A stretch of DNA of 64,000 nt from an uncultured Candidatus Woesearchaeota archaeon. Lineage in GTDB: Archaea; Nanobdellota; Nanobdellia; Woesearchaeales; B29-G15. The stretch spans positions 21,459 through 85,458 of the forward strand of contig CAIWSB010000080.1 in assembly GCA_903915225.1 (NCBI GenBank), in the 5' to 3' direction. The notes under the pieces were generated by a model that did not search any database, was not told the DNA's origin, and worked only from the letters and a program-made list of their open reading frames with translations. Positions within the stretch are counted from its first letter, which is position 1. The number at the start of each line of letters is the position of its first letter. The translations under genes and the position numbers were made by a program. This document shows, in pieces, positions 1 to 64,000 of this stretch.

Positions 1-1194
1 GTGCATAAAGGCAAGTTCTACGCGCTGCCACAATCCCCTCAGCTATACAAGCAGCTACTAATGATTTCCGGGCTTGACAGGTATTTCCAGATTGTGAAAT
101 GCATGAGGGATGAGGATCTAAGGGCAGACAGGCAGCCCGAATTCACTCAGTTCGACATGGAAATGTCCTTTGTGAATGAGGAGGATATTTTTGCAGTTAT
201 TGAAGGGATGATGAAGCTAATTTGGGAGGATATTCTGCACCAGGAAATCAAGACACCGTTCCTCAGAATGAAGCATCACGATGCAATGGAAAGGTTTGGG
301 ACAGACAAGCCAGATATGCGGTTTGGCATTGAGCTTCAGGATATTACCACGTTTGCAAAGGAATGTGGTTTTAGGATACTTGAGGAGATTGCTAGTGCAG
401 GGGGCACGGTCAAGGCAGTTGTTGCACATGTTGAGCCAAACAAGAAACTCTCGGAAAACCTTTTGGCAGCTGTTAAGGCTAACAAGGGTAAAGGCGTAGT
501 GGAGCTTTATTTTACGGGTGCAGGATTGGAAGGTGCAAGTGCAAAGCACTTCAGCGAAAAGTCCGTTGAAGGGTTGAAGAAACAGCTGAAGCTGGAAAAA
601 GGCGATCTTGTAGTGATTGTTGCAGACAAGGACAGGCATGCTGCAAACAAGGCACTGGGCGCAGCACGCCTGGAATTGGGTAACGTTTGTTCCCCAGATA
701 AGAAAGGGTATGAATTCCTTTGGGTTACTGAATTCCCGCTCATGGAATTCAGTGAAGAGGACCAGCGCTGGGTATCTGCGCATCACCCATTCACATCAAC
801 GGTTGACGAAGATCTTGATCTGCTTGAGAAAGATTTAAGCAAAATTAAGAGCAGAAGCTATGATGTTGTGCTCAATGGCACCGAGCTAGGGAGCGGCAGC
901 ATCAGGATTAACCGGCCGGATATACAAGCCCGAGTTTTCAAAGCTCTTAAGATTACTGATGAGGAAGCCAAGAGCAGATTCGGTTTTTTCCTCGAAGCCC
1001 TGAAGTATGGTACACCACCTCATGGTGGGATTGCCTTCGGAATGGATAGACTTGTTGCGCTCATCAGCGGTACACCGAGCATCAGAGATGTTATGGCTTT
1101 CCCAAAGAACAAATTTGCTGAAGAGCTAATGGTTGGGTCACCATCGGATGTTTCAAAGAAGCAGCTGGATGAGCTGGGATTGGGTCTAAAATGA
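1..1194 (+). CDS. aspS: Aspartyl-tRNA synthetase, bacterial type (with GAD insertion domain). C-terminal 397 aa only; the 5' end is cut by the window edge.
   Basis: Class IIb motifs [26 protein letters not shown] (motif 2) and [19 protein letters not shown] (motif 3), plus a bacterial-AspRS-style insertion domain between them. Frame is open from base 1. Confidence 0.85.
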
Positions 1195-2498
1195 AAAGGG
1201 TAATGATTGGCGATGCAATTAAGGAAGGTAAGGGCAAGGTTCAACTCTGGGGCTGGGTACACAGGCAAAGAAACTCCAATGAGATGGCATTCATTGTGCT
1301 CAGGGATGCAAGCGGGATAATCCAGTGTGTTATCAAGAAAGCGGAAGTGGATAATGAGAGTTGGATAGCTGCCACAAAAGCCAATGTTGAATCCTCAATG
1401 GAGATATTGGGTGAGTTGAAGAAGGACGAGCGTGCCCCAACTGGTTTTGAAATTGTGGCTGAGAAAGTGAGGTTTATTTACAAGGGGGATGCATTCCCCA
1501 TAGCCAAGGACTTATCACCTGAATTCCTGCTTGATGTGAGGCACCTTTGGCTCCGCTCACAATACCTTTCTTCTATAATGAAGATACGATCAACAGTTAC
1601 CGGGGCAATACACGAGTTTTTCAGATTGCATGGATACTTTGAGTTTACACCACCTATCTTTACACCGGCAGCTTGCGAAGGGGGCTCGACGCTTTTTGAG
1701 GTCAAGTATTTTGAGAACAAGGTTTACCTGAGCCAGTCATGGCAGCTTTATGCAGAGGCCGCAATATTTGCATTGGAAAAAATCTACGACGTCTCGCCAA
1801 CATTCAGGTCAGAGAAATCCAGCACATCGAGGCATCTGGCTGAATTCTGGATGGCTGAGATGGAGGCTGCATTTATGGATTATAAGGAATGCTCTGAAGT
1901 GGCCAAGGACGAAGTCCAGTTCATTGTAAAGTCTGTGCTAAAGAAAAACCAGGAGGAGCTTAAGATATTGAAGCGCGATGTATCAAAACTCGAGCCTGCA
2001 GCCACAAAGAAATTCCCAACCCTTACATACACCCAGGTATTAAAAATGCTGAAGGAAAAACGCGGGCTTGATGTAAAATGGGGCAAAGACTTGCGCACAA
2101 TTGAGGAGAGGGAATTGATGTCCATGTTCGACACGCCAGTTATTGTTACCCATTATCCAAAGGAGATTATGGCATTCTACAAGCCGGTGGATGCAGAGGA
2201 TAAGGAGGCCCCGCGCCCGGTTGCTAAATGCTTTGACATGCTTGCACCGGAAACTTATGGTGAAATTGTTGGTGGCTCTGAGAGGGACACTGACATTGAG
2301 GCCTTAAAACAAGCACTTGAGGCTGGCGGAGAGAAGGTTGAGAACTACGATTGGTATTTTGATCTAAGGCGATTTGGCTCTGTCAAACACTCAGGCTACG
2401 GCCTCGGTGTTGAGCGAGTTATTGCATGGATATGCGGGCTTGAGAACATTCGCGATGCAATACCATTCCCCAGGACAATGGACCGGTGGAAGCCTTAG
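1191..2498 (+). CDS. asnS: Asparaginyl-tRNA synthetase
   Basis: [24 protein letters not shown] and the C-terminal [30 protein letters not shown] match AsnRS closely ([18 protein letters not shown]). N-terminal OB-fold anticodon-binding region present. ATGA overlap with aspS. Confidence 0.8.
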
Positions 2499-2500
2499 GC

Positions 2501-3268
2501 TTACCTTTTCCAAGTCTTTGCTATTCCTATAACCCCTGCAATCACAAGCGGTATTGAGAGCCATTGACCCATGGAAATTCCAGCAATAACTATTTCTGGG
2601 CTCCTAAAGAATTCAATTATAATCCTAAATACACCATAGAAAAGCATGAAGCTGAAAAACAAAAAGCCGTCCTTTCGACTCTTGCTTTTTGAGAGTACCA
2701 GCAGGGAACCAAAAATGATTAGGTTTTTTACAATCTCGTATATTTGTGAAGGGTGCCTCGCAACGGTTCCGGCATCCGGCGCTTGCGGAAAGTAAACCCC
2801 CCAGGGAAGATTTGTTGGCTTCCCCCATAGCTCGCCGTTTATGAAATTTCCAAGCCGACCAAATGCAAGTGCAACCGGGATTGGCATTATGAACAGGTCA
2901 GCCATTTTTAGGAACTTGAGTTTCTGTTTTCTGCAATATAACCAAGCCAAGAGAATCCCAAGCAGGAATCCTCCGTGGAAAGACATTCCCCCTTCCCAAA
3001 TTTTGATGATTGCAACAGGGTTTTTCAGAAAGAAGATGGGGTCATAGAAGATGCAATAAAACAGCCTGCCCCCTACGATAAGTCCCAACACTAAATAGAA
3101 TATTATATCATTAATCTGCTCTTCAGTTACCTTTATCTTATGGGCTTTGGCATACCACCTGGCAAAAAAGTAGCAGAAGATTATGCCTATTACATACATT
3201 ACCCCATACCATCTCACATCCAGCTGCCCAACGTGAAAAAGCACGGGATTGATTGCATGGTGAAACAT
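2501..3268 (-). CDS. lgt: Prolipoprotein diacylglyceryl transferase (Lgt), bacterial type
   Basis: Polytopic membrane protein with the Lgt signature GRLGNFINGELWG...RHPSQIYE and a YGVMYVIGII N-terminal helix. ATG start confirmed. Confidence 0.8.
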   Translation of the reverse strand: MFHHAINPVLFHVGQLDVRWYGVMYVIGIIFCYFFARWYAKAHKIKVTEEQINDIIFYLVLGLIVGGRLFYCIFYDPIFFLKNPVAIIKIWEGGMSFHGGFLLGILLAWLYCRKQKLKFLKMADLFIMPIPVALAFGRLGNFINGELWGKPTNLPWGVYFPQAPDAGTVARHPSQIYEIVKNLIIFGSLLVLSKSKSRKDGFLFFSFMLFYGVFRIIIEFFRSPEIVIAGISMGQWLSIPLVIAGVIGIAKTWKR

Positions 3269-3329
3269 TATTTGGGATAAATGGAAACAATATTTAAATT
3301 AAGCGGATTGACGCAACAAAAAATTTATA

Positions 3330-4670
3330 ATGGGTGGAGGTATCGTTGACTCAATGTATGAGATAATACTTGGGCGGGATGAAGAGGACAGGAAGCGTTT
3401 TGGAATAAAAGGCACAATTCTCGTTGGCAAGCATTATGTAAAAATGGGTGAAACGACATCGCTCTCAAATGATGTCCTTATGGATGTTGTGAGGAGCCAT
3501 GTGGTGTTTGTGTGTGGAAAGAGGGGTTCGGGTAAGAGCTATACCATGGGTGTAATCGCCGAGGGTATGGCAAACCTCCCAAAGGCTATAGGCAGGAATA
3601 CATCTGTGCTTATTTTTGATACAATGGGGGTTTACTGGACCCTAAAATACAAAAACAAGAAAGAGGATAAGGACCTTAGGGAATGGAAGCTTGAGCCCCA
3701 AGGGTTTGATGTTCGGATTTTCACACCCCATGGATTCTTCCAGGATTTTAAAGACAAGGGTATTCCAACTGATTTCCCATTTTCAATAAGCCCAATAGAG
3801 CTTGAGCCCGCAGATTGGTGCATGACATTTGGAGTGTCTATTAATGACCCGGTGGGTGTGGCAATTGAAAGGGTAATCGCCCCGCTTAAGAAGACCAAGA
3901 AGGAATTTTCTCTGGATGATGTAATAAAAGAGATTAACAAGGATCCCAAGCTGGATCCAAAGGTAAAAAATGCAGCTGAGAGCAGGTTTGAGGCGGCCAA
4001 AGAATGGGGGCTTTTCAAGAAGGATGCAACCCCAATCAAGGATTTGGTTTCAAGGGAGAAAATAACTGTTCTGGACATAAGCTGCTATGCCTCGGCCACA
4101 GGCGGCGAAAATCTACGCGCGCTGGTCATTGGCATGGTCTCCCAGAAACTCTTCGCTGAGCGAATGCTTACCAGGAAAGAGGAGGAATACAAGGAGATTG
4201 AGGAGGCCACCTCTATATTTGGAAAATCTGATGAGCTCTACCAGCTGGAGTTTCCACTGGTGTGGCTTATTGTTGATGAGGCTCATGAGTTTATCCCAAA
4301 TGATGATGTGACTCCAGCAACAAAACCTCTAATTACAATCTTGAGAGAGGGTAGGCAACCAGGTATTAGTCTCATCTTGGCATCACAGCAACCGGGTAAA
4401 ATTTCAACTGATGTGATGACCCAATCAGATATTGTGATATCCCATAGAATAACTTCTGAGGTTGACATAAAGGCTCTCGGGCTGCTAATGCAGAGTTATC
4501 TGCGCCAAGACCTGAACAAATTCTTGGACACACTGCCGAGGGATTCCGGGGCTGCGCTGGTTTTTGACGATACAAATGAGAGGATGTACTCGGTAAGAAT
4601 TAGGCCGAGGCTCAGCTGGCACGGGGGTTCTTCACCAACAGCCATGCAGGGCGAGGACATTGAGTTCTAG
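3330..4670 (+). CDS. HerA/FtsK-superfamily P-loop ATPase (DUF87-like)
   Basis: Walker A GKRGSGKSYTMGV, Walker B/DEAH box LIVDEAHEFIP, and arginine-finger region ILREGRQPGISLILASQQP, as typical of HerA/DUF87 ATPases. No NurA partner nearby. Confidence 0.55.
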   Translation: MGGGIVDSMYEIILGRDEEDRKRFGIKGTILVGKHYVKMGETTSLSNDVLMDVVRSHVVFVCGKRGSGKSYTMGVIAEGMANLPKAIGRNTSVLIFDTMGVYWTLKYKNKKEDKDLREWKLEPQGFDVRIFTPHGFFQDFKDKGIPTDFPFSISPIELEPADWCMTFGVSINDPVGVAIERVIAPLKKTKKEFSLDDVIKEINKDPKLDPKVKNAAESRFEAAKEWGLFKKDATPIKDLVSREKITVLDISCYASATGGENLRALVIGMVSQKLFAERMLTRKEEEYKEIEEATSIFGKSDELYQLEFPLVWLIVDEAHEFIPNDDVTPATKPLITILREGRQPGISLILASQQPGKISTDVMTQSDIVISHRITSEVDIKALGLLMQSYLRQDLNKFLDTLPRDSGAALVFDDTNERMYSVRIRPRLSWHGGSSPTAMQGEDIEF

Positions 4671-4749
4671 AAATTATAAGTCGTCTTTTTTGAGGGAAGC
4701 GAAACAGTTAAAAGTATGTTTGTGTTATTTATTTTAAGGGGGTGGGTGT

Positions 4750-5919
4750 ATGGAAAAACTGGCGAAAAAGTTTGTTACGCCTCAAGATTACCAAAGGCTT
4801 ATTTCTGAGCGACTCTATTCCCATCGTGGCTGGCTTCTCATGGTTCCATGCACCTCTGGACTTGAAATGTGCAGGAACATTGTGGCTGCATATGAGAGGA
4901 ACTTAAAGGAGAATGGAATTGATGACAAGCGAGTGCCAGTGGCTTACGGTGAATTTAAAGATGGCTCACCCGGAAGGGTTTTCTTAGACGGGGAGCTGCA
5001 AACAAGGCTGCCATGCCATGTTGCTGGCTCTGATGCTTATGTTGTCCAGTGCCTCCACAACAAACAGCTCAGCAAGAGCGTTAATGACAATCTTATGGAA
5101 CTGAAGTTAACCGGGCGAGCACTCAAGGTTCATGGAGCGAACCATATAACGGCCGTGCTGCCTTATCTGGCTTATTCGCGAGGGGATAAACCCACTTATA
5201 TGCAAAGAGAGCCGGTTACATCAAAGCTTGTTGCAGACGAACTGCTTAATGCAGGTTTTGATGCTGTTATTTCATATCATCCGCACACAGAGGCCGTGAG
5301 AGGATTCTTTGAGCCGGGAATACGTTTTATTCCAATAAACGGGCTTGACTTGGCAGTCTCAATTGCTTGGCAGTACAAGAACAGGAAGGATGCGATAGTT
5401 ATAGCCCCGGACGTTGGTTCGGGATCAACTGCAAGACATTTTGCCGATGGACTCGGGCTTGATTTTGCAATCTCAGATAAAACAAGAAAGGCAAATGGCG
5501 ATATTGACAGCCTTGGAATTCTGGGCCACCTTGAGGGTAAGAAGATTGGGATAGGCACCGAAGATGAAACTGTCACGTGCGATACTCTGTATCGGGCTTC
5601 AATGTGGTACCATCAGGCGGGGCTTGAGGAGATAATCTGGATTGTGTCCCACTTGAAAGTTGATGAGCGCATGGTGAAGGAGAATGGCAAGGTTTTAAAT
5701 GTGCTAAAAATGATGGAGGATATGCACACTAAATTCAATGTGACTACCATCCATACAACAGACAGCATACCTCAAACCGAGGCGTTCCAGAAGCTGGATT
5801 TCCTCAAGATACATATCATTGCAGAACGCCTAATGATTGCCATCAACCACCTCTTTTACGAAGTCTCTATCAGCGGCCCGTTCTGGCCGAACACCGAACA
5901 GCCCTTTTTCAAGGACTAG
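4750..5919 (+). CDS. prs: Ribose-phosphate pyrophosphokinase-like protein (PRPP synthetase fold) with a ~90 aa C-terminal extension
   Basis: ITAVLPYLAYSRGDKP and VISYHPHTEAVRGFF match the Prs motifs (PYLAYARQDK, NPHETHIKDFF). The PRPP loop is divergent (IGTEDETVTCDT instead of VDDIISTGGT). Confidence 0.55.
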   Translation: MEKLAKKFVTPQDYQRLISERLYSHRGWLLMVPCTSGLEMCRNIVAAYERNLKENGIDDKRVPVAYGEFKDGSPGRVFLDGELQTRLPCHVAGSDAYVVQCLHNKQLSKSVNDNLMELKLTGRALKVHGANHITAVLPYLAYSRGDKPTYMQREPVTSKLVADELLNAGFDAVISYHPHTEAVRGFFEPGIRFIPINGLDLAVSIAWQYKNRKDAIVIAPDVGSGSTARHFADGLGLDFAISDKTRKANGDIDSLGILGHLEGKKIGIGTEDETVTCDTLYRASMWYHQAGLEEIIWIVSHLKVDERMVKENGKVLNVLKMMEDMHTKFNVTTIHTTDSIPQTEAFQKLDFLKIHIIAERLMIAINHLFYEVSISGPFWPNTEQPFFKD

Positions 5920-5931
5920 GGCACGGTTGTC

Positions 5932-6360
5932 TTATTTTACTCGAGAATCGAGAGTTGTTAAGGGTTCTTGTTCGCAGAATTTGACGTAATCTCGTATTGC
6001 AGTCATTAGAGAATTAAACCCAGTTATATCTATTTTATTATATGCTGGGTCTACCTTGTGTTTAGCCCTTAAAGACACCCGGGTGTTACCTTCCTCACTA
6101 ACTGAGCTATAAACATGGAAATGGAGGCCCGAATAAAATAGACCCTTATAATTAGCCCATCCCTCTTTCTTTTCTAGGGGTGAAGAAGAGCTGATTTTGT
6201 CAATTGGTATCCCTTGGCTTAATAGATACTGCTGAAGAGAGTTGAGGTCGTGTGCACCAAGAATAACCAAATCTAAGTTTACATATGCCTTGTAGTTGTA
6301 GTGCATCTGCTTAAAATGAGCAACATACTTCTTGTCAGGCAATAGTTTTTCTAGCTCCAT
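5932..6360 (-). CDS. Hypothetical protein, tandem paralog A (142 aa)
   Basis: ORF with ATG start. It is paralogous to the adjacent upstream ORF, sharing the N-terminus M-x-LE-x-LPD-KYV and the C-terminus RDYVKxCEQEPLTTLDSRxK. Confidence 0.5.
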   Translation of the reverse strand: MELEKLLPDKKYVAHFKQMHYNYKAYVNLDLVILGAHDLNSLQQYLLSQGIPIDKISSSSPLEKKEGWANYKGLFYSGLHFHVYSSVSEEGNTRVSLRAKHKVDPAYNKIDITGFNSLMTAIRDYVKFCEQEPLTTLDSRVK

Positions 6361-6361
6361 C

Positions 6362-6772
6362 TTATTTCGCCCGTGAATCTAAGGTTGTTAATGGCTCTTG
6401 CTCGCAGAGTTTTACATAATCACGCAGGGCTTGCATAAGCTCAGATGCACCAGTACCGGACACTTTATAATCTGAGAATATTGCAGAATTTTTTGCTGTT
6501 AAAGATACAGTTGTTTGCCCGTTTTTTTTATGTGAAACTTGCAAGGAATACTTCACACCCCCCGAGAAATATCCGTTAAAACTTACAGCTTCTTCAGAGG
6601 TTTTCATTCCTTTAATAGGCACACCTTTCGCAAGAAGCAATTGCTGAAGCCCTGAAAAAGAATGCTGGCCAGGGATACTTAATTCATAATGGACATTATA
6701 AAGAACATTTCCCTCATGCTGTTTAAACAGGGATACATACTTCAAGTCGGGTAAATATTGTTCTAGCCCCAT
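6362..6772 (-). CDS. Hypothetical protein, tandem paralog B (136 aa)
   Basis: ATG start, GAGGT site upstream, and a 1-nt spacer to paralog A. Conserved termini are shared with paralog A. Confidence 0.5.
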   Translation of the reverse strand: MGLEQYLPDLKYVSLFKQHEGNVLYNVHYELSIPGQHSFSGLQQLLLAKGVPIKGMKTSEEAVSFNGYFSGGVKYSLQVSHKKNGQTTVSLTAKNSAIFSDYKVSGTGASELMQALRDYVKLCEQEPLTTLDSRAK

Positions 6773-6847
6773 TTTAATTACCTCTTAGACGAGATAATTC
6801 TACCTATTTATTAACCTTACGCAAATTTACTACTTAAGAATACTAAT

Positions 6848-7027
6848 TTATTTGACATTTGGCGGTGCCATTGATACAAAACTGGCAATAATCATCAGCA
6901 GGAACACAAGCCCGAAGGCAACTGCCCAGGGTAATGGAATCCTATCAAAGTATCCGTAAATAGCCACGAATAGGAACCCTAACAAACCCGTGAGCAGGAA
7001 ACTCTGCGGGAGCATTGTCTTTGCCAT
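6848..7027 (-). CDS. Small membrane protein (59 aa, two predicted TM helices), absent from the ORF track
   Basis: My manual translation gives MAKTMLPQSFLLTGLLGFLFVAIYGYFDRIPLPWAVAFGLVFLLMIIASFVSMAPPNVK. A GGTGAT SD lies 8 nt upstream, and the ORF starts 12 nt after the trpS stop. Confidence 0.35.
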   Translation of the reverse strand: MAKTMLPQSFLLTGLLGFLFVAIYGYFDRIPLPWAVAFGLVFLLMIIASFVSMAPPNVK

Positions 7028-7038
7028 ACAACATCACC

Positions 7039-8151
7039 TCATTTTTTGAAAATGAACTTTCCAATATTCTTTCTACCAGCCTCACGCCCAGCCTGGTGCT
7101 TTTCGAGGAATTTGTTAATGCGGGCCACAAGCTCGTTCTTGCACTCACCACAAAGGAGCTTTCCAGTAAGGCATGCCTGGCGCCTCTTCTCTAGCTCAGC
7201 ATCATCAGTCTCGAAAAGGAAGTAATAATATTTGAATACAGAGCAAAGGTTTGGCTGGCCACCCAACTTTCGCTGTTGGTCTATAGTCTCCCTACCGCCA
7301 GTGAGGGCGTTCCAAATCTTTCGCTTGACCTCATCTGGTTTGTCATTTGTGAAAATGGCTGTGTCGGGCAGCGAGGCTGACATCTTGTTACCCTGCTGGA
7401 GGCTGGGAAAAAAGATGTTGTGCAATGCTGCGGGCTTGTAATAACCCATCCTGGGGAGAACGTCTCTTGTGATCCTAAAATGCGGGTCCTGGTCTATGCC
7501 GTGGGGTATGAGGCAGGGGATGTTTTTTCCTGCTAATACTGAAGGCAAGAACGCGGGCACGGCTTGCATGCTTGTGAAGAATATCTGGCCAACATTTGTC
7601 TCATTTTGAAACCCGAAAACTGCGCGTACAACAGAGAACGTGATGCGCTTGGCAACTGAAAGGGCCAAGGGGTAAAGTGTGTCTGCACATTCTGTATCAA
7701 TTATTATCTTTGTGAGTTTTGGCTTAAAACCCAGGGCGATTAAATCCAGGGCGTTCTCATATGCGAAGTTGTTAGTCTCTTTGAGCGTGAGCTTATCGCT
7801 GAAGAGGAATTTCTCATCATCAGTCATCTGGAAATAGAGCTCAGCTCCAAACTTGTCCTGGAGCCATTTTGTTAGTATCCACGGAATCAAATGCCCTAAG
7901 TGAGTATGCCCTGACGGGCCACGTCCGGTGTAAAGAAAAAACTTGTTACCTTTTTCATATTCATCTAATAGCCAATCAAGATCCCTATGTGAAATGAAGA
8001 TACCTCTGCGAATCATGTAATGGAGCTCGCCAGTATGCTTCTCAAGCCGGGCAAGAATCTTATCTGTGAGTGGCTGAGTTCCAAACTCTTTTATCAGCTT
8101 CTCGTAATCCACATCCCCCGTGACTTCCCAAGGGGTAACCTTGAATGTCAT
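7039..8151 (-). CDS. trpS: Tryptophanyl-tRNA synthetase (archaeal/eukaryotic type)
   Basis: HIGH-class motif YTGRGPSGHTHLGHLIPWILTKWLQD and KMSAS (the KMSKS motif). Overall it resembles the eukaryotic/archaeal TrpRS core. Confidence 0.85.
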   Translation of the reverse strand: MTFKVTPWEVTGDVDYEKLIKEFGTQPLTDKILARLEKHTGELHYMIRRGIFISHRDLDWLLDEYEKGNKFFLYTGRGPSGHTHLGHLIPWILTKWLQDKFGAELYFQMTDDEKFLFSDKLTLKETNNFAYENALDLIALGFKPKLTKIIIDTECADTLYPLALSVAKRITFSVVRAVFGFQNETNVGQIFFTSMQAVPAFLPSVLAGKNIPCLIPHGIDQDPHFRITRDVLPRMGYYKPAALHNIFFPSLQQGNKMSASLPDTAIFTNDKPDEVKRKIWNALTGGRETIDQQRKLGGQPNLCSVFKYYYFLFETDDAELEKRRQACLTGKLLCGECKNELVARINKFLEKHQAGREAGRKNIGKFIFKK

Positions 8152-8170
8152 TGTGTGAAATACTCTGGGG

Positions 8171-8866
8171 CTAGTTTATAGATTTTTTGGTGGATATTAA
8201 ACCTTTCTCGCAGAGGCTCGTAAAACCCCCCGAAGCAAGGACAATGTGGTCCAGCAGGCGGAGATTGAGCATTAACCCGGCTTTTACAACGACCTCTGTA
8301 ATCTGAATATCCTCATCACTCGGCTCGGGTTCCCCCGAGGGGTGATTATGCACGAGGATCACAGAATGGGCGTTGCAGAGGAGAGCCGGCCTAAATATCT
8401 CTTTAGGGTCAACTATGTTCGAGTCCATGTTGCCCACAGAGATTATCTCTCTGCGGATGAACCTGTGCCTGGAGTTGAGGTAAATCCCAACAAGATGCTC
8501 CTTTCCACTCCTACGGATATCTTCACACAAAGCAATAGCATCAATTGCAGAATTAATTTTTTGGGACTTGTTTGTCTCCCCGAGTTTCAAACGCTTGAAG
8601 AGTTCGCCACAGGCAAGAAGCTGACAAGCCCGAGCGTTCCCTATCCCCTTAACGCTCACAAGTTCCTCATATTTTAAGGAGAAAAGAATCTTTTCAAGGT
8701 TTCTTTCCCTAAGGAGTTCAGCTGCTAACTCCAGCACACTCTTGCCATTACATCCAGAACCCAATATTATTGCTAAAAGCTCAGTTGTGCTTAGTGCCCC
8801 CGGGCCCGAATTCAGCAGCCTCTCACGGGGCTTTTCTGAGCGTGGAAGGTCATTTATTCTGAACAT
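8171..8866 (-). CDS. radC: RadC-like JAB/MPN-domain protein (UPF0758)
   Basis: N-terminal HhH region followed by the JAMM motif HNHPSGEPEPSDEDIQIT. Confidence 0.8.
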   Translation of the reverse strand: MFRINDLPRSEKPRERLLNSGPGALSTTELLAIILGSGCNGKSVLELAAELLRERNLEKILFSLKYEELVSVKGIGNARACQLLACGELFKRLKLGETNKSQKINSAIDAIALCEDIRRSGKEHLVGIYLNSRHRFIRREIISVGNMDSNIVDPKEIFRPALLCNAHSVILVHNHPSGEPEPSDEDIQITEVVVKAGLMLNLRLLDHIVLASGGFTSLCEKGLISTKKSIN

Positions 8867-9015
8867 ACTTCCTTGCCGCGAGAATTCTTTAATAATTCTA
8901 GGGAGAGAAATCCGGAGGGTATTCTGGTTGATTAAATTGTAGTTTGACGATTATTTCTCAACTAATATCACCTCTAAAGTGGTTAAAGCTTCTAATTGAA
9001 TTGAAGACTTCGAAA

Positions 9016-9026
9016 TTTATATATAT
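9016..9026 (+). promoter_or_regulatory. TATA-like box TTTATATATAT upstream of the giant surface-protein gene; GGTGA SD at 9071-9076
   Basis: An AT-rich TATA-like element ~55 nt before the ATG at 9082. The SD has 5-nt spacing to the ATG. Confidence 0.35.
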
Positions 9027-9081
9027 GTGCTCATTCTTGAACCATTATTTTAAACAATATATTTGATTTAAGGTGATTAGC

Positions 9082-12000
9082 ATGAGAAAAATATTGGTTA
9101 TGTCTTTAGTGATTTTGCTGCTGTTGCCATCCTTGGTTTTGGCTCTAACCCTTACTTCCCCTCAAGAAGGTACATTGATACCCTCCGATTACGGTTGTAA
9201 TGAACAGCCGAGCTGCAGTGAAGCGCTTTCTCAAAGTGGTGGCATTGCAACCCAATATGATTTCGACTCAGACGGCCGTGTCGACCTCAAGGAGGTTCTG
9301 CAGGCCATTGCTGATAAAAGCTTAGGAAAAATTTCCGGATCGCAAGTGTGTGGCATGATAGGGTTGTGGCAGAGTGATTGCATCACTATTCTATGCAAAG
9401 ACTCAGATAACAGCCCCGACTTTTATACGAATCTTATTACTTATCCAATAACATCCGATAGCGAGCCATCACTTTTCCAGAAGGGCTATGCTAAGGGTAT
9501 ATACACACAAGCAGACCAAAACCTAATAATTGGAGAGGGGAACAAGTTATCATCTATTAGCCAAAGCCCTTACCCCTATTCCATTTACTATGACCATTGT
9601 GCAAACGATCAACAGCTGAATGAGGCCTTCTGCACAACTGAAGGCAAACTAGCTTCCCAGGGAGTTTCATGTCCCAACGGATGCGCAAATGGCGCGTGCT
9701 TAAAAGTGTCAACTCCGAAATGCACAAGTGATTCCGAATGCCCCTCATCGCAGAATACATATTGCTCGGGTGGTTCGGTTTGTTATGAATCCCCAATCGG
9801 GAAATGCATAAACCCCGGAACCGATTCAGCTTACTGCGGCCAAGTCTCTGGGCAAGCGGCCTGTAAAATATGCCCCAATGGCTGCTCTAGTGGGGAATGC
9901 AACCCGGCGCCAACATGCAAAGATACAGATGGACTGAATTATTTGACCAAAACCTCTGTGACTTCAAGCCAGGGTAATGTTTGGTGGGATCAGTGCATTC
10001 AAATCACTGGCGGAACTCCAGAGAGTGCATCCTATTGCGCAGGACAAGACTGCTACCTTTACGAGATGCTTTGCAGCCCCGTTAAAAGTCCCGAAATACT
10101 TGAATTAACTAAAACATTTGATGGAGTGTATAGTGCAAAAATTAGATGTGCAGATGGTTGCAACGATGGCACCTGCAAAAAACCTACTGCAACATGCACG
10201 GATTCTGACGGCGGCATTGACTATTATACCAAAGGAAAAATTGAAGCTTCAGGTTGGGGAATTACCTATGATTCCTGCTTTGGAGAAAATGGCGCTAGTA
10301 TGTTGGATGAGTATTACTGCAATAAAGATGGTTCAGTAGGCAAAGTTGATTTTAGCTGCCCCAATGGCTGCAAGGATGGAGCCTGCATAAAACCAGCTGC
10401 GACATGCAAGGATTCGGATCTTGGGGTGGATCCATATACTAAAGGGATATGTAAAGACTCAAGGGGAGTCATCGTTGAAGACGGTTGCCTTAAATCAGAT
10501 GGTTCTGGTCCTTATCCTAAGGGAGAGTATGTTCTTGAATCCTACTGCATGACCCCTGACATGAGGGAATACTGCAAACAATTCAATGGTGCAGAATACT
10601 GCGATAATCTTCCAGATGTGTGCTATTCCTCTCCATTTATCCCCCAGGATAATCTTGCATGGTATTATTTCCCAAGGAATGAGGCATATTTCTGTGAAAA
10701 TGGCTGCTCAAATGGGGCATGCATAAAGGGAACAAACCCAAAATGCACAAGCGATTCTGAATGCACATCCTCCCAAAAGTCATATTGCTCCGGCAATTTG
10801 GTTTGTGTTCAACCCTCAAGCGGAAAGTGCATAAATCCTGGAACTAATTCAGCTTATTGCGGTACATTATCTGGGCAAGAAGCTTGCCAGCTGTGCCCCA
10901 ATGGTTGCTCAAATGGTGCTTGTATAACCTCAACTTCCAGCTGCTCTGACACAGATGGTGGCATAAATCAGTTTGTCAAAGGAACTGTAAAAACCTTCAG
11001 AGGTCCAGACGAAACGGGGCTGATTGGTATAGCCCAAGGGGTTGGTGCTGTTAAAAAAAGTGTAGAATCTAAGGAAGGTTACACTGCAACTTTTACAGAT
11101 GCCTGCTTCAAGGCGGATGATTACTTCACCCTTAATGTGGGAGAAAAAAGAGATATCAAGATATGGCAGGAAAAATCTAGTGTTGAAATTGTGAACGTAA
11201 ATGTCCCAGAAAATAAAGTTACCCTAAAAATTGGGGGAAATATTTTGACCCTGAATGAGAACGAAGTGAGTGGGATGAACCAAATTATGGTTGGCAAAAT
11301 ATTCACTGCCGAAATCCCTTACCCTACGGCGCAAGTGGAGATTTTTATAGGTCCGCATCAGGGTGCAGGGGATTACCTCATGGAATTCTATTGTTCTGGG
11401 GACAACAACGCCGCTGTAGAATATTTCAAATGCGAGAACGGGTGCTCCGATGGAGCCTGTAACCAGGTAAACACAAAGTGCATTTCTGAAGGACAGACAG
11501 GTTCAGGGTTTTCCCCATACTCCTCTAACGAGAAATGCTGTGCGGGCCTAACTAGTGTTGCCTGTGCAACATCAGACGGCGATATGTGCGGCGTAGCCAC
11601 AGACTGCTTTGTCTGCACCAACTGCGGTGACGGTATATGCGGCCTAGGTGAGAATCAATGCAACTGCGCTCAAGACTGTAATAATTGTGTTGGCGAAGGG
11701 GGCAGTATACCGGTAATTCAAAACGGCCCCAAATGCTGCGCGGGTTTGACACCAATTTCACCCACAGTGTCTAGCGGAACAGGAGAGTGCTTGGTTATGA
11801 TTGGAGCACAGGTTTGCACCAAGTGTGGTGATGGAATCTGTGGCGCAGGTGAGAACCAATGCAACTGCGCTGAGGATTGTGCGTATTCCAAATGCTCAGA
11901 CACCGATGGCGGCCAAGATGTTTTCACAGCAGGCAAGGTGATAATTACAAAGAGCACTGGCTCGATTTACACAGTTCCAGACACATGTGTGTCTGAAGCC

Positions 12001-13500
12001 AACATGCATAATATGGGAATTATGGAGGTAAGCTCATTTGTAAAGAAGGTCAACCCTATCACTGCAGTATCATCTCCTACTGTGACAGTAGCCTCTACTC
12101 CAGTTCAATCAACTTCAGCCGGGGCTTCTGGAGGGCAAGTGCCTTCAGTGGCATCTGTTCAAAACACAGCTATACAAGTGGCTGAAGAGATTGCTGAGCA
12201 GCCCCCATCACAGTATACTACTCCACAACAACCCCCATTAATTACACCCCCCTATGGACATAAGACATATGTTTTGGAGCAATACTGTAATGAAAATGGT
12301 GGCTATAATACCTTGGCTTACGAATGCCCATACGGATGTGAGAATGGTGCTTGTATTACATCACCAGCCACCTGCCTTGCTGAAGGAGAAAATGGCAAAT
12401 CCGGTTTTGAACTCACCACCTGCTGCGAAGGCTTAACCAGCGTCCCAAATTCAAAATTTGAAACAGTTGGTGATGCATCCGGTTACACATGCCTCCAGCC
12501 CCAGGACGGGAGCTTTGTCTGCACCAACTGCGGAGATGGCATATGCGGCTTGGGAGAAAACCAATGTAACTGTGCTCAAGACTGTAATAATTGTGTTGGC
12601 GAAGGAGGAAGCATCCCGGTTATTCCAAACGGCCCAAAATGCTGTGCCGGTTTGACACCAATTTCACCCAGTGTGTCTAGTGGAACAGGAGAGTGTGCGA
12701 TTATGGTGGGGGCGCAGGTTTGCACCCAATGCGGTGACGGTATCTGCGGCGCAGGCGAAAACACCTGCAACTGCGCAGAAGACTGCAAGAAAGTGACCAA
12801 GTGCGAAGTCAATGCAGGGTACTGCCAAGCTGAGTACAAATGCACTGACTTTAAATGCGGCCCTGCACCCACATGCAAAGAGGGATACTATGAGTCTGGT
12901 GAGCTTGGCTGTGTGGAAGGATTATGTTGCCTGCCAGAACCACCTGCAACCAAATGCGAAGCCAACGGTGGTTATTGCAATGTTATGCCAGAATGCAAAG
13001 AGGGATATGAGTGCATACAAATGATGCCAGAATGCAAGGGTGGGTATAATCCCTCTAAAGACTCCTTGGGTTGCCCGGGGGAATGCTGCCTACCTGAAGT
13101 ACCAACCAACACCTGCGAGACCAATGGGGGAAAGTGTACTATTCTTGGGGATCTTGTTGAAGATACGTGTGAAATGCACAACCTGAAAACACTCCCCTAT
13201 TCTTGCCAGCAGATTGCAACGAATACACAATGTTGTGCTGAAGCGATTGTGCCACCCACTACAGTTTGTTCTGGCTGCGTCTACAAAGAGGCATGCCTCC
13301 CAATTGGAACCAGAGTGAGTGTGGATAGTGCGGGTCAATTCTGCGATATAAACAAGCAGATTACTGCCCAACTCCCTGAAGATAATTCCTGCATGAACAA
13401 CTATGAATGCAAATCCAACCTCTGCGTGAGTGACAAGTGTATAAGTGGTGGATTCTTTACAAGGATAATGGAATGGTTTAAGAGCCTCTTTGGGGGATAA
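9082..13500 (+). CDS. Giant (1472 aa) secreted modular cysteine-rich surface protein. The track ORF begins at GTG 9073; the likely true start is ATG 9082.
   Basis: Sec signal peptide MRKILVMSLVILLLLPSLVLA. Eight copies of C-[PE]-N-G-C-x-[DN]-G-[AT]-C and about six copies of C-x-D-[ST]-D-G-[GL] (CKDTDGL, CTDSDGG, CKDSDLG, CSDTDGG twice, plus a weaker CKDSDNS). Two ~90-aa near-identical CTNCGDGICGLGENQCNCAQDC...CGDGICGAGENQCNCAEDC repeats, a Pro/Ser/Thr linker, and EGF/granulin-like Cys knots at the C-terminus. Confidence 0.8.
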   Translation: MRKILVMSLVILLLLPSLVLALTLTSPQEGTLIPSDYGCNEQPSCSEALSQSGGIATQYDFDSDGRVDLKEVLQAIADKSLGKISGSQVCGMIGLWQSDCITILCKDSDNSPDFYTNLITYPITSDSEPSLFQKGYAKGIYTQADQNLIIGEGNKLSSISQSPYPYSIYYDHCANDQQLNEAFCTTEGKLASQGVSCPNGCANGACLKVSTPKCTSDSECPSSQNTYCSGGSVCYESPIGKCINPGTDSAYCGQVSGQAACKICPNGCSSGECNPAPTCKDTDGLNYLTKTSVTSSQGNVWWDQCIQITGGTPESASYCAGQDCYLYEMLCSPVKSPEILELTKTFDGVYSAKIRCADGCNDGTCKKPTATCTDSDGGIDYYTKGKIEASGWGITYDSCFGENGASMLDEYYCNKDGSVGKVDFSCPNGCKDGACIKPAATCKDSDLGVDPYTKGICKDSRGVIVEDGCLKSDGSGPYPKGEYVLESYCMTPDMREYCKQFNGAEYCDNLPDVCYSSPFIPQDNLAWYYFPRNEAYFCENGCSNGACIKGTNPKCTSDSECTSSQKSYCSGNLVCVQPSSGKCINPGTNSAYCGTLSGQEACQLCPNGCSNGACITSTSSCSDTDGGINQFVKGTVKTFRGPDETGLIGIAQGVGAVKKSVESKEGYTATFTDACFKADDYFTLNVGEKRDIKIWQEKSSVEIVNVNVPENKVTLKIGGNILTLNENEVSGMNQIMVGKIFTAEIPYPTAQVEIFIGPHQGAGDYLMEFYCSGDNNAAVEYFKCENGCSDGACNQVNTKCISEGQTGSGFSPYSSNEKCCAGLTSVACATSDGDMCGVATDCFVCTNCGDGICGLGENQCNCAQDCNNCVGEGGSIPVIQNGPKCCAGLTPISPTVSSGTGECLVMIGAQVCTKCGDGICGAGENQCNCAEDCAYSKCSDTDGGQDVFTAGKVIITKSTGSIYTVPDTCVSEANMHNMGIMEVSSFVKKVNPITAVSSPTVTVASTPVQSTSAGASGGQVPSVASVQNTAIQVAEEIAEQPPSQYTTPQQPPLITPPYGHKTYVLEQYCNENGGYNTLAYECPYGCENGACITSPATCLAEGENGKSGFELTTCCEGLTSVPNSKFETVGDASGYTCLQPQDGSFVCTNCGDGICGLGENQCNCAQDCNNCVGEGGSIPVIPNGPKCCAGLTPISPSVSSGTGECAIMVGAQVCTQCGDGICGAGENTCNCAEDCKKVTKCEVNAGYCQAEYKCTDFKCGPAPTCKEGYYESGELGCVEGLCCLPEPPATKCEANGGYCNVMPECKEGYECIQMMPECKGGYNPSKDSLGCPGECCLPEVPTNTCETNGGKCTILGDLVEDTCEMHNLKTLPYSCQQIATNTQCCAEAIVPPTTVCSGCVYKEACLPIGTRVSVDSAGQFCDINKQITAQLPEDNSCMNNYECKSNLCVSDKCISGGFFTRIMEWFKSLFGG
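9715..9905 (+). repeat. Intragenic repeat B copy 1 (PKCTSDSEC...CPNGCSSGEC module); copy 2 at 10735-10925, ~75-80% nucleotide identity
   Basis: Direct comparison of ccgaaatgcacaagtgattccgaatgc... with ccaaaatgcacaagcgattctgaatgc... Confidence 0.6.
10735..10925 (+). repeat. Intragenic repeat B copy 2
   Basis: See copy 1. Confidence 0.6.
11611..11880 (+). repeat. Intragenic repeat A copy 1 (~270 bp; encodes CTNCGDGICGLGENQCNCAQDCNNCVGEGGSIPVIQNGPKCCAGLTPISP...CGDGICGAGENQCNCAEDC)
   Basis: Near-identical (~85-90%) to 12517-12785. At the protein level the copies differ at only a few positions. Confidence 0.7.
12517..12785 (+). repeat. Intragenic repeat A copy 2
   Basis: See copy 1. Confidence 0.7.
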
Positions 13501-13530
13501 ATTTTTATTTAACCTTCATTTTTTAATTTT

Positions 13531-14193
13531 GTGAAGGGTTTAATAGCTGTTTTTGTATTTTTTATAATTCTAATTTCCTTGGCAGAAGGTAAACTTAACC
13601 AAGGGCCCATGAATTCAAGGCAGATTGAAATACCTTGTACTGAATCAGATGATGGTAAGGACTTTTACCTGCGCGGCAGTGTTTGGGGAGTTGATAATTG
13701 GGGAATAAATGGAATTATAAGTGACATATGCCTTGGCAAGGATGAGTTGGTGCCAATGTTTCCCGGGCAAAGAAGAGTGATAGAGACAAGCAGGGGCACT
13801 GCCATGGAGATTAGGCTTCTGGGATTAGATGAGGGGAAAGGGAAGGTATTAGTGAGTCTTGATGGGAAGGAATTCACAGCTGAGCAATGGGATAAGCTGG
13901 CCTTTGCAGGCGGCTATGTTGGAATAAACCAAATTGCTGAAAATTGGGTTTTTTTGACATTTAACCTAACTGCTGCTGGCAACAAATTATTGGAGTATTA
14001 TTGTGAAGACCAAAAAATTGGTTTTGAAATTTATGAGTGCCCAATGGGATGCTCCGATGGGGCCTGCAGGGTGGATGAAAAACAAGAAAGAACAACAAAA
14101 GAGGTTGTTCTATTTCCTCTTGAACATTTTCTCCAGATCAACCCTAGTGAATTTTATGACAGTTGGGCGGCCATGGGCGCAGGCATAGGCTAG
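13531..14193 (+). CDS. Small secreted protein (220 aa) carrying one copy of the same Cys module as the giant protein; GTG start
   Basis: Signal peptide VKGLIAVFVFFIILISLAEG, then CTESDDGKDFYLRG ... YYCEDQKIGFEIYECPMGCSDGACR, which parallels the module boundaries in the giant protein. Needs a GTG start. The 3' end overlaps the mutL 3' end by 84 nt (convergent). Confidence 0.5.
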   Translation: MKGLIAVFVFFIILISLAEGKLNQGPMNSRQIEIPCTESDDGKDFYLRGSVWGVDNWGINGIISDICLGKDELVPMFPGQRRVIETSRGTAMEIRLLGLDEGKGKVLVSLDGKEFTAEQWDKLAFAGGYVGINQIAENWVFLTFNLTAAGNKLLEYYCEDQKIGFEIYECPMGCSDGACRVDEKQERTTKEVVLFPLEHFLQINPSEFYDSWAAMGAGIG

Positions 14194-15792
14194 ATTGCAT
14201 TCGAACAGCTTTTCAAGTAAGGAAGACATCTCTGCCGGGGAAAGCTCCTCATTGGCTTTCACCGAAGCCTTGCAGGCCATTGTATGGATAATCTCTTCCT
14301 TTACCATCCCACTCTTAGTCTTCTTGAGATTCGCGGCGAGTTCATCGAACAGGTCTTTAAGATAATCTTTTGTGACCCCCCCGCCAAGAATAACCGGAAC
14401 CTGCCTCACAATGAATTGATGCTCCCCAAAGCTTTCCACATCAAAACCTAGCTCGCGCAGATGAGCAAGCCCCTCTTTGATAATAGGCACATTGTGTTTT
14501 GGCGGACTCACAAGAATTGGCTGAAGCAGCTGCTGTGGTTTTTGGTTTGAGTCCAGGGTTTTGTTTAACCTTTCAAGATTTATTCGCTCTTCAGCTGCAT
14601 GCTGGTCAACAATTATGAGGCCGTCAGGTACCTCGGCGATGATGAAGCTCTTTGCCACTTGCCCCAGCACCTTAAAGCCCGGCGATGAGTGTTCCCGTGC
14701 GAGCATGGTTTGTTTGCCCATATCAATCTTACCTTCAGGAGCATTCTTCGTAGCATTACTGAGAATACGGCCGAGTACACTCTGCTGCGATTCCGGCTGC
14801 TTCTCAATAAGCACATTATGCTCGAGAGCCTCCTTAACAGCCAGATGAACCTCTGTGAAAACAAGCTCTTCGGAATCAAATTTCACTTCTTGCTTCGTGG
14901 GGTGTACGTTTACATCAATCCTGCCTGGTTCGATTGTGATATTGAGCACAGCCACAGGCTTCTTATCCAAAAACAGCAGGGTCTTATAGGCAGATTCAAG
15001 CGCATCGGTCAGCAGCTTACTCTTAATGTATCTGCGATTCACAAAAAAACTCTCAAAAGCTCGGGTGCTGCGGGCAATGCTCGGAATTCCAATCAATCCA
15101 TCAACTCTGATACTGCCGGAGTGCAACACGGGTACCATATTCTTAGCAACATCCATTCCGTATATGTGGGCCACCTTGCTCCTCAAGTCAACAGTTGCCG
15201 GAGCACTTAGTATCTCCGATTCATTGTTCTTTACAATGAACCCAATTTCTGGGTAAGCCAGGGCATAGTTGGTTACAACATCAACAATGAGCCTAAGCTC
15301 GCCCGTTTCACTTGCCAAGAATTTCCTGCGTGCAGGTGTGTTGTAGAAAAGGTTACGCACCGCAATTGTTGTCCCCTTTGGTGCAGCTACTTCCTCCACA
15401 CGCTTGCCATCACCATCTACCACAACACGCGTTCCAGTACCAGCACCATCGTTTGTTACAATGCTAAGCCTTGAAACAGCAGCAATACTGGCCAAAGCCT
15501 CACCACGAAAGCCCAGATGCCTGATGTTGAATAAGTCGGCCAGTGTTGATATTTTGCTGGTCGTATGCCTCTCCACCGAAAGAAGGGCATCAGCGCGTGA
15601 CATCCCGGAGCCGTTGTCGCTAATAATTATCACATCCTTTCCGCCAGCCTTGAGCTCGATGCGAACCATTGTGGCTCTGGCATCTATTGCATTCTCCACA
15701 CATTCCTTTACCACAGAAACCGGGCGTTCAACTACCTCTCCAGCAGCTATCTTTTCAACAATTTCCCTTTGGAGCCTCTTTATTGTTCCCAT
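14110..15792 (-). CDS. mutL: DNA mismatch repair protein MutL
   Basis: GHKL ATPase N-terminus EVVERPVSVVKECVENAIDA...IISDNGSGM and the C-terminal dimerisation domain with CAHGRPTVIKF. Confidence 0.9.
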   Translation of the reverse strand: MGTIKRLQREIVEKIAAGEVVERPVSVVKECVENAIDARATMVRIELKAGGKDVIIISDNGSGMSRADALLSVERHTTSKISTLADLFNIRHLGFRGEALASIAAVSRLSIVTNDGAGTGTRVVVDGDGKRVEEVAAPKGTTIAVRNLFYNTPARRKFLASETGELRLIVDVVTNYALAYPEIGFIVKNNESEILSAPATVDLRSKVAHIYGMDVAKNMVPVLHSGSIRVDGLIGIPSIARSTRAFESFFVNRRYIKSKLLTDALESAYKTLLFLDKKPVAVLNITIEPGRIDVNVHPTKQEVKFDSEELVFTEVHLAVKEALEHNVLIEKQPESQQSVLGRILSNATKNAPEGKIDMGKQTMLAREHSSPGFKVLGQVAKSFIIAEVPDGLIIVDQHAAEERINLERLNKTLDSNQKPQQLLQPILVSPPKHNVPIIKEGLAHLRELGFDVESFGEHQFIVRQVPVILGGGVTKDYLKDLFDELAANLKKTKSGMVKEEIIHTMACKASVKANEELSPAEMSSLLEKLFECNLAYACAHGRPTVIKFTRVDLEKMFKRK

Positions 15793-18260
15793 TTTTTCAA
15801 ACTAAATTGTTCTGCATGTTTCTTCCCCTGCAGCTTGTCCAGCATCTCATCTTCATCCATGAGTTGTTTCTGGATACCCATAGCCCTATCAACAACCTCT
15901 TGCGGCATTCCTGCGAGCCTGGCCACATGGATTCCGTAGCTCTTATCAGTTCCGCCCTCTTCAATTTTCCTTAGGAAGATGATGTCACCACCCTTCTCCT
16001 TTACACTGATGTTCCAGTTTTTGATATTTGCAAACTCCTCACCCATCTTGTTGAGCACATGATAATGGGTTGCAAAGATTGTCTTAGCCTTAATTTTGTT
16101 GTAAATGTACTCTGCAACTGCCCAAGCTATTGCAACGCCATCAAATGTTGACGTTCCGCGGCCAACCTCATCAAGCATGATAAGCGATTTATCAGTTGCA
16201 TTGTTGAGTATGTTGGCTGTCTCATCCATTTCAACCATAAATGTGCTCTGGCCATGCATGAGGTCATCATAGGCTCCAACTCGGGTGAATATCCTGTCCA
16301 CTATGCCAATCTCAGCCTCCCCGGCAGGCACAAAGCTGCCAATCTGGGCCATGAGTACAATCAAGCAGACCTGGCGCATATAGGTGCTCTTGCCAGCCAT
16401 ATTTGGGCCAGTAAGGATTACCATCTCATTCTTAGTGAGCAAAGTATCGTTCGGAATAAAACCAGGACAAATAAGTTCAACAACCGGATGTCTGCCAGAT
16501 TTAATGCGGATATCTCCGTTGTTGTTTACCAAAGGTTTAACGTATCTATGCTTTTCAGCTGCATGGGCAAGGGAGCAAAGCACATCAAGGACAGCAAGAC
16601 GCCGGGCTATTGCCTGGAGTGGCCTTGCATTACGTTCCATCTCTAAAACAACTTGCCTGAAGAGCTCATACTCAAGTATATTTATCCGCTCTTCGGCCCC
16701 CAATATCTTTGATTCAAGCACCTTTAGCTCTTCGGTAACATAGCGCACCCCCCCAACCAGGGTTTGCTTCTGAATGAAATTGGGTGGCACTCTGCCGATT
16801 TGGGAATTTGAAACCTGGAGGTAATAACCAATAACCTGGTTGAAGCCAACCCTCAGGGTTTTTATGCCTGTTCGGTTTATTTCATCATACTCAATGCGCT
16901 TGAGCACCTCACTGCTGGATTCCTTTATCTCTCTAAGCTCATCCAGCTCTAGGTTAAAGCCTGCACGGATTATCCCCCCCTCAGTTGCCTTTAGTGGTGG
17001 GTTCTCCTGAATGGCCTTTTTTATCCCCCCAGTTAATTCATTAAGGGTCTGCATTGTGGCTAATTTTGTGAGTGTAGAATTGGTTGAATCCTTTAGAAGC
17101 GAGATAAGCTTGGGCAGCTGGTCCAGGGAAGTGCTCACGGCAATCAAATCCTTTGGGTTGATGCTGTTGTATGAGAGCTTGCCAACCATTCGCTCTAGGT
17201 CGCAAACTCCCTTCAAAAGGCTGCGTATCTCTTCCCTCAAGATTGGGTCACGGGCCAGTAGGGCAATTGCATCTTGTCTTCCCTTTATTTTATCCACATC
17301 AATGAGGGGGCGCTGGAGCCATTGCCTAAGCCGCCGTGCACCCATTGGCGTGATAGTATAATCAATCTTGCCCAACAGGGTGTCTTTTCCACTCCGGTCC
17401 ATTATATTCTCAAAAACCTCTAGGTTGCGGAGCGTTGTGCTGTCAACTATCATGAACCAGTTGATGTTTATTGTCCTCATCCTATTAATGTGCCCTAAGG
17501 CCAGCTTCTGGGTCTCTTTAAGGTAGGCAAGAAGCCCCCCTGCAGCAGATATTTGCAATGGTTTGCCCTCGAGTCCGAAACCGCGGAGCGAGTTGGTGCG
17601 GAAATGCTCCAGCAGGGTGCGCGCCGCATCATCATTGTTGAATGAGCTGTCAGGGAATTTTGTCACAAATATCTTCTCCTTTTCGAGCAGCACTAGAAAG
17701 TCCCCGTTCACAGCAAAGCTTTCTGGGATAAGGCATTCTGCAGGTCTGAGTTTTCTTAGCTCAGAAGCCACCCGCTCAAAACCCTGCGCCTCGAAGCAGA
17801 AAAAATCCCCCGTTGTTATGTCCGCTGCAGCTACGCCAAAGCTATCCCCACGCGGAAAGACAGAAGCTATAAAATTATTCTGGCCCTGCTGAAGCATACC
17901 CTCTTCAGTTACTGTGCCTGGAGTGATAATCCTAACAACATCCCTTGAGACAATCCGGCCCTTCACTGTTCTAGGGTCCTCCATCTGCTCAGCAATTGCC
18001 AAACGCAGGCCGCTGCTTATCAGCCTCTGGATATAGGTATCAGCCGCCCTATAAGGAATGCCTGCCAGGGGTGCCTTCTTTTGGCCCTTCCCTCTTGAAG
18101 TGAGTGTAATCCCAAGCACCTTGGAGGCAGTGATGGCATCCTCATAGAACATCTCATAGAAATCCCCCATGCGGAACATCAGGAGGCAGTCTGGGTGCTT
18201 CTGCTTAAAGTGCTTGTACTGCTTCATTGCCGGAGTCAAATCCGGCTCCAAACCCCCCAT
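15780..18260 (-). CDS. mutS: DNA mismatch repair protein MutS (bacterial MutS1 type). The track start 18299 is TTG; the first ATG is at 18260.
   Basis: N-terminal mismatch-binding TPAMKQY...LLMFRMGDFYEMF and Walker A LTGPNMAGKSTYMRQV. Overlaps the mutL start by 13 nt. Confidence 0.9.
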   Translation of the reverse strand: MGGLEPDLTPAMKQYKHFKQKHPDCLLMFRMGDFYEMFYEDAITASKVLGITLTSRGKGQKKAPLAGIPYRAADTYIQRLISSGLRLAIAEQMEDPRTVKGRIVSRDVVRIITPGTVTEEGMLQQGQNNFIASVFPRGDSFGVAAADITTGDFFCFEAQGFERVASELRKLRPAECLIPESFAVNGDFLVLLEKEKIFVTKFPDSSFNNDDAARTLLEHFRTNSLRGFGLEGKPLQISAAGGLLAYLKETQKLALGHINRMRTININWFMIVDSTTLRNLEVFENIMDRSGKDTLLGKIDYTITPMGARRLRQWLQRPLIDVDKIKGRQDAIALLARDPILREEIRSLLKGVCDLERMVGKLSYNSINPKDLIAVSTSLDQLPKLISLLKDSTNSTLTKLATMQTLNELTGGIKKAIQENPPLKATEGGIIRAGFNLELDELREIKESSSEVLKRIEYDEINRTGIKTLRVGFNQVIGYYLQVSNSQIGRVPPNFIQKQTLVGGVRYVTEELKVLESKILGAEERINILEYELFRQVVLEMERNARPLQAIARRLAVLDVLCSLAHAAEKHRYVKPLVNNNGDIRIKSGRHPVVELICPGFIPNDTLLTKNEMVILTGPNMAGKSTYMRQVCLIVLMAQIGSFVPAGEAEIGIVDRIFTRVGAYDDLMHGQSTFMVEMDETANILNNATDKSLIMLDEVGRGTSTFDGVAIAWAVAEYIYNKIKAKTIFATHYHVLNKMGEEFANIKNWNISVKEKGGDIIFLRKIEEGGTDKSYGIHVARLAGMPQEVVDRAMGIQKQLMDEDEMLDKLQGKKHAEQFSLKKWEQ

Positions 18261-18361
18261 GCAAGGGCATAATCCCTTGTGGTTTTTAAAATTTGCCAAG
18301 GTTGGGCCTCGAGAGAGGGGAAGTGCTCCTTAGAAAGATATTTAAATTTCACCCCAGATAA

Positions 18362-18772
18362 ATGATCATGGCAAAAAAGAGAAGATCCAATAAAAAACCC
18401 AAGAATTCCCATTCAGCAATCAACTGGCTCATTATCATTGGGCTTGCGATAATTCTTATCTTAAGACTAAACCAACTCATAAGTTTTTTAGCAAGTATTG
18501 GCAACCCACAGGTTAACCAAAGTATATTACTCTTCATGATACTGCTCGGTTTGGCTTTTATCGCCATAACTGTTGTGTTCCTTATTTTCATAATAAAAAT
18601 GAAAAAATGGGCCTATTGGGGTACAGTTTCACTTGCCGTGCTCCAATTTAGTTTGATGGATTTAACTACTTTCACGCCCCTCTCCATTTTAATGACCTGC
18701 CTTAATGTTATCCTCACATTTGGCCCGTTGTGGATAATTTATTCATCCTATCCACAAAAAGTTAAGCGTTAG
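18362..18772 (+). CDS. Hypothetical membrane protein (136 aa, ~4 TM)
   Basis: Basic N-terminus MIMAKKRRSNKKPKN followed by four hydrophobic segments. Transcribed divergently from mutS. Confidence 0.45.
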   Translation: MIMAKKRRSNKKPKNSHSAINWLIIIGLAIILILRLNQLISFLASIGNPQVNQSILLFMILLGLAFIAITVVFLIFIIKMKKWAYWGTVSLAVLQFSLMDLTTFTPLSILMTCLNVILTFGPLWIIYSSYPQKVKR

Positions 18773-18814
18773 ACAGAAAATTATTTATACCCCAAAGGGG
18801 AATTTCTGAGAAGA

Positions 18815-20596
18815 ATGTGGAAAAGAGGTGCATCGGTTGGTATATTCTTGGTAATTGGAGTAATAATACTCATAACAGCGGGGCTTGTTGTCTGGGTAAT
18901 GAATGGCACATCTCCAAAGCCAACAAATGATGATGTGTCCGGCTATGATGCTAGTGAAGTCCAGAGCTTTGTTAATAGCTGCCTATTTGATTCAACAATT
19001 GCAGGGCTGCGCCTATTGGGACAGCAGGGTGGAGTTATATACCTGAGCCAGGGAGGAGTAACCCCAGATTCTTTCATGCAATCTGAGGCGATACTTTACG
19101 ATGGAAGCTATATACTTAGGGGTATATTGGCCGGGGATATGGACTCTGGGCGCTCCTGTGTCCCAACCCACAAACCACCTATCTATAACCCAGAGAGATG
19201 CCCAAATGTGGCATTCCCCTTCTATAATACAGAATCTCCAGAGGTTTCAATGCAGCAGCTGAGGATATCACCTCCCCCAGCTGATGCCTATGTTCGGCTT
19301 TTAAACAGGGTAAACCTTCGAGACCTCTACCCTCGCACAGAGGAATTTACGAAAATGGGAGCCACATTTGACAATTTGGTTGACAACTCCAGGGACCAGA
19401 GCGTCTATGCGACACTCAAATCCTTCATTGAGCGCAATATCACAAAATGCCTTGACTTCTCAAGCCTTCAAAATGTGGAGGTTACTGCCACGGGGCAGCC
19501 ACAGGTAATCCCTATAATATCTGCTGATTTTGTTACAGTTAGTATGAAATATCCCTTAACAGTAAAACACCAATCAAAAACAATAAGCCTGGAGAAGTTC
19601 TCAGCACCCACACGGGTCAGGTTTAAACCCTTGTTCATTTACGTCAAGTACCTTCTTGAAAATGAAGCCCTGGATTTCAGTTTTGACATCGGTTTGCCCC
19701 AGGACAGCCCAGTGGGTGTAAGCCATATTGTAAATAAGGATGTTGTGGGAAAGGCAGACTTGCTTCAAGTGACTGACAATAACTCTTTCCTGCCAGATAA
19801 AGGGGGAAGTGGTTTTGTGCCTTTCATGTTCTCCACTTTTATTGATAACTCTCAACCGGCCATATCTTATATCCATTATAATAATTTAGATATAGTGCCG
19901 GGGTTGAGGAATAGGCTCACTCATTGTTCGCTCTTAGCAGAACCGCGCAACCCCTGGGAGGAATCAACCACTGATTTGGAAGCTGAAATTGGTACTACCA
20001 TGAATCGGGCAGCACTTACTTGCCTCTGGCAAGCCTATGAGAATTCACTAGGGCCTGGATACAGGAGGGTATATGAGCCAGACGGTGATCTTTTGCCTCC
20101 CCCTGACTTCAAGACTGCACATTGTGAATGGAATAAACCCTGCCAATACAAAGGTGAGAATCTCTTCCTTGATAGGCCAGTAAATTTAACAATTAGGTTT
20201 AATGATAGTCAATATGCGGATACTTTAACAATTCCTCTAAAATTATTTGACCACCCGGTTGAAGATCTGAGGATAGGGAGGGTCCACTATGAAGAGGAGG
20301 TTTTGGCAGGTCTTGACCCTCTTATTGTAGACTTAGAACAGGCACTACAGTTACTACCGCTGGTATACCAAGTAAATGCCACCGATGAGGATATCCGGTG
20401 GGGGACTGAAGTCGATGAGATTGAGTATAGTGTGGATGTACCAACTGTTAAGTCGGAGAAGGAAGAACTATCGGAAATTAAACGCCGCTGGGTTGTCGGG
20501 TTCATGAGAAGCTATTCTGGGCAAGTCGCCAACTTCTCTGTCAGGGACAATTATGGCAAATCCATCAGCAAAACTATTGTTTTAGGGGAAGATTAG
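18815..20596 (+). CDS. Large (593 aa) extracellular protein with a class III (type IV prepilin-like) signal peptide
   Basis: N-terminus MWKRG|[23 protein letters not shown] fits the archaeal prepilin peptidase motif (basic residues, G, small residue, hydrophobic helix). The remainder is soluble with no recognisable domain. Confidence 0.55.
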
Positions 20597-20625
20597 GAAA
20601 AATTTTATATACTAGTATACAACTT

Positions 20626-22497
20626 ATGGGAACTAAAATGGCAAAAAAAGGTTATCTTTTACTAGCTCTGTTGATAGGGATATTCTTGGTGCAATACGCT
20701 GCAGCCCAGAGTGGATGCTGCCTCAACCCAATGACTGAGGGATGTAAATACTCTGCATTGGAAACATGCTGCCCGCCAGACGCCCCAGATAAGTATGTGG
20801 CAGCAGGGGGAGTGGGACCTGCGAATCAAGGGAATTGCACTAGTAATTGGTTCTATCAGAGCGAGCAGGAGGATGCATGCGCCACGATGTCGGCCGATAC
20901 ATTCCCCAATGCAGGTTATTGCATGCAGGGATGTTGCTGCACAAGCCCGCCAGAGTCACAGGAAGGGAATCCTTTCCCAGTAATATTCCTGCAGGAGAAT
21001 AAACTCCTGTGCCTGGGCTTAGACCAGTTTTGGTTTGATTTACAGACAACACCTGTTTGTGATAACACAACCTGCGGGCCAAAATTGTACCCCCCCTTGC
21101 TTAGAAATGCAACTTGTGATATAACTATACCGGGTTATTGTGACCCTTACACCGCGTCAGACCCAGAAGTTATTTGTAAAAATGTTACAAATGTCAATGC
21201 TCAAAACACTCAACGAGGAGTGTGTTGTTACAGCCCCGAGTGTGCAGCAGAAATTGTTGGAGAGACTGTAACAGAAGATCTCTGCGTGGAAACCTTCACT
21301 TCCCCATTCAATGACCCACAAATGGTTTGTGTGAATGGCAATTGGGTCCAATCTGGGCTACCAGTTGGTGCTGGTGAGGTTTGCGCAAGGCAGACAGGCC
21401 AGACAGCAACAAACGAACCAATACTTTTACAGGTTGGTACGTGCACTGATGGCCTGCTTTGTAAACCTGCATTGATTGATGAGATCTTTCACGTATGCTG
21501 TGCAAACAACGAGTGTAGTTACTTTAATACAACCAGCCTAAACGGAACCTGCTATGCTGACCTTTCCAAAATTGAATTGGGAATTGAGACAAGAGCTAAT
21601 TACACCTGTGACAACGGGACATGGACAACTGCTAGTGATGAAATCAAAAAGCGGCATGGAGAGATTTGCGAGAAGTCCCTTGATTGTAATACTGATCTCT
21701 CATGTTTACCCTACAATGTGGAGTCCACTGAAGAAAGCGCAGGTATAAAGCACTGCTGCCTTAAGGATGGCACCGAGTGTGGTTCTCCAGATGGATGCGC
21801 GGGTAAAGATGATACAAAAAAGGTGGGCAACGATACATATGTCTGCATCGGACCGCTTTGGGTAAAGAAGACGGTGGTTGAAACCCCTTGGGAACCACAA
21901 GATAACGGTGGCAGCTCAGGTGGCGGTGGCTGCAGCTCAGCAGGAACAGGTAGTGGTGCAGGTGGCGTTGGCGGGGATAATGTGACCCTAGACACTGATA
22001 ATGATACAATCCTAGATGATAGCGACAACTGCATAAATATATCAAACACAGACCAGAAAGACACAGATAGTGATGGTAAGGGCGATGTGTGTGATGATGA
22101 TATTGACGGAGATGGGGTATTAAACGAGCAGGATAACTGCCCTGAAATCCCAAATGCGGACCAAGCTGACCTCGATAATGATAAAATTGGAGACGTTTGC
22201 GATTCTGATAAAGATGGAGACACGGTTGCAAACGATGTAGACAACTGCCCCCTAGTGATTAACACAGACCAGAAAGATGATGATAATGACGGAATGGGGG
22301 ATGCGTGCGATACTAACGGCAACCAGGAAACCAATTCTTTACTCTTATGGGGCGCCGTGCTAGGTGTGGTAGGAGCAGGCTTAGCTATCGCACTTGGTTG
22401 GATAGCGGCACCCACTTTAGCCATTGGATCTCTCGTTGTTGGAATTGGAACAGTGGTGGGTGTAGTTGTGGGCTGGCTAGTGAGTCTATTCGTCTAA
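20626..22497 (+). CDS. Secreted Cys-rich surface protein with thrombospondin type-3 Ca-binding repeats and a C-terminal TM anchor
   Basis: Signal peptide [25 protein letters not shown]. Cys-rich N-terminal region. Five or six TSP3-like repeats, D-x-D-x-D-G-x-x-D-x-C-D / DNCPxxxNxDQxDxDxDGxGDxCD ([82 protein letters not shown]). C-terminal hydrophobic stretch [25 protein letters not shown]...[10 protein letters not shown]. Confidence 0.7.
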
Positions 22498-22685
22498 ACC
22501 TTTTTTTCCAAGAATTTTTTAATTGAGCGGTCGAAGCTCTTTTCTGATTCCTTATCAAAATAGCATGCGGGTAGCTGGCTCTTAACCAGGTGATAGGCAA
22601 CACACTCGCAGCAAATCCCCTTCCTGGGGCAGCCAGGGTATGAGCAGGAGCAATTGGCAAGGTTCTTTTTCTGGTTACATTCCAT
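22494..22685 (-). CDS. Small cysteine-rich protein (63 aa), C-x-C-x4-C...G-I-C-C-E-C-x-x-Y-H motif
   Basis: [43 protein letters not shown]. Lies 8 nt downstream of pyrG on the same strand. Confidence 0.5.
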
Positions 22686-22693
22686 AAATCTGG

Positions 22694-24289
22694 TTATCTA
22701 GAATCAACTTTTAAGTGTTTCGCAGCTGCTTTTAGGAGCTCAACAAAAAGCCCATCTGGCTGCTCCAACTTGGATGTAAACTCCGGATGGAACTGTGAGG
22801 CCATAAAGAATGGATGCCCTGGGAGTTCCATTAGCTGCATTATATCCCCACTCGGCGTCATTCCTGAGAAAACAAGCCCCTTCTCCTGCAGCAATGGCAC
22901 ATATTTCGGGTTGACCTCATAGCGGTGCCTAAAGCGGCGCGAGATTGTTTTGGATTTGAAAATATCTGCTGCCTTTGTACCTTGCTTTATTGCAACAGTT
23001 TGGCCGCCAAGCCTCATTGTGGCCCCCTTGGTCTTGACACCGCGCTGGGTTGGCAGCAGGAATACAACTGGGTGCTTTGTCTTGGCTGAAAACTCAGTGG
23101 AATTTGCATCCTTAAGGTTGCACTTATTCCTGGCAAACTCAATAACAGCGAGCTGCATGCCCAGGCAGAGCCCCAGGAAAGGCATGCTATGCTCGCGGGC
23201 GTATTGTATCGCCCCAATCTTGCCTTCACAGCCGCGGTTCCCAAAGCCGCCTGGAATAATGAGCCCATCAAAACCCTTGAGTTTTGAATCAATCCCTGCT
23301 GGCTCTGTTGTCTCAATGAGTGTTATTTCTGGCATAACGCCAAGGTGGGCGCCTGCATGCACCAGAGCCTCCTTAATACTAATGTATGAATCCTTAAGTG
23401 CAGTGTATTTACCGCAGATGGCTATCCTTACCTTTGTTTTTGGCTTCAGAATATTATCAACTAACTTCTTCCAGGCTCCGAGCTCTATCCTACCTTTTAT
23501 TCCCAGTTTCTCTCTTAAAAGTATGTCAAACCTTTGCTTCTGGAAAACCAAAGGTAGCTCATAGACCGTCTGAATATCTGGGTTGCTGATTACATTCTCC
23601 ACACTAATGTTGGAGAAAAGAGCAACCTTATGCCTGGCGTTGTCTGATAGCGGATCACGACTCCTGCACACCACAAAGTCAGGTTGTATCCCGCGTTCCA
23701 GCATTAGCACAACAGATTGCTGTGTCGGCTTGGTCTTTTGCTCGCCAACGCTGTCCAGTATGGGAACATAAGTAAGGTGGACCGCCACCATCTGCTCGCC
23801 CTCAAGCCTCATTTGCCTTGCAGCCTCAAAGAATACAAGGTTTTCTATATCCCCAACTGTCCCGCCTATCTCAATTATCCCTACTTCGGCCTTCTCCCTG
23901 TCAAAGATGTTCCTCCATCTCTGCTTAATCTCATCAGTCACATGGGGGATAATCTGCACGGTCTTGCCCAGGAAATCACCCCTGCGCTCTTTTTCAATTA
24001 TTGTCTGAAAAATCTTGCCAGAGGTTAAGTTCCAGTCCCTCTTGGCTTTTATTGGCAGGAACCGCTCGTAGTGGCCGAAGTCCATGTCGACCTCGCCGCC
24101 GTCATCAAGAACAAAAACTTCACCGTGCTCAAATGGGTTCATCGTGCCCGGGTCAATGTTGAGGTAGCCATCGCATTTGATTGTAACAACCCTCTTATCC
24201 TGAAGAAGCTTGCCAATGGATGCTGAGACGACACCCTTGCCTAGACCAGAAAGCACGCCCCCCGAGACCAGAACCCAACGCCTTGGCAT
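22694..24289 (-). CDS. pyrG: CTP synthase. The track start 24337 is TTG; the true start is ATG 24289.
   Basis: N-terminal synthetase domain [24 protein letters not shown] and C-terminal class I GATase [16 protein letters not shown]. Confidence 0.9.
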
Positions 24290-24369
24290 TACTCCTTTTT
24301 GAAAGCACTGTTTAATAAATTTTGCGATTGCCCGCAAAATTATTTAAGCCGTGCAGTTTTAGGGGAGGC

Positions 24370-25863
24370 ATGCTGGACATTGGCGCATGCCTACGTTGGT
24401 ACAAACTCCCGGAAGTACAGAATGCTATTCTTCAGGGTGCTGAGCACCGTGAGGTGGCTGCCCGGTACGGGGATGGGTTTGGCAGGCGCCCAGACACGCT
24501 GGCATATCCGAGAGATGTGCTTGAGTTTGCAAAAAACGGGGCAACATCGTTCCATGTCTCAGAGGAGCATTGGGAAAACCCACAAATACTGTCTGCAAAG
24601 CTTAGCCAGAAACAACTCGATGCCTTGCGCACAGGCTGGGATATGGTGCTGGATATTGACTGCCCAATTTGGAAATTCTCAAAGAGAATAACCCATCAAA
24701 CAGTCCAAATTCTCACTGGATTGGGCATAAAATCGGTATCTGTTAAATTCTCGGGGAATAAGGGATTCCACATAGGGGTGCCGTTTCAGGCATTTCCCCC
24801 TAAGTTTAGGGGTATTCCGCTTCCTTTGCTGTTCCCCGAGGCCCCTAGGCGCATTGCCCAATATATTTCAAACCGGCTTGACAGAACAATTGCCGAGTCT
24901 TTGAGCGAGTCAGAAAAGGCCGAGATTGCCATATTTTTGAACAAAAGCGCGCAGGAGGTTTTTGTGAAAAGGTGCAGTTCCTGCGGCGCAAATCTTGTGA
25001 ATGAGGATATTGCCAATTTCATTTGCCAAACTTGCGGCAAGAGCATTGCAGCGAAAAAGGAAACGCCTTACATGATTTGCCTAAACTGCAAGAAGATAAT
25101 GAACAAGACGCAAATTGCTGCACCCAAAGCATGCCCAAAATGCGGGTCAAAGGCCAAACCCTCAGAAGGGTTCAATCTTTCCGAGCTGCTAAAGGTAGAT
25201 ACAGTGCTTCTAGCGTCAAGACACCTCTTCAGGATGGTTTATTCACTCCATGAGAAGTCTGGGCTTGCCAGCATACCAGTTGAACTAAGCCGAATTGAGG
25301 CTTTTGAGAAAGAGGAGGCAGATACTGCTTGGGTTGTTGTTAGCGACAAACTGGTTTTTTTGGATTCAAGAAAAGTTGTACCCGGAGAGGCAGGCATACT
25401 CTTGATTGAGGCTTATGATGCAACAGCCAAACAGCTCGAAGAGAAGAAACCCCGCAGCCAAAGGGATTTCGAGCTGCCCAAGACCCCTGTTGCAAGCGAG
25501 CTGTTTCCCCCCTGCATCAACATAATTCTTGGGGGGCTTGAGGATGGCAGGAAGAGGGCGATGTTTATTCTGCTTAACTTTTTGTCCAACATGGGCTGGA
25601 GTTATGATGAGATTGAAAAGTTCATGATGGATTGGAACGAGCGAAATAAGCCACCAATGAAAGAGGGCTTACTTGTATCCCACTTGTCCAACTTTAAGAG
25701 GTCAGGTCCGGCCAAACTGCCCCCAAATTGCGATAAGGATGGGTACTATAAATCAATGGGCGTCTGCCAGCCAGATTTGCTTTGCAAACGGATTAAAAAT
25801 CCAGCAAATTACTATCGCGTTAAAGAAGGGAATAAAGTGAAGAGGAGTAGAAAAAATGAATAA
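24370..25863 (+). CDS. priS: Archaeo-eukaryotic primase small subunit (PriS-like) with two extra Zn-ribbon insertions. The track start 24322 is upstream; ATG 24370 has a GGGGAGG SD.
   Basis: AEP motif I MVLDIDCP (DxD) and motif II FSGNKGFHIGVP (SGxxGxH). N-terminal REVAARYGDGFGRRPD is PriS-like. CSSCGANL...CQTCGK and CLNCKK...CPKCGSK Zn ribbons. Confidence 0.6.
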   Translation: MLDIGACLRWYKLPEVQNAILQGAEHREVAARYGDGFGRRPDTLAYPRDVLEFAKNGATSFHVSEEHWENPQILSAKLSQKQLDALRTGWDMVLDIDCPIWKFSKRITHQTVQILTGLGIKSVSVKFSGNKGFHIGVPFQAFPPKFRGIPLPLLFPEAPRRIAQYISNRLDRTIAESLSESEKAEIAIFLNKSAQEVFVKRCSSCGANLVNEDIANFICQTCGKSIAAKKETPYMICLNCKKIMNKTQIAAPKACPKCGSKAKPSEGFNLSELLKVDTVLLASRHLFRMVYSLHEKSGLASIPVELSRIEAFEKEEADTAWVVVSDKLVFLDSRKVVPGEAGILLIEAYDATAKQLEEKKPRSQRDFELPKTPVASELFPPCINIILGGLEDGRKRAMFILLNFLSNMGWSYDEIEKFMMDWNERNKPPMKEGLLVSHLSNFKRSGPAKLPPNCDKDGYYKSMGVCQPDLLCKRIKNPANYYRVKEGNKVKRSRKNE

Positions 25864-26560
25864 GATGCTTTACATGGAAGATTGCTATCTGAAGGAATTT
25901 GATGCAACTGTCACTTCTGTTGAAGGGAGCAGGGTAGAGCTTGATCAGACTGCATTTTATCCGGAATCTGGCGGCCAGCCTGCGGATTTTGGATGGCTTT
26001 CTGCAAATGGTGCAGAATACAAGGTTGTTAACACAATAAAGGACAAGGGAAGAGTGCTGCATGAGCTTGATAAGCCTGGCCTGAATCCAGGGGATAAGGT
26101 TCATGGAAAGATTGATTGGGATAGGCGTTATATATTCATGCGATACCATACCGCGTGCCATGTGTTGTCAACCATTATTCATAATACAGCTGGTGCAGAG
26201 ATAACCGGCAACCAGATAGGTTTAGATCAAACGCGTGTGGATTTCTCACTTAAAGAGTTTGACAGGGAGCACTTCAATAACTATGTAATTGCAGCCAACC
26301 GCCTTCTGGATGATGCGAGAAAAGTCACGCTGAGGATGCTGCCCCGTGAGGAGGCTTTCCAAATTCCTGCACTTGTAAAGCTGAGAATGATGCTGCCCGA
26401 GAGCATAAAGATAATCCGCATTGTGGACATTGACGGCTTTGACCAACAGGCCTGCGCAGGGACGCACGTGGCAAACACAAAGGAAATAGGGCATATTAAG
26501 GTTATTGATATGAAGAACAAGGGCGCAGACAACAGGCGAGCTTATTTTGTGCTGGAGTGA
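25856..26560 (+). CDS. alaX: AlaX-type alanyl-tRNA editing protein (AlaRS editing-domain homolog)
   Basis: Zn-binding motifs HTACH and CAGTHV, on the AlaRS second-additional-domain fold. Confidence 0.8.
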   Translation: MNKMLYMEDCYLKEFDATVTSVEGSRVELDQTAFYPESGGQPADFGWLSANGAEYKVVNTIKDKGRVLHELDKPGLNPGDKVHGKIDWDRRYIFMRYHTACHVLSTIIHNTAGAEITGNQIGLDQTRVDFSLKEFDREHFNNYVIAANRLLDDARKVTLRMLPREEAFQIPALVKLRMMLPESIKIIRIVDIDGFDQQACAGTHVANTKEIGHIKVIDMKNKGADNRRAYFVLE

Positions 26561-26574
26561 GCCAAGTTTATTGA

Positions 26575-28263
26575 TTATTTATTGTTATAATCTCTAACAT
26601 CAATACCTTTTTCTTTTAGGAATTTTAGGCTCACAAATGTTCCCTCCTGGCAAAGCAGTTTTCCACCACATTCACATTCTCCGCACATGCCTATCCCACA
26701 CATGCAGTTTGTTTCTAAGGAGCTGAAGATATTGGCCGGGTTTGTCCCTTGCTGCTCTTCAATAGCCATTGCGCTATGCATGAACTCATGCGACCCCACA
26801 TTATAAAATCCAACCTCATTTGGTGCACCACTTAAGATATGTTTGAGTACTCGCGCTTTTTCTCCGGCATCTTCAATAACATCAACACCCGCATATTTCC
26901 CAATCTCATCCACAAGCACAGCCTCCTCCATTTTAGTGACCCCATAGAAAACATTTACCTTCTTCCCCATTGAATTAAGCCATTCAGCCAACCTAGGCAC
27001 AGTTGCTATTCCCGTCCCTGCTGCAACAATCCTGGCCTCTTCTGGGGTGCATATCTCCGGTTCATTTCCATAAACTCCCCGCACGTAGATTGTATCTCCA
27101 CTACTTAATTCAAATAGGGCATTTGTGAAAATTCCCTTACCTTTTGATACATCAAATTCCTTTTTTCTGGCCACGAAAGTTAACGGGTCCCATAATGCTA
27201 TTGAGAACGGCTTTTCCCCAATCCCTGGAATCCAGAGATATGCGAATTGGCTTCCGGAATATTCAATCTCTCCGGATAATGTTAGCACCCTTAGAGTCTT
27301 GCTAGGCCCAGTTATTTCAATAATTTTATGCGGTGTATACTCCATCAATCTTCCGCTAAGCAGGTAACTCTCTGCTTTTTTTGTGCCCATAATTGCATCT
27401 TCCTTAAGGGCAGAAAAATATTCCTGCTTCAATTTAACTCTTGCCAATACGCTGCCTATGCCCACAACATTTGCACCTGCTGCAATCATATTTGCAACAT
27501 CCTGGCCAGTGCTAACCCCACCCATACCAATAATTGGAATTTCTCTGCCAACTGCTTGTCTAACGTGACATACTGCATCCAGTGCTATCTCTTTTATCCA
27601 TTCGCCCGATTTTCCCCCCCTTTGGTTTGAAAGCACGGGTTTTCCTGAATGAATCTCGGAATAGGTAATGGGACTATGGGTGTTCATTGCAGAGATTCCA
27701 TCAGCACCGGCTAGTACAGCAGCCCGGGCGCAAGAGCCAATATTTTCCACATTTGGAGTAAGCTTTACAAATATTGGTTTTTCAGTGGCAGTTCTGATTG
27801 CTTTTACATAGCTGGAGATAAGATTACAGTCGCTGCCAATAGCTGCACCATACCCGTGCACATGGGGACATGAGAAATTAAGTTCAAGAATATCAGCAAT
27901 CTCGCTAAAACCCTTTGCAAGGGTAATGAAATCATCAACGGAGTTTGCAGAAAGCGAAACATTAAGGATGCTCCTCATCTTTTTTGACCTTAACTTAGCA
28001 AGTTCAGCAATTCCTTGCGCCATGCCGGGATTTCTCAGGCCAACAGCATTGACAAAACTCCCCGGCTCCGGCTCTGCAATTATTGGCTCTTTGTTACCTG
28101 GGTTGGGGTTAACCTGATAGCTTTTTGTGGTTATCAAATCCACTGCATGTATGTTTTTGTCAACCCATTCAATTATTGCTGGCTTTGTTGTGTATATGCC
28201 CGAAACAGTTGCTAACTTAATTTTCCCCTCTAACAGGGAATCAATAATTGCCTGTTTTGTCAT
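26575..28263 (-). CDS. pyrD: Dihydroorotate dehydrogenase, class 1B catalytic subunit PyrD fused to electron-transfer subunit PyrK (FAD/[2Fe-2S])
   Basis: N-terminal TIM-barrel DHOD motifs (NAVGLRNPGM, IFVKLTPNV, GADGISAMNT, IIGMGGVSTGQD). The C-terminal ~250 aa has an FNR-like fold and ends with CMCGIGMCGECECGG. Confidence 0.8.
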   Translation of the reverse strand: MTKQAIIDSLLEGKIKLATVSGIYTTKPAIIEWVDKNIHAVDLITTKSYQVNPNPGNKEPIIAEPEPGSFVNAVGLRNPGMAQGIAELAKLRSKKMRSILNVSLSANSVDDFITLAKGFSEIADILELNFSCPHVHGYGAAIGSDCNLISSYVKAIRTATEKPIFVKLTPNVENIGSCARAAVLAGADGISAMNTHSPITYSEIHSGKPVLSNQRGGKSGEWIKEIALDAVCHVRQAVGREIPIIGMGGVSTGQDVANMIAAGANVVGIGSVLARVKLKQEYFSALKEDAIMGTKKAESYLLSGRLMEYTPHKIIEITGPSKTLRVLTLSGEIEYSGSQFAYLWIPGIGEKPFSIALWDPLTFVARKKEFDVSKGKGIFTNALFELSSGDTIYVRGVYGNEPEICTPEEARIVAAGTGIATVPRLAEWLNSMGKKVNVFYGVTKMEEAVLVDEIGKYAGVDVIEDAGEKARVLKHILSGAPNEVGFYNVGSHEFMHSAMAIEEQQGTNPANIFSSLETNCMCGIGMCGECECGGKLLCQEGTFVSLKFLKEKGIDVRDYNNK

Positions 28264-29093
28264 TTTATCGATAACTCTTTTGTAAGCTCACGGATGTTTG
28301 AAAGGCAGCAATCCAGCCAATTATCTGGTGCCTTGCCCGTCTTATACCATGGGTGGGTGAGCCCGCTGGAACTGTTAACTCTGACTAACCTTAGGTCATA
28401 ATCCTTTGAGTTTAATATCTCCAAAACCCTTTCTGCTGAACCCCCTTGAGCACCGATTCCCGGAATAAGTAACGGCACATTTTCGCGGGAATAGAAATCC
28501 ACAAGGGATTCAAAATCCCCCATTATTGATTGGGTTGCCCCTAAGACTGCACCCATTCCGGGGGATTCTGATGATATTTTTTCAATTAGGCTAGCAATCT
28601 TCAAATAGTCCTCACGAGAATGGACAAATCCTGCGCCTGGATTGGAAGGGAGGTTCCAGACATATGTCCCTCTGCCCAGTTTGGAGTATTTCGCAAAGGG
28701 AATTAGACCTTCTTCTCCTGCAAATGGATTAACAGTTACTGCATCAACACCCAATTTACAGAACGCCCCCCTTGCATACATTTCTGCTGTTTGTGAGACA
28801 TCTCCTGCTTTGTAGTCTAAAATAATTGGGGCATTTGGGAAATATTGACTAACCAAGGGGATAAGCTCCCGAAGCACCAGCAACCCATCTGGAAAGAAGA
28901 AACCAAAATTGGGCTTAAAGGCAGCTGGAATCAACTTTTTATTTTGCATACCCTTGAATAGCGCTTCGAAATAACCCAATGTCCAATTGCTTTTGTATTT
29001 ATCCGGCATGGCCTCTGCAACAGGGTCTAGCCCCATGCAGAGAATATTACCACAACCATTTGCACTCTCCCTTAGCTTTTCAATATAATCCAT
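28260..29093 (-). CDS. pyrF: Orotidine-5'-phosphate decarboxylase (type 2). The track start 29198 overlaps pyrE; the likely start is ATG 29093.
   Basis: GLDP...FKPNFGFF...ILDYKAGDVSQTAEMYA...DAVTVNPFAG. ATGA overlap with pyrD/K. Confidence 0.75.
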   Translation of the reverse strand: MDYIEKLRESANGCGNILCMGLDPVAEAMPDKYKSNWTLGYFEALFKGMQNKKLIPAAFKPNFGFFFPDGLLVLRELIPLVSQYFPNAPIILDYKAGDVSQTAEMYARGAFCKLGVDAVTVNPFAGEEGLIPFAKYSKLGRGTYVWNLPSNPGAGFVHSREDYLKIASLIEKISSESPGMGAVLGATQSIMGDFESLVDFYSRENVPLLIPGIGAQGGSAERVLEILNSKDYDLRLVRVNSSSGLTHPWYKTGKAPDNWLDCCLSNIRELTKELSIK

Positions 29094-29097
29094 TTTT

Positions 29098-29859
29098 TCA
29101 CCTCTTTGTAAACCCGCGCCTCTCTCCCCAGGTAAACGGGTCTTTTTTCCAATCCAAAAGGGTTTCAAGGTTTTCTTTGTTGATATACCCAGATACAACT
29201 GCAGTACGCAACAATGTATTGAAATCCAGCAGCGATTTGAACCCTAAGCCTTCCAGCTGCTGCCCAGAAATGCCATAATTAAATATTGATAGGCAATACT
29301 TCAGAATGCCATTGGCTTCACGGAGGGCATCTGCTGCGCTTTTTGATGATTCACCAGTGGATATGAGATCCTCAATAAGAGCAACGCTTTTCTCCTGAAA
29401 ACCCTCATCTGGCAGTCCTTCTAGCCTTTTCCTCATTCCATGATCTTTTTGCTTTTCACGCACATAAACAAATGGGAGATTAAGCCTTTGAGCCAGCCAT
29501 GCCCCCCAGGGTATTCCCGCAGAAGCAGTTCCTGCAATCACATCTGGAAAGCCTTCCTTCATTTGGTCAATAAACCCCTTGATTATAGTTTCCCTGGCAT
29601 CAAGATACCAGAGGAATTGCCTGTTGTCATTGTAGATTGGCATCCAATAGCCAGATGCCCAAAGAAAGGGTTTCTCAGAGTTAATTTTAATTGCTCCAAT
29701 CTTAAGTCCAGTTTTAGCGATATTAATAGTATATACCCCCCCATAATAACAAGCTCCATCACTACACGTACCACACTTAAATTCATCTTCCATAGCAAAT
29801 CCCCCTAAAGAAATATGTGAGAATGGCTTCGTTCTGGGCACAGCCCTTTGAAAAAACAT
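29098..29859 (-). CDS. pyrE: Orotate phosphoribosyltransferase (alternative start ATG at 29793)
   Basis: PRTase type I: LKIGAIKINSEKPFLWASGYWMPIYND and PRPP loop VALIEDLISTGES. Confidence 0.75.
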   Translation of the reverse strand: MFFQRAVPRTKPFSHISLGGFAMEDEFKCGTCSDGACYYGGVYTINIAKTGLKIGAIKINSEKPFLWASGYWMPIYNDNRQFLWYLDARETIIKGFIDQMKEGFPDVIAGTASAGIPWGAWLAQRLNLPFVYVREKQKDHGMRKRLEGLPDEGFQEKSVALIEDLISTGESSKSAADALREANGILKYCLSIFNYGISGQQLEGLGFKSLLDFNTLLRTAVVSGYINKENLETLLDWKKDPFTWGERRGFTKR

Positions 29860-30007
29860 TCTCCATTAAGAAATAAATTACTTCGGGCAAGTTCTATTTA
29901 AAGATTTATATTGCTTAGTATAGGTTTCCGACGAGAAATGAAATCCTTAAGCATATCAAAACCTCTCTTACCATACTTTTAATGAAACAATTTATTTAAT
30001 AAATTTG

Positions 30008-31495
30008 TTATTGTGTAAGCATCATTTCGCGTTCACTAACCCGTAACTTCTGGAATCTTTGATAGTCAGACATATCAAAAGGGTACTGGCCCATTGTGCA
30101 ACCCAAGCAGGCTGTTTTTGGGCAAAGATTAACTGCTTCCAAGACACTTTCTATGGGCAAATAATTAAGTGTTGTTGCACTAATTGTTTTTCTGGCTTCC
30201 TCTATTGCCTCTGGCGAGTTCTCTTTTAACAGGAGCTCATCATACTCTGCAATATCAATCCCGCCGGGGCATATCCCAATAAATGGTGGGTAAGTCACAA
30301 ACATATGAACCTCTTTTGCACCAAGTGAGTAAAGCCTTGCTACAATTGCCCTTGAGGTATCGCCACGGACAATGCTGTCATCCACTACACCAACCCTCTT
30401 GCCTTTTATGTGCGATTTAATGAAGAGGAATTTTCCATCAATTGATTTTCCCCGTGCGCCTTCCTCTTTCTGGAAAGCCCTAACTGGGGAATGTGATGGG
30501 CGAGCAACAATTCCCCCATACTCCTTGTCCCAAGTATTGGCAAGGGCAATTGAGGCAGGGATGGGGGATTTTGGGATAGGGGTAATTACGTCAACCCTAT
30601 CTTTCATATGGGAATAGACCTTACTAATCTCAAAACCCAGCTTTGTGCGGGCATCGTAAACCTGCTCGCCCCGCAAATTTGAATCCACCTGAGCAAAGTA
30701 AACAGATTCGAAGGGGCATGACTTCTCACCCAGGTTTAGCAGGGTGCTGCTGTGAAGATTTAGATTCAAATCAATAAAGATTACCTCCCCGGGCTTTAGT
30801 TCCCTCATCTCATGAAATCCCCTGAGATAATGGAAAGCGGTCGTCTCTGAAGCAAAGGCATACTCCACCTTGCCTTCCGAAGTGCGTTTTGCAAGGCCCA
30901 ACGGACGTATACCGTGCGGGTCCTTGAATGCCAGCAACCCCTTGCCTGCAATTATGGCAACAGCAGAATATGCCCCAATAACCTTGATGCCACCTTGGGC
31001 CCCGTAGGTCATAGCCATTGCAGGGATTATCGTTTTTTCAAAATATTCCTTGCCAGAATGCCCATTGTTGCATGATTTTATATTCTCTGCAAAAGCAAGC
31101 ATCAGCGCCTCCACATCGCACCCCGTGAGGAAAGAGTATGTGCCATCCAGCTGTTCGCGTATAGATAGGTAATTGGCAATCTGGCCATTGTGGGCCATCG
31201 CAATCCCTGGGTTTTGGATAAGCAAGGGTTGGGCATCATTCTCTAGGTTGTTACCTATTGTGGCATAGCGGTTATGGCCTATCGCCAATGTGTAAGGCAA
31301 TTCCCCCATTCCCTTACCTCTGAAAACTTCTGATGATGAGCCCGCACCCCGTATTGGCTGCCCAAACTTGTTATTCTTTGTGTCAAACCCAATTATGCCT
31401 GTTGAGTCCCGGCCACGGTGCTCCAGGGCAACCAGGGCAGCCTCCAAATCGCCACAAACTGGTTGATTGCTAATTATCCCAACAATTCCGCACAT
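30008..31495 (-). CDS. purF: Amidophosphoribosyltransferase
   Basis: Ntn nucleophile MCGIVGI, GATase type II domain, and C-terminal PRTase domain VGVVDDSIVRGDTS. Confidence 0.9.
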   Translation of the reverse strand: MCGIVGIISNQPVCGDLEAALVALEHRGRDSTGIIGFDTKNNKFGQPIRGAGSSSEVFRGKGMGELPYTLAIGHNRYATIGNNLENDAQPLLIQNPGIAMAHNGQIANYLSIREQLDGTYSFLTGCDVEALMLAFAENIKSCNNGHSGKEYFEKTIIPAMAMTYGAQGGIKVIGAYSAVAIIAGKGLLAFKDPHGIRPLGLAKRTSEGKVEYAFASETTAFHYLRGFHEMRELKPGEVIFIDLNLNLHSSTLLNLGEKSCPFESVYFAQVDSNLRGEQVYDARTKLGFEISKVYSHMKDRVDVITPIPKSPIPASIALANTWDKEYGGIVARPSHSPVRAFQKEEGARGKSIDGKFLFIKSHIKGKRVGVVDDSIVRGDTSRAIVARLYSLGAKEVHMFVTYPPFIGICPGGIDIAEYDELLLKENSPEAIEEARKTISATTLNYLPIESVLEAVNLCPKTACLGCTMGQYPFDMSDYQRFQKLRVSEREMMLTQ

Positions 31496-31496
31496 T

Positions 31497-32267
31497 TTAT
31501 TCTCCTGTCACCTCCCGGGCAGCCAGTATTGCCGGGTCCTTTGTATCGCCCCACAGCGCACCCAAATCAACACCCTCTTTCATTTGCTTTCCATCGAAGC
31601 ATAATATGCCAGAGTCATCCATTGCGACTCTTCCTTGGGCAATTGATGTGACTGAGAAAGCATAAGCCGGCCAGTCACACTTCTGTTTCTGAATCTCCTG
31701 CACTCTCTTGGCATCGGATGGAGAATAATCCTTTAATGGGAGCTCTTTGGACCGGGCAATTATTTTACCTTCGTCCATTTCTTGGTTTACAAGATGTACA
31801 GTTGACCTTGTTGTTTCTTCTCCTGCTGCCAAGACATTTTCCACAGCCTTTCCGCCCCGGTATTTCCGTTTTCCATTTTCGCCAAGTATTGATAAATCCG
31901 CCGGGTGAACATTGATTATCCTATACTCAAATGCTTCAACTAATGGATAAGACACTATCCTCATGTATCCTGCCAGTGCAACTATGTCGATAGCCCCTGT
32001 TTCCTCCTGAAATCTATTTAACATGCCCAGCAGAATGCGGTCGCGCTCTTCCCGAGTTTTCCCAGCATCTTCTCCCATATACAGCACCGGGATATTGTTT
32101 CGCTGGCCAATATTTACACAGTTGCACGGCCTGTCCACGAATATTCCACAAACCTCGAAAAGGTTGCCTGTGCTTCTGAGCAATGCCTCAAGGTTTGTGC
32201 CAGAGCCAGATCCAAAAACATAAACCCTCATTTTTTTACCAAGTTTTGGTTTGTAAAGCGGTTTCAT
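31497..32267 (-). CDS. purN: Phosphoribosylglycinamide formyltransferase (with C-terminal extension)
   Basis: VFGSGSGTNLEALL and INVHPADL, the formyl-transferase motifs. Confidence 0.8.
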   Translation of the reverse strand: MKPLYKPKLGKKMRVYVFGSGSGTNLEALLRSTGNLFEVCGIFVDRPCNCVNIGQRNNIPVLYMGEDAGKTREERDRILLGMLNRFQEETGAIDIVALAGYMRIVSYPLVEAFEYRIINVHPADLSILGENGKRKYRGGKAVENVLAAGEETTRSTVHLVNQEMDEGKIIARSKELPLKDYSPSDAKRVQEIQKQKCDWPAYAFSVTSIAQGRVAMDDSGILCFDGKQMKEGVDLGALWGDTKDPAILAAREVTGE

Positions 32268-33496
32268 TTCCCAATGTCCCTCCTGAAATGGGCGCCTTCA
32301 AAATGGATTTTATGTACCCCCCTATAACTTTTTGCAATGGCTTCTTCCAAAGAATTAGCCACTGCTGTGACACTAAGCACGCGCCCTCCGTCCGTAATTG
32401 TGTTTTTACCATGCAGCTTAGTCCCTGCATGGAAAACCAAAATTTCAGGTGGCACCTTCTCCAAGCCATAGATTCGTTTCCCTGTTTCATAATCTCCAGG
32501 ATAACCTTTAGAGGCCATAACAACACTGCAGCAGGATTTTTCCTCCCACAAGACTTGTTTTCCCAAAAGCCTTCCAGAATCACTAGCAATCATTACCTCA
32601 ATCAAATCCGATTTTAGCAGAGGTAACACAGCCTGAGTTTCGGGATCACCTAACCTGCAGTTGAACTCAAGAACTTTTGGCCCTTCAGAGGTGATCATGA
32701 GCCCGGCATAAAGCAATCCTGTGTAAGTTATTCCTCTTTTACGAAGGCCAATAAGCGTGGGTTTAAGAATCTCTTCTGATATATGGGATATAAGATTCTT
32801 CTCTATTAGCTCTGGTGTTGAAAAAGAACCCATGCCACCCGTGTTTGGCCCGCCGTTATTATCAAAAACCCTCTTATGGTCCTGGGCAGGGGGCAGCAAG
32901 CTAAGATTGTACCCGTCAGTAAAGGCCATTACACTCACTTCGCGCCCCTGGAGCCGTTCCTCAAAAAGGATTTTTTGATTCTCCCCCGCCATATTCTTTA
33001 AGACAAAACTAACAGCCTCTGCACATGTTTTTGGCAGCAGCACACCTTTTCCAGATGCAAGGCCATCTGCCTTTATCACCCAGGAATTCATATCATTTCG
33101 CAATGCAAAATTATTGGCTCTCCTGGAGCTATCAAAAACCTCTGCCCGAGCAGTTGGAATATTGTTTTCAATCAAAATCTCCTTGGTAAAGCTCTTGCTG
33201 CCCTCCAACTTTGCTGCTTCTGCTGTCGGGCCGAAAATTTTCAATCCAAGCTGCCTAAACCTTTCAACTATACCATCCACAAGGTAATTCTCTGGCCCCA
33301 CAATTGTGTAATCGATCCCTAAGGCCGTTGCTTGATCTACCAACTGATCAATTGTATTTGCATTGAGATTTGTGCAAAACTCACCCGTTCCAGCATTTCC
33401 AGGTGCGCAATAAACTTTCTCAACCAGCAGGCTTTGCTGGGCTTTCCAGGCAAGGGCGTGCTCCCTTGCTCCCCGCCCGACAATTAATATCTTCAT
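32264..33496 (-). CDS. purD: Phosphoribosylamine-glycine ligase
   Basis: MKILIVGRGAREHALAWK and the ATP-grasp core. Confidence 0.9.
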   Translation of the reverse strand: MKILIVGRGAREHALAWKAQQSLLVEKVYCAPGNAGTGEFCTNLNANTIDQLVDQATALGIDYTIVGPENYLVDGIVERFRQLGLKIFGPTAEAAKLEGSKSFTKEILIENNIPTARAEVFDSSRRANNFALRNDMNSWVIKADGLASGKGVLLPKTCAEAVSFVLKNMAGENQKILFEERLQGREVSVMAFTDGYNLSLLPPAQDHKRVFDNNGGPNTGGMGSFSTPELIEKNLISHISEEILKPTLIGLRKRGITYTGLLYAGLMITSEGPKVLEFNCRLGDPETQAVLPLLKSDLIEVMIASDSGRLLGKQVLWEEKSCCSVVMASKGYPGDYETGKRIYGLEKVPPEILVFHAGTKLHGKNTITDGGRVLSVTAVANSLEEAIAKSYRGVHKIHFEGAHFRRDIGK

Positions 33497-34809
33497 TTCC
33501 CTAAAATCCTCGCAGCTGCAAGGGCAGCATTCCCTGGGTCGATAACTGTCATAACGGGGACATCGCTTGGCATTTGAAGCGTTGAATGAATATTTATGGA
33601 ATAGTCTTGCAGATCCTTGAAAGGCGGGCAGGCAATTACTGGGAAGTTTGAATTTGCAGCCACCAAACCAGAGAGTGCGTTGCTGCGGCCCGCAACTGTT
33701 ATTGCCACAATTGGTTCAATGGAATTATTAAACTTCTCAATTATGGAGAGAACCTTTAGTGGGGATTTGTGCCCTGAGGCAACAAACAATCCGTGAGGAA
33801 TATTCAACCTATTGAGATTTGCTGCTATTTTTTCTATAAACTGTGTATCCTTATCACTCCCCATTATTATTGGGACATAGCAGCCCCGTATTATTCCGGC
33901 TTCGCGCAGATTGTAAATCACTCTTTGGCTTTTTGGAGCATCTCCTGTTTTGATAGGTTCCCCCGTTAGTTGCTCGAATAACTCTAAATACCTGGCACCA
34001 ACTTCCTGTTGGATATTTGCGGGTATCACTGGAGGTACTCCTTCTCCTGCAAATCCAGCTCCACGGAGCCAATCCCTTAAAAATTCCTTATCAAGCTGCC
34101 TCACTTTCCCAAAGGCATAGTCTGACTTATACCAATACCTTGATGAATCGGGAGTATGTATTTCATCAATTAGCATTAGCTCATTGTTCTCGTCAAGCCC
34201 GAACTCATACTTTGTGTCAACAAGGATAAGGCCGCGCTGGTCAGCCACTTTCTGGCCCATTTCAAATAATTCTAGACATATGCTTTCAATATTTTGCCAA
34301 AGGGCGCGGGTTATTAGCCCATTTTCAACAAGCTCAGCAGGTGTGGTATCCTTGTCATGGTCTCCTTTGGTAGTGGGTGTGATAATGGGTCTTGGCAATC
34401 TCGTATTCTCTCTGAGTCCTTCTGGCAACTCCACCCCACATTTCTCGCGTTTGCCTGCTGCATAGTCCCTCCCCAAGGAACCAGCCATATAACCTCGGAC
34501 AACAAACTCCACATTAATTGGGGTGCATTTTCTAAGAATAAAAACACATGGATCTGGCATTGAGATTATATGATTCCTTACTATCTTCTTTGATTGGTTG
34601 AACCAGAACATGGCAAGGCCAGCAAGGACATCTCCCTTATTTGGAATTGGCTCATTCAAAACTCGGTCGAAACAAGATACGCGGTCTGTAGTAACCATTA
34701 ATAGCCGATTGCTATCCAATTTGTACATATCCCGTACCTTCCCCTTTTTAAAAAATTCGAGTTCAGGAATTACTGCATTGCTTATGGTGTTTTGATTGGA
34801 AACCCTCAT
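33493..34809 (-). CDS. purC: Bifunctional SAICAR synthetase (PurC, N-terminal) / AIR carboxylase-mutase (PurE, C-terminal) fusion, PAICS-like
   Basis: N-terminal LLMVTTDRVSCFD and the SAICAR synthetase fold. C-terminal IIMGSDKD...VASGHKSPLK...AGRSNALSGLVAA PurE motifs. Confidence 0.85.
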   Translation of the reverse strand: MRVSNQNTISNAVIPELEFFKKGKVRDMYKLDSNRLLMVTTDRVSCFDRVLNEPIPNKGDVLAGLAMFWFNQSKKIVRNHIISMPDPCVFILRKCTPINVEFVVRGYMAGSLGRDYAAGKREKCGVELPEGLRENTRLPRPIITPTTKGDHDKDTTPAELVENGLITRALWQNIESICLELFEMGQKVADQRGLILVDTKYEFGLDENNELMLIDEIHTPDSSRYWYKSDYAFGKVRQLDKEFLRDWLRGAGFAGEGVPPVIPANIQQEVGARYLELFEQLTGEPIKTGDAPKSQRVIYNLREAGIIRGCYVPIIMGSDKDTQFIEKIAANLNRLNIPHGLFVASGHKSPLKVLSIIEKFNNSIEPIVAITVAGRSNALSGLVAANSNFPVIACPPFKDLQDYSINIHSTLQMPSDVPVMTVIDPGNAALAAARILGK

Positions 34810-35630
34810 TTTTTATCACCTTGCGCATTTTTTACAACATTCTTAAAAATTGTCAAGCCCCCACCTTCAATAATATTTGGGGTATCTATCTTGGATTTAA
34901 TCATTCGAGTCCACAGGGGATGATTGTAAAAAAGCAGGAATGCTTCCGGATGGGCCATCATACCAAATATTCTACCTGTTCTATCGCAAATTCCCCCTAT
35001 TGACTCCAAAGAGCCGTTGGGATTTTGAGGGTAACTCATTGTTGGATTTCCTTCAGGATCACAATATTGCAGAGCAACCAGGTTCTCAGAGATAATTTGT
35101 TTTAGAACACCTGAATTCTTGGCACAAAACCTGCCTTCACCATGCCTAACCGGCAGATAAATCGTGTCCAACCCTTTTGTGAATACGCAAGGACTCAAAG
35201 GATTGATTTTATGCAGCACCCACCTGTCTTCAAATTTTCCACTGGAGTTATAGGCCAGGGAAACCTCTTGCTCTCCACTTAAATTTGGGAGCAACCCTAA
35301 ACGGACCAGCAGCTGGAACCCGTTACAGACCCCGAATATGTAACCTCCATGATGCACGAACCCAACTAGCTCTTCCCGAAGCGTTCTTCCATTCTTAAGC
35401 TTTGAAAAAGTTACTTTGTTAGCCAGGGCCTTGGCAGCCCCCAGCTCGTCTCCGAATGAAAAACCTCCTGGAAAATTTATTATGTCATAATCAAAAATCC
35501 TGACTTTGCTTTGGAGAATTGCATTGATGTGCGCAAATTTGGGCGTTGCACCTGCCATACTGTAGCCCAGGGCCATTTCTTTCTCACAGTTTACCCCATA
35601 ACCCATAATTAGCAGGGATTTGACTTTCAT
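34806..35630 (-). CDS. purQ: FGAM synthase glutamine amidotransferase subunit
   Basis: GATase catalytic GVCNGFQLL, H/E downstream. Confidence 0.85.
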   Translation of the reverse strand: MKVKSLLIMGYGVNCEKEMALGYSMAGATPKFAHINAILQSKVRIFDYDIINFPGGFSFGDELGAAKALANKVTFSKLKNGRTLREELVGFVHHGGYIFGVCNGFQLLVRLGLLPNLSGEQEVSLAYNSSGKFEDRWVLHKINPLSPCVFTKGLDTIYLPVRHGEGRFCAKNSGVLKQIISENLVALQYCDPEGNPTMSYPQNPNGSLESIGGICDRTGRIFGMMAHPEAFLLFYNHPLWTRMIKSKIDTPNIIEGGGLTIFKNVVKNAQGDKK

Positions 35631-38593
35631 TTCAAGCCACCTTGCCAGGCTGATTTGAGTCCTTCGATACCTTCATCAATGATAAAATTACCTTTTTGCC
35701 CCTTAATTACCAAGCTCTTTCCGGGTTTTACAATTCCTATCTTAGAAAATGCGCAACTGGCTAGCAATTCCTCAAATCTGGATTGTGATTCCGGAGCAAC
35801 GCTGACAACAAACCTGCTGGGCGTTTCCGAGAACAAAATTGTGCAGTCATCCAAATGCCCACTAGATTGCACAAGTGATAAATCAACCTCTGCTCCCAAG
35901 CCACCTGCAAATGAGGACTCTGCCACAGCAACTGCCAGGCCGCCATCTGAGCAATCATGGCATGAATTCAGAACACCTTCCTTGATTGCAGAACCAACTG
36001 CAATATACAAATTTTTTGCAAGGCAAGCATCAACTGTTGGAACATCTCCGCCATTAATCTTCAGATGCATAAACAATTCAGAACCGCCAAGCTCATTCCG
36101 CGTGATACCAAGAAGGTAGATTACATCCCCCCTATTCTTGAAATCCATGGTGATGCACTTTTTAACATCTTCTATATTTCCTATGGCAGAAATTAACAGT
36201 GTTGGGGGCACGCTTATTTTGACGTTCCCCGCATGGAAATCATTCTTCATGCTATCCTTCCCCGAGATAAAAGGTGTCCCGAAAGCAAGGGCGTAGTCCT
36301 TAATTGCCTTATTAGCCCGCACTAATTGTGCGAGCTTATGCTTTCCATCTGGGTTTGATTCAGGATGAAACACAGGGTCAGGCCAACAGAAATTGTCCAC
36401 AAGAGCAATCTTTGAAATGTCGCCACCAACAGCAACCAGATTTCGGATTGCCTCGTCCATTGCATTTGCTGCCATGTGGTATGTGTCAAATTCACTGAAC
36501 TTTGGGCAGATGCCGTTGCTTATTCCCACTCCTTGGAAAGAGTGGTTTTCCATTGATTCAAGGGGTAACAGAACTGCAGCATCACTGGGCCCATCATTTC
36601 CACACAGAGGCTTGATTATGCTGCCACCTTGCACCTCATGGTCATACTGGCGCACAACCTGCTCTTTACTGCAAATGTTGGGAGAGGATAATAGGGATTT
36701 TAGTGTTGAACCAAAATCCTTCATGAATGAAAAGGCTGCAGATTCGGAAGAAGTTGGATTCCACTCAGCTTCGAGCCTTAGCTTAGGGCAGCCGTTGTGG
36801 AGGAAATCTAAATCCAGCAGGGCAACTGTATCCTGTCCAAAAAGTATGTGGAAATTGCCAGTTTTTGTGAACTCCCCAATAACAGCCACCCCAACATCAT
36901 GCAACGCCGCGAGTTCTTTTAATTTAGCTATCTTTTCCTTTGGAACAGCAAGAGTCATCCTCTCTTGTGACTCACTCACAAGGATCTCCCACGGTTGTAG
37001 CCCTTCATACTTTAGAGGTACATCCTTCAGCTGGATTTTGCATCCACCGCAGAGCCGAGAAATCTCACCAACTGAAGAGGATATGCCACCAGCTCCATTG
37101 TCGGTAAGAGCCGTGTAAAGCTCCGAGTTGCGTGCCTCTAGCAGGAAATCGGCTAGTTTTTTCTGAGTAAAAGGGTCTCCAATCTGGACTGCGCTGGTGG
37201 GGCTTCTCTCATTTAGTTTTTCAGAAGAAAAAGTAGCCCCATGAACTCCATCAAGGCCAGTTCTACCTCCGGCAATAACAACCAAATCTTCTGGAGAAAT
37301 TGTCTTAATATGTGTGGGTTTTCCATTAATTTTGCTTGGAGCAATGCCTAGTGTTCCGCAAAAGACCAGCGGTTTTCCTAAATATCGCTCATCAAACACA
37401 ATGCAGCCGTTGACAGTTGGTATTCCACTTTTGTTGCCTCCATGCTCAACGCCACGCCTTACACCCTCAAAAACCCTTCTCGGGTGGAGCAGCATTTTAG
37501 GCACGTCACCTGAAAAATTCGGTGGGGCAAAACAAAAAACATCTGTGTTGGCAATAAGCCTCGAACCAGTCCCGGCTCCGAGAGGATCTCGGTTCACACC
37601 GACAATTCCAGTTAAGGCCCCCCCATAGGGATCCAGGGCAGAGGGCGAGTTGTGCGTCTCGACTTTGAAAACCAGATTGAACTTATCATTAAATTTAATT
37701 ATACCTGCATTGTCATCAAAAACTGAAACCAGCCAATCAATCTTTTTTCCAATCTCTTTTGTTGGATTTTTGATAAAGCTCTTGAAGCACCCATCCACAA
37801 TTTCAGTCTTCCCTGGCTCTTTGTGTGTAATCTCTGCATTGAAAATCTTATGCTTGCAATGCTCCGACCATGTTTGGGCAATGCATTCCAGCTCCACATC
37901 TGTGGGGTCTTCGCCAAGCCCAAGAGAATTACGCATTTGTGAGGGTTTTTTGAAGTGGCCTCTTATGGCCTTCAGCTCCTCAATGGATAAGGCGAGCAGC
38001 CGCTCCTGGCTTAGCCTCATCATGGCTTCATCATCTAATTGCAGGTTTATCCTTTCAACAATTTGCTTTAGGCGGAGCTTAATCTCGGGGATGGTCCGCT
38101 TTAAGCCATCCAGTTTCTTGGAGGGAGTAATGTTAAATGAATTAATCAGCCTGTTTCCAAGTAGTCCGTTAGCAATACCCTCCACTTCTTTCTCGCTTAT
38201 ATCCCCCTTGAGCAAAAACTGGGTGAAAGAGTAGACCCCTTCACTGCCAGAAAATTTTATATCCAATGCATCTTCAATAGCTATTTTTGCAGTGTTGCCA
38301 AGGTTATCTTTCACCCCAGGTCTAAAGCCGACTTCTACAAGCCATGAAAAATCTACATTGGATGCCAAGTGTGAGTTTATCTTACATTCCTCTATAATCG
38401 GGTCATGCAAGGCCGGGCCAATAGTTTGTAGTTGCTCCTTTGAGAAGTCACGTGATATTACGTATACTTTAATTGCAGTGACTCCAGTGACCTCTTCTGA
38501 GAAAAATTTATTGATGTCTTCTTTCACTCCACGGCCTAAAGGGTCATCGAAAGAATCTTTTACCTTAACTTCTATCCAGGTGAAATCTCTCAT
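35627..38593 (-). CDS. purL: FGAM synthase PurL with an N-terminal PurS-like domain (PurSL fusion)
   Basis: The first ~80 aa (MRDFTWIEVKVKDSFDDPLGRGV...) resemble PurS. The rest is the PurL AIRS-like tandem domains (SPSALDPYGGALTGIVGVNRD). Confidence 0.85.
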   Translation of the reverse strand: MRDFTWIEVKVKDSFDDPLGRGVKEDINKFFSEEVTGVTAIKVYVISRDFSKEQLQTIGPALHDPIIEECKINSHLASNVDFSWLVEVGFRPGVKDNLGNTAKIAIEDALDIKFSGSEGVYSFTQFLLKGDISEKEVEGIANGLLGNRLINSFNITPSKKLDGLKRTIPEIKLRLKQIVERINLQLDDEAMMRLSQERLLALSIEELKAIRGHFKKPSQMRNSLGLGEDPTDVELECIAQTWSEHCKHKIFNAEITHKEPGKTEIVDGCFKSFIKNPTKEIGKKIDWLVSVFDDNAGIIKFNDKFNLVFKVETHNSPSALDPYGGALTGIVGVNRDPLGAGTGSRLIANTDVFCFAPPNFSGDVPKMLLHPRRVFEGVRRGVEHGGNKSGIPTVNGCIVFDERYLGKPLVFCGTLGIAPSKINGKPTHIKTISPEDLVVIAGGRTGLDGVHGATFSSEKLNERSPTSAVQIGDPFTQKKLADFLLEARNSELYTALTDNGAGGISSSVGEISRLCGGCKIQLKDVPLKYEGLQPWEILVSESQERMTLAVPKEKIAKLKELAALHDVGVAVIGEFTKTGNFHILFGQDTVALLDLDFLHNGCPKLRLEAEWNPTSSESAAFSFMKDFGSTLKSLLSSPNICSKEQVVRQYDHEVQGGSIIKPLCGNDGPSDAAVLLPLESMENHSFQGVGISNGICPKFSEFDTYHMAANAMDEAIRNLVAVGGDISKIALVDNFCWPDPVFHPESNPDGKHKLAQLVRANKAIKDYALAFGTPFISGKDSMKNDFHAGNVKISVPPTLLISAIGNIEDVKKCITMDFKNRGDVIYLLGITRNELGGSELFMHLKINGGDVPTVDACLAKNLYIAVGSAIKEGVLNSCHDCSDGGLAVAVAESSFAGGLGAEVDLSLVQSSGHLDDCTILFSETPSRFVVSVAPESQSRFEELLASCAFSKIGIVKPGKSLVIKGQKGNFIIDEGIEGLKSAWQGGLK

Positions 38594-39552
38594 TCCAGGT
38601 AAAGACCCTCTTTTGAAATTATCTCCCCGATAATGTACCCCCCAGTATCAGATTTCACACTTTCTACAATATCCTTATCGCAAATCAGTACCAAACCGAT
38701 GCCCATATTGAATGTTCTGAACATCTCCTCTTCGGGGACTTTGCCTAACTCTTGAATCAATGAGAAAATCCTTGGGATTTTCCAATTCTTTTGTATCCTT
38801 GCCCCTAGCCCCGGGGGGAAAATTCTGGGGATTTTTTCATAGAAACTCCCACCAGTAATGTGGCATATGCCGCTAATATCATAATTTTCAAGCAATTTGA
38901 GAACCATTTTTGTATATATCTTGGTTGGTTTGAGCAATTCCTCTGAGAGTTTACACCCAATATCCTCCCTGAAGGCAATTAAATCAAGTTTTGCATCCTC
39001 TATCAGAACCTTTCTGATAAGAGAAAAGCCGTTGCTGTGAAGTCCGCTTGATGGAATCCCAACAAGCACATTCCCAGACCGGATTTTACTCCCGTCGATA
39101 AGCCTTTCTTTCTTAACAATGCCAACTGCAAATCCCGCCAGGTCATATTCCTCATTCCCATAAAATCCTGGCATTTCAGCTGTTTCACCCCCAATTAAGA
39201 CTGCCCCAGATTCTTCACAGCCCCTTATTACCCCCCTAAGGATTTCCTTACTTTTTGCTAAATCCAGGCGCCCGGTGGCATAATAATCGAGGAAGAAAAG
39301 AGGCTTTGCCCCCATGCAAATGATGTCATTTACGCACATTGCCACCAAGTCTATCCCAACGGTGTCATGTTTCCCGACCATTGCAGCAATTCTTAATTTT
39401 GTTCCAACACCGTCGGTTCCTGAGACAAGATAGTTCTCACCGAGTGGGAAGGCTCCCCCAAACCCCCCAATTAGGGGCGAACTCTTTTTTAACCATTTCA
39501 CTAGGTCTTGTCCCTGGCTAATATTGACGCCGGTTTCTTTGTAAGTAGTCAT
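38590..39552 (-). CDS. purM: Phosphoribosylformylglycinamidine cyclo-ligase (AIR synthetase)
   Basis: IGGFGGAF, DGVGTK, and the PurM fold. First gene of the 8-gene minus-strand purine operon. Confidence 0.9.
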   Translation of the reverse strand: MTTYKETGVNISQGQDLVKWLKKSSPLIGGFGGAFPLGENYLVSGTDGVGTKLRIAAMVGKHDTVGIDLVAMCVNDIICMGAKPLFFLDYYATGRLDLAKSKEILRGVIRGCEESGAVLIGGETAEMPGFYGNEEYDLAGFAVGIVKKERLIDGSKIRSGNVLVGIPSSGLHSNGFSLIRKVLIEDAKLDLIAFREDIGCKLSEELLKPTKIYTKMVLKLLENYDISGICHITGGSFYEKIPRIFPPGLGARIQKNWKIPRIFSLIQELGKVPEEEMFRTFNMGIGLVLICDKDIVESVKSDTGGYIIGEIISKEGLYLE

Positions 39553-39640
39553 TTTTAACCAAACCCCTTAGAACTCTTTTTATTCATTATTATGCACTAA
39601 ACCGAAAAATATTTATATATTTTGTACATAATAATGTAAC
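39553..39640. promoter_or_regulatory. Divergent promoter/operator region between purM and the HTH-PRTase regulator; AT-rich quasi-palindrome AAAATATTTATATATTTT
   Basis: 88-bp intergenic space carrying an AT-rich near-palindrome centred ~39612. Confidence 0.35.
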
Positions 39641-40339
39641 ATGAGGAAAGTCTACCGCGATACCAATGAGAAACTCCTTGCGTGCGCCTGCCTCAAAACT
39701 CTTAAGGGTGACATGACTTATAGGGAACTCTCAAAAAGAATAAAACTCCCGCCTGGTGTAATCAACCGATATGTGAATGGCTATGTGCTCCCCAACACAA
39801 AACGCGCCCACGAGATTATCAATAACTTTGTCAAGGATTTCCTGACCGAGACAATCATAAAGAAATCAAAGGTCAAGGGCAGCAATTATTATGTCACAGC
39901 AGATATTCTCTCACAACCATTCTTGCTCAATGTGATTGCCAATTGGATAATTCAAAGGCTGGACAATAAGGTTACTCTTGTGCTGACTGCTGCGTCAGAT
40001 GGAATCCCTCTAGCAATTACACTGGCCCATATACTCAACATTGAGGCCTGCTGGGCCAAAAAAACCCAGGAGATTTCACCCCACGGCCATTACATATCCA
40101 ATAATTTAACACACAAGGCAGTATTCAAGCCCTTCTGCTTGCCCAAGCACAAACTCAAGAGACACGATCACGTCCTGATTGTGGACGATGTAATCAGAGG
40201 AGGCACAACAATCCTTTCGCTCATTGACCTGTGCGGTCAAGCAGGGGCATCTGTAGAAGGGGTGTTTTCAATATTTATCGGGAAAAAGGCTGAAAAAACG
40301 CTAATCCAGTACAATCCACAAGGGATTGTTAAGATATGA
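39641..40339 (+). CDS. HTH-PRTase fusion protein, putative purine-operon transcriptional regulator (PurR/GfcR-like)
   Basis: N-terminal HTH-like region (MTYRELSKRIKLPPGVINRYVNGY) and a C-terminal type I PRTase domain with PRPP loop VLIVDDVIRGGTT. Divergent from the pur operon. Confidence 0.55.
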   Translation: MRKVYRDTNEKLLACACLKTLKGDMTYRELSKRIKLPPGVINRYVNGYVLPNTKRAHEIINNFVKDFLTETIIKKSKVKGSNYYVTADILSQPFLLNVIANWIIQRLDNKVTLVLTAASDGIPLAITLAHILNIEACWAKKTQEISPHGHYISNNLTHKAVFKPFCLPKHKLKRHDHVLIVDDVIRGGTTILSLIDLCGQAGASVEGVFSIFIGKKAEKTLIQYNPQGIVKI

Positions 40340-40390
40340 GGCAAATTTGTGTATAAAAGTTATTTATACCCCTTTTGATTTTGTAAAAAA

Positions 40391-41911
40391 ATGGATACGA
40401 TTATTGTGCTGGATTTTGGGGGGCAATACTGCCATTTGATCTCCAGGCGCGTCCGCGAGCTTGGGGTTTATTGCTCGGTCTTGCCCGGGAACACAAAGAT
40501 TGAGGAGCTCAAGGAGATAACTAGACTTAAGGGGATAATTCTTTCAGGTGGTGCTGCATCTGTTTATGATAAAACTGCTCCCAAGTGTGATGAGCGGATT
40601 TTCAAATCAGGAATCCCCCTTCTTGGAATTTGCTATGGCCTCCACCTCATAGCTGCACTTAATGGTGGTGAGGTCTTATCAGGCAAGGCAGGTGAATTCG
40701 GTTTGACCCTTATGGAAATCAAATCGCAAAGCCAAATCCTTTGCGGATTAAAAACACCAGTAAAGGTATGGATGAACCACAGAGATATTGCCACTAAGAT
40801 TCCGGCAGGCTACAATGTTATTGCCTCAACCTCAAGCTCCCCAATCGCGGCGTTTGAATGCCTCGCAGAGGGAATATTTGCCGTACAGTTTCATCCCGAA
40901 GTCACACACACAGATGGAGGCAACCTGATACTTGAGAATTTTGTGTTTGGAATATGCTCCGCAAAGAAGGAATGGGACGCTGCAAGCATGATTGGGGAAA
41001 TCAAGGAGGAAATCTCTCAGGTTATCGGTAGCAGGAAGGCCATAATTGGACTTTCAGGTGGCGTTGATTCATCAACAGCAGCCATGCTTGTGTCTAATGT
41101 GATTGGAAAAAACCTTGTGGCAGTATATGTTGATACCGGGCTGATGAGGCAAGGCGAAACTGAATTCATGAAAAAGGCATTCCCGGGCTTAAACCTAACA
41201 ATTATAGATGCCCATGAAAGGTTCTTTGATGCACTCAAGGGAGTTACAGAACCCGAAATGAAGCGGAAAGCAATTGGCAAGGCATTTATTGAAGTATTTG
41301 ATGAGGTTGCAGGAAAAGAAAAAGTCGAGATTCTAATCCAAGGAACGATATATTCTGACAGGATTGAAAGCGGCATAACAAAAAACTCCTCAAATATTAA
41401 ATCCCATCACAATGTTGGTGGTCTGCCAGAACACATGAGGCTGCAAATCTACGAGCCGCTGAGGCTCCTCTACAAGGATGAAGTGAGGGGTATTGCGAAA
41501 ACAATACACCTTCCAGAGGAAATTACCAAAAGGCACGTTTTTCCAGGTCCCGGGCTTGGAATAAGAATAGTGGGAGAGGTCACAGAAGAGAAGGCGCATA
41601 TAGCCCGAAAGGCAAACCAGATAGTTGAGGATGAGCTGAAGCAGGCAAAACTTTATGACAAGGTCTGGATGGGTTTTGCAGTGCTCCTGCCCATAAAAAG
41701 TGTTGGCATCCAGGGGGATTCTCGAAGCTACAAATACCCTGTGGTTGTAAGGATAATTGAATCAAAGGATGCAATGACTGCCAATTTCTCCAGGGTGCCT
41801 TACGATGTGCTGGAAAAAATTTCAACAAGGATAACGAATGAGGTGGCTGAGGTAAACAGGGTTGTTTATGACATCTCCAACAAGCCCCCTGCAACAATGG
41901 AATGGGAATAA
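40391..41911 (+). CDS. guaA: GMP synthase, fused GATase + ATP-pyrophosphatase (bacterial-style single chain)
   Basis: IIVLDFGGQYCHLISRRVRELGVY, GICYGLH, PP-loop SGGVDSS, C-terminal TMEWE. Confidence 0.9.
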   Translation: MDTIIVLDFGGQYCHLISRRVRELGVYCSVLPGNTKIEELKEITRLKGIILSGGAASVYDKTAPKCDERIFKSGIPLLGICYGLHLIAALNGGEVLSGKAGEFGLTLMEIKSQSQILCGLKTPVKVWMNHRDIATKIPAGYNVIASTSSSPIAAFECLAEGIFAVQFHPEVTHTDGGNLILENFVFGICSAKKEWDAASMIGEIKEEISQVIGSRKAIIGLSGGVDSSTAAMLVSNVIGKNLVAVYVDTGLMRQGETEFMKKAFPGLNLTIIDAHERFFDALKGVTEPEMKRKAIGKAFIEVFDEVAGKEKVEILIQGTIYSDRIESGITKNSSNIKSHHNVGGLPEHMRLQIYEPLRLLYKDEVRGIAKTIHLPEEITKRHVFPGPGLGIRIVGEVTEEKAHIARKANQIVEDELKQAKLYDKVWMGFAVLLPIKSVGIQGDSRSYKYPVVVRIIESKDAMTANFSRVPYDVLEKISTRITNEVAEVNRVVYDISNKPPATMEWE

Positions 41912-42942
41912 GCCAAAGCTCAAGGGATATTGCAAACTATCCAATTGCTACAATGGGAAGCCATTCTGCACTTCAGATTCTTAGAGGAGCAAAAGATGAG
42001 GGTTTCACAACAATTGCAGTTTGCAAGAGGGGGAGTGAGCAGCCCTACAAGGCCTTCAAGGTGGCTGATGAGATTATTCTTGTTGATGAATGGAAAGATT
42101 TTGTTAAGGCCCAGGGCAGGCTGATTAGCGAAAAATCAATACTTGTGCCGCACGCTTCGCTCATTGCCTACCTAGGTTACGAATCAATAGAGGGGCTTCG
42201 GGTGCCTTACTTTGGAAACAAGAAGATAATCAGGTTTGAGTCTGACAGGAACCTGGAAAAAGCCTGGCTTGAGAGCAGCGGGCTTCTTGTGCCGCGCGTT
42301 TTCAAAAGCCCGGCTGAGATTGATAGACCCGTGATTGTAAAGTTTCATGGAGCGGGTGGCGGAGACGGATATTTCCTGGCGAAAAACCAGGCCTCTTTCT
42401 TGGAGAAGGCTTCAAAAATAAATGACAAGGAGTTTTTTATTCAGGAGTACGTTGTCGGTGTTCCGATTTACATTCATTATTTCCACTCACCACTAACAGG
42501 AGAGGTTGAGCTGATGGGGTTTGACAGGAGGTATGAAACAAATGTTGATTCCCTTGGGAGAATCTCGCAGAAAGACCAGGAAGTGCTTGGCGGCATTGAC
42601 CCAAGCTACCTTGTTGTGGGAAACTTTCCAATTGTTGTTCGTGAGTCTTATCTTCCTAAAATCCTTGAAATGGGTGAAAAGGTAGTTGAGAGCTCAAAGC
42701 AGATTGTAAAAGGCGGGCTGTTCGGGCCCTTTTGCCTAGAGACAATTTTTACTCCTGATGGAAAAATATGGACATTTGAGATCTCTGCGAGAATTGTTGC
42801 AGGTACAAACCCCTACATCAATGGTTCCCCATATACATGGCTAAGGTATAGTGAGCCAATGAGCACTGGCAGGCGAATTGCCCGTGAGATAAAGCTTGCC
42901 ATTCAAACAGGTAGACTAGATGAGGTGGTTTCAGTAGAATGA
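41902..42942 (+). CDS. purP: FAICAR synthetase PurP (ATP-grasp), copy 1
   Basis: IATMGSHSALQILRGAKDEGFTTIAV and ATP-grasp body typical of archaeal PurP (MJ0136 family). Confidence 0.75.
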   Translation: MGISQSSRDIANYPIATMGSHSALQILRGAKDEGFTTIAVCKRGSEQPYKAFKVADEIILVDEWKDFVKAQGRLISEKSILVPHASLIAYLGYESIEGLRVPYFGNKKIIRFESDRNLEKAWLESSGLLVPRVFKSPAEIDRPVIVKFHGAGGGDGYFLAKNQASFLEKASKINDKEFFIQEYVVGVPIYIHYFHSPLTGEVELMGFDRRYETNVDSLGRISQKDQEVLGGIDPSYLVVGNFPIVVRESYLPKILEMGEKVVESSKQIVKGGLFGPFCLETIFTPDGKIWTFEISARIVAGTNPYINGSPYTWLRYSEPMSTGRRIAREIKLAIQTGRLDEVVSVE

Positions 42943-44057
42943 TTAATGTGGATAATATTTTGAAGAAATATGATATGAAAAATATCACAATCGGCGTTCT
43001 TGGCGGCCACTCTGCTCTGGATGTATGCAGGGGCGCAAAAAAGCAAGGATTTAGGACAATTGCAGTCTGCCAGAGAGGCCGAGAAAAAACATACGAGAAA
43101 TATTTTCGCAGCAGAGATGGAAAGGGGATTGTCGATGAAACAATCATCCTGGAGAAATTCTCAGATATTACTTCCCCTTCAATAATACGGAAGCTACAGG
43201 ATAAGAATACGATATTTATCCACAACAGGTACTTTTGGGTGTATTTTGATTTTAAGGACATTGAATCCAAATTTGACGTGCCAATCTTTGGAACCAGAGG
43301 AATGCTCAGGCTTGAAGAGAGGGATGTTGAGAACAACCAGTATTCCTTGCTAACCCGTGCAGGCATAAGGATTCCGCAAATTTTTAGGAAGTCTGGGGAT
43401 ATTGATAGGTTGGTTATTGTTAAGGTTAATGAAGCAAAAAGAAAATACGAGCGAGCGTTCTTCCTATGTAATTCACCTATAGAGTTCACTTCAAAATCCC
43501 AAAAACTGCTTAGCTCAGGAATAATCAACAAAGAAGGATTGGCAAAGGCAGTTATCGAGGAATATATCCTTGGTGCGCAAATCAACTTCAATTTTTTTTT
43601 CAGCCCACTGAGCCGCGAGCTGGAGCTTATGGGGACAGATATCCGGCGGCAGACAAATCTTGATGGGCTGCTGCGGCTCCCCGCAAATGAGCAGATAGCT
43701 GTGCTGAAATACATGGGACCAAAGCTGATTGAGACAGGGCACATCTCAGTTACTGTAAAGGAATCTCTTCTTGAGAAGGCCTTTGAGTTGGGCGAGAGAT
43801 TTGTTGCAGTGAGCCAGAAAGTTATTTCACCTGGAATAATTGGGCCATTTGCCCTTCAGGGTGCAGTGACTGCCGAAGCAGGCAAGGAGGATATCGTTAT
43901 TTTTGACGTGTCGATGAGAATCCCCGGCTCTCCCGGCACAATGTTCACGCCCTATTCTGGATACCTATACGGCGACTCAATCAGCTATGGCGAGAGGATT
44001 GCCCTGGAGATAAAGCAGGCTATTAAGGAAAACAAGCTGGATTTGATTTTGACCTAG
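42939..44057 (+). CDS. PurP paralog (MJ0137-like), copy 2
   Basis: ITIGVLGGHSALDVCRGAKKQGFRTIAV, paralogous to the preceding gene. ATGA overlap with it. Confidence 0.7.
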   Translation: MINVDNILKKYDMKNITIGVLGGHSALDVCRGAKKQGFRTIAVCQRGREKTYEKYFRSRDGKGIVDETIILEKFSDITSPSIIRKLQDKNTIFIHNRYFWVYFDFKDIESKFDVPIFGTRGMLRLEERDVENNQYSLLTRAGIRIPQIFRKSGDIDRLVIVKVNEAKRKYERAFFLCNSPIEFTSKSQKLLSSGIINKEGLAKAVIEEYILGAQINFNFFFSPLSRELELMGTDIRRQTNLDGLLRLPANEQIAVLKYMGPKLIETGHISVTVKESLLEKAFELGERFVAVSQKVISPGIIGPFALQGAVTAEAGKEDIVIFDVSMRIPGSPGTMFTPYSGYLYGDSISYGERIALEIKQAIKENKLDLILT

Positions 44058-44170
44058 ATTCTCAGATAACTTTCGGAACTTTATCTTATATTTAACCTAA
44101 TTATACATAATTATTACTATATAGTTATTTGGGCCTCCCTTCCTGGCCTCCCTCGTACGCCCCCGTAAGA

Positions 44171-44178
44171 TTTATAAA
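44171..44178 (+). promoter_or_regulatory. TATA box TTTATAAA ~130 nt upstream of rpl3, candidate promoter of the r-protein operon; small hairpin ctattgctacaatag at 44281-44295
   Basis: Canonical archaeal TATA sequence in the only large (250 nt) intergenic region. Confidence 0.35.
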
Positions 44179-44307
44179 TCATCCCATAACTCTAGTCAGG
44201 AACGGACACCGTAAGGCTTAATTGAGCCTGAAAAAAAGCAGCCCAAAGAGCATTCTTGGGGAGGCTTTAACAATAGGCTCCTATTGCTACAATAGGGGTT
44301 TTGACTT

Positions 44308-45273
44308 ATGGCAACAACAAGATCACCGAGACATGGGAGTATGCAGTTTTGGCCCAGGAAAAGGGCAAAACGGATTTACCCTAGATGTAGGACTTGGCCA
44401 ACCCGGGCCGAGGCAAAACCATTGGGGTTCTATGGCTATAAAGTCGAGATGATCCACGCTATGGCCATTGATAACCGCCCCAAGGCACGAACCAAGGGTG
44501 AGCGTGTGTCAATGCCCCTTACCATTGTTGAGTGCCCCCCCATGCGCGTGTTCTCTGTCCGATTTTACAAAAAAATTGATGCCGTCTTCCGTGTCACCAA
44601 GGAAATCCTTCTCTCAAACGAACTTATTCTCCGAAGAAAACTCTCATTGCCAAAGACAATTGATCCAAAGCTGGATGATATTAAGCCAGAGGATTATGAC
44701 GAGATTCGTTTCATTGCTTATACTCAATCAAAACTATCCGGTAGAGCCCAGAAAACTCCAGAGCTTTTCGAGATAGGGCTTGGCGGAAAACCCAAGGACC
44801 AGCTTGAATTCATCAAGCAGCACATTGGCAAGGAGATTAGGCTTTCAGATGTGTTCTCACCAGGTGAGCAGCTGGATGTTGCCGCCGTCACTAAGGGCAA
44901 AGGCTTCCAGGGGACTGTCAAAAGGTTTGGTGTCGCAATCCGAAGCCATAAATCAGAGAAGACCAAGAGGGGCATTGGCACGCTCGGCCCATGGCACCCC
45001 AACAGGGTTCTCCCATCTGTTCCCCAGGGTGGAAAAATGGGCTTTCATGTGAGGACTGAGAGAAACAAGCTCCTTGTGAAGATATCCAACGAAAACATCA
45101 ACCCCGCAGGTGGCTTCAAAAGCTATGGGGTTGTTAAGACTGATTATGCATTAATAAAGGGCTCTCTACCTGGGCCTTCAAAGAGGCTTATCAGGCTATA
45201 CAAGGTCAGGAAGCCATCCACCAAGCTCCAAAGCGAGGCCCCCTCTGTTGAAAACGTGGTGATTTCCAAATGA
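44308..45273 (+). CDS. rpl3: 50S ribosomal protein L3 (uL3)
   Basis: MATTRSPRHGSMQFWPRKRA... archaeal uL3 N-terminus. Confidence 0.9.
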   Translation: MATTRSPRHGSMQFWPRKRAKRIYPRCRTWPTRAEAKPLGFYGYKVEMIHAMAIDNRPKARTKGERVSMPLTIVECPPMRVFSVRFYKKIDAVFRVTKEILLSNELILRRKLSLPKTIDPKLDDIKPEDYDEIRFIAYTQSKLSGRAQKTPELFEIGLGGKPKDQLEFIKQHIGKEIRLSDVFSPGEQLDVAAVTKGKGFQGTVKRFGVAIRSHKSEKTKRGIGTLGPWHPNRVLPSVPQGGKMGFHVRTERNKLLVKISNENINPAGGFKSYGVVKTDYALIKGSLPGPSKRLIRLYKVRKPSTKLQSEAPSVENVVISK

Positions 45274-46076
45274 AACTCCCTCTACTGAACACATCCAAAA
45301 CTGAGGTTGGCAAGCAGGAAATGCCCGAGCAGTTTGACGAGCCAGTGAGATTTGACATCATAGAGAAGGCAGTTCATGTGATGCAATGCAACGGCAGGCA
45401 GCAGTATGGGGCTCAGCCAATGGCTGGCATGAAATATTCCTCATATGTTTCAAAGAGAAGGAGACAGTACCGAGGCTGCTATGGTTTCGGAATTTCCAGA
45501 ACACCCAGAAAGATACTAAGCAGGCGTGGAACCAGGATGAACTGGGTTGGTGCAACAGTACCAAACACAGTTGGCGGAAGACGTGCGCATCCACCAAAGA
45601 GCGAGAAGTCATACGAGCGCACACTCCCGGACAAGGAGAGGCGCAAAGCCATCCGCTCTGCAATATCGGCAACTGTGCTTGTGGACTCAGTAAAATCCAG
45701 AGGCCATGTGCTGCCAAAAGAATACCCTTTTGTGGTTGATGATGATATTTGCAAAATAAATAAGACAAAACTGCTTAAGGAAGCCTTGATGAAGCTGGAT
45801 TTCTCGGGCGACCTCATTAAGTCAGAACAGAGGAAAGAGAAGGTGGGGCGAGGCAAGACCAGAGGCAACAGATACAAGGAGAGACGCAGCGTCCTCATAG
45901 TAACCCCTGGGAAATGCCCATTACAGCTGGCCACCAAGAACATACCTGGCGTGGATGTTAGCGAAGTCAGGAACCTCAATGTTGAGATCCTGGCTCCAGG
46001 GGCAGTGCCCGGCCGCATCACGCTTTGGACAAAAGGGGCTGTTGAGAAAATGAAGAAAGAGAGGCTCTTTGTGTAA
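45270..46076 (+). CDS. rpl4: 50S ribosomal protein L4 (uL4)
   Basis: Operon position and uL4-like sequence. Confidence 0.85.
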   Translation: MKLPLLNTSKTEVGKQEMPEQFDEPVRFDIIEKAVHVMQCNGRQQYGAQPMAGMKYSSYVSKRRRQYRGCYGFGISRTPRKILSRRGTRMNWVGATVPNTVGGRRAHPPKSEKSYERTLPDKERRKAIRSAISATVLVDSVKSRGHVLPKEYPFVVDDDICKINKTKLLKEALMKLDFSGDLIKSEQRKEKVGRGKTRGNRYKERRSVLIVTPGKCPLQLATKNIPGVDVSEVRNLNVEILAPGAVPGRITLWTKGAVEKMKKERLFV

Positions 46077-46077
46077 A

Positions 46078-46347
46078 ATGGAATCCTTAAAACAGATGAG
46101 GAAGATAAAGTACCCGATGAGCACAGAGAAGAGCCTCAGGCTTATGGAATCTGAGAACAAACTGATATTTGTTGTGGACAGAAAGGCCACAAAAAAAGAA
46201 ATTATCGCAGAGCTGGAGAGACTCTTCAAGGTTAAGGTGGTTGACATAAACCTCATGTTGACTCCAGGAGGGATAAAGAAAGCGTATATAACCCTCAGCC
46301 AGGAAACGCCTGCCTTGGATGTAGCAACTCAGCTAGGTATGATGTAA
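46078..46347 (+). CDS. rpl23: 50S ribosomal protein L23 (uL23). Track start 46069 is TTG; ATG at 46078.
   Basis: MESLKQMRKIKYPMSTEKSLRLME... Confidence 0.85.
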   Translation: MESLKQMRKIKYPMSTEKSLRLMESENKLIFVVDRKATKKEIIAELERLFKVKVVDINLMLTPGGIKKAYITLSQETPALDVATQLGMM

Positions 46348-46348
46348 A

Positions 46349-47056
46349 ATGGGTAAGAATCTGATTCAACAGAAGCGTGGACGGGGAACACCCACCTATC
46401 GCTCCAGGAGCTTTAGGTTCAGGGGAACGCCACAGTATGCGCTGCCCAGAGTTGGCATGGGAACTATCAAAGATATTTTCAAATGCCCGGGCCACACCAC
46501 GCCACTCATGCAGGTTAAATTTGAAGACAAAGAGGAATGGCTGCTGATTGCGCCAGAGGGAATCCATGTTGGTCAGCAGTTGAGTGTTGGTGGAGTTGGC
46601 GAAGAGGTAAAACCCGGAGAGATTAGGGAATTGGAGGCATTCCCATTGGGCACGCTTATCTACAACATAGAATGCAGGCCCGGTGATGGCGGCAGATTTG
46701 TCAGGGCTTCGGGAACGTTTGCAAAAATTATAGCCAAGACAGACAAGGGTGTAGAGGTTAAGCTGCCCTCAAAGACCATTAAGATATTCAATTCAAAGTG
46801 CAGGGCCAGCATGGGCCGTGCAGCTGGTTCAGGCCGAACTGAGAAGCCCTTTGTGAAGGCTGGAAAAAGGCACCACAAGATACGTGCAGTTGGTGGCTTG
46901 TATCCATTCACCTCCGGTGTCTCCATGAACGCAGTGAACCACCCATACGGTGGTTCATCTAGCCACAGCAAGGGCAGGCCAACAATTGCACCAAAGAACG
47001 CCCCACCTGGCAGAAAGGTTGGAAAGCTAAGGCCCAGCAGAACGGGTAAAAGGTAA
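46349..47056 (+). CDS. rpl2: 50S ribosomal protein L2 (uL2)
   Basis: MGKNLIQQKRGRGTP... and GGSSSHSKGRP. Confidence 0.9.
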   Translation: MGKNLIQQKRGRGTPTYRSRSFRFRGTPQYALPRVGMGTIKDIFKCPGHTTPLMQVKFEDKEEWLLIAPEGIHVGQQLSVGGVGEEVKPGEIRELEAFPLGTLIYNIECRPGDGGRFVRASGTFAKIIAKTDKGVEVKLPSKTIKIFNSKCRASMGRAAGSGRTEKPFVKAGKRHHKIRAVGGLYPFTSGVSMNAVNHPYGGSSSHSKGRPTIAPKNAPPGRKVGKLRPSRTGKR

Positions 47057-47062
47057 ACAAAA

Positions 47063-47443
47063 ATGGTAATCAAAGAATTCAGTTTCAGGGGAAAAAGCTT
47101 GGATGAGCTTAAGGCGCTGAGCTTGAAAGAGTTTGCCGCTTTGCTTCCCTCCAGGCAGAGGAGAAGTCTCCTTCGTGGCCTGACAATTCCACAACAGAAA
47201 TTTATGAAAGCACTAGAAAAAGAAGATGGCAGAAAGACTCATTGTAGGGGTATGATTGTGTTCCCATCTATGGTTGGTAAGCGAGTTCAGATACACAACG
47301 GCAAGACATATGTAAACGTAATAATCATGCCTGAAATGATAGGCCACCGACTTGGCGAGTTTAGCCTTACAAGAAGATCGGTGGAGCACCATGCACCAGG
47401 TATTGGAGCAACAAAGAGCAGTTCAGCGCTATCAGTGAGATAA
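47063..47443 (+). CDS. rps19: 30S ribosomal protein S19 (uS19)
   Basis: Conserved uS19 core and operon position. Confidence 0.85.
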   Translation: MVIKEFSFRGKSLDELKALSLKEFAALLPSRQRRSLLRGLTIPQQKFMKALEKEDGRKTHCRGMIVFPSMVGKRVQIHNGKTYVNVIIMPEMIGHRLGEFSLTRRSVEHHAPGIGATKSSSALSVR

Positions 47444-47444
47444 A

Positions 47445-48122
47445 ATGCCATACAAATACGCATCAAAGGCTACGGAGAAATCAGCCCGCGCAGTTGGGCT
47501 AAATTTGCCGATTTCAACCAAGTATTCAGTTGAGATTAGCAGAATGATCCGTGGCAAGAGCGTAGCTAAGGCAATAGTAATCCTTGAAAAGGTCAGCACC
47601 ATGGAGCGCGCAGTGCCCATGTTGAGATTCCACAATGAGGTTCCCCACAAGAAAGGCATGTCTGCAGGCAAATACCCGTGGAAGGCTGCCAAATACATAC
47701 TTGCGATATTAAAATCAGCTGAGTCAAATGCCAGCGACAAGGGCTTGCTGTCAGATGGGCTCATAGTTAAATCAATTGTCCCTCAAGGAGCGTCAGACCC
47801 AATGCACTATGGGCGAAAGGGCAGACGCAGGATGAAGCGAACCCACATTGAGATTGTCGTTGAGGAATCAATTGTTGCGAAGGAGAAAAAGTCCAAAGCA
47901 GCGCCCGAAGTGAAGGTAGAGAAAAAAACTGAAGAAAAGAAGCCTGCTGAGAAGAAAACCGAAGAGCACAAACCAATTGAGAAGAAAGCTGAGGAACCCA
48001 AGCCGGCAGAGAAAAAAACTTTAGAGACAAAACCTGCAGATGAGAAGTCGGCTGAAGAGTCTGCAAAATCCGCAACCCAAAAGGTTAATAAGGCCAGCAC
48101 TAAACAGAAGAAGGAAAAATGA
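47445..48122 (+). CDS. rpl22: 50S ribosomal protein L22 (uL22) with a ~90 aa K/E/P-rich C-terminal tail
   Basis: uL22 core followed by KKTEEKKPAEKKTEEHKPIEKKAEEPKPAEKK repeats. Confidence 0.85.
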   Translation: MPYKYASKATEKSARAVGLNLPISTKYSVEISRMIRGKSVAKAIVILEKVSTMERAVPMLRFHNEVPHKKGMSAGKYPWKAAKYILAILKSAESNASDKGLLSDGLIVKSIVPQGASDPMHYGRKGRRRMKRTHIEIVVEESIVAKEKKSKAAPEVKVEKKTEEKKPAEKKTEEHKPIEKKAEEPKPAEKKTLETKPADEKSAEESAKSATQKVNKASTKQKKEK

Positions 48123-48853
48123 TAGAGCGAGACATAGTTTCCAGGCAGATTAAGGAGTTCCAGATAATGGAGTACATAGGCGGCTTTTTAGGTGGCGCCG
48201 GGTTTAGCCATGCCACTGTTAAGCGCACTCCACTGGGCGAGAAAATAATTATCCATACATCAAGGCCGGGCATGGTCGTTGGACGTTCAGGAAAGAATAT
48301 CAAGGACCTCACTGAACAGCTCAAAATCCGGTTCAAGCTGGAAAATCCACAGGTTGAGATTGCAGAGGTTGGAAACCCACAGCTCAACGCCAGCATAGTG
48401 GCTGAGAGAATTGCCACATCACTGGAGAGATATGGCTCAAACAAGTTCAAGTCAATTATTCACAAAGCAGTTGAGGAGACAATTGCTACAGGTGCATTGG
48501 GAATTGAGGTACTGTTATCAGGCAAGATACCCAGTGCCAGGGCCAGGACATGGCGAGTGAGCGCAGGCTACCTCAAGAAATGCGGCGAGCCTGCACTGCA
48601 GTTTGTTGATATTTCATACAAAATCGCAAAGCTCAAGTCGGGAGTTGTGGGTATAATCGTGAGCATTATGCCTCCGGGAATTGTGCTGCCAGACAGTGCA
48701 AGGATTAGAGAGCCGTCAGAAATAGCAAAGATTGAAACGGCAGCTGTCAAGGAGGAAGAGCCAAAGGCAGAAGCCCCAGCCAAGCCCGCAGAGCCAAAGC
48801 CTCGCAAGAGGAAGCCAAAGAAAGAAAATGAGCAAGAATTACAATCAGCTTAA
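48119..48853 (+). CDS. rps3: 30S ribosomal protein S3 (uS3) with a K/E/P-rich tail
   Basis: KH domain and uS3 core. Tail KEEEPKAEAPAKPAEPKPRKRKPKK. Confidence 0.9.
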   Translation: MIERDIVSRQIKEFQIMEYIGGFLGGAGFSHATVKRTPLGEKIIIHTSRPGMVVGRSGKNIKDLTEQLKIRFKLENPQVEIAEVGNPQLNASIVAERIATSLERYGSNKFKSIIHKAVEETIATGALGIEVLLSGKIPSARARTWRVSAGYLKKCGEPALQFVDISYKIAKLKSGVVGIIVSIMPPGIVLPDSARIREPSEIAKIETAAVKEEEPKAEAPAKPAEPKPRKRKPKKENEQELQSA

Positions 48854-49037
48854 GAACCTAGGAGAAAAAGAGCTCAGCGCAAGGCTTGACGAGCTCAAGC
48901 GCGAGATGATGAGGCTCCAATCCCAGGTGGCCACAAGAACTATTCCCGAGAAACCCGGGAGGATAAAGCAAATCCGAAAGACTCTGGCCAGGATACTCAC
49001 TATTAAGAAAACAAAGGAGGTAACAGGAAAAGTATGA
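48828..49037 (+). CDS. rpl29: 50S ribosomal protein L29 (uL29). ATG is internal to the track ORF 48732-49037.
   Basis: MSKNYNQLKNLGEKELSARLDELKREMMRLQSQ... Confidence 0.8.
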   Translation: MSKNYNQLKNLGEKELSARLDELKREMMRLQSQVATRTIPEKPGRIKQIRKTLARILTIKKTKEVTGKV

Positions 49038-49345
49038 GTGACATATGCCCAAAATGCGGGCTCCCAAAAGAGCTCTGCGTGTGTGAGGCCATTGCTAGAG
49101 AATCCCAGACGATAACAGTGTCTGTGGTGAAGAAAAAATTCAGCAAGGTCTACACAATGATTGAGGGTATCACCGACAAAAACATTGACCTGCACGAACT
49201 CACCAAACAGCTAAAGAACAAGCTTGCTTGCGGGGGGACGTCAAAGGATGGGAGAGTCGAACTCCAGGGAAACCACATCCAGTCCGTCCGGAAGGTGCTT
49301 ATAGGCATGGGGTTCAGTCCGGGTTCAATTACCCTCAAACCCTGA
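49034..49345 (+). CDS. Translation initiation factor SUI1 (aSUI1/eIF1 homolog) with N-terminal Zn ribbon
   Basis: CPKCGLPKELCVCE plus the SUI1 domain; typical archaeal position between L29 and Rpp29. Confidence 0.8.
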   Translation: MSDICPKCGLPKELCVCEAIARESQTITVSVVKKKFSKVYTMIEGITDKNIDLHELTKQLKNKLACGGTSKDGRVELQGNHIQSVRKVLIGMGFSPGSITLKP

Positions 49346-49356
49346 GCACCCGCAAC

Positions 49357-49596
49357 ATGAGAACGGGCATTACCTTCAAAGAAGAACTTATCGGAAAAGA
49401 AATCAAAGTGATAAACTCTAAAAACAAGTCGGACATTGGAATTTCGGGTGTGGTGGTAGATGATACTGCTTCGACCCTGGTTGTTAAGACAAATGACACG
49501 TTCAAAAGGATACTCAAAGCCCCATCTGTTTTCCAGGTGGGAAATCAAATGATTATTGGTACCCAGATTATTGGTACTTCAAGTGAGAGGAACTGA
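49357..49596 (+). CDS. rnp1: RNase P protein component 1 (Rpp29/Pop4 homolog)
   Basis: Sm-like barrel sequence GKEIKVINSKNKSDIGISGVVVDDTASTLVVKT; canonical position before S17. Confidence 0.7.
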   Translation: MRTGITFKEELIGKEIKVINSKNKSDIGISGVVVDDTASTLVVKTNDTFKRILKAPSVFQVGNQMIIGTQIIGTSSERN

Positions 49597-49597
49597 A

Positions 49598-49903
49598 ATG
49601 GCTGAAACCAACTGCAAGGACCCAAAATGCCCGATACACGGGCAGCTCAGAACCAGGGGCAAGAGCTTCACCGCGGTGGTGAAGTCTGCAAAGATGCACA
49701 AATCCGTTACAGTGGAATTTGAGCGACCGTTCCTTGTCCGGAAGTACCACAGGTATGAAAAAAGATACACCACAATAAAGGCCCACAACCCAGATTGTAT
49801 TAATGCCAAGGAAGGGCAAGAGGTTGAAATTACGGAGTGCAGACCACTGAGCAAGACGATTACATTCGTCGTTACAAAAATTGTTGAGGCAAAGAAACAA
49901 TGA
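49598..49903 (+). CDS. rps17: 30S ribosomal protein S17 (uS17)
   Basis: MAETNCKDPKCPIHGQLRTRGKSFTAVV... Confidence 0.85.
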   Translation: MAETNCKDPKCPIHGQLRTRGKSFTAVVKSAKMHKSVTVEFERPFLVRKYHRYEKRYTTIKAHNPDCINAKEGQEVEITECRPLSKTITFVVTKIVEAKKQ

Positions 49904-50301
49904 AAGCCCTTAAGGCAAAGATGACGCGTGGACTGAATGTTGGCAGCAGGATTCCAACCTGCGACAACTCAGGTGCAAAGATGGTTCAGATTTGCTCAGT
50001 GCGCGGACACAAAACTAGGCGAGGGCGAGCACAGGCAGGTGGCATTAGCGACCTGGTTACAGTTGCGGTAATCAAAGGCGAGCCCGGACTGCAGCACCAG
50101 CTCTTCCCTGCAGTAATTGTGAGGCAGAGGCGCCCATTCAGGCGGGCAGACGGGACTCATTTAAAATTTGAGGATAATGCTGTAGTTGTATGCAAAGATG
50201 TGAAGGGCAACCCTAAAGGCACTATGATAAAAGGTGCAATAGCAAAAGAGGTAGCAGACAGGTGGCCTGCAATAGCTAAGCTTGCCGCCATAATTATTTG
50301 A
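49900..50301 (+). CDS. rpl14: 50S ribosomal protein L14 (uL14)
   Basis: uL14 core and operon order. Confidence 0.9.
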   Translation: MKALKAKMTRGLNVGSRIPTCDNSGAKMVQICSVRGHKTRRGRAQAGGISDLVTVAVIKGEPGLQHQLFPAVIVRQRRPFRRADGTHLKFEDNAVVVCKDVKGNPKGTMIKGAIAKEVADRWPAIAKLAAIII

Positions 50302-50306
50302 AGAAA

Positions 50307-50723
50307 ATGAAGGAAATATCATTATCATGGATTGGGAGCAAGAAACCCAAGAAGCAGAGGAAGTTTAGGATAAATGCTCCCCTACATGTGAGGCACAGGC
50401 TTGTTAAGATTCACTTATCAAAGCAGTTGCGAGAGAAGCACAACCGACGCTCCATGAGCCCAAGAGTTGGTGACAAGGTAAAGGTGCTTCGAGGCAGGTT
50501 CAAGAGCAAGGAGGGTGCGATCAGAGCAGTCAACCTTAAGCGCCTCAAAGTCTCTGTGAACGGGCTTGAGATAACCAAGAATGATGGCACAAAGGTTTTC
50601 CCATTAATTGATCCATCCAACCTATTAATCACTGAATTAAAGCTTGACGATAAGCAGAGAGTAAAGATACTTGAAAGGAAGAAAACAGAAAATGGTAAAA
50701 AGACATCTAAAGCGGCACGCTAG
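50307..50723 (+). CDS. rpl24: 50S ribosomal protein L24 (uL24). Track start is TTG; ATG at 50307.
   Basis: KOW motif GDKVKVLRGRFKSKEG. Confidence 0.85.
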   Translation: MKEISLSWIGSKKPKKQRKFRINAPLHVRHRLVKIHLSKQLREKHNRRSMSPRVGDKVKVLRGRFKSKEGAIRAVNLKRLKVSVNGLEITKNDGTKVFPLIDPSNLLITELKLDDKQRVKILERKKTENGKKTSKAAR

Positions 50724-51378
50724 CCCCAAAACCTGGAATGTGGATAGGAAGGGTGAGACATTCATAGTCAAACCACGGTCTGGTGGTCAGACATTGGAAA
50801 ATTCAATGGGGATTTCCACAATACTCAAGAAACTGGGGTTCTGCGACACCACGAGGGAAGTTAAGACTGCATTAAACAGCCGCGAGATTTTGGTCAACGG
50901 CCGTGTTGTGCTTGATTTCAAGTACTCGGTTGGATTTATGGATGTACTTGCAGTGCCAACAAAGAAATTATACTATAGGATTTCCATTGATAACAAGGGC
51001 AACCTGAGCATTGTGGAGATTGATGCAAAGGATGCAAACCTCCTTCCGTGCAGGGTTAAGACAATGAGGCTTATCCAGGGCGGAAAGCTACAGCTCAACT
51101 GCCACAACGGGCGTAATATTCTGCAGGAGAAAAGGGATTTCAAGCCCAATGATACCGTGCTGGTGAACCTCGAGTTGGGTCAAATAATCCAGCGAATCCC
51201 TCTGAAAGAGGGGGTTCATGTGCTTGTCACTAAGGGCAAGCAAGCAGGTCATATAGGGGTTTTCGAAAAAATTGAGCGAGGGGCTGCACTTATCAAGATT
51301 GACGGGCACGAACACATGAGCCCCATTAAGTACCTATTCATTATTGGCGAAAAAGAGCCGGTGGTTAAGCTAAGATGA
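50692..51378 (+). CDS. rps4e: 30S ribosomal protein S4e (eS4)
   Basis: MVKRHLKRHASPKTW... (eS4 N-terminus), S4 and KOW domains. Confidence 0.85.
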   Translation: MVKRHLKRHASPKTWNVDRKGETFIVKPRSGGQTLENSMGISTILKKLGFCDTTREVKTALNSREILVNGRVVLDFKYSVGFMDVLAVPTKKLYYRISIDNKGNLSIVEIDAKDANLLPCRVKTMRLIQGGKLQLNCHNGRNILQEKRDFKPNDTVLVNLELGQIIQRIPLKEGVHVLVTKGKQAGHIGVFEKIERGAALIKIDGHEHMSPIKYLFIIGEKEPVVKLR

Positions 51379-51899
51379 GCAACCCCATGAGGAATATTAG
51401 GATAGCGAAGCTCACCCTAAATATTGGGACGGGCAAGGATGAAGAGAAGCTTAAGAAAGGCATGAAGCTGCTTGCCACACTCTCTGGAGTTAAGATTGTC
51501 AAGGCATTCACAGTAAAGAAAATCCCCGGATGGGGTGTTAGGCCGGGCTTGCCGCTTGGTTGCAAAACCACAATCCGTGGCAAGGCAATTGAGCCATTGC
51601 TGAAAAGGCTGCTCAATGCCAAGACCAACAAGCTCCCAAAAAGCTGCTTTGATGATTTTGGAAACGTTTCATTTGGTGTTGAGGAATACATCAACATTCC
51701 CGAGATGAAGTATGACCCCGCGATTGGCATGATGGGTTTGGAAGTTAGCCTGACCCTTGAGAGGCCAGGGTTTAGGGTAAAGCGCAGGAGAATAAAACCG
51801 GCAAAGATTACATCGAGGCACAAGATTAAAAAGGAGGACGCAATCGCCTTCATGCAATCTGCGTTTAGTATTAAGGTGACGGAGAGGGGGTCAGAATGA
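51375..51899 (+). CDS. rpl5: 50S ribosomal protein L5 (uL5)
   Basis: uL5 core and order. Confidence 0.9.
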
Positions 51900-52126
51900 C
51901 TGTGAGTGACTTTAGCAAGGTTTTCAAGCAACTCCAGAATAAACCCTCTAAGCTTAAGAAATATATAAAGCACAATAAGCCCAAGACCCGTAACTTTGGG
52001 CCCACAACCAAGGGGTGCAGAAGATGCGGCAGCAACAAGGGGCATGTGGGCAAGTATGGAATTAACCTTTGCAGAAAATGCTTCAGAGAAATGGCCCCCA
52101 AGATAGGTTTCAAGAAGTTCATTTAG
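51896..52126 (+). CDS. rps14: 30S ribosomal protein S14 (uS14, Zn-ribbon type)
   Basis: [25 protein letters not shown]. Confidence 0.85.
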
Positions 52127-52135
52127 GTGTTTATA

Positions 52136-52528
52136 ATGAGTCTAAATAATCCAATCGCAAACATGATGAGCAAAATACTCAATGCTGAGAAGGTGGGTAA
52201 GGCAGAGTGCCGGACTGCACCTTGCTCAAGGCCCGGAGAGAAGCTGCTTAACATACTCAAAGAAAAGGGCTACATAACTGACTTTACTGCAGACCACAAC
52301 ACCCCAGGGGGAATATTTATTATCAAATTGGCGGGAAAGATAAACAAGTGCGGGGTTATATCACCCAACTTTAATGTTCACAGGGATGGCTATGAGCCAT
52401 ACGAAAAGCGATTCCTCCCTGCAAAGGGATTTGGAATAATACTAGTAACAACCGCAAAGGGCGTTATGACCCACGAGGAGGCAATTTCCAAGGGCCTGGG
52501 AGGCAGGCTACTGGGCTACTGCTACTAA
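52136..52528 (+). CDS. rps8: 30S ribosomal protein S8 (uS8). Track start is GTG; ATG at 52136.
   Basis: MSLNNPIANMMSKILNAEK... Confidence 0.85.
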   Translation: MSLNNPIANMMSKILNAEKVGKAECRTAPCSRPGEKLLNILKEKGYITDFTADHNTPGGIFIIKLAGKINKCGVISPNFNVHRDGYEPYEKRFLPAKGFGIILVTTAKGVMTHEEAISKGLGGRLLGYCY

Positions 52529-52534
52529 ACTAAA

Positions 52535-53089
52535 ATGAGAGTCAGCAAAGACAATTCAGTTGAGGTTGAATTCCCGGCAGGAGTTGAGTTCAGCTTAAAG
52601 GGCGGACTCCTCACCGTGAAGGGTCCTAAGGGCGAAACCTCACGAAAATTTGCAGACCCATTGTTGACAATAAAATCAGAGGATAGGAAGATTGTGATTG
52701 GCACAAAGAAGCTGACAAAGGGACAGAAGACCAAGATGGGCACTATTGTTGCGCACATGCACAACATGATTAAGGGAGTTACTGAAGGCATTGTTTACAA
52801 GCTAAAGATATGCTCAGCCCATTTCCCAATGAGCGTTCAGCTGAAGGGCCAGGATTTCATTGTAAACAACTTCATTGGTGAGAAATTTCCACGCACTGTA
52901 AAAATGAAGTATCCAGATACAAAGGTTGAGATTGCAGGTGACATCGTGACCGTTACAGGTGTCTGCAAGGAGCATGTCTCCCAGACCGCGGCCACAATTG
53001 AGAGCCTGATGCGCCGCCCAGAGTATGACAAAAGAATTTTCCAGGATGGTATTTACATAACAGATAAGGACGGGAAACACGAGAAATGA
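52535..53089 (+). CDS. rpl6: 50S ribosomal protein L6 (uL6)
   Basis: Two-domain uL6 and order. Confidence 0.9.
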   Translation: MRVSKDNSVEVEFPAGVEFSLKGGLLTVKGPKGETSRKFADPLLTIKSEDRKIVIGTKKLTKGQKTKMGTIVAHMHNMIKGVTEGIVYKLKICSAHFPMSVQLKGQDFIVNNFIGEKFPRTVKMKYPDTKVEIAGDIVTVTGVCKEHVSQTAATIESLMRRPEYDKRIFQDGIYITDKDGKHEK

Positions 53090-53676
53090 GCGGTAAAGAT
53101 TTGCTCGGAACGAGAAGGCTGCTGAAAAGCAGAAAGCCAAAATTTAAGCGCCAAAACCAGGGGCTTAAGAGTAAGCTGACCAATAACAGTGGCTGGAGAA
53201 AGCCCAAGGGTTACCATTCCAAGCTCCGCCTAAGGCGCAAGTCCCGCGGTGCGTTCGTATCCCCTGGCTACAAGTCACCTGTTGCAGTGCGCGGTTTGTC
53301 CCGGGAAGGCCTTGTTCCAGTTAATGTTTCAAACCCCGAGCAGCTGAATGGCCTGCAGAAGGGTGTTCATGGAGTTATGGTTAATAGTGCAATTGGCATG
53401 AGGAAGAGGCTTGCTGTGATTGAATTAGCCATCAAAGCCGGGCTTAAGGTACTTAATTTTAAGGATGCCGCCGGTTACCTAAACGACCAGAAGGCCGAGT
53501 TTGACAAACGCACAAAGGAGAAAAAGGAGAAGAAAAAGCCAAAGAAGGCCCAATCAATAGAGGAGAAGATTTCCAAACCAGAAGAGAAAAAAGCACCCGA
53601 AGAAGAAAAGACAGAAGAAGAAAAGAAGAAGGAAGAGAAACAGGAACAAGACAAGGTGCTGACAAAGAGACAGTAA
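53086..53676 (+). CDS. rpl32e: 50S ribosomal protein L32e (eL32) with a long K/E-rich tail
   Basis: KFKRQNQGLKSKLTNNSGWRKPKGYHSKLR, the eL32 signature. Tail KEKKEKKKPKKAQSIEEKISKPEEKKAPEEEKTEEEKKKEEK. Confidence 0.85.
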   Translation: MSGKDLLGTRRLLKSRKPKFKRQNQGLKSKLTNNSGWRKPKGYHSKLRLRRKSRGAFVSPGYKSPVAVRGLSREGLVPVNVSNPEQLNGLQKGVHGVMVNSAIGMRKRLAVIELAIKAGLKVLNFKDAAGYLNDQKAEFDKRTKEKKEKKKPKKAQSIEEKISKPEEKKAPEEEKTEEEKKKEEKQEQDKVLTKRQ

Positions 53677-53677
53677 A

Positions 53678-54139
53678 ATGGAACTATCAACACAAAAACG
53701 GATTGCTGCACGGGTACTGAAGTGCTCACCCAAGAGGGTTTTTTTCAGCCCCGATCACCTGGCCCAAATCAAGGAGGCCATCACAAAGCAGGACATCCGC
53801 GAGCTGATAAACTCAAATGTCATTCAGAAAGTGCCTGCAGCTGGCGTGTCAAGGACACATGCCAAGAAGAGGCTAATGCAGAAGAGAAAGGGTAAAAGGC
53901 GTGGTGCCGGGGCGAAGCAAGGCAAACTAAATGCCCGGCAGCCAGGTAAGAGGGTTTGGATAAACAGGATGAGGAGCCAAAGGGGCCTCATAAAAGGCCT
54001 TAGGGAGAAGGGTATAATCGAAAGGAAAGTGCACGCCATGCTTTACAAAAAGGTAGGGGGTGGCTTCTTCAGGAGCCTGGCTCACCTGAAATATTACCTA
54101 AAGGAGAAAGATTTGTTGAAAAATGTCAAGAAAAAATAA
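53678..54139 (+). CDS. rpl19e: 50S ribosomal protein L19e (eL19)
   Basis: MELSTQKRIAARVLKCSPKRVFF... Confidence 0.85.
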   Translation: MELSTQKRIAARVLKCSPKRVFFSPDHLAQIKEAITKQDIRELINSNVIQKVPAAGVSRTHAKKRLMQKRKGKRRGAGAKQGKLNARQPGKRVWINRMRSQRGLIKGLREKGIIERKVHAMLYKKVGGGFFRSLAHLKYYLKEKDLLKNVKKK

Positions 54140-54680
54140 GTTCATTGAGTACAGAAGGAAGAGGGAATCCAAGACAGATTACGGCAAGCGGCTCAAGCTG
54201 CTCAAGGGCCACAAGACAAGGCTCGTTGTACGAATGTTCTCCCGCTCTGTACTTGGGCAGTTGATTAACTACAAGCCAACTGGCGACGTGGTTGAGGCTG
54301 TTGTGAACTCCTTGGAGCTCAAGGGGCTTGGCTGGAAATACAGCTGCTCAAACCTCCCTGCAGCTTACTTGGCAGGACTCAAGCTGGCTAAAGTTGGGAT
54401 CGCAAAGGGTGTCACTGAGGCTGTGCTAGACCTTGGATTCACAAAATCCATCGCAGGCGCAAAATGCTATTCATTTGTAAAAGGCGTTGTTGATGGAGGT
54501 TTGGAAGTCCCTGTCGACGAAAGTGTTTTCCCAGACGAAACCAGAATCTGTGGCGAGCACATTGTGGGACATTTTGAAAAGCAGTCTAAGGGCAACCAGT
54601 TCGCCAAGTACAAGAAGGACGGGTTTTCGCTAAAGGAAGATTTTGAAAAAGTCAAAGGAAAGATACTGAAAGAAAAATGA
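54123..54680 (+). CDS. rpl18: 50S ribosomal protein L18 (uL18)
   Basis: Order and uL18-like sequence. Confidence 0.85.
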   Translation: MSRKNKFIEYRRKRESKTDYGKRLKLLKGHKTRLVVRMFSRSVLGQLINYKPTGDVVEAVVNSLELKGLGWKYSCSNLPAAYLAGLKLAKVGIAKGVTEAVLDLGFTKSIAGAKCYSFVKGVVDGGLEVPVDESVFPDETRICGEHIVGHFEKQSKGNQFAKYKKDGFSLKEDFEKVKGKILKEK

Positions 54681-55510
54681 AAGAAGAAAAAGTACCAACT
54701 GAAGTAGTTGAAGAGGAGATTGTAAAAGTGGAAGACGTGCCAGAGGAAGTGGCGGCTGTGATTGAGAAGCCAGCCAAACCTGAAGCACTGGATTCCTGGC
54801 AGCCCAAGACAGAATTGGGCAGGCGTGTAAAGGCCAAGGAGATCGTAAATATTGATGAGGTCATCTCCTCAGGCAAGAAAGTACTGGAAGCCGAGATTAT
54901 TGATGCATTGTTGCCAAACCTGGAAATGGAACTAATAATGATTGGACAGGCGAAGGGCAAGTTTGGCGGCGGACAGCGCAGGATATTCAAACAAACCCAA
55001 AAGAAGACTGCAGAGGGCAATTCCCCAAGCTTTACTACAATGGCCGTTATTGGTAACAAGAACGGTTATGTCGGGCTCGGGATGGCTGGCAGCAAGGAAA
55101 CTGTTCCGGCCAGGAACAAGGCTGTAAGAGAAGCCAAGCTCAACCTGCTCAAGGTAATGAGGGGTTGCGGTTCTTGGGAGTGCGGCTGCGGTAAGCCACA
55201 TTCAATCCCATTCAAAGTCACAGGGAGATGTGGAGCAATAAGGGTAACATTGATGCCGGCCCCAATGGGCACCGGACTTTGTGTGGAAAAGGAGTGCCAG
55301 AAGCTGCTCAAATTGGCCGGGATAAAGGATGTTTGGAGCCAGACCTATGGAAAAACAGCCACAAAATCAAACCTCATCAAGGCGTGCTTCCGTGCACTTG
55401 CAAAATTAATGACTTTCAAGATTTCAGATACTGTTCGCGGAAATTTGAATATAGTTGAAGGGGCCCTAATTGAAGAGCCAGCAAAGGAAGAAAATGGAAA
55501 AAAGCAGTAA
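54677..55510 (+). CDS. rps5: 30S ribosomal protein S5 (uS5) with an acidic N-terminal extension
   Basis: uS5 dsRBD and C-terminal domains, preceded by MKEEKVPTEVVEEEIVKVEDVPEEVAAV. Confidence 0.85.
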   Translation: MKEEKVPTEVVEEEIVKVEDVPEEVAAVIEKPAKPEALDSWQPKTELGRRVKAKEIVNIDEVISSGKKVLEAEIIDALLPNLEMELIMIGQAKGKFGGGQRRIFKQTQKKTAEGNSPSFTTMAVIGNKNGYVGLGMAGSKETVPARNKAVREAKLNLLKVMRGCGSWECGCGKPHSIPFKVTGRCGAIRVTLMPAPMGTGLCVEKECQKLLKLAGIKDVWSQTYGKTATKSNLIKACFRALAKLMTFKISDTVRGNLNIVEGALIEEPAKEENGKKQ

Positions 55511-55937
55511 ACCAGAGTACCTGGCCATAATAAAACTGAGAAGCGCAATCAACGCAGATGCCAAGGCAAAGGGAGTGCTCAACAGGCTCAGGATGAGGAA
55601 GAAGCTCACCATGGCTGTCTTCAAGAACACGCCCGAAATCCTGGCGCAGATGACTGTTGTAAAAGACTATACCACCTACGGAGAGATTGACGCTGCACTA
55701 TTTGAAGAGATAATGAAGAAGAGGGGCAAGGAGTACAAGGGTCCTGTTCAGGACTCAAAGAAGAAAATCAAATACACTTTCATTACCTATCAAGGCAAGA
55801 ATTACAATCCTTATTTTGCACTCCACCCTCCGATTGGGGGTTTTGAGAGGGGTGGAATCAAGAAGTCCTTCCAACTGCACGGGGCCTTGGGCTACCGCGG
55901 TGAAAAAATAAAGGAACTCATTGCGAGGATGCTCTAA
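55494..55937 (+). CDS. rpl30: 50S ribosomal protein L30 (uL30)
   Basis: LAIIKLRSAINADAKAKGVLNRLRMRKK... Confidence 0.8.
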   Translation: MEKSSKPEYLAIIKLRSAINADAKAKGVLNRLRMRKKLTMAVFKNTPEILAQMTVVKDYTTYGEIDAALFEEIMKKRGKEYKGPVQDSKKKIKYTFITYQGKNYNPYFALHPPIGGFERGGIKKSFQLHGALGYRGEKIKELIARML

Positions 55938-55938
55938 G

Positions 55939-56487
55939 ATGTCAATCTCCAAGAGGAAGAAAAGGAACCGATTGCGCGGATACACAACCCACGGCTACGG
56001 CTCAATGAAGAAGCACAGAGGCTCTGGACACCGCGGAGGAACGGGTAACGCCGGTACTGGTAAGCGCGCAGACTCCAAGAAGCCGGCAATATGGAAAGGC
56101 GAGAGGTACTTTGGAAAGCATGGATTCAAGAGAAAAAACTCTTTACACATTGAGGCAGTTAACATTGAATACCTGGAGCAGAACTTTGGAAAATTGGGCG
56201 CAGACATAAAGCTCAAGGAATTTGGCTTTGACAAGCTCATCGGCGGAGGTAAGCCTTCACGGGCTTATAACATAGTAGTTGACTATGCCTCCAAGGGCGC
56301 AATTGAGAAGATCGAAAAGGCAGGGGGTAAGGTTACCCTCAAGGCCCCAACTGCCCCAAAAGAGAAACCAATTGTGGCAGTGAAGAAGCCAAAGCCGATT
56401 GAAGATGAGGAAGAAGAGCCAAAGGAAGTAAAGCAACCAGCAAAGGCCAAGCCAAAGAAACCCGAAGCTGCTGAGGAATCCGAATAA
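55939..56487 (+). CDS. rpl15: 50S ribosomal protein L15 (uL15) with a K/E/P-rich tail. Track start is TTG; ATG at 55939.
   Basis: KRKKRNRLRGYTTHGYGSMKKHRGSGHRGGTGNAGTGK. Confidence 0.85.
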   Translation: MSISKRKKRNRLRGYTTHGYGSMKKHRGSGHRGGTGNAGTGKRADSKKPAIWKGERYFGKHGFKRKNSLHIEAVNIEYLEQNFGKLGADIKLKEFGFDKLIGGGKPSRAYNIVVDYASKGAIEKIEKAGGKVTLKAPTAPKEKPIVAVKKPKPIEDEEEEPKEVKQPAKAKPKKPEAAEESE

Positions 56488-56488
56488 A

Positions 56489-57871
56489 ATGTCAATTGTC
56501 ACAAAATTGGCGGCTTACCTCCCCGAGGTTGAGCCACCAAAGCAGAAAAAGCTCTCATTTAAGGAGAAGCTTAAATGGACGGGCATTGTTCTGGGTTTGT
56601 ATTTCATTCTTGAAATGATTCCGCTGTATGGGCTTGGGCAAAACGCCCTCCAGCAATTTGATTACTTATCTATTATCTTAGGTGCATCGTTCGGCTCAAT
56701 CATCAGTTTGGGCATAGGCCCTATTGTGACTGCCTCCATTGTGCTTCAGCTCCTTCAAGGCTCAGGCATACTGAAAATTGACCTAAATTCCAAGGAGGGC
56801 AAGTCTTACTTCCAGAGCCTGCAGAAGTTGATGACATTGTTTTTCATACTGTTTGAGGGGGGTGTTTATGTGCTCATGGGTGGGCTCGCCCCTATGGCTG
56901 GAGTGTCCCCTTGGGCGCTGATTATCCAGTTGTTCTTGGGCGGATTTTTCATAATGATGATGGACGAAGTGGTGAGCAAGTGGGGCTTTGGCTCAGGAGT
57001 CAGCCTCTTCATTGCCGCCGGTGTCTCTGTTACAATTGCAGTACGAGCGTTTTCCTGGCTCCCAGGCACATTTGGCGGGGTTGAGACGGGGCAGTATGCA
57101 ACAGGTGCAATCCCCGGGCTGTTCCAGGCCCTAGCTGCCCAAGATGCCGTGCAAGCTGGACTCATGATTGCAACGGTGGTGGCCACTATTGCTGTGTTCA
57201 TGGTGGCAGTATATGCCCAGGCTATGAAAATTGAAATCCCCCTCTCTTTTGGCAGAATCAGGGGTCACGGAGTGCGTTGGCCTTTGTCTTTCCTGTACAC
57301 AAGCAACATCCCAGTCATACTGGTGGCCGCCCTGCTGGCGAACCTTCAGCTCTGGGCAAGGCTTATGCAAAACATAGGGCACCCAATACTTGGGACTTTT
57401 GACGCCTCTGGTCAAGCTGTATCTGGCTTTGTTTCACTAATATCCTCACCCAACATTGTGGGCAACCTTATCAAAGGGAGTTTCACCTGGGCATTGCTTG
57501 TGCATGCACTAATTTATGTGGCTTTCATGATGGTTGGGGCAGTTATCTTCTCCGTATTCTGGATGAAAACCTCTGGCCTAGACCCAAAAGCACAGGCAGA
57601 CAGGATTATGGAATCTGGGCTCCAAGTTCCCGGTTTCAGGAACGACAAGCGGGTTCTTGAAAGGCTTCTCGGAAGGTACATAATGCCATTGACTGTAATG
57701 GGTGCAATTGCCGTTGGCTTCCTGGCTGCATTGGCAGATTTAACAGGCGCACTGAGCAGAGGTACAGGCATCCTGCTGTCAGTTATGATAATTTACAAGC
57801 TATATGAGGACATTAGCAGGCAGCACCTCATGGACATGAACCCCATGATGAGGAAGTTCATGAAAGGGTAA
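56489..57871 (+). CDS. secY: Preprotein translocase subunit SecY
   Basis: 10-TM SecY/Sec61alpha profile; canonical position after L15. Confidence 0.9.
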   Translation: MSIVTKLAAYLPEVEPPKQKKLSFKEKLKWTGIVLGLYFILEMIPLYGLGQNALQQFDYLSIILGASFGSIISLGIGPIVTASIVLQLLQGSGILKIDLNSKEGKSYFQSLQKLMTLFFILFEGGVYVLMGGLAPMAGVSPWALIIQLFLGGFFIMMMDEVVSKWGFGSGVSLFIAAGVSVTIAVRAFSWLPGTFGGVETGQYATGAIPGLFQALAAQDAVQAGLMIATVVATIAVFMVAVYAQAMKIEIPLSFGRIRGHGVRWPLSFLYTSNIPVILVAALLANLQLWARLMQNIGHPILGTFDASGQAVSGFVSLISSPNIVGNLIKGSFTWALLVHALIYVAFMMVGAVIFSVFWMKTSGLDPKAQADRIMESGLQVPGFRNDKRVLERLLGRYIMPLTVMGAIAVGFLAALADLTGALSRGTGILLSVMIIYKLYEDISRQHLMDMNPMMRKFMKG

Positions 57872-57872
57872 T

Positions 57873-58655
57873 ATGGTTCAGGCAGGCTTTTTGGACTCGG
57901 TATTGAATCCCGTGTTCTTGCCACTGCTGAAATTAGGGGCATTCTGGGCGATTTTTATTATTTCACTGTTCCTTACATTTGTTACAACAATAATCTACAA
58001 GTGTGTGACCAACCAAAAACTCATGAAATCCTTAAGGGATGACCTCAAGGGGCTTCAGAATGAGATGAAGGCGCTTAAGGACAACCCTACAAAGATGATG
58101 AGCAAGCAGAAGGAGCTCATGACCAAGAACATGGAATACATGAGGCACTCCATGTGGTCAACGATATTCACAATATTCCCTGTGCTGATTGTCTTCGGCT
58201 GGCTTAATGCCTATGTCGCTTTTAGCCCGTTAGTTGCAGACCAAGGCTTCAATGTTACACTCACCATGGGGCCAGGGTTTAGCTCACCCCCACAGGTTGA
58301 GTTGCCACAGGGAATTGAGGTTTCCAAAAGCTACCCTAAGGGCTCGGGCAACTTTGTTGTATTCAATTTTGTGGGAAAAGAGGGGGTTTATGACACACCA
58401 CCCTTAAGGTTTAAGTACGAAGGGGAAACCTGCGATGTCCCGGTAAAAATTACCGCCACGGGAGGTAATGGTTATTCATACCCCTTAGTATCCTGCAAGA
58501 CCCCGCACATGCAGAGTGCGCTGGTCTCAAACAAGCCCATGAAACCTCTCGGGGCGATAAGCATTTTTGGATGGCACCCTGGTTGGTTTGGAACGTACAT
58601 TATACTTTCGCTCATATTTAGTATGCTATTGAGGAAGGTTTTAAAGGTATATTGA
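57873..58655 (+). CDS. DUF106/EMC3-like membrane protein (archaeal YidC/Oxa1-family insertase candidate) with a ~110 aa extracytoplasmic insertion
   Basis: TM1, then a coiled-coil (KLMKSLRDDLKGLQNEMKALKDNPTKMMSKQKELMTKNMEY), then TM2, an insertion, and TM3. Synteny matches the archaeal secY-(adk)-DUF106 arrangement. Confidence 0.5.
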   Translation: MVQAGFLDSVLNPVFLPLLKLGAFWAIFIISLFLTFVTTIIYKCVTNQKLMKSLRDDLKGLQNEMKALKDNPTKMMSKQKELMTKNMEYMRHSMWSTIFTIFPVLIVFGWLNAYVAFSPLVADQGFNVTLTMGPGFSSPPQVELPQGIEVSKSYPKGSGNFVVFNFVGKEGVYDTPPLRFKYEGETCDVPVKITATGGNGYSYPLVSCKTPHMQSALVSNKPMKPLGAISIFGWHPGWFGTYIILSLIFSMLLRKVLKVY

Positions 58656-58692
58656 GTAAGCTTTTTAAACTAGCCCCTATCAACTCTTAAAA

Positions 58693-58968
58693 ATGCCAAA
58701 GGGAAATGTTAAGTCAGGAACGAAAAGGAGAAGGGTAGTCACAAGCCCCGGCGGAAAGCAGGTTACGCACTACATTAAGCGCAACCATGCACTGACGCAG
58801 TGTGCCAAATGTGGCAATCCGCTTTTGGGCGTCCCTAGACGAGATTCCCTTAAGGTGCTGAAGGTTCCCAGATCAAAAAGGGTTCCGCACAGGCCATATG
58901 GTGGCGTGCTATGCTCAAAATGTTCAAAAGAGTTCATAAAACTAGGAGAGGTTGTTGAAAATGTTTGA
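58693..58968 (+). CDS. rpl34e: 50S ribosomal protein L34e (eL34)
   Basis: THYIKRNHALTQCAKCGNPLLGV...RPYGGVLCSKC. Confidence 0.8.
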   Translation: MPKGNVKSGTKRRRVVTSPGGKQVTHYIKRNHALTQCAKCGNPLLGVPRRDSLKVLKVPRSKRVPHRPYGGVLCSKCSKEFIKLGEVVENV

Positions 58969-59374
58969 GGTAGGTTCGGTATGCATTAAGATCGCAGGAA
59001 GGGATTCCAACAATTTCTGTGCTGTTGTCAAGAAAATTGATGATAATTTTGTCCTCATTGAAGGGAATGTGAGACGCAGGAAGTGCAGCATCAAGCACCT
59101 CCAGCCCCAGAACATCAAGATGGAGCTTAAGGATGATGCTTCTTATGAGGATGTCATGAAGGCCTTCAAGAAGGAAGGCATTGTGACTAAGGAGAAGCAG
59201 GGTTTCAAGGGCAAGCCACAGGAGAAGAAACCTGGCAAGGTTCAGAAGGAAAAGCCAGCCAAGGAGAAACCAGCCGAGCCAACTGAAGTAAAGCCGGCAG
59301 AAGCAAAGCCTGCTGAGGAAAAGCCGAAGAAGGCTCCTGTCAAGAAGGCTCCAAAGCCCAAAAAGGAAGAGTAG
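58961..59374 (+). CDS. rpl14e: 50S ribosomal protein L14e (eL14) with a K/P/E-rich tail. Track start is TTG; ATG at 58961.
   Basis: KOW-type MFEVGSVCIKIAGRDSNNFCAVVKKIDDNFVLIEG. Confidence 0.8.
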   Translation: MFEVGSVCIKIAGRDSNNFCAVVKKIDDNFVLIEGNVRRRKCSIKHLQPQNIKMELKDDASYEDVMKAFKKEGIVTKEKQGFKGKPQEKKPGKVQKEKPAKEKPAEPTEVKPAEAKPAEEKPKKAPVKKAPKPKKEE

Positions 59375-59752
59375 TTAACCCTTTACTTTTTTCTCGTAAA
59401 TTTCAATAGCATTCCTTAGGCCCTCGGCTGCAAGGTTTGAGCAGTGCATTTTCACCGGAGGCAGACCGTTGAGTGACTTTGCCACATCATCGCGGGTTAT
59501 CTTTTTGGCCTCTTCGAGTGTCTTACCCAGAGCAAGCTCTGTAACCATGGAGCTTGTGGCAATAGCAGCAGCGCAGCCCATTGTCTCAAAGCCAATGTCA
59601 GCAATCTTGTTGTCTTTAACTTTAATGTATATGTACATTACATCACCACACACAGGATTGCCTACTTTGCCAACTGCATCAAACTCTTTGAGCTTTCCCA
59701 TGTGTTTTGGGTGAGTGAAATGTGCCATTACCTCATCTGAATATAGTCCCAT
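59375..59752 (-). CDS. iscU: Fe-S cluster assembly scaffold IscU/NifU
   Basis: GNPVCGDVMYIY...GCAAAIATSS...HCSNLA, the three conserved Cys. Confidence 0.9.
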   Translation of the reverse strand: MGLYSDEVMAHFTHPKHMGKLKEFDAVGKVGNPVCGDVMYIYIKVKDNKIADIGFETMGCAAAIATSSMVTELALGKTLEEAKKITRDDVAKSLNGLPPVKMHCSNLAAEGLRNAIEIYEKKVKG

Positions 59753-59754
59753 GT

Positions 59755-60888
59755 TTATTCCCCCTTGAACGGGCTCATTTCGCGGAGCCTTTTTACTATT
59801 GGTGCTATGCTATCTAGGAAATAATCAATCTCCTCTTCGGTTGTGTACCTGCTGAGGGTAATTCTAATGCTACCATGGGCATCTTCCGGACGAAGGCCGA
59901 TTGCCAGGAGCACATGTGAGGGCTGAAGTGTGAGCGAGGAGCAGGCAGAGCCTGTTGACACTGCAATTCCCCGCGCGTCAAGGTGCAGGAGAATTCCTTC
60001 ACCCTCTATATGCTTAAAGGAAACATTAACATTATTTGGAAGCCGTTGAGTGGGGTGGCCGTTGAGGAAGGTCTCGGGGATTTTGATTAGTTCTGTGATT
60101 AATTTATCCCTCAGCTTCACCATATTGTTTGGCTGTTCACTGAGCTCAACTGCCCTAGCAAAACCCACAATCCCCGCGGTGTTTATTGTTCCACTACGGA
60201 TGCCTCTCTCGTGCCCGCCACCATATACTATTGGCTCCAACTTAACCTCTTTTCTCACATACAGCAGCCCCACGCCCTTGGGCCCATGAAGCTTATGGGC
60301 AGAGGCAGATAGCAGGTCTATGTTCATGGACTTTACATCAATTGGAACTTTGCCCAGTGCTTGGACAGCATCAGTGTGGAAGTACACGTTGTGTTTGTGA
60401 CAAATTACCCCAATCTCACGGATTTGTTGGATTGTGCCAATCTCATTGTTTGCAAATACTATTGTCACCAGAATTGTGTCCTTTGTGATTGCATTCTCGA
60501 GCTCCCCAAGGTCCATTAAACCAAAACGGTTAACCTTAAGATAGGTTACTTTGTAGCCCTTGTGTTCTAGTGCTTTGCATGTTTCTAGCACAGCAGGGTG
60601 CTCGATGCTGGATGTGATTATGTGCTTTCCAGGCAGTGCCCTGGCAACGCCCTGAATAGCAATATTGTCGGACTCTGTCCCTCCTGAAGTAAAAACTATT
60701 TCCTTGGGGTCTGCATTGATTGATTTTGAAATCACAGACCTGGCATTTTCAACAGCCTCTCTTGCTACTTGACCAAAGGTATGGATGGAAGAAGGGTTTC
60801 CATACTCCTCTAGGAAGAATGGTTTCATTGCCTCCAGAACCTCTGGCGCAGTCCTGGTGGTTGCGCCGTTATCCAGATATACTCTCAT
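59755..60888 (-). CDS. iscS: Cysteine desulfurase IscS/NifS. Track start 60897 is GTG; ATG at 60888.
   Basis: PLP-lysine SAHKLHGPKG and catalytic STGSACSS. Confidence 0.9.
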   Translation of the reverse strand: MRVYLDNGATTRTAPEVLEAMKPFFLEEYGNPSSIHTFGQVAREAVENARSVISKSINADPKEIVFTSGGTESDNIAIQGVARALPGKHIITSSIEHPAVLETCKALEHKGYKVTYLKVNRFGLMDLGELENAITKDTILVTIVFANNEIGTIQQIREIGVICHKHNVYFHTDAVQALGKVPIDVKSMNIDLLSASAHKLHGPKGVGLLYVRKEVKLEPIVYGGGHERGIRSGTINTAGIVGFARAVELSEQPNNMVKLRDKLITELIKIPETFLNGHPTQRLPNNVNVSFKHIEGEGILLHLDARGIAVSTGSACSSLTLQPSHVLLAIGLRPEDAHGSIRITLSRYTTEEEIDYFLDSIAPIVKRLREMSPFKGE

Positions 60889-61732
60889 TAGTCTCACCTA
60901 TTGTTTGAATTATCTCGCAGGTCCTGCAGCGCCCTGTATTTGAGGGCTCACCGCAGGCGTCGCATAACCTTAGTTTTCCCTCTTGCTTTTTGTGCTGGTG
61001 GCTGGCTAGTGCGAACTCGAGGATGTGCTCCTTTGCCTTTGGTTCAATTTTTTCCACCTCATTAATGAAACCACGCGCATGATTCCTAAATGCATCAACG
61101 CCGCATGGGCATTTTTCATATACTACCGGGAAACCCATAGCTTTTGAGTATTCAGCAATATCCTCTTCAGACACAAAATAGAATGGTTTTACGCGCTGGA
61201 CAAAGTGTTTTGAGGTAAGAACTCCAACAGCTGGGCCCTCACGCATAAACCTTTGCCCGTCATTCCTTAGTATATTCATAATTGTTGCCTGGGCCTCGTC
61301 ATCCATATTATGCCCGGTTGCGACACGGGTGAACTTGTGGCGTCTTGCGTGCTTGTTTACGACATACCTACGCAGGATGCCGCAAATTGTGCAGGATTTG
61401 TATTTCAAGCCGCGTGAGTGGAGTATGGACTTAATGTAACAGAGGCTGTAGCCAAACTCGTCCCGGAAGGAAACCTCTATTAACGGAATATCCTCTTCTA
61501 AGCAGAATTTTTGGAGATTCTTCAGGTTTTCTCTTGTGTAATTGCCTATACCCACATCAACAGTCATAGCAGTAACTTTGTACCCTTGCTTTTTGAGTAT
61601 GTGTAGCAGAGTGGTTGAGTCCTTGCCCCCAGATGCAGCAACAGCTATCATGTCCTCATTTGAGAACAGCTTGAACTTCTTTATGGTCTCCTTGACCTTC
61701 GATTCAACTTCTCCTATCAGTTTGCGTTGCAT
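60869..61732 (-). CDS. ttuA: TtcA/TtuA (Ncs6-like) tRNA 2-thiolation PP-loop ATPase
   Basis: PP-loop SGGKDS, CxxC zinc fingers at both ends (CTICG, CDACG...CRTC). Confidence 0.65.
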   Translation of the reverse strand: MQRKLIGEVESKVKETIKKFKLFSNEDMIAVAASGGKDSTTLLHILKKQGYKVTAMTVDVGIGNYTRENLKNLQKFCLEEDIPLIEVSFRDEFGYSLCYIKSILHSRGLKYKSCTICGILRRYVVNKHARRHKFTRVATGHNMDDEAQATIMNILRNDGQRFMREGPAVGVLTSKHFVQRVKPFYFVSEEDIAEYSKAMGFPVVYEKCPCGVDAFRNHARGFINEVEKIEPKAKEHILEFALASHQHKKQEGKLRLCDACGEPSNTGRCRTCEIIQTIGETNESISG

Positions 61733-62037
61733 TTCCTGTCAGTGAGACGTTTACAGACACCGCAGCATGAGCTTGCATGCTGGTCAATAAGCTTTAGCAT
61801 TGGTATCATTGTCTCCTCATTTAACGAATAGTACCTAAAGTTCTTCTCTTGCCTCACATTCACTACCTTGCACATAAGCAGCTTCCCAAGGTTGTGTGAA
61901 ATTTTGCTCTGCTCCTCATGTATTGCTAAGCATATCTCCCCCACACTCATCGTGCCCCGTTCCTTTAGCAGGGAGATTATCTCCATCCTCACAGGGGTTG
62001 CCAGCAGGTTGAAGAAAAGGTAGTATTTATTAGGCAT
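61717..62037 (-). CDS. ArsR/SmtB-family HTH transcriptional regulator with a C-terminal Cys cluster
   Basis: wHTH VGEICLAIHEEQSKISHNLGKL. C-terminal SSCCGVCKRLTDRKC. Overlaps the ttuA start by 16 nt. Confidence 0.65.
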   Translation of the reverse strand: MPNKYYLFFNLLATPVRMEIISLLKERGTMSVGEICLAIHEEQSKISHNLGKLLMCKVVNVRQEKNFRYYSLNEETMIPMLKLIDQHASSCCGVCKRLTDRKCNAN

Positions 62038-62120
62038 ATGAATCTAAAATCATATAGCTTTTATAAAACTTGTGATACATAGTGGAGTGATAAAATCCAA
62101 GGGAAAAAACCCAGAAAGGC

Positions 62121-62372
62121 CTATAAAACCTTAAAGATAGTGTCACCCGGCCTCACTTGACCCTTCACCTTGAGACCGATGTCGTCGCCCTTATTTACTT
62201 CCTTGACAGGCGCGTGATGGACCTGCATTGACTCAACAACCTCGGTTATATCGGTTGTTGCGCCCTTTATGTGGACCTTGTCACCCACCTTAAAGGGAGC
62301 AGTCACCTGCACTATGGCTACACCTATCTTGGTGAAGAAATGGGTTATTTTCCCAACTTCTAGCTCTTCCAT
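62121..62372 (-). CDS. Small (83 aa) EF-Tu domain-2-like beta-barrel protein, function unknown
   Basis: KVGDKVHIKGATTDITEVVESMQVHHAPVKEVNKGDDIGLKV resembles translation-factor domain II. Confidence 0.4.
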   Translation of the reverse strand: MEELEVGKITHFFTKIGVAIVQVTAPFKVGDKVHIKGATTDITEVVESMQVHHAPVKEVNKGDDIGLKVKGQVRPGDTIFKVL

Positions 62373-62536
62373 ACTTGGATAAATGGCATGGAGATATAAT
62401 AATTTTGCGCCTTAATTCCCATTTTGGCTCTCCCCTCTCCTTAACCGATATATTATCACTATTAGGTAGTTAAAAAACCATAAGATTTTTAAGCGATTGC
62501 TTCTTTTCCATCCCACATTTAGAAAGGTGATTTTGA

Positions 62537-63058
62537 ATGGCTATGTCAGAAGAACAATTTAGAGCGGCATTAAAGACAGAATTAAAGATATATTTTATAG
62601 GAGCAGTAGCAGAAACTGTCCCACAAGAGAAACTCTCGGGCATTGAGGGTGTAGTAAATACAGCTGTGGATCAGCTAGATGTAGGGGCAATTATTGAAGC
62701 TAAAATGCAAGCAGTTCTCTCCGCTTTAGAGCCAGTTGTTTTACGCAAAGCACCAAGCCCAAATGATTATGAGCTAATTGGTGAGAAAACAGTATCCGGC
62801 AGCGCATTGGGATCCAGAGTCAGATGTTATAAGCCCGAACCTGTAATCAAAGCCACCCAACCGAGAGCAATAGCGGTTGCTACTGCCAATGCCCGGAAGG
62901 CCGGGGCAGCAATGGGGGCAGATGCATTGTTTATATCTGACAATCAATTCTCCGCCACAACCGAACTCGCGCGGTATGATACGACTTATGCTGAAGTTGA
63001 GGCTAACCTAACTGTCGCCTTCTATAAGGCGGTGCCTGCACCCAAGGGGACCCTTTAA
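62537..63058 (+). CDS. Hypothetical protein (173 aa), possibly YbjQ/DUF74-like at the C-terminus
   Basis: ORF with AGGTGA SD. Weak resemblance to YbjQ in ANARKAGAAMGADALFISD. Confidence 0.4.
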   Translation: MAMSEEQFRAALKTELKIYFIGAVAETVPQEKLSGIEGVVNTAVDQLDVGAIIEAKMQAVLSALEPVVLRKAPSPNDYELIGEKTVSGSALGSRVRCYKPEPVIKATQPRAIAVATANARKAGAAMGADALFISDNQFSATTELARYDTTYAEVEANLTVAFYKAVPAPKGTL

Positions 63059-63080
63059 GGGTCTCATTAAACTTTTTTTC
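63049..63080 (+). terminator. Hairpin (gaccctt/aagggtc) followed by a T7 run, a candidate terminator
   Basis: An inverted repeat spans the stop codon of the preceding ORF, followed by ACTTTTTTTC. Confidence 0.3.
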
Positions 63081-63138
63081 TATAACTAGTTAACCATCAG
63101 CGATGTTTTTTTAAATATAAAGCTTTTTTTTATGGCAG

Positions 63139-64000
63139 ATGGCCACTAAGAAGAAGAAAGTCTGGTTGGTTTCTGTGGATATGGGGTATGGCCACCAGCG
63201 GGCAGCCTACCCTCTCAAGGATATTGCATACGGCCGCATAATCACCGCTAATAGCGACAAGAACATCAGCCGGGCAGAGCAGGCGACATGGCAACGGCTC
63301 AAGACGTTATATGAGAACGTCTCACGGATGAGGACGCTGCCAGTGATAGGTGGCTTGCTCTGGAAGGCATATGATAGCTTCCAGTCAATCTCACCATATT
63401 ATCCATTTAGGGACCTGTCAAAGCCCAACCTTGGGGCGCTATCTCTGCATAAACTCATCAAAAAAGGATTCATGCAGGGGATTGTTGACTACACAAAGAA
63501 GCTTAGGATGCCATATGTGGCCACATTCTATGCCCCCGCCCTGGCAGCAGCTTACGCCCATGTTAAGGAAGTGTACTGTGTTGTGACAGATACAGACATT
63601 AACCGGGCTTGGGTGCCAGTAGACCCAGATAAAAATAAGCTATATTATCTGACCCCTTCAAGGGAGAGCACCAAGCGACTAATGGCATATGGTGTGCCTG
63701 AGGAACGCATATTCTTTACAGGTTTCCCGCTGCCAAAGGAGAACCTGGGCAGCAACCTGGAGATACTCAAGCGCGATGTTGGTAACAGGCTCCCAAACCT
63801 TGATCCAAATAGGGTTTTCCTGAATCGTTACCACGACACTTTGAAAAAGCATCTTGGCGGGCATCTGCGCCCGCATTCAAACCATCCATTGACAATAACC
63901 TATGCAGTTGGTGGAGCAGGTGCACAGAAAGAAATAGGTTATCTAATAATGAAAAGCCTCAGGGATAAAATCCTCGGGCATAAAATCAAGGTTAACTTGA
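63139..64000 (+). CDS. Glycosyltransferase, GT28-like (MGDG synthase/UgtP-type N-terminal domain). 3'-truncated by the window end and absent from the ORF track.
   Basis: My manual translation gives MATKKKKVWLVSVDMGYGHQRAAYPLKDIAYG..., open for 287 codons to the window edge. The motif K-V-x-L-V-S-x-x-x-G-x-G-H-x-x-A-A matches the GT28 N-terminal domain. Confidence 0.45.
   Translation, partial: MATKKKKVWLVSVDMGYGHQRAAYPLKDIAYGRIITANSDKNISRAEQATWQRLKTLYENVSRMRTLPVIGGLLWKAYDSFQSISPYYPFRDLSKPNLGALSLHKLIKKGFMQGIVDYTKKLRMPYVATFYAPALAAAYAHVKEVYCVVTDTDINRAWVPVDPDKNKLYYLTPSRESTKRLMAYGVPEERIFFTGFPLPKENLGSNLEILKRDVGNRLPNLDPNRVFLNRYHDTLKKHLGGHLRPHSNHPLTITYAVGGAGAQKEIGYLIMKSLRDKILGHKIKVNL

Follow-up and report, generated by a model that had tools for sequence, protein, structure and literature searches.

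Can an archaeon own a genuine prolipoprotein diacylglyceryl transferase (Lgt), and if it does, which lipid and which proteins could such an enzyme use? The question is raised by an lgt gene lying near one end of a stretch of DNA of 64,000 nucleotides from an uncultured Woesearchaeota archaeon, which was analyzed as a whole and is called here the window. According to a 2018 FEMS review, homologues of SPII, Lgt and Lnt are found in no archaeal genome (PMC6098224), and archaea are likewise described as being without Lgt by Hong et al. 2025 (PMC12462473) and by Legood et al. 2026 (PMC13251419); an earlier note on this DNA had likewise given the lack of canonical Lgt as the general view of archaea. 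The surveys behind these three statements were based on RefSeq or arCOG genomes and largely left out the DPANN metagenome-assembled genomes (MAGs). In a full-text literature search no paper was found that describes a DPANN Lgt, and the automatic annotation of NCBI already names such MAG proteins Lgt. Archaeal Lgt is thus recorded in databases and not in the literature searched, and what is new here is the host domain of the enzyme and the breadth of its clade.

The reading that we prefer, with a probability of roughly 0.8, is that the window encodes a genuine and functional Lgt, which an ancestor of one large Woesearchaeota lineage would have acquired once from a bacterium of the Gracilicutes/Proteobacteria type and which is now vertically inherited. 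That the enzyme is active, that this genome supplies it with lipoprotein substrates and which lipid serves as donor are points that we infer.

The window protein belongs to the Lgt family

The window protein is a full-length Lgt family member on all testable criteria. It matches the Pfam profile PF01790 with 275.3 bits (E 5e-82, cutoff 24.9) over profile positions 1-238 of 240, and the NCBIfam equivalog TIGR00544 with 223 bits (cutoff 118.9). Its sole sequence relative in the PDB is the Lgt of E. coli (5AZB/5AZC, E 2e-49). The AlphaFold2 model, computed from 120 homologues (pLDDT 94.7, pTM 0.90), has seven long helices, which is consistent with seven transmembrane (TM) segments, and a Foldseek search of the PDB with this model gave one significant match, again 5AZB (E 8e-19). 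Both the Lgt signature and the RHPSQIYE motif, which the earlier note had read in a 7-TM protein, were located (Table 1), and the motif and profile matches are far beyond chance.

Table 1. Features of the lgt locus. Positions are those of the window, residue numbers those of the window protein unless E. coli is named.
Feature	Position	Strand	Evidence or remark
AspRS with GAD domain, bacterial-type, 5' end cut by the window edge	1..1194	+	NF001750 513 bits, cutoff 443
AsnRS, convergent with lgt, 2-bp gap	1191..2498	+	NF003037 475 bits
lgt coding sequence, 255 aa, 7-TM prolipoprotein diacylglyceryl transferase	2501..3268	-	ATG-to-stop ORF
YGVFRIIIEFFR, TM6 (E. coli Y235, R239, E243, R246)	2603..2638	-	
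K181-N182, clade-defining, replaces E206-G207	2723..2728	-	alignment with 82 nearest bacterial-type sequences
RHPSQIYE, aa 171-178, start of TM5 (E. coli H196, Q199, E202)	2735..2758	-	
Lgt signature motif GRLGNFINGELWG, aa 137-149	2822..2860	-	equivalents of E. coli G142, R143, G145, N146, E151, G154
FHGG, aa 97-100, E. coli H103-GGL motif	2969..2980	-	pairwise alignment
Divergent intergenic region between lgt and HerA-like gene, 61 bp, AT-rich	3269..3329	.	
HerA-like DUF87 ATPase, divergent from lgt	3330..4670	+	part of a conserved archaeal syntenic block
PRPP synthase	4750-5919		syntenic block member
TrpRS, archaeal-type	7039-8151		syntenic block member

The likeness to E. coli Lgt goes beyond the shared Pfam and TIGRFAM family and an identity of about 36-39%. 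The predicted model shares the 7-TM body with arms (TM-score 0.82), the stretch G-R-L-G-N-F-I-N-G-E-L-W-G is identical and the H103-G-G motif is kept. Contrastingly, the window protein is 36 residues shorter, mainly owing to a gap of about 18 residues in the periplasmic head, it lacks 5 residues of the TM6-7 loop, and its host is an archaeon without an outer membrane or Lpp.

The signature motif is that defined by Legood et al. 2026 (PMC13251419), and the H103 motif has the His form, which is the Proteobacteria type (PMC13251419). The same authors found Y26, H103, R143, N146, G154 and R239 of E. coli Lgt to be absolutely required and G99, G142, G145, Y235 and R246 to be essential. The pairwise alignment, in which the E. 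coli sequence agrees with that of the 5AZB alignment, showed identity at Y26, R73, G98, G99, H103, G104, D129, G142, R143, G145, N146, E151, G154, H196, E202, Y235, R239, E243 and R246 (E. coli numbering). The counterparts of the absolutely required residues are Y21, H98, R138, N141, G149 and R215, those of the other essential residues G94, G137, G140, Y211 and R222. Most residues of the catalytic set are invariant across 120-122 aligned homologues and the rest, G140 and R222 included, are kept in at least 90% of them. The earlier note would have given up its reading if the catalytic His and Arg residues had been lost on alignment; all catalytic residues align.

The gene resides in an archaeal genome

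That a bacterial-type Lgt is encoded in a truly archaeal genome, as the earlier note proposed, is borne out by the genes around it. The window contains several genes of archaeal or archaeal/eukaryotic type: a cluster of ribosomal proteins (S4e, L32e, L19e and L5e/L18), SecY followed by an insertase of the EMC3/TMCO1 type, two PurP genes, a fused PriS-PriL primase and an archaeal-type TrpRS. The exact SecY, L3, TrpRS, AsnRS, GuaA and HerA-like proteins are encoded together with Lgt on one deposited contig of 106,407 bp. GC content is flat along the window, the GC3 of lgt (0.477) is close to the window mean (0.489 +/- 0.052), and the gene ranks 15th of 43 window genes in codon-usage distance.

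Six assemblies, which stem from at least three projects, encode the exact Lgt protein, in every case between the HerA-like gene and AsnRS, and two of the loci (L001 and L002) match the window nucleotide for nucleotide over both lgt junctions. A chimeric contig, against which the earlier note had advised a check, is rejected because archaeal genes lie on the contig, GC content is flat, codon usage is native and the junctions recur; the synteny is moreover kept in relatives. The lgt gene is therefore a resident archaeal gene, neither a chimera nor a recent import.

The divergent intergenic region contains a TTTAAATA box, some 24-31 nt ahead of the lgt start codon (ATG), and from its sequence it would be an archaeal TATA-type promoter, the lgt leader being short or absent. 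Scans of the window and of related loci for tRNA genes and with Rfam gave no match.

A broad archaeal clade and its history

A database search with the window Lgt revealed a step in identity: among the matches listed, ten sequences share 54-85% of their residues with it, all others 40-48%. One relative, identical at 60% of positions, bears the NCBI name prolipoprotein diacylglyceryl transferase [Candidatus Woesearchaeota archaeon]. The window and its 58-60% relatives have a neighbourhood in common, which comprises, in order, archaeal PheRS alpha/beta, Lgt, AsnRS, AspRS with the GAD domain, an MBL-fold hydrolase, a hypothetical protein, the HerA-like ATPase, PRPP synthase, TrpRS and RadC. In a 48% relative on a 184-kb contig lgt adjoins fibrillarin and translin, and the linkage to AsnRS and AspRS(GAD) is kept. 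The loci that show the Lgt-AsnRS linkage include L086, L087 and L089, and fibrillarin, archaeal PheRS and Peptidase_A24 are encoded on contigs of divergent Lgt relatives.

For bacteria, at least 79 control loci were taken, together with one Nanoarchaeota MAG, from a scan of GTDB genomes with the Lgt protein, a scan dominated by the universal NFINGELW pattern. AspRS or AsnRS was near lgt in none of the at least 79 bacterial loci (1.3 Mb). Therefore, the AsnRS/AspRS linkage arose in the archaeal lineage and was inherited together with lgt.

The phylogeny which the earlier note had called for was run as a neighbour-joining (NJ) tree of the best 120 matches, the Nanoarchaeota MAG sequence and E. 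coli Lgt, a sample drawn by score and not balanced over taxa. It places the window Lgt in a 39-member archaeal clade, supported by 199 of 200 bootstraps; the core subclade of the window received 192 and its sister group 189 of 200. All named bacteria (Desulfuromonadales, Burkholderiales, Nitrospirae and Syntrophobacteraceae) fall outside. A profile of the 39 members retrieved at least 104 further sequences, and all ten of the organism-bearing names among these matches were archaeal (seven Candidatus Woesearchaeota archaeon, three Nanoarchaeota archaeon, no bacterial name). Scored with the clade HMM, the new sequences reach 426-440 bits and the members at least 344, against 262-339 bits for 82 non-clade sequences. 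Because the profile matches outscore all non-clade sequences, the archaeal Lgt clade comprises at least 142 clusters at 90% identity. The mean identity within it is 55%, two members lie on contigs of 306 kb and 175 kb from NCBI Woesearchaeota MAGs, and all genomes compared for the clade are MAGs.

The Lgt proteins of Desulfuromonadota, Burkholderiales and other Gracilicutes resemble the window protein most closely outside the clade: they are 43-48% identical, have 255-265 residues, a small head and His at the H103 position. They differ from it in lying outside the archaeal clade by tree and HMM score, in lacking the AsnRS/AspRS linkage, and at one pair of positions. Where the 82 nearest bacterial-type sequences have E206 and G207 in 100% of cases, K-N is fixed in the archaeal clade; L134P and L210I are fixed in it as well, and all these substitutions also set the clade apart from E. 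coli Lgt. The simplest history suggested by the sequences would be one ancient transfer from a bacterium of the His-103 type (Gracilicutes/Proteobacteria-like), followed by vertical descent.

The earlier note also suggested that the contig carries imported bacterial envelope and lipid functions. The bacterial-type AspRS and the MutS/MutL genes, which it cited beside lgt, are real, the former having the GAD domain. The supposed GT28-like glycosyltransferase at 63139-64000, on the other hand, scores 20 bits with MGDG_synth, below the cutoff of 25, and the full gene of 438 aa has a weak DUF6938 match and no sequence match in the PDB. This support for imported lipid functions is thus sub-threshold. 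Nor is lgt an import peculiar to this contig, being an old acquisition which a large Woesearchaeota clade has passed on vertically.

Which lipid could be the donor

If the enzyme works as its residues suggest, precursors would first be exported by Sec, and the 7-TM Lgt would then, by homology with E. coli Lgt, use R138 and R215 (R143 and R239 of E. coli) to bind an anionic glycerophospholipid headed by phosphoglycerol. The lipobox cysteine of the exported precursors would receive the glyceryl-diradyl moiety of this lipid on its thiol, and the precursors would thereby be anchored on the outside of the cytoplasmic membrane. Archaeal lipids are ethers based on glycerol-1-phosphate (G1P), their glycerol having the opposite stereochemistry, and Lgt normally uses ester-linked phosphatidylglycerol (PG). 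Owing to the ether lipids of archaea, a bacterial-type Lgt may therefore be without a donor, unless the cells carry bacterial-type lipids.

One candidate donor is ester-linked phosphatidylglycerol, which would be produced by means of bacterial-type fatty-acid and glycerol-3-phosphate (G3P) genes or scavenged from a bacterial host. For Woesearchaeota, bacterial fatty-acid synthesis genes, a bacterial G3P dehydrogenase and possible bacterial hosts have been described (Castelle et al. 2021, PMC8204110), and GpsA was reported from Woesearchaeota, PlsC/PlsY from DPANN at large (Coleman et al. 2019, PMC6431249). Neither paper mentions Lgt, and the supplements of Castelle et al. contain no Lgt or lipoprotein entry. 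One related locus, L083, has a gene of the Lit family (PF07314, 101.7 bits) directly after the genes for a lipobox thioredoxin and a DsbA-like protein. Lit chemistry requires an ester-linked acyl chain, and the gene thus gives a hint, but only a hint, of ester-linked lipids. The encoded protein scores 55 bits with the NCBIfam Lit equivalog (cutoff 400) and is nearly an orphan with two distant database relatives only; Lit as a clade-wide partner of Lgt was rejected on these grounds.

Alternatively, the donor could be archaeal archaetidylglycerol. In this variant, which is a sub-hypothesis of the explanation that we prefer, Lgt would be adapted to move the diphytanyl or archaeol glyceryl group of archaetidylglycerol, and would duplicate or replace the archaeal AliA/AliB proteins. 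Several facts speak for it: the hosts are archaea; R143 and R239, the proposed head-group binders, are kept, and phosphoglycerol is common to PG and archaetidylglycerol; TM4-TM5 of the body carries, throughout the clade, the charge reversal E206K together with G207N, L134P and L210I; and the gene persists over deep divergence, which implies a usable substrate. The E206K/G207N exchange could mean a changed specificity. However, ether and ester donors are not distinguished by sequence, Woesearchaeota are reported to have bacterial fatty-acid synthesis and G3P dehydrogenase genes and may in part live as episymbionts of bacteria (PMC8204110, PMC6431249), and the Lit-family gene, though a family-level match only, would be sensible only with ester-linked acyl chains. 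We regard archaetidylglycerol as a possible donor, though one that is less likely than not.

With either donor the lipid divide would be breached. We propose, tentatively and at somewhat less than even odds, that a DPANN lineage of order level runs bacterial lipoprotein anchoring with a canonical Lgt. If this were true, one option is that the membranes of Woesearchaeota hold ester phosphatidylglycerol, self-made or obtained from bacterial hosts, and carry diacylglyceryl-anchored surface proteins. The other is that a canonical Lgt, perhaps by virtue of E206K/G207N, takes G1P-based ether lipids, in which case Lgt and AliA would be interchangeable.

Candidate lipoprotein substrates and partner enzymes

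The four recognisable secreted or membrane-anchored proteins of the window have no lipobox: those encoded at 9073-13500, 13531-14193 and 20626-22497 have type-I-like signal peptides and the one at 18815-20596 has an N-terminal anchor. Matches of the lipobox regular expression on the window were spurious antisense ORFs only and were discarded.

The related archaeal loci gave a different picture. Locus L083 encodes the thioredoxin-like lipobox precursor MNKLFVFFFLLCVIVIAGC, and in L090 the gene immediately 3' of lgt encodes a precursor ending in ...ALAIIAVGC. DUF411 precursors with the endings ...MLAVSAC, ...AVVLAGC and ...LFVISAC are present in L090, L092 and L093, at most about 5 kb from lgt and with a copper ATPase nearby. 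The sixth candidate, a 258-aa protein of L093 (...LLAAAAC), is weaker. Altogether there are six real genes with a lipobox in these four loci versus 0-1 in reversed or shuffled controls, and in three archaeal genomes no more than about 5 kb separates lgt from canonical precursors. The lipobox precursors at related loci thus make lipoprotein lipidation the likely role of archaeal Lgt, as far as can be judged from sequence. Lipoproteins are predicted to be prevalent in DPANN (Hong et al. 2025, PMC12462473). The lipobox endings of the six genes are ...VIAGC, ...AVGC, ...VSAC, ...LAGC, ...ISAC and the weaker ...AAAC.

Of the partner enzymes, Lsp (Peptidase_A8, PF01252) was found neither in the window nor in the genes just past its ends nor over some 140 kb of related archaeal loci; as a rule, lsp and lgt are unlinked genes. 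The window has no Lnt or Lit. CN_hydrolase genes near lgt in L091 and L092 were considered as a split Lnt, and this was rejected: the proteins have no TM segment or signal peptide and are, by their sequence features, cytosolic and not Lnt-like.

One could argue that the archaeal protein has kept the Lgt fold but has changed or lost its role, for example because it acts on another acceptor or is in functional decay. This would suit a window that has no lipobox protein and no Lsp, a clade in which E206K/G207N is fixed, and the proposal that divergent Lgt subgroups may use other substrates (Legood et al. 2026, PMC13251419). But the ORF is intact, and the essential residues are invariant over at least 142 archaeal clusters with pairwise identities of about 40-60%, therefore the catalytic set is under strong purifying selection. 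R143 and R239, which are missing from the divergent bacterial subgroups, are kept in the archaeal clade, and the canonical precursors near lgt in three genomes likewise speak against another role. We consider this reading improbable.

Finally, an assembly or binning artefact, be it an archaeal contig to which a piece of bacterial lgt was fused or a set of bacterial contigs binned wrongly with Woesearchaeota, can be dismissed for practical purposes. In its favour are that all data come from metagenome assemblies, that the nearest non-clade Lgt relatives are Proteobacteria and Desulfuromonadota (43-48% identity) and that the adjacent AspRS and AsnRS have a bacterial look too. Against it, the six assemblies agree in their lgt junctions, L001 and L002 even at the nucleotide level, archaeal-only genes and native composition and codon usage mark the contig, synteny is kept in divergent relatives with fibrillarin, archaeal PheRS and Peptidase_A24, and there is no close bacterial donor, the best bacterial identity being below 50%.

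Implications and relation to the Ali proteins

The locus and the clade of at least 142 clusters mean that the statement "archaea lack Lgt" is wrong for Woesearchaeota, and they bear on the claim that the Lgt pathway is "unique to bacteria". They bear as well on the actual cell lipids of DPANN and on the hosts of these organisms, and an archaeal Lgt makes the question of the lipid donor experimentally approachable. Models of archaeal lipoprotein biogenesis would have to consider Lgt and AliA/AliB as alternative or co-existing systems.

AliA and AliB (arCOG02177/arCOG02178, from Haloferax volcanii) share with Lgt their proposed role, the placing of a membrane lipid onto the lipobox cysteine of archaeal lipoproteins, and two arginines of AliA are thought to be analogous to R143 and R239 of Lgt (PMC12462473). 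The Ali proteins show only marginal similarity to PF01790, the HHpred probability for AliA being 29% (PMC12462473), whereas the window protein is a strong member of this family; therefore it is Lgt proper and not an Ali protein. A neighbour of the inositol-monophosphatase family, which has been reported for aliA, was also seen beside lgt in two related loci (L087 and L088).

A comparison by BLAST of the lgt neighbours in L083, L090, L091 and L024 with archaeal and bacterial loci gave no signal on domain affiliation. L083 encodes in addition an archaeal-type Lhr and a phosphoesterase of the NCBIfam family SbcD_rel_arch.

Genes near lgt in archaeal relatives

The loci analysed around lgt of other members of the archaeal Lgt clade contain candidate substrates and partners of the enzyme. 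In three Woesearchaeota loci (L090, L092 and L093) DUF411 proteins with a canonical lipobox are encoded at most ~5 kb from lgt, surrounded by clustered small unannotated proteins and an adjoining YHS/E1-E2 copper ATPase. The cluster looks like a metal-handling island that is rich in lipoproteins and linked to lgt.

A row of three genes lies ~7 kb away from lgt in L083, the locus of one archaeal Lgt clade member (P0011, from the 0.1 um fraction of Hainich groundwater). The thioredoxin-like protein of this row carries the lipobox …VIAGC. The Lit-family protein matches PF07314 with 101.7 bits. Against the NCBIfam Lit model it scores 55 bits, below the cutoff of 400, and the database contains just two relatives, both distant. 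Lit-type transacylation would require ester-linked acyl chains.

A conserved protein with six predicted TM segments adjoins lgt on the same strand in L091, across a 2-nt gap, and is encoded 600 bp upstream of lgt in L093. It had no Pfam match, even at E=10. Neither the window nor any of 79 bacterial lgt loci contains a homologue. The protein may be a pathway partner, for instance a peptidase analogue. In L087/L088, from the nearest relative that bears a Woesearchaeota name, the gene directly downstream of lgt belongs to the inositol-monophosphatase family. This family is also reported as often adjoining aliA, the gene of an archaeal lipoprotein lipidation enzyme, in other archaea (Hong et al. 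2025, PMC12462473).

On the L083 contig the bacterial-type DusB is accompanied by archaeal-type Lhr and a SbcD_rel_arch phosphoesterase, a further case of the bacterial/archaeal mosaic in Lgt-clade genomes.

Coordinates of features in the window and in the loci of relatives (L handles; locus-internal positions)
Feature	Position	Details
DUF411 protein	L090:3187-3675	lipobox VSAC
DUF411 protein	L092:14900-15370	lipobox LAGC
DUF411 protein	L093:14657-15121	lipobox ISAC
lgt of P0011	L083:7329-8081	
TSP_3 protein	L083:8075-9832	adjoins lgt
DusB, bacterial-type	L083:12550-13500	TIGR00737, 317 bits, above cutoff
DsbA-like, thioredoxin-like lipobox and Lit-family genes	L083:14918-16878	consecutive; likewise L084, L085
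Six-TM protein	L091:8161-8955; L093:8586-9410	~265-275 aa; 62% identity
Inositol-monophosphatase family	L087:4221-5501; L088:4290-5570	426 aa
Tandem paralogues	window 5932-6360; 6362-6772	63/136 residues identical
Secreted protein	window 9073-13500	1475 aa, 138 cysteines (9.4%)
Small secreted protein	window 13531-14193	next after the 1475-aa protein
Thrombospondin-type-3-repeat protein	window 20626-22497	Cys-rich, 623 aa
PriS + PriL, single ORF	window 24322-25863	513 aa, weak matches
Dihydroorotate dehydrogenase + C-terminal DmmA-like/PyrK-like domain	window 26575-28263	fused, 562 aa
PurC-PurE (SAICAR synthase + AIR carboxylase)	window 33493-34809	fused, 438 aa
PurS + PurL	window 35627-38593	fused, 988 aa

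Other features of the window

The 623-aa protein of the window resembles the TSP_3 protein of L083. Neither these two nor the other two secreted proteins of the window have a lipobox, and the 1475-aa protein contains no Pfam domain; all four are probably surface or S-layer-like proteins.

The 513-aa ORF weakly matches the primase small (PriS/Prim-Pol) and large (PriL) subunits, and on these matches it is an archaeal primase with both subunits fused. Several enzymes of nucleotide biosynthesis in the window are fusions as well (table). The purine operon is nearly complete (30008-39552), which is unusual for DPANN genomes.

The tandem paralogues have no Pfam match, have the C-terminal sequence DYVK.CEQEPLTTLDSR.K in common and keep their position in a second assembly of the same genome. 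The ORF at 63139-64000, which starts with MATKKKKVWLVSVDMGYGHQRAA, had been called a GT28-like glycosyltransferase in the earlier note; this label is not borne out, as the matches obtained were limited to a sub-threshold one to MGDG_synth (20 bits against a cutoff of 25) and a weak one to DUF6938. Its full-length gene encodes 438 aa in another assembly.

The ribosomal-protein cluster (~46000-56000) has a strongly positive AT skew (0.20-0.29), and several ribosomal proteins of the window bear long Lys/Glu-rich C-terminal tails, including S3, L22 (225 aa) and L32e (196 aa), the latter two with 19% Lys each.

What the first reader, a model, noticed from the sequence alone, without database searches (positions are those of the whole stretch)
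9082..13500. Giant secreted protein built from a recurrent cysteine module I cannot assign to any named domain
The 1472-aa ORF has a Sec signal peptide. It contains eight copies of C-[PE]-N-G-C-x-[DN]-G-[AT]-C (CPNGCANGAC, CPNGCSSGEC, CADGCNDGTC, CPNGCKDGAC, CENGCSNGAC, CPNGCSNGAC, CENGCSDGAC, CPYGCENGAC), each usually preceded by [YF]-[YF]-C. It also has about six copies of C-x-D-[ST]-D-G-[GL]-x-[DN]-x-[YF], which appear to mark module starts. So roughly 100-170 aa modules repeat along the chain. Further elements are two ~90 aa CGDGICGxGENxCNCAxDC units, which loosely recall Myxococcales-type Cys-rich repeats, a Pro/Ser/Thr-rich linker (about 12020-12250), and EGF/granulin-like Cys knots at the C-terminus. 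No recognisable TM anchor or known sorting signal follows. It is flanked by other secreted proteins. This looks like a lineage-specific cell-surface or attachment protein family.
Basis: seen in the sequence. Interest (0 to 1): 0.8.

Follow-up and report, generated by a model that had tools for sequence, protein, structure and literature searches.

The report
Cysteine-rich modular surface protein, Woesearchaeote
A 1472-residue exported protein of a tiny DPANN archaeon is built mostly from an unnamed 64-residue cysteine module that turns out to be widespread in uncultured archaea and bacteria, has a confident predicted fold with no solved counterpart, and completely avoids N-glycosylation sites.

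Summary
ORF 9082-13500 (+) encodes a 1472-aa, 9.4% Cys protein with a Sec-type signal peptide and eight C-x-[NDY]-G-C-x-x-G-x-C motifs, against 0.004 expected by shuffling. Pfam, NCBIfam and PDB sequence searches find nothing.

The module is not lineage-specific. A profile of about 64 aa (CTDSDGG..KG..D.C..L.EYYC..CPNGC.DGAC) matches 11,151 cluster representatives out of 1.84 billion, mostly unnamed. The named ones are DPANN archaea plus a few Patescibacteria.

Six cysteines are kept in 99% of copies, and four acidic residues in 92-98%. Extra cysteines come in pairs, which points to disulfides and possibly a cation site.

The protein holds six such modules, four of them with nested insertions. 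The Pro/Ser/Thr "linker" lies inside one of them. The remaining parts are two B modules, two CGDGICG double units, three C-terminal repeats, and a conserved terminal Cys domain ending in an amphipathic helix (..WFKSLFGG).

It has no N-x-S/T sequons, against 13 expected.

Best reading: a disulfide-stabilised, unglycosylated cell-envelope or attachment protein. The function is inferred, not shown.

The parts
9013..9081 (+). Likely expression signals: an A/T-rich TATA-like stretch (aaatttatatatatg, 9013-9027) and a GGTGA Shine-Dalgarno-like box (9072-9076), 5 nt before the ATG at 9082.
   Evidence: Read directly from the sequence. Function is inferred, not tested.
9082..9147 (+). Sec-type signal peptide, aa 1-22 (MRKILVMSLVILLLLPSLVLAL-T). 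No lipobox cysteine.
   Evidence: This is the only hydrophobic 19-aa window with KD > 1.6 in the protein. The cleavage site was judged by eye.
9148..9393 (+). N-terminal region, aa 23-104, with one EF-hand/dockerin-like acidic loop (DFDSDGRVDLKEVLQAI, aa 58-80, nt 9253-9321).
   Evidence: Sub-threshold EF-hand hits, E 0.19-0.22, 12 bits against a cutoff of 25. phmmer match (4e-07) to P0079 aa 256-325, which carries a weak EF-hand_7 hit.
9394..9699 (+). Module A copy 0, aa 105-206. Degenerate start (CKDSDNSPDFY) and a long loop insertion.
   Evidence: The A1 profile matches as two pieces: hmm 1-13 at aa 105-117 (weak) and hmm 24-64 at aa 166-206 (3.8e-13). The insert has homologues in 15 fetched proteins.
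9721..9900 (+). Module B copy 1, aa 214-273 (CTSDSEC...C.NPGT..AYC...CPNGCSSGEC). A different 10-Cys module that shares only the terminal CxNGCxxGxC hairpin.
   Evidence: The A1 profile matches only the last 25 residues, weakly. phmmer finds B-type copies in 7 fetched proteins.
9916..10176 (+). Module A copy 1, aa 279-365. Divergent, ending CADGCNDGTC.
   Evidence: A1 profile hmm 1-64, i-E 4.6e-06.
10195..10386 (+). Module A copy 2, aa 372-435. The canonical 64-aa module and the sequence that was modelled.
   Evidence: A1 profile i-E 1.6e-20. AlphaFold2 pLDDT 95.1, pTM 0.80, five beta strands. No PDB neighbour.
10405..10722 (+). Module A copy 3, aa 442-547, with a Cys-rich insertion of about 40 aa in the loop before the terminal hairpin.
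   Evidence: A1 profile hmm 1-46 at aa 442-493 plus hmm 48-64 at aa 531-547. The insert is closely similar to P0005 and P0016 (6e-28, 3e-26).
10744..10923 (+). Module B copy 2, aa 555-614.
   Evidence: Same Cys pattern as aa 214-273. Weak A1 match to the hairpin only.
10942..11460 (+). Module A copy 4, aa 621-793, with a nested insertion of about 125 aa (aa 640-763, nt 10999-11370).
   Evidence: A1 profile hmm 1-19 at aa 621-639 plus hmm 35-64 at aa 764-793. Aligns end to end with the 220-aa downstream protein (BLASTP 1e-10). The insert itself has no homologue among the fetched proteins.
11479..11880 (+). C double unit 1, aa 800-933. Two C...CCxGL...C..CGDGICGxGENxCNCAxDC sub-units.
   Evidence: Motifs at aa 848 and 915. 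Homologous stretches in 10 fetched proteins. No Pfam or NCBIfam hit.
11893..12354 (+). Module A copy 5, aa 938-1091. It is split by a Pro/Ser/Thr-rich, probably disordered insertion of about 85 aa (aa 976-1060, nt 12007-12261).
   Evidence: A1 profile hmm 1-37 at aa 938-975 (3e-07) plus hmm 34-64 at aa 1061-1091 (3.5e-09).
12373..12786 (+). C double unit 2, aa 1098-1235. A recent duplicate of unit 1.
   Evidence: DNA repeat 11606-11879 / 12512-12785, 84% identical. Motifs at aa 1150 and 1217.
12799..13242 (+). Three D repeats of about 48 aa, aa 1240-1387 (KCE.N.GYC...C...C...GC...CC.PE).
   Evidence: Read from the translation. No homologue among the fetched proteins and no family hit.
13258..13497 (+). 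Conserved C-terminal domain E, aa 1393-1472. It has 8 Cys (C.GC..C.P.G.R..YC..Q..C.NNYEC.SN.C..C) plus a terminal amphipathic helix, aa 1456-1470 (FFTRIMEWFKSLF, nt 13447-13491). Candidate surface tether.
13531..14193 (+). Downstream 220-aa paralogue. It has its own signal peptide and one module A with a nested insertion of about 75 aa (CTESDDGKDFY ... LLEYYC ... CPMGCSDGAC).
   Evidence: A1 profile hmm 1-38 at aa 36-74 plus hmm 34-64 at aa 150-179, full E 2.3e-19. T-rich spacer 13501-13530 after the TAA stop.

Best explanation
This is a Sec-exported, disulfide-bonded, deliberately unglycosylated modular cell-envelope protein of a Woesearchaeota (DPANN) archaeon.

Its backbone is a string of small autonomous cysteine-rich domains.

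The dominant domain, here called module A, is an uncatalogued but very widespread beta domain of about 64 aa. It has six invariant cysteines, inferred to form three disulfides. It also has four near-invariant acidic residues (D3, D5, D29, E39), inferred to form a cation site, probably Ca2+.

The loops of module A tolerate large nested insertions. The rigid module probably serves as a scaffold that displays variable inserts and spaces them along a stalk.

The conserved C-terminal 8-Cys domain and its terminal amphipathic helix (..WFKSLFGG) most likely hold the protein at the cell surface, either in the membrane interface or through an envelope partner. The array would then project outward to contact host cells, other cells or surfaces.

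Shown: the ORF, the signal peptide, the domain map, the size of the module family, the confident predicted folds, the absence of known homologues, and the absence of sequons.

Inferred: the disulfides, cation binding, surface retention and an adhesive role.
For: ORF and architecture: six module A copies, recovered as complementary profile halves around insertions; two B modules; two C double units; three D repeats; one E domain.

Organism: archaeal ribosomal proteins S4e and L32e, and SecY 79% identical to Ca. Woesearchaeota.

Module A family:
- 11,151 representatives at E <= 1e-3 and 743 at E <= 1e-30.
- 1,282 full-length copies in 276 fetched proteins. 99.2% keep all six Cys. D3 is kept in 92%, D5 in 98%, D29 in 98% and E39 in 97%.

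Disulfide inference:
- Cysteines beyond the six come almost only in even numbers. Counts are 131 copies with 2 extra, 16 with 4, 11 with 6 and 6 with 8, against 4 with 1, 1 with 7 and 1 with 11.
- Several homologues fuse the module to DsbA/thioredoxin domains.

Fold: pLDDT 95.1, with no PDB neighbour.

Extracellular context in homologues: S_layer_C outer domain, CARDB, dockerin, PKD and Kazal.

Insertion tolerance: the loop after C31 varies from 6 to 98 residues.

Tail:
- Invariant W and F, and terminal position in 52 of 71 occurrences.
- Predicted helix with hydrophobic moment 0.66.
- Two adjacent, otherwise different secreted genes in an Aenigmatarchaeota contig carry the same tail.

Sequon avoidance:
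- 0 observed against 13 expected.
- Two other signal-peptide or TM-start proteins in the window carry about twice the expected number, 7 vs 3.8 and 12 vs 5.5.
Against: - There is no direct evidence of location, expression, disulfides, metal binding or any ligand.
- The tail is too short and too polar to span a membrane. It could equally be an oligomerisation or docking helix, or nothing more than the end of the domain.
- Several short 'stand-alone' hits to the terminal domain look like fragments, so they add little.
- This protein itself has no S-layer, lectin, Ig or enzyme domain.
- The neighbouring genes are housekeeping and give no functional context.
- The acidic motif is D-x-D-G-G-x-[DN], not a canonical DxDxDG loop. 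The model coordinates could not be inspected to see whether the four acidic residues cluster.
- The afdb50 fold library was unavailable, so an annotated structural relative among predicted structures cannot be excluded.
Confidence: 0.55

Rival explanations
1. The protein is a released, soluble or matrix protein. After export it is shed and forms a protease-resistant extracellular scaffold, biofilm matrix or protective coat, rather than being tethered to the cell. The C-terminal helix mediates self-association, not anchoring.
For: - No TM segment, lipobox or archaeosortase-type signal.
- The terminal helix is only about 15 residues and amphipathic.
- Longer variants of the tail in homologues look like extended helices that could bundle.
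- Disulfide-dense small domains are typically very stable (general knowledge).
Against: - The tail keeps an invariant Trp and Phe at the very C-terminus in many otherwise unrelated architectures. That pattern fits a shared targeting or tethering element better than a generic coiled coil.
- Homologues combine module A with S-layer outer domains.
Confidence: 0.2
2. The protein is an S-layer or S-layer-embedded structural component of the Woesearchaeote envelope. The modules are lattice-forming or spacer units, not adhesive ones.
For: Nine of the 120 listed homologues carry PF05124 (S_layer_C, 'outer domain') next to module A copies. The protein is large, acidic (166 D+E against 89 K+R) and has a signal peptide.
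Against: - This protein has no S-layer domain at E <= 1.
- Archaeal S-layer proteins are typically heavily N-glycosylated (general knowledge; PMC6098224 and bioRxiv 10.1101/2023.10.27.564410 discuss this). This protein has no sequon at all.
- Its architecture is not conserved. The best non-self hit is 33% identical over 19% of the query, which is unlike a core envelope protein.
Confidence: 0.1
3. The cysteines are metal ligands (Zn, Fe-S, Cu or metallothionein-like), and the protein binds or sequesters metals outside the cell.
For: 9.4% Cys. Some homologues carry the MopE-type 'putative metal-binding motif' PF11617.
Against: - No CxxCH motif and no ferredoxin-like spacing.
- No PF11617 hit in this protein or in 100 module copies.
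- Extra cysteines occur in pairs.
- DsbA/thioredoxin fusions occur in homologues.
- The fold is confidently predicted without cofactors.
- Export is by the Sec route, which moves unfolded chains (inference from the signal peptide).
Confidence: 0.05

Closest known systems
Unnamed 'hypothetical protein' family of DPANN and CPR metagenome-assembled genomes that carries the same module (e.g. UniRef100_A0A5E4LRB4 of Ca. Bilamarchaeum dharawalense; MBS3097972.1 of a Ca. Woesearchaeota archaeon)
   Same: Same module A by profile, with up to 25 copies per protein. Also the same B, C and E modules, signal peptides and C-terminal tails.
   Different: Only the modules are shared, not the architecture. 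The best non-self hit is 33% identical over 19% of the query. None of these proteins has a name, a described function or a structure.
Archaeal S-layer-like proteins with the PF05124 (S_layer_C) outer domain
   Same: Secreted archaeal envelope proteins. PF05124 sits beside module A copies in nine homologues.
   Different: PF05124 is absent from this protein. This protein is Cys-rich and free of sequons.
Eukaryotic disulfide-rich extracellular modules (Dickkopf N-terminal domain, IGFBP N-domain, fibronectin type I, VWC, EGF)
   Different: All scores are below significance. No HMM match was found. Module A has no match at all. The resemblance is of kind, not of ancestry.
Myxococcus cysteine-rich repeat (TIGR02232 / Pfam DUF4215)
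   Same: A CGDG..C...E..C..DC-like spacing recalls the CGDGICGxGENxCNCAxDC motif.
   Different: No hit from Pfam or NCBIfam at E <= 1. The motif here is the tail of a unit of about 67 aa with CCxGL and further cysteines.
Calcium-binding acidic loops (thrombospondin type 3 repeats, EF-hand/dockerin, DxDxDG motifs)
   Same: The invariant acidic D-x-D-G-G-x-[DN] at the module start, plus two more invariant acidic residues. An EF-hand-like loop at aa 58-80.
   Different: - TSP_3 is not detected here, although the same kind of scan finds it in the neighbour gene 20626-22497.
- EF-hand scores are far below the cutoff.
- The spacing differs from the canonical DxDxDG.
Cysteine-rich variant surface proteins of parasites (e.g. 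Giardia VSPs; from general knowledge)
   Same: Cys-rich (about 10%), modular, highly variable surface proteins of small host-dependent organisms.
   Different: No sequence or fold relation was tested or expected. VSPs use CXXC motifs and a TM anchor. Nothing here shows antigenic switching.

Membership tests
Module A family (unnamed; defined here by profile A1) | Match to the 64-position profile with six cysteines at positions 1, 31, 42, 55, 59 and 64, and acidic residues at 3, 5, 29 and 39. | tested here: met
   Six copies in the giant ORF and one in the 220-aa neighbour. Conservation figures come from 1,282 copies.
Module A family (unnamed; defined here by profile A1) | Three intradomain disulfides and a bound cation. 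| not testable with these tools
   Only indirect support: extra cysteines occur in even numbers, and DsbA fusions occur in homologues.
Myxococcus cysteine-rich repeat (TIGR02232 / PF13948) | HMM match at or above the curated cutoff. | tested here: not met
   No hit at E <= 1 in Pfam or NCBIfam.
EGF-like / granulin / Kazal domains | HMM match to the Pfam models, or a significant fold match. | tested here: not met
Archaeal S-layer-like family (PF05124 S_layer_C) | HMM match to the outer domain. | tested here: not met
   Absent from this protein. Present in homologues P0002, P0010, P0011, P0012 and P0054.
Thrombospondin type 3 repeat (PF02412) | HMM match. | tested here: not met
   No hit in the giant ORF. 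The same library detects TSP_3 at 1.2e-26 in ORF 20626-22497.
EF-hand / dockerin type I | HMM match above the cutoff, and paired Ca-binding loops. | tested here: not met
   EF-hand_6 and EF-hand_1 at E 0.19-0.22, 12 bits against a cutoff of 25. There is one loop only, at aa 58-80.
Archaeosortase-type C-terminal sorting signals (PGF-CTERM and relatives) | C-terminal signature motif followed by a hydrophobic TM helix and a basic tail. | tested here: not met
   No hydrophobic window with KD > 1.6 outside the signal peptide. The tail FFTRIMEWFKSLFGG is amphipathic. No NCBIfam hit.
Multihaem c-type cytochromes / Fe-S proteins | CxxCH or CxxCxxC motifs. | tested here: not met
   Zero CxxCH motifs. 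The nine CxxC motifs lie in module hairpins.

The most novel reading that the evidence does not exclude
Three linked readings remain open.
1. Module A is a previously undescribed cation-dependent, three-disulfide fold. It would be the main building block of the host-contact surface of DPANN archaea, and of some CPR bacteria that share it across domains.
2. The conserved terminal domain with its ..W[FL]xx[LI]FG amphipathic helix is a new kind of archaeal surface-tethering or sorting signal.
3. The total avoidance of N-x-S/T sequons marks a class of envelope proteins that must escape the cell's own N-glycosylation in order to fold or to bind.
Probability: 0.25. Interest if true: 0.7.

Novelty: new variant of a known kind. 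Interest (0 to 1): 0.55.

Why it matters
DPANN archaea and CPR bacteria are thought to live attached to host cells, yet the molecules that make the contact are almost entirely unknown. Papers on DPANN surfaces discuss Ig/PKD-like, lectin-like and pectin-lyase-like proteins (bioRxiv 10.1101/2023.10.27.564410) and pili (PMC7906910). Five full-text searches found no description of this cysteine module.

The work here defines several objects that can be expressed and tested:
- a domain family with more than 11,000 representative proteins that no curated library names, with a confident predicted fold and no solved counterpart;
- a conserved C-terminal domain and helix that may be a tether;
- a striking signature of sequon avoidance.

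It also raises a question: how do anaerobic, genome-reduced archaea make and keep dozens of extracellular disulfides per protein?

If the adhesive or tethering roles hold, these modules would become markers for finding the host-contact proteome in metagenomes.

Tried and rejected
- Pfam and NCBIfam on the whole protein and on the 220-aa neighbour gave nothing useful.
- Pfam on 100 module copies gave only scattered single hits.
- PDB sequence-profile searches gave E 0.96 for module A and E 0.12 for domain E. Both look like chance.
- The afdb50 fold library was not available.
- The GTDB genome scan did not recover the source genome. It returned only two distant loci.
A degenerate DNA pattern for CPNGCx[DN]GAC found 0 matches in IMG/VR.
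- I tried to deduce disulfide pairing from joint loss of cysteines. This failed because 99.2% of copies keep all six.
- Five literature searches (DPANN or Woesearchaeota with cysteine-rich, disulfide, surface or giant) found no description of the module.
- The idea that the nested insert of module A4 is an S_layer_C-like domain was dropped. PF05124 in homologues is a separate, differently patterned domain, and the insert has no homologue among the fetched proteins.
- Short 'stand-alone' C-terminal-domain proteins were rejected as evidence. Most look like fragments or truncated gene calls.
Full report
**1. The ORF**

The ORF listing reports one long ORF, 9073..13500 on the + strand. The GTG at 9073 lies inside a GGTGA box (9072-9076). 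That box sits 5 nt before the ATG at 9082, and an A/T-rich TATA-like stretch lies at about 9013-9027. ATG 9082 is therefore the likely start, giving 1472 aa.

An identical protein is on record from two different contigs, 9.5 kb and 106 kb long. The frame is therefore not an assembly artefact.

The window is archaeal. It encodes ribosomal proteins S4e and L32e and archaeal-type uL22, uS3, uL6 and uS5. Its SecY is 79% identical to SecY of Candidatus Woesearchaeota, and the other named hits are Woesearchaeota or 'Nanoarchaeota'. The organism is a DPANN archaeon.

**2. The observation**

The protein has 138 cysteines (9.4%). It also has six C-x-D-[ST]-D starts and four CGDGICGxGENxCNCAxDC motifs.

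Residue shuffling gives a mean of 0.004 copies of the ten-residue motif, and never more than one.

The only hydrophobic stretch is the N-terminal signal peptide.

- There are four CGDGICG motifs, in two double units of about 135 aa. The DNA of the two units is 84% identical.
- [YF][YF]C precedes only three of the eight motifs.
- The Pro/Ser/Thr-rich stretch is not a linker between modules (see section 4).

**3. What the module is**

Neither Pfam-A nor NCBIfam matches the protein at E <= 1. The exceptions are sub-threshold EF-hand hits at aa 58-80 and one sub-threshold TonB match at aa 43-75 (E 0.2, 11 bits against a cutoff of 265).

A search of 5.8 billion clustered proteins found 156 relatives. 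All are unnamed or 'hypothetical', apart from a few labelled after an accompanying domain (CARDB, dockerin, thioredoxin). They come from Alti-, Woese-, Micr-, Aenigm- and Diapherotrites archaea and from Patescibacteria. Similarity is confined to modules: the best non-self hit is 33% identical over 19% of the query.

Regular expressions recovered 372 start-to-hairpin modules in 120 of these proteins. The modal length is 60-70 aa.

An alignment of 100 copies (A1) has the consensus CTDSDGGxNYYxKG...D.C....L.E.YC.......Y.CPNGC.DGAC. Results for this alignment:
- Its members hit no Pfam family consistently.
- Its profile hits no PDB sequence (E 0.96).
- Searched against 1.84 billion 50%-cluster representatives, it matches 11,151 proteins at E <= 1e-3, 4,284 at E <= 1e-10 and 743 at E <= 1e-30, with up to 25 copies per protein.
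- The top hits that carry any name are 'hypothetical' or 'uncharacterised'.

The module is therefore real, very widespread and uncatalogued. It is not lineage-specific.

In 1,282 full-length copies taken from 276 fetched proteins, all six cysteines are kept in 99.2%. D3, D5, D29 and E39 are kept in 92-98%.

Copies with extra cysteines almost always have an even number of them. Several homologues fuse the module to DsbA or thioredoxin domains.

I infer three disulfides per module. The four acidic residues suggest a cation site. Neither inference could be checked on coordinates.

**4. Domain map**

| Element | Residues (aa) | Notes |
|---|---|---|
| Signal peptide | 1-22 | Only hydrophobic stretch in the protein |
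| N-terminal region | 23-104 | One EF-hand-like loop, aa 58-80 |
| Module A, six copies | 105-206, 279-365, 372-435, 442-547, 621-793, 938-1091 | 372-435 is canonical |
| Module B, two copies | 214-273, 555-614 | Different 10-Cys pattern; shares only the terminal hairpin |
| C double units | 800-933, 1098-1235 | |
| D repeats, three of about 48 aa | 1240-1387 | |
| Terminal domain E | 1393-1472 | |

In four of the six A copies the profile matches as two complementary halves around an insertion. The same is true of the 220-aa downstream protein. Examples are hmm 1-37 at aa 938-975 with hmm 34-64 at aa 1061-1091, and hmm 1-19 at aa 621-639 with hmm 35-64 at aa 764-793.

The Pro/Ser/Thr-rich stretch (aa 976-1060) is therefore a loop nested inside module A5. 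The nested insertions in A5 and in the downstream protein fall in the loop after the second cysteine. That loop is the most length-variable one across the family, ranging from 6 to 98 residues.

Most segment types have homologues in other proteins. The exceptions are the A4 and A5 inserts and the D repeats. The protein is a mosaic of shared mini-domains.

**5. The C-terminus**

Many otherwise different homologues end in the same way. An 8-Cys domain, C.GC....C.P.G.R....YC.......Q......C.NN[FY]EC.SN.C....C, is followed by a helix ending W[FL]xx[LI]FG (alignment A2).

Among the fetched proteins, 52 of 71 occurrences of this domain lie at the extreme C-terminus. A profile search found 30 more, mostly fragments.

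The helix FFTRIMEWFKSLF has a hydrophobic moment of 0.66 at mean hydrophobicity 0.28. That is amphipathic, not membrane-spanning.

In an Aenigmatarchaeota contig, two adjacent secreted genes carry the same tail. One of them has no module A.

The position, the conservation and the sharing between unrelated architectures are what one expects of a tethering or sorting element. This is inference only.

**6. An unexpected property**

The protein has no N-x-S/T sequon, despite 85 Asn and 16% Ser+Thr. The expected number is 13.1 +/- 3.4.

Internal controls are normal: the mirror S/T-x-N occurs 7 times, D-x-S/T 10, Q-x-S/T 8 and N-x-x-S/T 17.

Two other signal-peptide or TM-start proteins in the same window are sequon-enriched, at 7 vs 3.8 and 12 vs 5.5.

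Among 119 homologues the observed/expected ratio is bimodal, and eleven proteins have zero sequons. Tail-bearing proteins are the most depleted, with a median ratio of 0.14 against 0.83 for proteins with no recognised C-terminal motif (p = 0.01 for tail-bearing against all other proteins).

The simplest reading is selection against N-glycosylation of these compact modules. This was not tested further.

**7. Context**

The immediate neighbours are housekeeping genes: Asp/Asn-tRNA synthetase, Lgt, a HerA-like ATPase, a PRPP-synthetase-like protein, TrpRS and RadC upstream, and MutL and MutS downstream. The only related neighbour is the 220-aa one-module paralogue at 13531-14193. No other ORF in the window carries the motifs or the tail.

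No viral contig in IMG/VR carries the canonical hairpin motif.

**8. Interpretation**

The firm part is structural. This is an exported mosaic of disulfide-type mini-domains. It is dominated by a large, unnamed domain family with a confidently predicted fold that has no solved counterpart.

The functional part is inferred from four things:
- the signal peptide;
- the extracellular partners of the module in homologues (S-layer outer domain, CARDB, dockerin, PKD, Kazal);
- the insertion-tolerant loops;
- the conserved tail.

Together these suggest a surface-retained stalk that displays variable inserts for contact with hosts or substrates. This fits the attached lifestyle proposed for DPANN archaea (PMC7906910; bioRxiv 10.1101/2023.10.27.564410).

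The rival readings are a shed matrix protein, an S-layer component and a metal-binding protein. They are less well supported but not excluded.

**9. Novelty and score**

Modular Cys-rich extracellular proteins are a known kind, and relatives of this protein already sit in databases as hypothetical proteins. Three things appear to be undescribed in the libraries and literature I could search:
- the definition, size and predicted fold of module A;
- the terminal domain and helix;
- the sequon avoidance.

I rate this a new variant of a known kind, with interest 0.55.

Noticed in passing
window 9082-13497, compared with 18815-20596 and 20626-22497: The giant protein has zero N-x-S/T sequons, against about 13 expected. 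Two other signal-peptide or TM-start proteins of the same window have about twice the expected number. Homologues are bimodal: eleven have zero, and those with the WFxxLFG tail are the most depleted.
   Followed up: partly
window 2501-3268 (-): A full-length prolipoprotein diacylglyceryl transferase (Lgt, PF01790, E 5e-82) in an archaeal (Woesearchaeota) contig. Lgt is a bacterial lipoprotein enzyme, so this is either a transfer or a hint at lipoprotein anchoring in this archaeon. The giant protein itself has no lipobox.
   Followed up: no
window 20626-22497 (+): A 623-aa secreted protein with thrombospondin type 3 repeats (PF02412, 1.2e-26), a hydrophobic C-terminal helix (..[23 protein letters not shown]) and 12 sequons against 5.5 expected. 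It is a conventionally anchored, probably glycosylated surface protein that contrasts with the giant ORF.
   Followed up: partly
window 18815-20596 (+): A 593-aa ORF with an N-terminal hydrophobic segment and no Pfam or NCBIfam hit. It is sequon-enriched (7 vs 3.8 expected).
   Followed up: no
window 5932-6360 (-) and 6362-6772 (-): Two tandem paralogous small ORFs (142 and 136 aa). Both end in ..RDYVK[FL]CEQEPLTTLDSR[VA]K. They are called as genes in the public record, with no Pfam hit on record.
   Followed up: no
window 22694-44057: A fairly complete set of nucleotide-biosynthesis genes for a DPANN genome: CTP synthase, PyrD-like, OMP decarboxylase, PurL, and two tandem DUF1246/DUF1297 (PurP-like) paralogues at 41902-42942 and 42939-44057. 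MutS and MutL lie at 14110-18299.
   Followed up: no
L002 5923-7353 and 7372-8310 (Aenigmatarchaeota contig JAGLWW010000006.1): Two adjacent secreted genes end in nearly the same helix (..ETKGILEGIMDFLRSLFGFK and ..ETKGILEMILDFFRSLFGFK). Only the first carries module A motifs. The tail behaves like a shared tag.
   Followed up: partly
homologues P0003, P0016, P0024, P0028, P0042, P0063, P0078 and others; also P0006, P0050, P0052, P0061, P0098, P0099: Module A proteins fall into other recurrent C-terminal classes as well. One ends in C.LG....PP.PE. Another ends in a helix ..IR.EIK.D...LR.YI..ILEKMVS. This suggests several alternative terminal tags in this protein class.
   Followed up: no
window 1-64000: No tRNA gene (ARAGORN) and no Rfam family at gathering score in 64 kb, although the window spans a ribosomal-protein operon.
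   Followed up: no

Follow-up and report, generated by a model that had tools for sequence, protein, structure and literature searches.

Several kinds of small, disulfide-rich extracellular module have been described that recur in tandem in large surface proteins, among them thrombospondin type-3 repeats, dockerin and EF-hand loops of the DxDxDG type, and Kazal and EGF-like domains. The six-cysteine module considered here resembles them by analogy only: it too appears to be small, extracellular, stapled by multiple disulfides and arrayed in tandem in large surface proteins, and its conserved D-x-D...D/N...D...E residues suggest metal binding, although its D-S-D-G-G stretch does not fit the canonical DxDxDG spacing of dockerins and EF-hands, and Kazal domains adjoin the module in some proteins rather than standing in its place. 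Relatives of the protein studied here include the free-standing P0191 (HYV79_00715, Candidatus Woesearchaeota archaeon, 103 aa), P0206 (KY317_01880, 109 aa), P0163 and P0173, and two such relatives are annotated as hypothetical proteins of Candidatus Woesearchaeota. The protein itself would be the product of a 220-aa open reading frame (ORF) at 13531-14193 on the + strand of a 64,000-nt stretch of DNA from an uncultured Candidatus Woesearchaeota archaeon (the whole stretch that was analysed, called the window below). Like the proteins typified by P0191 and P0206, it has a signal, anchor or lipobox-like segment at the N-terminus, a short linker and a single six-cysteine module with the same D/G/E signature. 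Those proteins are only 78-126 aa long, with an uninterrupted module of ~60-66 aa, and several of those read stop 1-2 residues after the last cysteine (C6), whereas in the ORF the module itself holds an insertion of ~75 aa and a tail of 41 aa extends into mutL. The explanation favored here, to which we assign a probability of roughly 0.7, is that the ORF is a real, GTG-started gene encoding a Sec-type pre-protein with one six-cysteine module, that this module is split by a lineage-specific beta-rich domain of ~75 aa, and that the tail overlapping mutL is passive.

The module is defined by the signature C-x-D-S-D-G-G-x-D/N-Y-Y-x-K-G ... D-x-C ... L-x-E-Y-Y-C ... C-P-x-G-C-x-D/N-G-A-C, with the cysteines in the order C1...C2...C3...C4-x3-C5-x4-C6, and the alignment of the ORF with the six modules of the giant protein encoded just upstream of it yields the common core C1-x-D-S/T-D-G-G-x-D-x-Y-x-K-G ... 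D-x-C2 ... L-x-E-Y-Y-C3 ... C4-P-N-G-C5-x-D-G-A-C6. A profile of these seven modules of the window gave just 6 matches in a word-indexed search; exhaustive HMMER profile searching of 1.84 billion representative proteins returned 1,444 proteins at E <= 1e-3, nearly all of which match profile positions ~30-70 and ~147-185 alone, these being the two halves of the module. An HMM of 66 match states was built from 72 modules, with the 220-aa ORF excluded, and recovered 659 full modules, 656 of them with all six cysteines; its near-invariant positions other than cysteine are D/E6, D8, G10, N/D12, G17, D30, E40 and G62 (HMM numbering). It was the search with the 72-module profile that brought up many of the free-standing single-module proteins described above. 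Among motif-delimited modules of 155 retrieved proteins, the C1-C6 span is 50-79 aa in 513 of 590 and typically 58-75 aa, and just ~20 of the 590 span 120-175 aa. As judged from these alignments, the module is a 66-position unit that opens ~3 residues ahead of C1 and closes 1-2 residues past C6.

These dimensions bear on an earlier note on the same DNA, in which the spacing of ~140 aa between the two cysteine motifs of the ORF was taken to indicate the domain boundaries. That proposal fails against the 513 of 590 modules in the shorter range, and it is contradicted as well by the third module of the giant protein (64 aa) and by the free-standing relatives of 78-126 aa, which delimit the module better than the ORF, the implied best delimiter and structural target in the note. 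Correct module boundaries help annotation and the choice of constructs for structural work, for which a compact module such as aa 371-441 of the giant protein, or a free-standing homolog of ~100 aa, is a better target than the 220-aa ORF. Neither Pfam-A nor NCBIfam holds a model for the module as it occurs in the ORF, in the giant protein or in eight other family members, the domains matched in those eight being S_layer_C, CARDB, Kazal and DUF1554. A sequence search of the PDB produced chance matches only, and a keyword search of the literature found no description of the module, which is a weak negative since keywords cannot find a motif. Surface proteins of uncultivated archaea, including Woesearchaeota, contain the module very commonly, and it ranks among the most frequent building blocks of the large cysteine-rich ones.

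The ORF opens at 13531 with GTG, its earliest possible initiator, and closes with the stop codon TAG at 14191-14193; the ORF listing and the raw sequence agree in this with the earlier description of a 220-aa frame in need of a GTG start. Its sole ortholog in two very large protein collections is P0002, which is 72% identical and likewise 220 aa long; a word-indexed search with the ORF found nothing besides the ORF itself and this one ortholog, and no relative was found in species-representative genomes. The contigs that encode P0002 have the same order as the window: the 3' end of a giant gene is followed after 30 nt by the ORF, which converges on mutL and overlaps it by 84 nt. DNA alignment places an ATG in the ortholog at the nucleotide homologous to GTG 13531, and upstream of Met27 the two proteins share MKG and EGKLN, while the hydrophobic core between them has diverged and is still hydrophobic. 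Initiation at the GTG is supported because the ortholog has ATG at this position and because codons 1-20 diverge as signal peptides do, and the start codon as it had been proposed can thus be assigned to GTG 13531 with good comparative support.

Six cysteines in all are present in the ORF (36, 67, 158, 170, 174 and 179; C36-C179 = 144 aa), and all align to the six invariant cysteines of the family. The N-terminal half of the module (aa 33-74; 13627-13752, +) reads C1-x-E-S-D-D-G-x-D-F-Y-x-R-G ... D-x-C2 and the C-terminal half (aa 150-180; 13978-14070, +) reads L-L-E-Y-Y-C3 ... C4-P-M-G-C5-S-D-G-A-C6, and both of the cysteine motifs quoted previously are found in them. The HMM built without the ORF matches it at aa 35-74 (HMM positions 3-39, E 3.5e-8) and at aa 150-180 (positions 35-65, E 1e-12), two complementary and co-linear matches with no other in the ORF, and on these scores the resemblance is far beyond chance. 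At the near-invariant positions the ORF has E38, D40, G42, D44, G49, D65, E155 and G177, the glutamate at HMM position 6 being a minority state (8%). The C1-C6 span of 144 aa lies outside the compact range of 58-75 aa, and with both halves intact this marks the ORF as a variant of the module rather than as something else. At the level of sequence, then, membership in the family is demonstrated, and the claim that the ORF holds exactly one free-standing copy of the module of the giant protein is confirmed by the independent HMM and by the alignment of the spliced core given below.

The 144-aa span arises because an insertion of ~75 aa splits a module of ~64 aa, and the product would therefore be a nested two-domain protein rather than a 140-aa module. 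The insertion (aa 75-149; 13753-13977, +) is lineage-specific and predicted to be all-beta, and its existence and its position in the loop linking C2 to the LxEYYC strand are firmly established. It does not match the module HMM, and a phmmer search with it retrieved only the ORF itself and its ortholog. An AlphaFold2 (AF2) model of the ORF from a 95-row alignment has pLDDT 84-95 in the two halves of the module, aa 31-70 and 151-180 (91-93 in the C-terminal half), pLDDT 57-74 for the insertion (aa 71-150), which is modeled as seven strands and one short helix, and pLDDT 48-61 in the tail; the compact third module of the giant protein is predicted as a small all-beta domain (pLDDT 93, pTM 0.78). 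Foldseek found nothing in the PDB for either the ORF model (best E 0.28) or the module model (best E 2.4, TM <= 0.34). The six cysteines would form three extracellular disulfides, and the near-invariant acidic residues E38, D40, D44, D65 and E155 are candidates for a metal site, probably for Ca2+; the canonical EF-hand spacing D-x-[DN]-x-[DN]-G is absent from the ORF, in which the motif is E-S-D-D-G-K-D, and the ORF has no Pfam match at E <= 1. The module has a loop that accepts large insertions, and the ORF is mainly notable as a natural domain-insertion variant of an abundant, uncurated module. Modules with beta-rich insertions of 60-90 aa were also seen in proteins of other organisms, ahead of C2 in P0091, P0151 and P0130 but in P0023 between C3 and C4, and these four share a recurring look ('x-V-x-L-x-V-N/I-G-x ... 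I-x-V-x-x-I'); pairwise similarity of the four to the insertion of the ORF is not significant. When the insertion of the ORF was compared with six insertion-bearing modules by Smith-Waterman alignment with shuffled controls, the best z was 2.8 (P0130), a score reached by 25 of 1000 shuffles and not convincing.

The giant cysteine-rich surface protein whose gene precedes the ORF has 1472 aa when read from ATG 9082 (9082-13500, +). The ORF listing begins this gene at GTG 9073; since that codon is part of a Shine-Dalgarno-like AGGTGA, which precedes ATG 9082 by 6 nt, and the database representative of the protein (P0003) has 1472 aa, the ATG assumed in the earlier note is the start. The protein is a mosaic of six modules and other cysteine-rich repeats with a WFKxLFG tail at its C-terminus, repeats and tail that the ORF does not have, and the C1-C6 spans of its modules are 102, 87, 64, 106, 173 and 154 aa, the extra residues lying in different loops. 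A six-frame motif scan of the window found no more modules outside 9073-14193. The C-terminus (window 13390-13497, aa ~1440-1475) consists of C-x-N-N-Y-E-C-K-S-N-L-C-V-S-D-K-C-I-S followed by the amphipathic FFTRIMEWFKSLFGG; the same cysteine-rich unit with a '...WFKxLFG(G)' C-terminus occurs in 14 of 155 family proteins, the 220-aa ORF not among them, and may serve as a conserved C-terminal signal for anchoring or sorting. The giant protein also contains a near-identical internal duplication (window ~11470-11880 and ~12370-12780; aa ~800-935 and ~1100-1235) with four C-G-D-G-I-C-G-x-G-E-N-x-C-N-C-A-x-D-C repeats (aa 851, 918, 1153 and 1220) for which there is no Pfam match. A sub-threshold EF-hand match (E 0.19) falls on aa 61-83 (window 9253-9321), DFDSDGRVDLKEVLQAI, which may form a Ca2+ loop of the dockerin or EF-hand type at the mature N-terminus of the giant protein.

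Two questions arise about the origin of the ORF, namely whether it is a gene at all and whether it was copied recently from its large neighbor. A start other than ATG, preceded by no Shine-Dalgarno-like site, no match in Pfam or NCBIfam and just two known sequences are what might be expected of a decaying fragment or a chance ORF left between the giant gene and mutL. Set against these features are the full-length ortholog that starts with ATG, the presence of every invariant residue of the family, the confident folding of the core in AF2, and above all the pattern of substitution: for aa 36-179, from a single ortholog pair with synonymous sites near saturation, pS is 0.60, pN 0.14, dN/dS 0.13 and dS ~1.2. 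The same pair gives dN/dS of 0.94 for the signal peptide (codons 1-20), 0.13 for the N-terminal half of the module, 0.16 for the insertion, which points to purifying selection there also, and 0.055 for the C-terminal half. Since synonymous change approaches saturation in this pair but non-synonymous change does not, the ORF is evidently under purifying selection and, on this comparative evidence, is a genuine archaeal protein-coding gene; the pseudogene or chance-ORF reading was rejected on the dN/dS of 0.13 over the module and is effectively refuted. That the gene was instead copied out of the fifth module of the giant protein, insertion included, and then given a signal peptide is a more reasonable proposal, since the best full-span BLASTP alignment of the ORF to the giant protein falls on this module (aa 624-796, 25% identity, E 2e-9) and both modules have a long insertion at the same site after C2, of 85 aa in the ORF and 89 aa in the giant protein, the only stretch that hhalign aligns between the two being co-linear (29-51 with 30-52). 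The E-value of 2e-9, however, comes from the core halves, because the insertions are not significantly similar: their Smith-Waterman score is 30, where shuffles average 24.4 (sd 4.3), a z of 1.3 reached by 234 of 2000 shuffles, hhalign gives a probability of 0.5% (E 0.12) and phmmer an E of 0.24, and homology between them is not detectable. With aa 71-150 removed, the spliced core of the ORF aligns end to end with module 3 of the giant protein (aa 375-438, 1475-aa numbering), with 44% of 68 columns identical (E 8e-12), and these are plainly versions of the same six-cysteine module. When modules are ranked on the core of the ORF, however, 83 from other organisms stand above module 3, the best of the giant protein at rank 84, and module 5 comes at rank 470. 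Recent local duplication of module 5 is therefore quite unlikely, and the 83 closer modules elsewhere make the ORF a member of a broad family rather than a recent copy of a neighboring module; the term paralog used for it before can stand in the broad sense but not in that of a recent local duplicate. It had also been proposed that the relationship be given up if no alignment to the giant modules extended beyond the cysteine motifs. The similarity is confined to the two cysteine-motif halves, and the relationship survives because these two halves make up the whole canonical module.

The 30-nt spacer between the giant gene and the ORF contains a TATA-box-like element, TTTTTATTTAA (13502-13512, +), centered ~24 nt upstream of the GTG and nearly identical in the ortholog, and similar elements of the TTTATA type precede other first-in-operon genes of the window by 20-38 nt. 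It is possible that TTTTTATTTAA is an archaeal promoter belonging to the 220-aa gene, the leader of which would be short or absent; the same T-runs could also terminate the transcript of the giant gene. An Rfam scan of 13300-14400 detected no RNA family. Beginning at the GTG, aa 1-20 (13531-13590, +) are predicted to be a Sec signal peptide, the N-terminus having the n/h/c layout MKG / LIAVFVFFIILISL / AEG|K with positive charge in the n-region, an h-region of mean Kyte-Doolittle hydropathy 3.37, alanine at -3 and glycine at -1. The criteria applied, by rule and by eye, were a charged n-region, an h-region of 7-15 residues and small residues at -3 and -1, and by these the ORF has its own signal peptide, as had been claimed; Sec export followed by cleavage after G20 would be expected. 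At the other end, the C-terminal tail (aa 181-220 plus TAG; 14071-14193, +) comprises 41 codons after C179. Its last 84 nt (14110-14193) are antisense to the 3' end of mutL (14110-15792, -; Pfam MutL_C 8.7e-37, DNA_mis_repair 3.4e-34, HATPase_c_3), which is convergent with the ORF, and the final 27 codons face the end of mutL with codon position 2 opposite position 2. This overlap, too, had been described before; it is real, and the ortholog has it as well.

For both ends of the protein there is an alternative that would assign a different role to the segment. At the N-terminus, the hydrophobic segment might be an uncleaved signal anchor, in which case the protein would stay attached to the membrane (type II) and not be released; a hydrophobic run of 14-16 residues and the AF2 helix at aa 2-17 fit this proposal, and several family members have longer TM-like N-terminal segments or a lipobox-like L-x-G-C, which suggests that tethering is common among them. 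A membrane span would be longer than this h-region, however, and both orthologs keep small residues at -3 and -1 (AEG|K in the ORF, TEG|K in its counterpart) followed by a conserved polar KLNxGPM, so that tethering is unlikely by comparison with cleavage and release. At the C-terminus, aa 194-220 could be a functional, dual-coding element, such as an amphipathic anchor resembling the WFKxLFG end of the giant protein. In its favor, the overlap and the stop codon are kept in the ortholog, the three amino acid changes are conservative (I/V, S/G, A/S), pS in mutL is 0.27 within the overlap against 0.40 in the preceding 100 codons, and AF2 puts two short helices there. Yet these helices have pLDDT of only 48-61, the segment does not match the C-terminal motif of the family, several other free-standing modules stop right after C6, and the lower pS amounts to 5 observed against ~7.5 expected synonymous changes, a deficit that is not significant. 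In the one ortholog pair, moreover, none of the five substitutions in the overlap alters the MutL protein, and three of them are non-synonymous in the ORF (I203V, S206G and A213S), and because of this, and because the C-terminal 38 aa of MutL are identical between the orthologs, the conservation of the tail is imposed by mutL, a conclusion the substitution pattern demonstrates as far as this one pair goes. Stops in the antisense register require TTA, CTA or TCA, which make up 2% of mutL codons; 27 open codons would arise by chance with P = 0.59, and open runs of up to 173 codons exist in this register within mutL. An overlap is expected, since an ORF that has no stop of its own before mutL runs into a stop-poor register. 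Dual coding was rejected as the preferred reading on these three counts (substitutions synonymous in mutL, a register poor in stops, relatives without a tail) and is highly unlikely; the last 27 codons are most likely a non-functional, passive read-through extension, and the conserved 84-nt convergent overlap would follow passively from antisense codon statistics. The 173-aa shadow ORF at 14689-15210 (+), antisense to mutL in the same register as the tail, is likewise attributable to the rarity of TTA, CTA and TCA (2%) in that gene.

The setting of the ORF is archaeal, the genes in the window including ribosomal proteins L32e, L19e and L18/L5e, an EMC3/TMCO1-like insertase and SecY, and a further locus of the family (L018) carries an archaeal/eukaryotic-type marker, the small subunit of replication factor C. 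Proteins of the family have N-terminal signal, anchor or lipobox-like segments and co-occur with S_layer_C, CARDB and Kazal domains; because of these export signals and of the co-occurrence with archaeal S-layer, CARDB and Kazal domains, an extracellular location for the product of the 220-aa ORF is well supported. In the favored explanation, translation from GTG 13531 would give a pre-protein with a Sec-type signal peptide, and the mature protein, from about aa 21 to 220, would have one six-cysteine extracellular module, small and all-beta, which the lineage-specific beta-rich domain interrupts in one surface loop, from C2 to the LxEYYC strand. The disulfide-stapled module would serve as a scaffold, probably stabilized by Ca2+, and binding specificity would come from the inserted beta domain, the whole being a soluble or surface-associated binding protein, possibly a partner of the co-oriented giant protein encoded 30 nt upstream. 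The 27 C-terminal codons would be a passive read-through, the antisense register of mutL being poor in stops. As to function, we infer a secreted, disulfide-bonded, possibly Ca2+-stabilized surface or adhesion protein. Any functional coupling to the giant protein rests on local synteny in two related genomes, since the small family proteins P0152 and P0155 are not encoded beside giant proteins. These two proteins (loci L018-L021) begin with a Kazal-type protease-inhibitor domain, after which come two to four six-cysteine modules. A more general proposal, which we offer tentatively and would rate at somewhat below even odds, is that the module defines an abundant extracellular domain family that occurs in DPANN-type archaea (at least 1,444 clusters at 50% identity), absent from the curated libraries tested and with a fold that has no solved relative, that the ORF is a natural case of whole-domain insertion into one of its loops, and that the module acts as a stable disulfide/Ca2+ scaffold on which variable binding domains are displayed. 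If this were true, it would provide a handle on how these episymbiotic archaea build adhesive surfaces.

Downstream of the ORF, mutL forms a bacterial-type pair with mutS in this archaeal genome (window 14110-18299, -), the start of mutL overlapping the end of mutS by 13 nt. The nearest MutL relatives among species-representative genomes reach only 34-44% identity, or 63% over one short fragment, and come mostly from bacteria, together with one Thermoplasmata MAG. Two further large genes lie downstream of mutS (window 18815-22497, +), one encoding 593 aa with no Pfam match and the other 623 aa with thrombospondin type-3 (Ca2+-binding) repeats (E 1.2e-26), and these may be more surface proteins of the same neighborhood.

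Follow-up and report, generated by a model that had tools for sequence, protein, structure and literature searches.

In archaea, class III signals are found on pilins and minor pilins as well as on adhesin-like and binding proteins; TFF systems are present in DPANN archaea, and TFF 'system 1' is reported in some of them (bioRxiv 10.64898/2026.04.22.720090; PMC4858521). System 1 includes the Epd pilus of Methanococcus maripaludis, whose subunits are EppA substrates with a QxSxEF motif (DUF361). In the bacterial modular type IV pilin PilB of Streptococcus sanguinis, a grafted extracellular module confers adhesion (PMC8179133). Two further points of comparison are the bacterial FimU-PilVWX + PilY1 and GspK-I-J tips, and the binding proteins of the Sulfolobus bindosome. 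With these systems we compare a gene, and the family to which it belongs, from a 64-kb stretch of DNA (hereafter, the window).

The gene (18815..20596; this and all other window features given below lie on the plus strand) appears in a mechanical ORF list with an ATG start and 593 aa plus a stop codon, and encodes a class-III-signal family protein. A preliminary description made from the same DNA had called this ORF and quoted its N-terminus as MWKRG↓ASVGIF (the arrow marks predicted cleavage); our translation is identical, with Gly as residue 5. A TATA-box-like 'ttatttata' (18781..18789), read from the sequence, lies ∼30 nt 5′ of the ATG and is probably an archaeal promoter that would give rise to a leaderless or near-leaderless mRNA.

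The predicted class III leader, M-W-K-R-G (18815..18829), was assigned from the translation, the close homologues and the family motif logo. Cleavage after Gly5 would place Lys at −3, Arg at −2, Gly at −1 and Ala at +1, and MWKRG↓A thus has the K/R at −2 and G/A at −1 expected of an archaeal class III signal. Basic residues precede a hydrophobic, uncharged stretch at residues 5 to 29 (18827..18901; hydrophobicity, and a helix at 5–31 in the structural model), which is uninterrupted, is the sole hydrophobic segment of the protein, and exceeds the ∼20 uncharged hydrophobic residues that a class III signal has at the least. It is predicted to be a membrane anchor or a pilin-type assembly helix. 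A Sec-type signal peptide and a lipoprotein were considered and rejected, since the hydrophobic stretch spans 25 residues from residue 5 on and is followed by NGTSPKP, in which the translation shows neither an AxA site nor a lipobox. The N-terminus also does not conform to the bacterial type IV pilin/pseudopilin signature (Gly at −1, Phe or Met at +1, Glu at +5), with Ala at +1 and Ile at +5, or to the EppA-type QxSxEF with Gln at +1, this position being Ala both here and in the nearest clade. The body of the protein contains eight invariant cysteines and seven N-glycosylation sequons.

By profile comparison, the 593-aa protein is a member of a large unnamed Woesearchaeota family and not an orphan. 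The search recovered 5,128 cluster representatives at E ≤ 1e-3 and 2,038 at E ≤ 1e-10, and the relatives with informative names all derive from Woesearchaeota or Nanoarchaeota MAGs, bar two evidently mis-binned records. A CPR-bacterial origin of the family was dismissed, as the genes neighboring its members include TBP, MCM, PolD and RNase P p30. The shared region corresponds to the first ∼355 residues (profile positions ∼1–113 and ∼190–355 are matched), and the 'QGG' class-III family has the consensus CL...GLxLLGxQGGxIYxSQGG...NNxxxCxDF...ARxNRxPAL, followed by an Ig-like domain with DPDxD. The target aligns across the whole of the 'QGG' N-module and has the near-invariant residues C56, G69, Q71, G73, G81, P130, C212, F262, D321, N345, P348, D421 and D423. 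Our literature search returned no description of the family or of Woesearchaeota pilins.

We tallied the N-termini of 136 of 157 examined relatives, those in which the N-terminus is complete and +1 is Gln, a selection that leaves out Q-less members, the target's own clade among them. These sequences read (K/R)(K/R)-(A/S/G)↓Q-(I/V/L)-(T/S)-x-F and continue with ∼20 hydrophobic residues. Position −2 is Lys or Arg in 124 of the 136 (91%), −1 is Ala, Ser or Gly in 133 (98%), +3 is Thr or Ser in 130, and +5 is Phe; the Gln at +1 in 136/136 reflects the preselection. Among these relatives the motif is the best-conserved part of the protein, the globular part having only ∼15 near-invariant columns. 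The cleavage-site motif is also kept in all five closest homologues with a full N-terminus and so is more than an accident of a single sequence; on sequence grounds we identify the family N-terminus as a class III (prepilin-type) signal. The leader is short and basic, −1 is a small residue and, in the wider family, +1 is Gln and +3 Ser/Thr; in these respects the signal is similar to that of Epd, and the wider-family Q-[IVL]-[TS]-x-F resembles QxSxEF minus the Glu. Unlike in Epd, +5 is Phe or Ile rather than Glu, +1 of the target is Ala, and neither the sequence nor Pfam PF04021 gives a match; Epd, moreover, has no counterpart to the 300-aa N-module of the family or to the partner protein described next.

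Immediately downstream of the target, beyond a 29-nt spacer, is a partner gene (20626..22497) for a 623-aa Sec-signal protein with 45 cysteines, identified through Pfam and through orthologous partners at loci L008 and L009. Residues ∼30–140 (20713..21045) form a 'GCCLNP...CCPP...GCCC' module, which we compared across 33 partner proteins; thrombospondin type 3 (Ca-binding) repeats follow at 21988..22320 (Pfam TSP_3, E = 1.2e-26; NCBIfam partial matches), and the hydrophobic C-terminus (residues 571–595 and 597–623; 22336..22494) is probably a membrane anchor, judging from its hydrophobicity. The preliminary description had placed the target next to other surface proteins, and the makeup of this neighbor bears that out. 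Within the spacer, a TATA-like 'ttttatata' (20603..20611) would, if functional, set a start site just 5′ of the partner's second ATG (20638), and two T-runs (T7 and T6; 22501..22520) that directly follow the partner stop codon resemble an archaeal terminator and may act as one.

The pairing of the two genes is a property of the family. An ORF of this 'GCC' type lies directly downstream of the family gene in ∼38 of the 44 loci with enough DNA, the window included, frequently with a 4-nt stop/start overlap, and such ORFs are almost absent elsewhere in the 588 kb. Common to the partners across loci is an N-terminal module of ∼110 aa, 'GCCxNP...CCP...GCCC'; it is the only part conserved among otherwise very variable proteins, whose bodies range from 600 to >2,400 aa. 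Like the PilY1 system, the family thus has a co-encoded, large, Sec-dependent, Ca-binding non-pilin protein, and by analogy a part in priming or tip display may be proposed for it. The PilY1 and GspK systems differ in that they show no homology to the present proteins, and the partner of the family is often membrane anchored at its C-terminus: at other loci many partners end in a transmembrane segment and a Lys-rich tail, which puts the GCC module in a membrane-distal position and makes a simple docking geometry less obvious.

Most of the long loci present the family gene as the first of an operon that includes three tandem pilin-like genes of ∼90 aa. On a 311-kb Woesearchaeota contig (L056), RNase P p30 is followed by the family gene (395 aa), a GCC gene (1,699 aa; 4-nt overlap) and genes of 157, 333, 158 and 182 aa, then by tandem genes of 90, 96 and 87 aa ('KKA↓QSISINTIIVAAIALAVLVVLF') and by a gene of 381+ aa. 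Nine of the ten genes in this operon encode [KR][GAS]↓[QFI] and a hydrophobic N-terminus, the GCC protein being the exception. Similar arrangements are found at L001, L005, L019, L025, L026, L034 and L038, and overall the class III-type motif is present on at least eight unrelated neighboring proteins of 87 to >380 aa. The pilin-like neighbors that the family has at these loci and at L056 are absent around the window copy, which instead shares with L008 and L009 the synteny MutL-MutS, family gene, GCC-TSP3 gene, CTP synthase. A six-frame scan for [KR][GAS] with a hydrophobic N-terminus, together with tblastn, found no other class-III gene in the 64-kb window: 18815–20596 was the only real ORF of this type, the remaining matches being short antisense or internal ORFs or a neighbor's Sec-type signal, and tblastn of all operon proteins and of an A24 peptidase against the window returned TSP3 repeats only. 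In their multi-gene organization, with class-III proteins of different sizes and adhesin-like proteins, the Woesearchaeota clusters are like those of Epd, from which they differ in having no linked ATPase, platform or EppA gene.

We searched for processing and assembly machinery near the family genes. The only peptidase found at family loci is encoded at L035 (6106–7248, minus strand), 2.8 kb upstream of the family gene; it is of the shorter FlaK/PibD-like form with Arc_PepC and scores 27.5 bits for Peptidase_A24 (cut-off 26.5) and 26.3 bits for Arc_PepC (cut-off 23.4). Its 189 homologues, where named, are nearly all from Woesearchaeota or Nanoarchaeota MAGs, and one is annotated 'prepilin peptidase'. 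A 311-aa homologue of this peptidase, P0237, was suspected to adjoin a family gene; tblastn showed that it does not. The 64-kb window contains no prepilin peptidase, TFF ATPase or platform protein. A Walker-A scan of ORFs of at least 250 aa in the window and 56 loci (57 sequences) retrieved only MCM and HerA-like ATPases, and TFF ATPases are absent from the 10 kb around every family gene in at least 12 long loci, as they are from the Pfam-annotated neighbors.

These results bear on whether the N-terminus is processed at all. It could be a plain, uncleaved type II signal anchor, K-K-[ASG]-Q serving topology or another interaction, and the protein could be bound to the membrane and help its Cys-rich partner to assemble, fold or become anchored. 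The Ser that many family members have at −1 and the missing Glu at +5 are atypical of characterized prepilin peptidase substrates. Pfam Class_IIIsignal (PF04021), Pilin_N (PF07790) and Arch_flagellin (PF01917) had no match at E ≤ 1 in the target, ten relatives or ten small neighbors, the N-module has no pilin-like fold match, and the 64-kb window has no peptidase, all of which would fit such an anchor. Against it, the Gln at +1 (in the 136 Q-selected members), the small residue at −1 and the Lys/Arg at −2 make up the best-conserved motif of the family, unrelated neighbors have the same motif, and an A24 peptidase is encoded near one member and is common in the lineage. The conserved motif, its recurrence on the neighbors and the peptidase go beyond what a simple anchor needs, and we consider this account improbable. 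The class III signal suggested in the preliminary description has gained strong comparative support from these same three observations.

A structural model of the full-length protein (AlphaFold; pLDDT 90.5, pTM 0.83) begins with an N-terminal helix at residues 5 to 31 (pLDDT 88–95 for residues 11–30), which a linker joins to an alpha/beta module; beta-sandwich domains complete the chain. The linker (residues 30–41; 18902..18937) is rich in Pro, Ser, Thr and Asp and is modeled with a mean pLDDT of 53 (residues 31–40). Beyond it, a helix at residues 42 to 70 packs within the alpha/beta module, so that in the model the transmembrane helix is parted from the globular body, as opposed to the continuous alpha-1 helix of pilins. 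The alpha/beta N-module (residues 42–355; 18938..19879) defines the family by profile and alignment and carries the motifs C56-L, GLxLLGxQGGxIYxSQGG and NITKC212LDF, as well as a counterpart of the family ARxNRxPAL. It is interrupted by a loop-rich insertion (residues ∼106–190; 19130..19384; pLDDT 49–83) that is confined to the long subfamily, is unmatched in most of the ∼400-aa relatives and holds the invariant C115 and C129. The C-terminal region (residues 356–593; 19880..20593) starts in the model with a helical/loop segment, after which come two beta-sandwich domains (Ig/cadherin/PKD-like) at ∼417–482 and ∼483–593. The first has the family motif 'DPDxD ... D' with near-invariant D421, D423, D464 and D469; the second has been added in the long subfamily.

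Database comparison gave few leads. The target had no match among Pfam, NCBIfam or PDB sequences, and profile searches with two family alignments (A1 and A4) against the PDB returned nothing. Searched against the PDB with Foldseek, the full model matched only generic multi-Ig/cadherin adhesion molecules at TM < 0.2, the low-scoring matches on which the Ig/cadherin-type description of the C-terminal region draws. The N-module alone had no PDB match at E ≤ 1e-3, and neither search returned a pilin structure. Weak Foldseek matches of the N-module to NTF2/VirB8-like folds (probability ≤ 0.2) were dismissed as noise. In its modeled form, then, the ∼300-aa N-module is without a structural relative in the PDB. 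The preliminary description saw no recognizable domain in the ∼560-aa body, which is correct for Pfam, NCBIfam and PDB sequences; the body nevertheless resolves into a family module and Ig-like domains, which in the model a low-confidence linker separates from the N-terminal helix. Like PilB, the protein combines a pilin-type N-terminus with a large extracellular module, and the Cys-rich extensions fused to some family members (see below) are a further likeness. PilB, however, is bacterial and has a canonical pilin domain between helix and graft, whereas the family has no recognizable pilin domain and its variable, putatively adhesive part is mostly on the separate partner protein.

The highly conserved polar motifs QGG...SQGG, ARxNRxPAL and DPDED might belong to a catalytic or metal site, and a fold with no PDB match would accommodate an enzyme or another nonadhesive role. 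The N-module would then act on the envelope or on the partner, for instance by modifying glycans or disulfides, and the gene pair would encode enzyme and substrate. We regard this as very improbable: the protein shows no likeness to enzyme families in Pfam, NCBIfam or the PDB, the Ig-like domain that houses the DPDxD motif is characteristic of Ca-binding adhesion modules, and the operon context, with its pilin-like genes, is structural. Glycosyltransferase and other enzyme genes do occur at some family loci and are not conserved parts of the cluster.

We favor the interpretation, to which we assign a probability of about 0.55, that the gene product is a bulky minor-pilin-like subunit or adaptor belonging to a Woesearchaeota-wide family of surface proteins related to type IV filaments. 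The protein would be inserted N-in/C-out through its sole hydrophobic segment, and an archaeal A24 prepilin peptidase would then remove the five-residue leader after Gly5, as suggested by the family (K/R)(K/R)-(A/S/G)↓Q motif, its presence on unrelated neighbors and the A24 peptidases of the lineage. The retained hydrophobic helix could serve as an assembly module; the protein would then sit in a thin filament of ∼90-aa pilin-like proteins, at its tip or base, or be retained as a membrane-tethered stalk. Its alpha/beta N-module may dock the GCC module of the partner, here the 623-aa Ca-binding TSP3-repeat protein; strict gene adjacency, the frequent 4-nt overlap and the conservation of the GCC module alone among the partners all point to this contact. 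Docked in this way, the two proteins would make up an adhesion complex with an analogue in bacterial type IV pili, the minor-pilin/PilY1 tip complex. Like FimU-PilVWX + PilY1 and the GspK-I-J tip, it would involve a set of low-abundance pilin-like proteins, one of them bulky. On this interpretation the window copy is a relocated paralogue; it retains the two-gene core alone, lies by mutS/mutL, has Ala where the family has Gln at +1, and has one extra Ig-like domain.

Processing by a class III peptidase does not by itself place the protein on a filament. It could instead be membrane tethered, or form a short pseudopilus-like stalk, as has been proposed for the binding proteins of the Sulfolobus bindosome, and hold or organize the GCC protein near the envelope, for example as part of the cell coat. 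Archaeal class III signals are documented on non-pilin surface proteins, none of the examined family loci has a linked ATPase or platform gene, and the window copy is away from all pilin-like genes. In the model, the flexible Pro/Ser/Thr-rich linker, which is of low confidence, separates the transmembrane helix from the body, and a tethered, bindosome-like or signal-anchor state would be compatible with this. The parallel to the bindosome is limited: unlike the Sulfolobus binding proteins, the target has no SBP domain (Pfam, NCBIfam) and no adjoining ABC transporter, its neighbors in the window being MutS/MutL, the GCC protein and CTP synthase, and the family is embedded in pilin-like operons. 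Most long loci, moreover, open with the family gene and proceed to three tandem ∼90-aa pilin-like genes and several genes of minor-pilin size, an organization that argues for a real filament; we therefore judge tethering alone to be rather unlikely. The filament-related subunit remains our preferred reading. The pilin-like surface protein anticipated in the preliminary description finds support, in large part though not in full, in the family comparison, the operons and the A24 peptidase; the lack of an ATPase within 10 kb of the family genes examined, the absence of peptidase and ATPase from the window and the linker in the model count against it. The description had overlooked the GCC partner, the most informative feature.

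Few DPANN archaea are as abundant, or as little understood, as the Woesearchaeota, and we know of no characterized protein that might mediate the attachment to hosts presumed for them. A 'hypothetical protein' is now tied to a family of ∼5,100 clusters with a processing signal, a pilin-like operon and a near-constant Cys-rich partner, and the family protein is a candidate component of the apparatus by which these tiny archaea attach. The variable body of the partner looks like an adhesin, which makes the pair concrete candidates for that apparatus. Since no database domain family covers them, these proteins escape annotation and are missed by pilin-finding pipelines that use known models. A bolder scheme, which we offer tentatively as possible rather than probable, is that the 'QGG' protein and its 'GCC' partner form an undescribed two-component adhesion unit that tips a thin, Woesearchaeota-specific filament of ∼90-aa Cys-knob pilins, for which the assembly machinery is encoded elsewhere. 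This unit would be the main device for recognizing and holding the host, the hypervariable partner body (600 to >2,400 aa) would set host specificity, and the MutS-linked dyad of the window would be a second, filament-independent copy.

A Rosetta-stone search for proteins in which the family module is fused to the GCC module gave none, bar one dubious motif in P0151, a result that counts against the favored interpretation. Three family members, P0069, P0104 and P0151, have long Cys-rich C-terminal extensions that are directly fused.

The 593-aa protein encoded at 18815-20596 (+) is best supported as a bulky minor-pilin-like subunit or adaptor. Its ORF begins with ATG and runs for 593 codons plus a stop; a TATA-like ttatttata lies ~30 nt 5′ of the ATG, the position expected if the leader of this archaeal gene is very short. 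The prepilin-like N terminus recognized in the preliminary description is real: M-W-K-R-G5/A6-S-V-G-I-F (the slash marks the predicted cleavage site of a class III signal) opens an uncharged stretch (residues 5-29), the sole hydrophobic segment of the protein. When the six frames of the window were scanned for [KR][GAS] preceding a hydrophobic N-terminal stretch, this was the only genuine ORF of its type. The remainder contains seven N-x-S/T sequons and eight cysteines, all eight invariant across the six closest homologs, a composition consistent with an extracellular body.

A word-indexed search with the target returned only six proteins, whose alignment was then used for an exhaustive profile search. 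At E ≤ 1e-3, this recovered 5,128 cluster representatives, of which 2,038 also passed E ≤ 1e-10. Full-length relatives (550-612 aa, as the target) number only ~14; most representatives are ~340-480 aa and align to profile positions ~1-113 and ~190-355, and a few reach 1,000-1,673 aa. The shared part is marked by the motifs C-L, GLxLLGxQGGxIYxSQGG, PxYPWxxFP, SIxxQLExYxxNNxxxCxDF, YPLxI, VRLxxxYxF, DDxIxxxDxxS, and PYxFxFARxNRxPAL, and is followed by a short DPDED ... VxDGxxxDxQ domain. The relatives carry no Pfam domains, those that are named are all annotated "hypothetical protein", and they derive from Candidatus Woesearchaeota MAGs, with one probably misbinned record. The genes around the target likewise indicate an archaeal genome; among them are CTP synthase, a fused primase, AlaX, the purine-synthesis cluster, a ribosomal-protein operon with SecY, an archaeal YidC/EMC3-like gene, and bacterial-type MutS/MutL. 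That large surface proteins can carry class III signals is already known; new is the family itself, very large, unannotated, and Woesearchaeota-wide, with a predicted fold and a conserved pilin-like operon of its own and an obligate Cys-rich partner. The searchable literature yielded no description of it. The family provides a concrete entry point to the surface and attachment biology of DPANN cells, with a mechanism that we infer and key components that, in this genome, are putative.

No other motif in the family is as well conserved as the N-terminal signal, the globular part having only ~15 near-invariant columns. Among 157 sequences examined, 136 relatives had an intact N terminus and Gln at +1, a tally that omits Q-less members, including the clade of the target. 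In these 136, Lys or Arg occupies −3 in 80% and −2 in 91%; −1 is Ala (51), Ser (49), or Gly (33); +1 is Gln in 136/136 by selection; +2 is Ile, Val, or Leu; +3 is Thr or Ser in 96%; and +5 is Phe in 70%. Judged from sequence, this is the architecture of a class III, or prepilin, signal. At +1, the target and the clade nearest to it (P0002, P0010, P0011, and the syntenic locus L008) have Ala in place of Gln (KRG/A, KKG/A, QRG/A), the same arrangement as in archaellins. The family signal is similar to the QxSxEF motif found on EppA substrates in Methanococcus, but lacks the Glu (PMC4858521; bioRxiv 10.64898/2026.04.22.720090). Conservation of the motif within the family and its recurrence on many unrelated neighboring operon genes uphold the class III assignment and argue against a main rival, that the target is an uncleaved signal anchor.

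An AlphaFold2 model built on a 131-sequence alignment (pLDDT 90.5, pTM 0.83) predicts a helix at residues 5-31, a low-confidence linker at 31-40 (pLDDT 53), an alpha/beta module at 42-355 made of repeated units of a helix packed on an antiparallel sheet, a helical/loop segment, and two beta-sandwich domains at ~417-482 and ~483-593. A loop-rich insertion within the module (~106-190) is specific to the long subfamily. With the whole model, all Foldseek matches were low-TM ones to adhesion molecules of the cadherin/Ig type; the N-module modeled separately (pLDDT 85, pTM 0.86) gave no PDB match better than E=0.03. From these results, the body is predicted to combine a family-specific fold with Ig-like domains and no recognizable pilin domain. 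The earlier statement that it lacked any recognizable domain therefore stands for Pfam, NCBIfam, and PDB sequence searches, which gave no match, but not at the level of the model. Compared with curated pilin families, the target matches neither a Pfam pilin model nor a pilin fold and has neither Glu at +5 nor Gln at +1; membership in any of them is not demonstrable.

Gene context is the decisive evidence for the minor-pilin-like reading. On L056, a Woesearchaeota contig of 311 kb, the RNase P p30 gene is followed by a family gene of 395 aa, which shares 4 nt with the next gene, for a Sec-signal protein of 1,699 aa. Then come four genes (157, 333, 158, and 182 aa), a tandem trio (90, 96, and 87 aa) with N termini KKA/QSISINTIIVAAIALAVLVVLF, and one more gene, of 381+ aa. 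Of these 10 genes, nine carry an N-terminal [KR][GAS]/[Q/F/I] and then a hydrophobic stretch, and the layout recurs in L001/L011, L005, L019, L025, L026, L034, and L038; from these sequences, it looks like a pilin/minor-pilin cluster. The tandem ~87-96-aa proteins (L056 19477-20389; L019 19386-19989; L034 17117-17711; L001 11725-11985; L005 18848-19111) share the start K[AGS]/Q[SG][IL][ST][IL]NTIIVAAIALAVLVVLF and a small, Cys-rich C-terminal knob, for example ...CCCVPK. Although unrecognized by any Pfam pilin model, these proteins are candidates for the major pilins of Woesearchaeota. A third recurrent family (~250-310 aa, motif ...C.NG.W.SRT...), absent from the window, often lies directly upstream of the family gene (L003 3088-4023, L016 220-1110, L042 129-899, L049 30-746).

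The family gene is almost always adjacent to one for a Sec-signal protein with a ~110-aa Cys-rich module at its mature N terminus (GCCxNP...C...CCP...C.NFFF...C.GCCCS...C; variant GCCC[DN]). Beyond this GCC module, partners extend for ~600 to >2,400 aa and contain repeats (Big, TSP3, and others); a transmembrane segment and a Lys-rich tail often form the C terminus. Of 44 loci in which the downstream DNA was long enough, ~38 had the partner, and almost no GCC-type ORFs occurred elsewhere across the 588 kb examined. The window obeys this rule: 20626-22497 (+) encodes a signal peptide followed by a GCC-type N terminus, 45 cysteines, TSP_3 repeats (E=1.2e-26), and a hydrophobic C terminus, so that the target does lie beside another surface protein, as first described. 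The conserved module of the family may dock the GCC module of this adhesin-like neighbor; another main rival casts the target as an enzyme acting on its partner. The GCCxNP...CCP...GCCC proteins (in the window and L001-L056) constitute a second large unannotated family. Many members have a conserved EDVFxKLKEIAKE motif in the Lys-rich tail; the window partner instead has two C-terminal hydrophobic stretches and no tail.

The order RadC-MutL-MutS, family gene, GCC-TSP3, CTP synthase, primase, AlaX is kept in L008 (48% identity) and L009 (41%). The MAG of L008 also holds an operon-type paralog (L010), which, with this synteny, indicates that the window gene is a relocated two-gene paralog of the operon-borne version. 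Bacterial-type MutL and MutS (14110-18299, −) lie immediately upstream of the target and divergent from it, an arrangement with the family/GCC dyad that is kept in these two other MAGs (L008 5756-9918, L009 625-4784; 41-48% identity). Between mutS and the target, a 136-aa ORF (18362-18772, +) with a Lys/Arg-rich N terminus, ~4 hydrophobic segments, and its own TATA-like box (atatttaaa, ~18340) had no family match and no homolog among the fetched loci.

At L035, the one fetched locus with such a peptidase, a protein encoded 2.8 kb upstream of the family gene passes the Pfam thresholds for Peptidase_A24 and archaeal Arc_PepC. Many of its 189 homologs come from Woesearchaeota or Nanoarchaeota MAGs, one being annotated "prepilin peptidase", so the lineage has a predicted A24 enzyme; neither an A24 peptidase nor other operon members occur within the 64-kb window. 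Nearby, L035 3217-4020 (−) is a Hint/intein-like ORF between two radical-SAM genes. TFF systems have been reported in DPANN (bioRxiv 10.64898/2026.04.22.720090); none could be linked to the target family, and the 10 kb around each family gene yielded no TFF ATPase. The HerA/DUF87-type ATPase at 3330-4670 (+), with a weak Zot match and conserved in the syntenic MAG (L008 251-1696), is not a TFF ATPase.

As a minor-pilin-like subunit, the target would be inserted N-in and trimmed after Gly5 by an A24 peptidase, and its hydrophobic helix would hold it in a thin filament or in the membrane. Within a filament, an end is the most plausible place because the body spans ~560 residues, in keeping with the pilus-tip or adhesin role first suggested. 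It would then work like the minor pilins and adhesin-bearing class III proteins of archaeal TFF systems, or like bacterial pilins of modular build (for example, PilB of S. sanguinis), and may by analogy be likened to the minor-pilin/PilY1 tip complex. The predicted linker and the missing ATPase linkage keep alive the remaining main rival, that the protein is processed but merely tethered, bindosome-like.

Elsewhere in the window, the 255-aa product of 2501-3268 (−) matches Pfam LGT (prolipoprotein diacylglyceryl transferase) at E=5e-82. This enzyme of lipoprotein maturation is of bacterial type, in an otherwise archaeal, Woesearchaeota-like stretch. Adjacent paralogous ~140-aa ORFs (5932-6360 and 6362-6772, −), both beginning M-x-LE-[KQ]-[LY]-LPD-x-KYV, had no family match. 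Sec-signal proteins of 1,475 aa (9073-13500, +) and 220 aa (13531-14193, +) matched no Pfam or NCBIfam family and had no more than weak similarity to an L006 ORF. The 513-aa ORF at 24322-25863 (+), with weak matches to primase small subunit/LigD prim-pol and primase large subunit as well as zinc-ribbon models, is apparently a fused PriS-PriL primase. ARAGORN found no tRNA gene in the 64 kb (1-64000), and AT skew is strongly positive (0.15-0.29) over the ribosomal-protein operon (44-56 kb). A near-complete de novo purine biosynthesis cluster (30008-39552, −; 41902-44057, +) encodes amidotransferase, GART, GARS, a SAICAR synthetase-AIR carboxylase fusion, FGAM synthase parts, AIR synthase, and two DUF1246/DUF1297 ATP-grasp proteins; it is notable because DPANN-type genomes are usually thought to lack this pathway.
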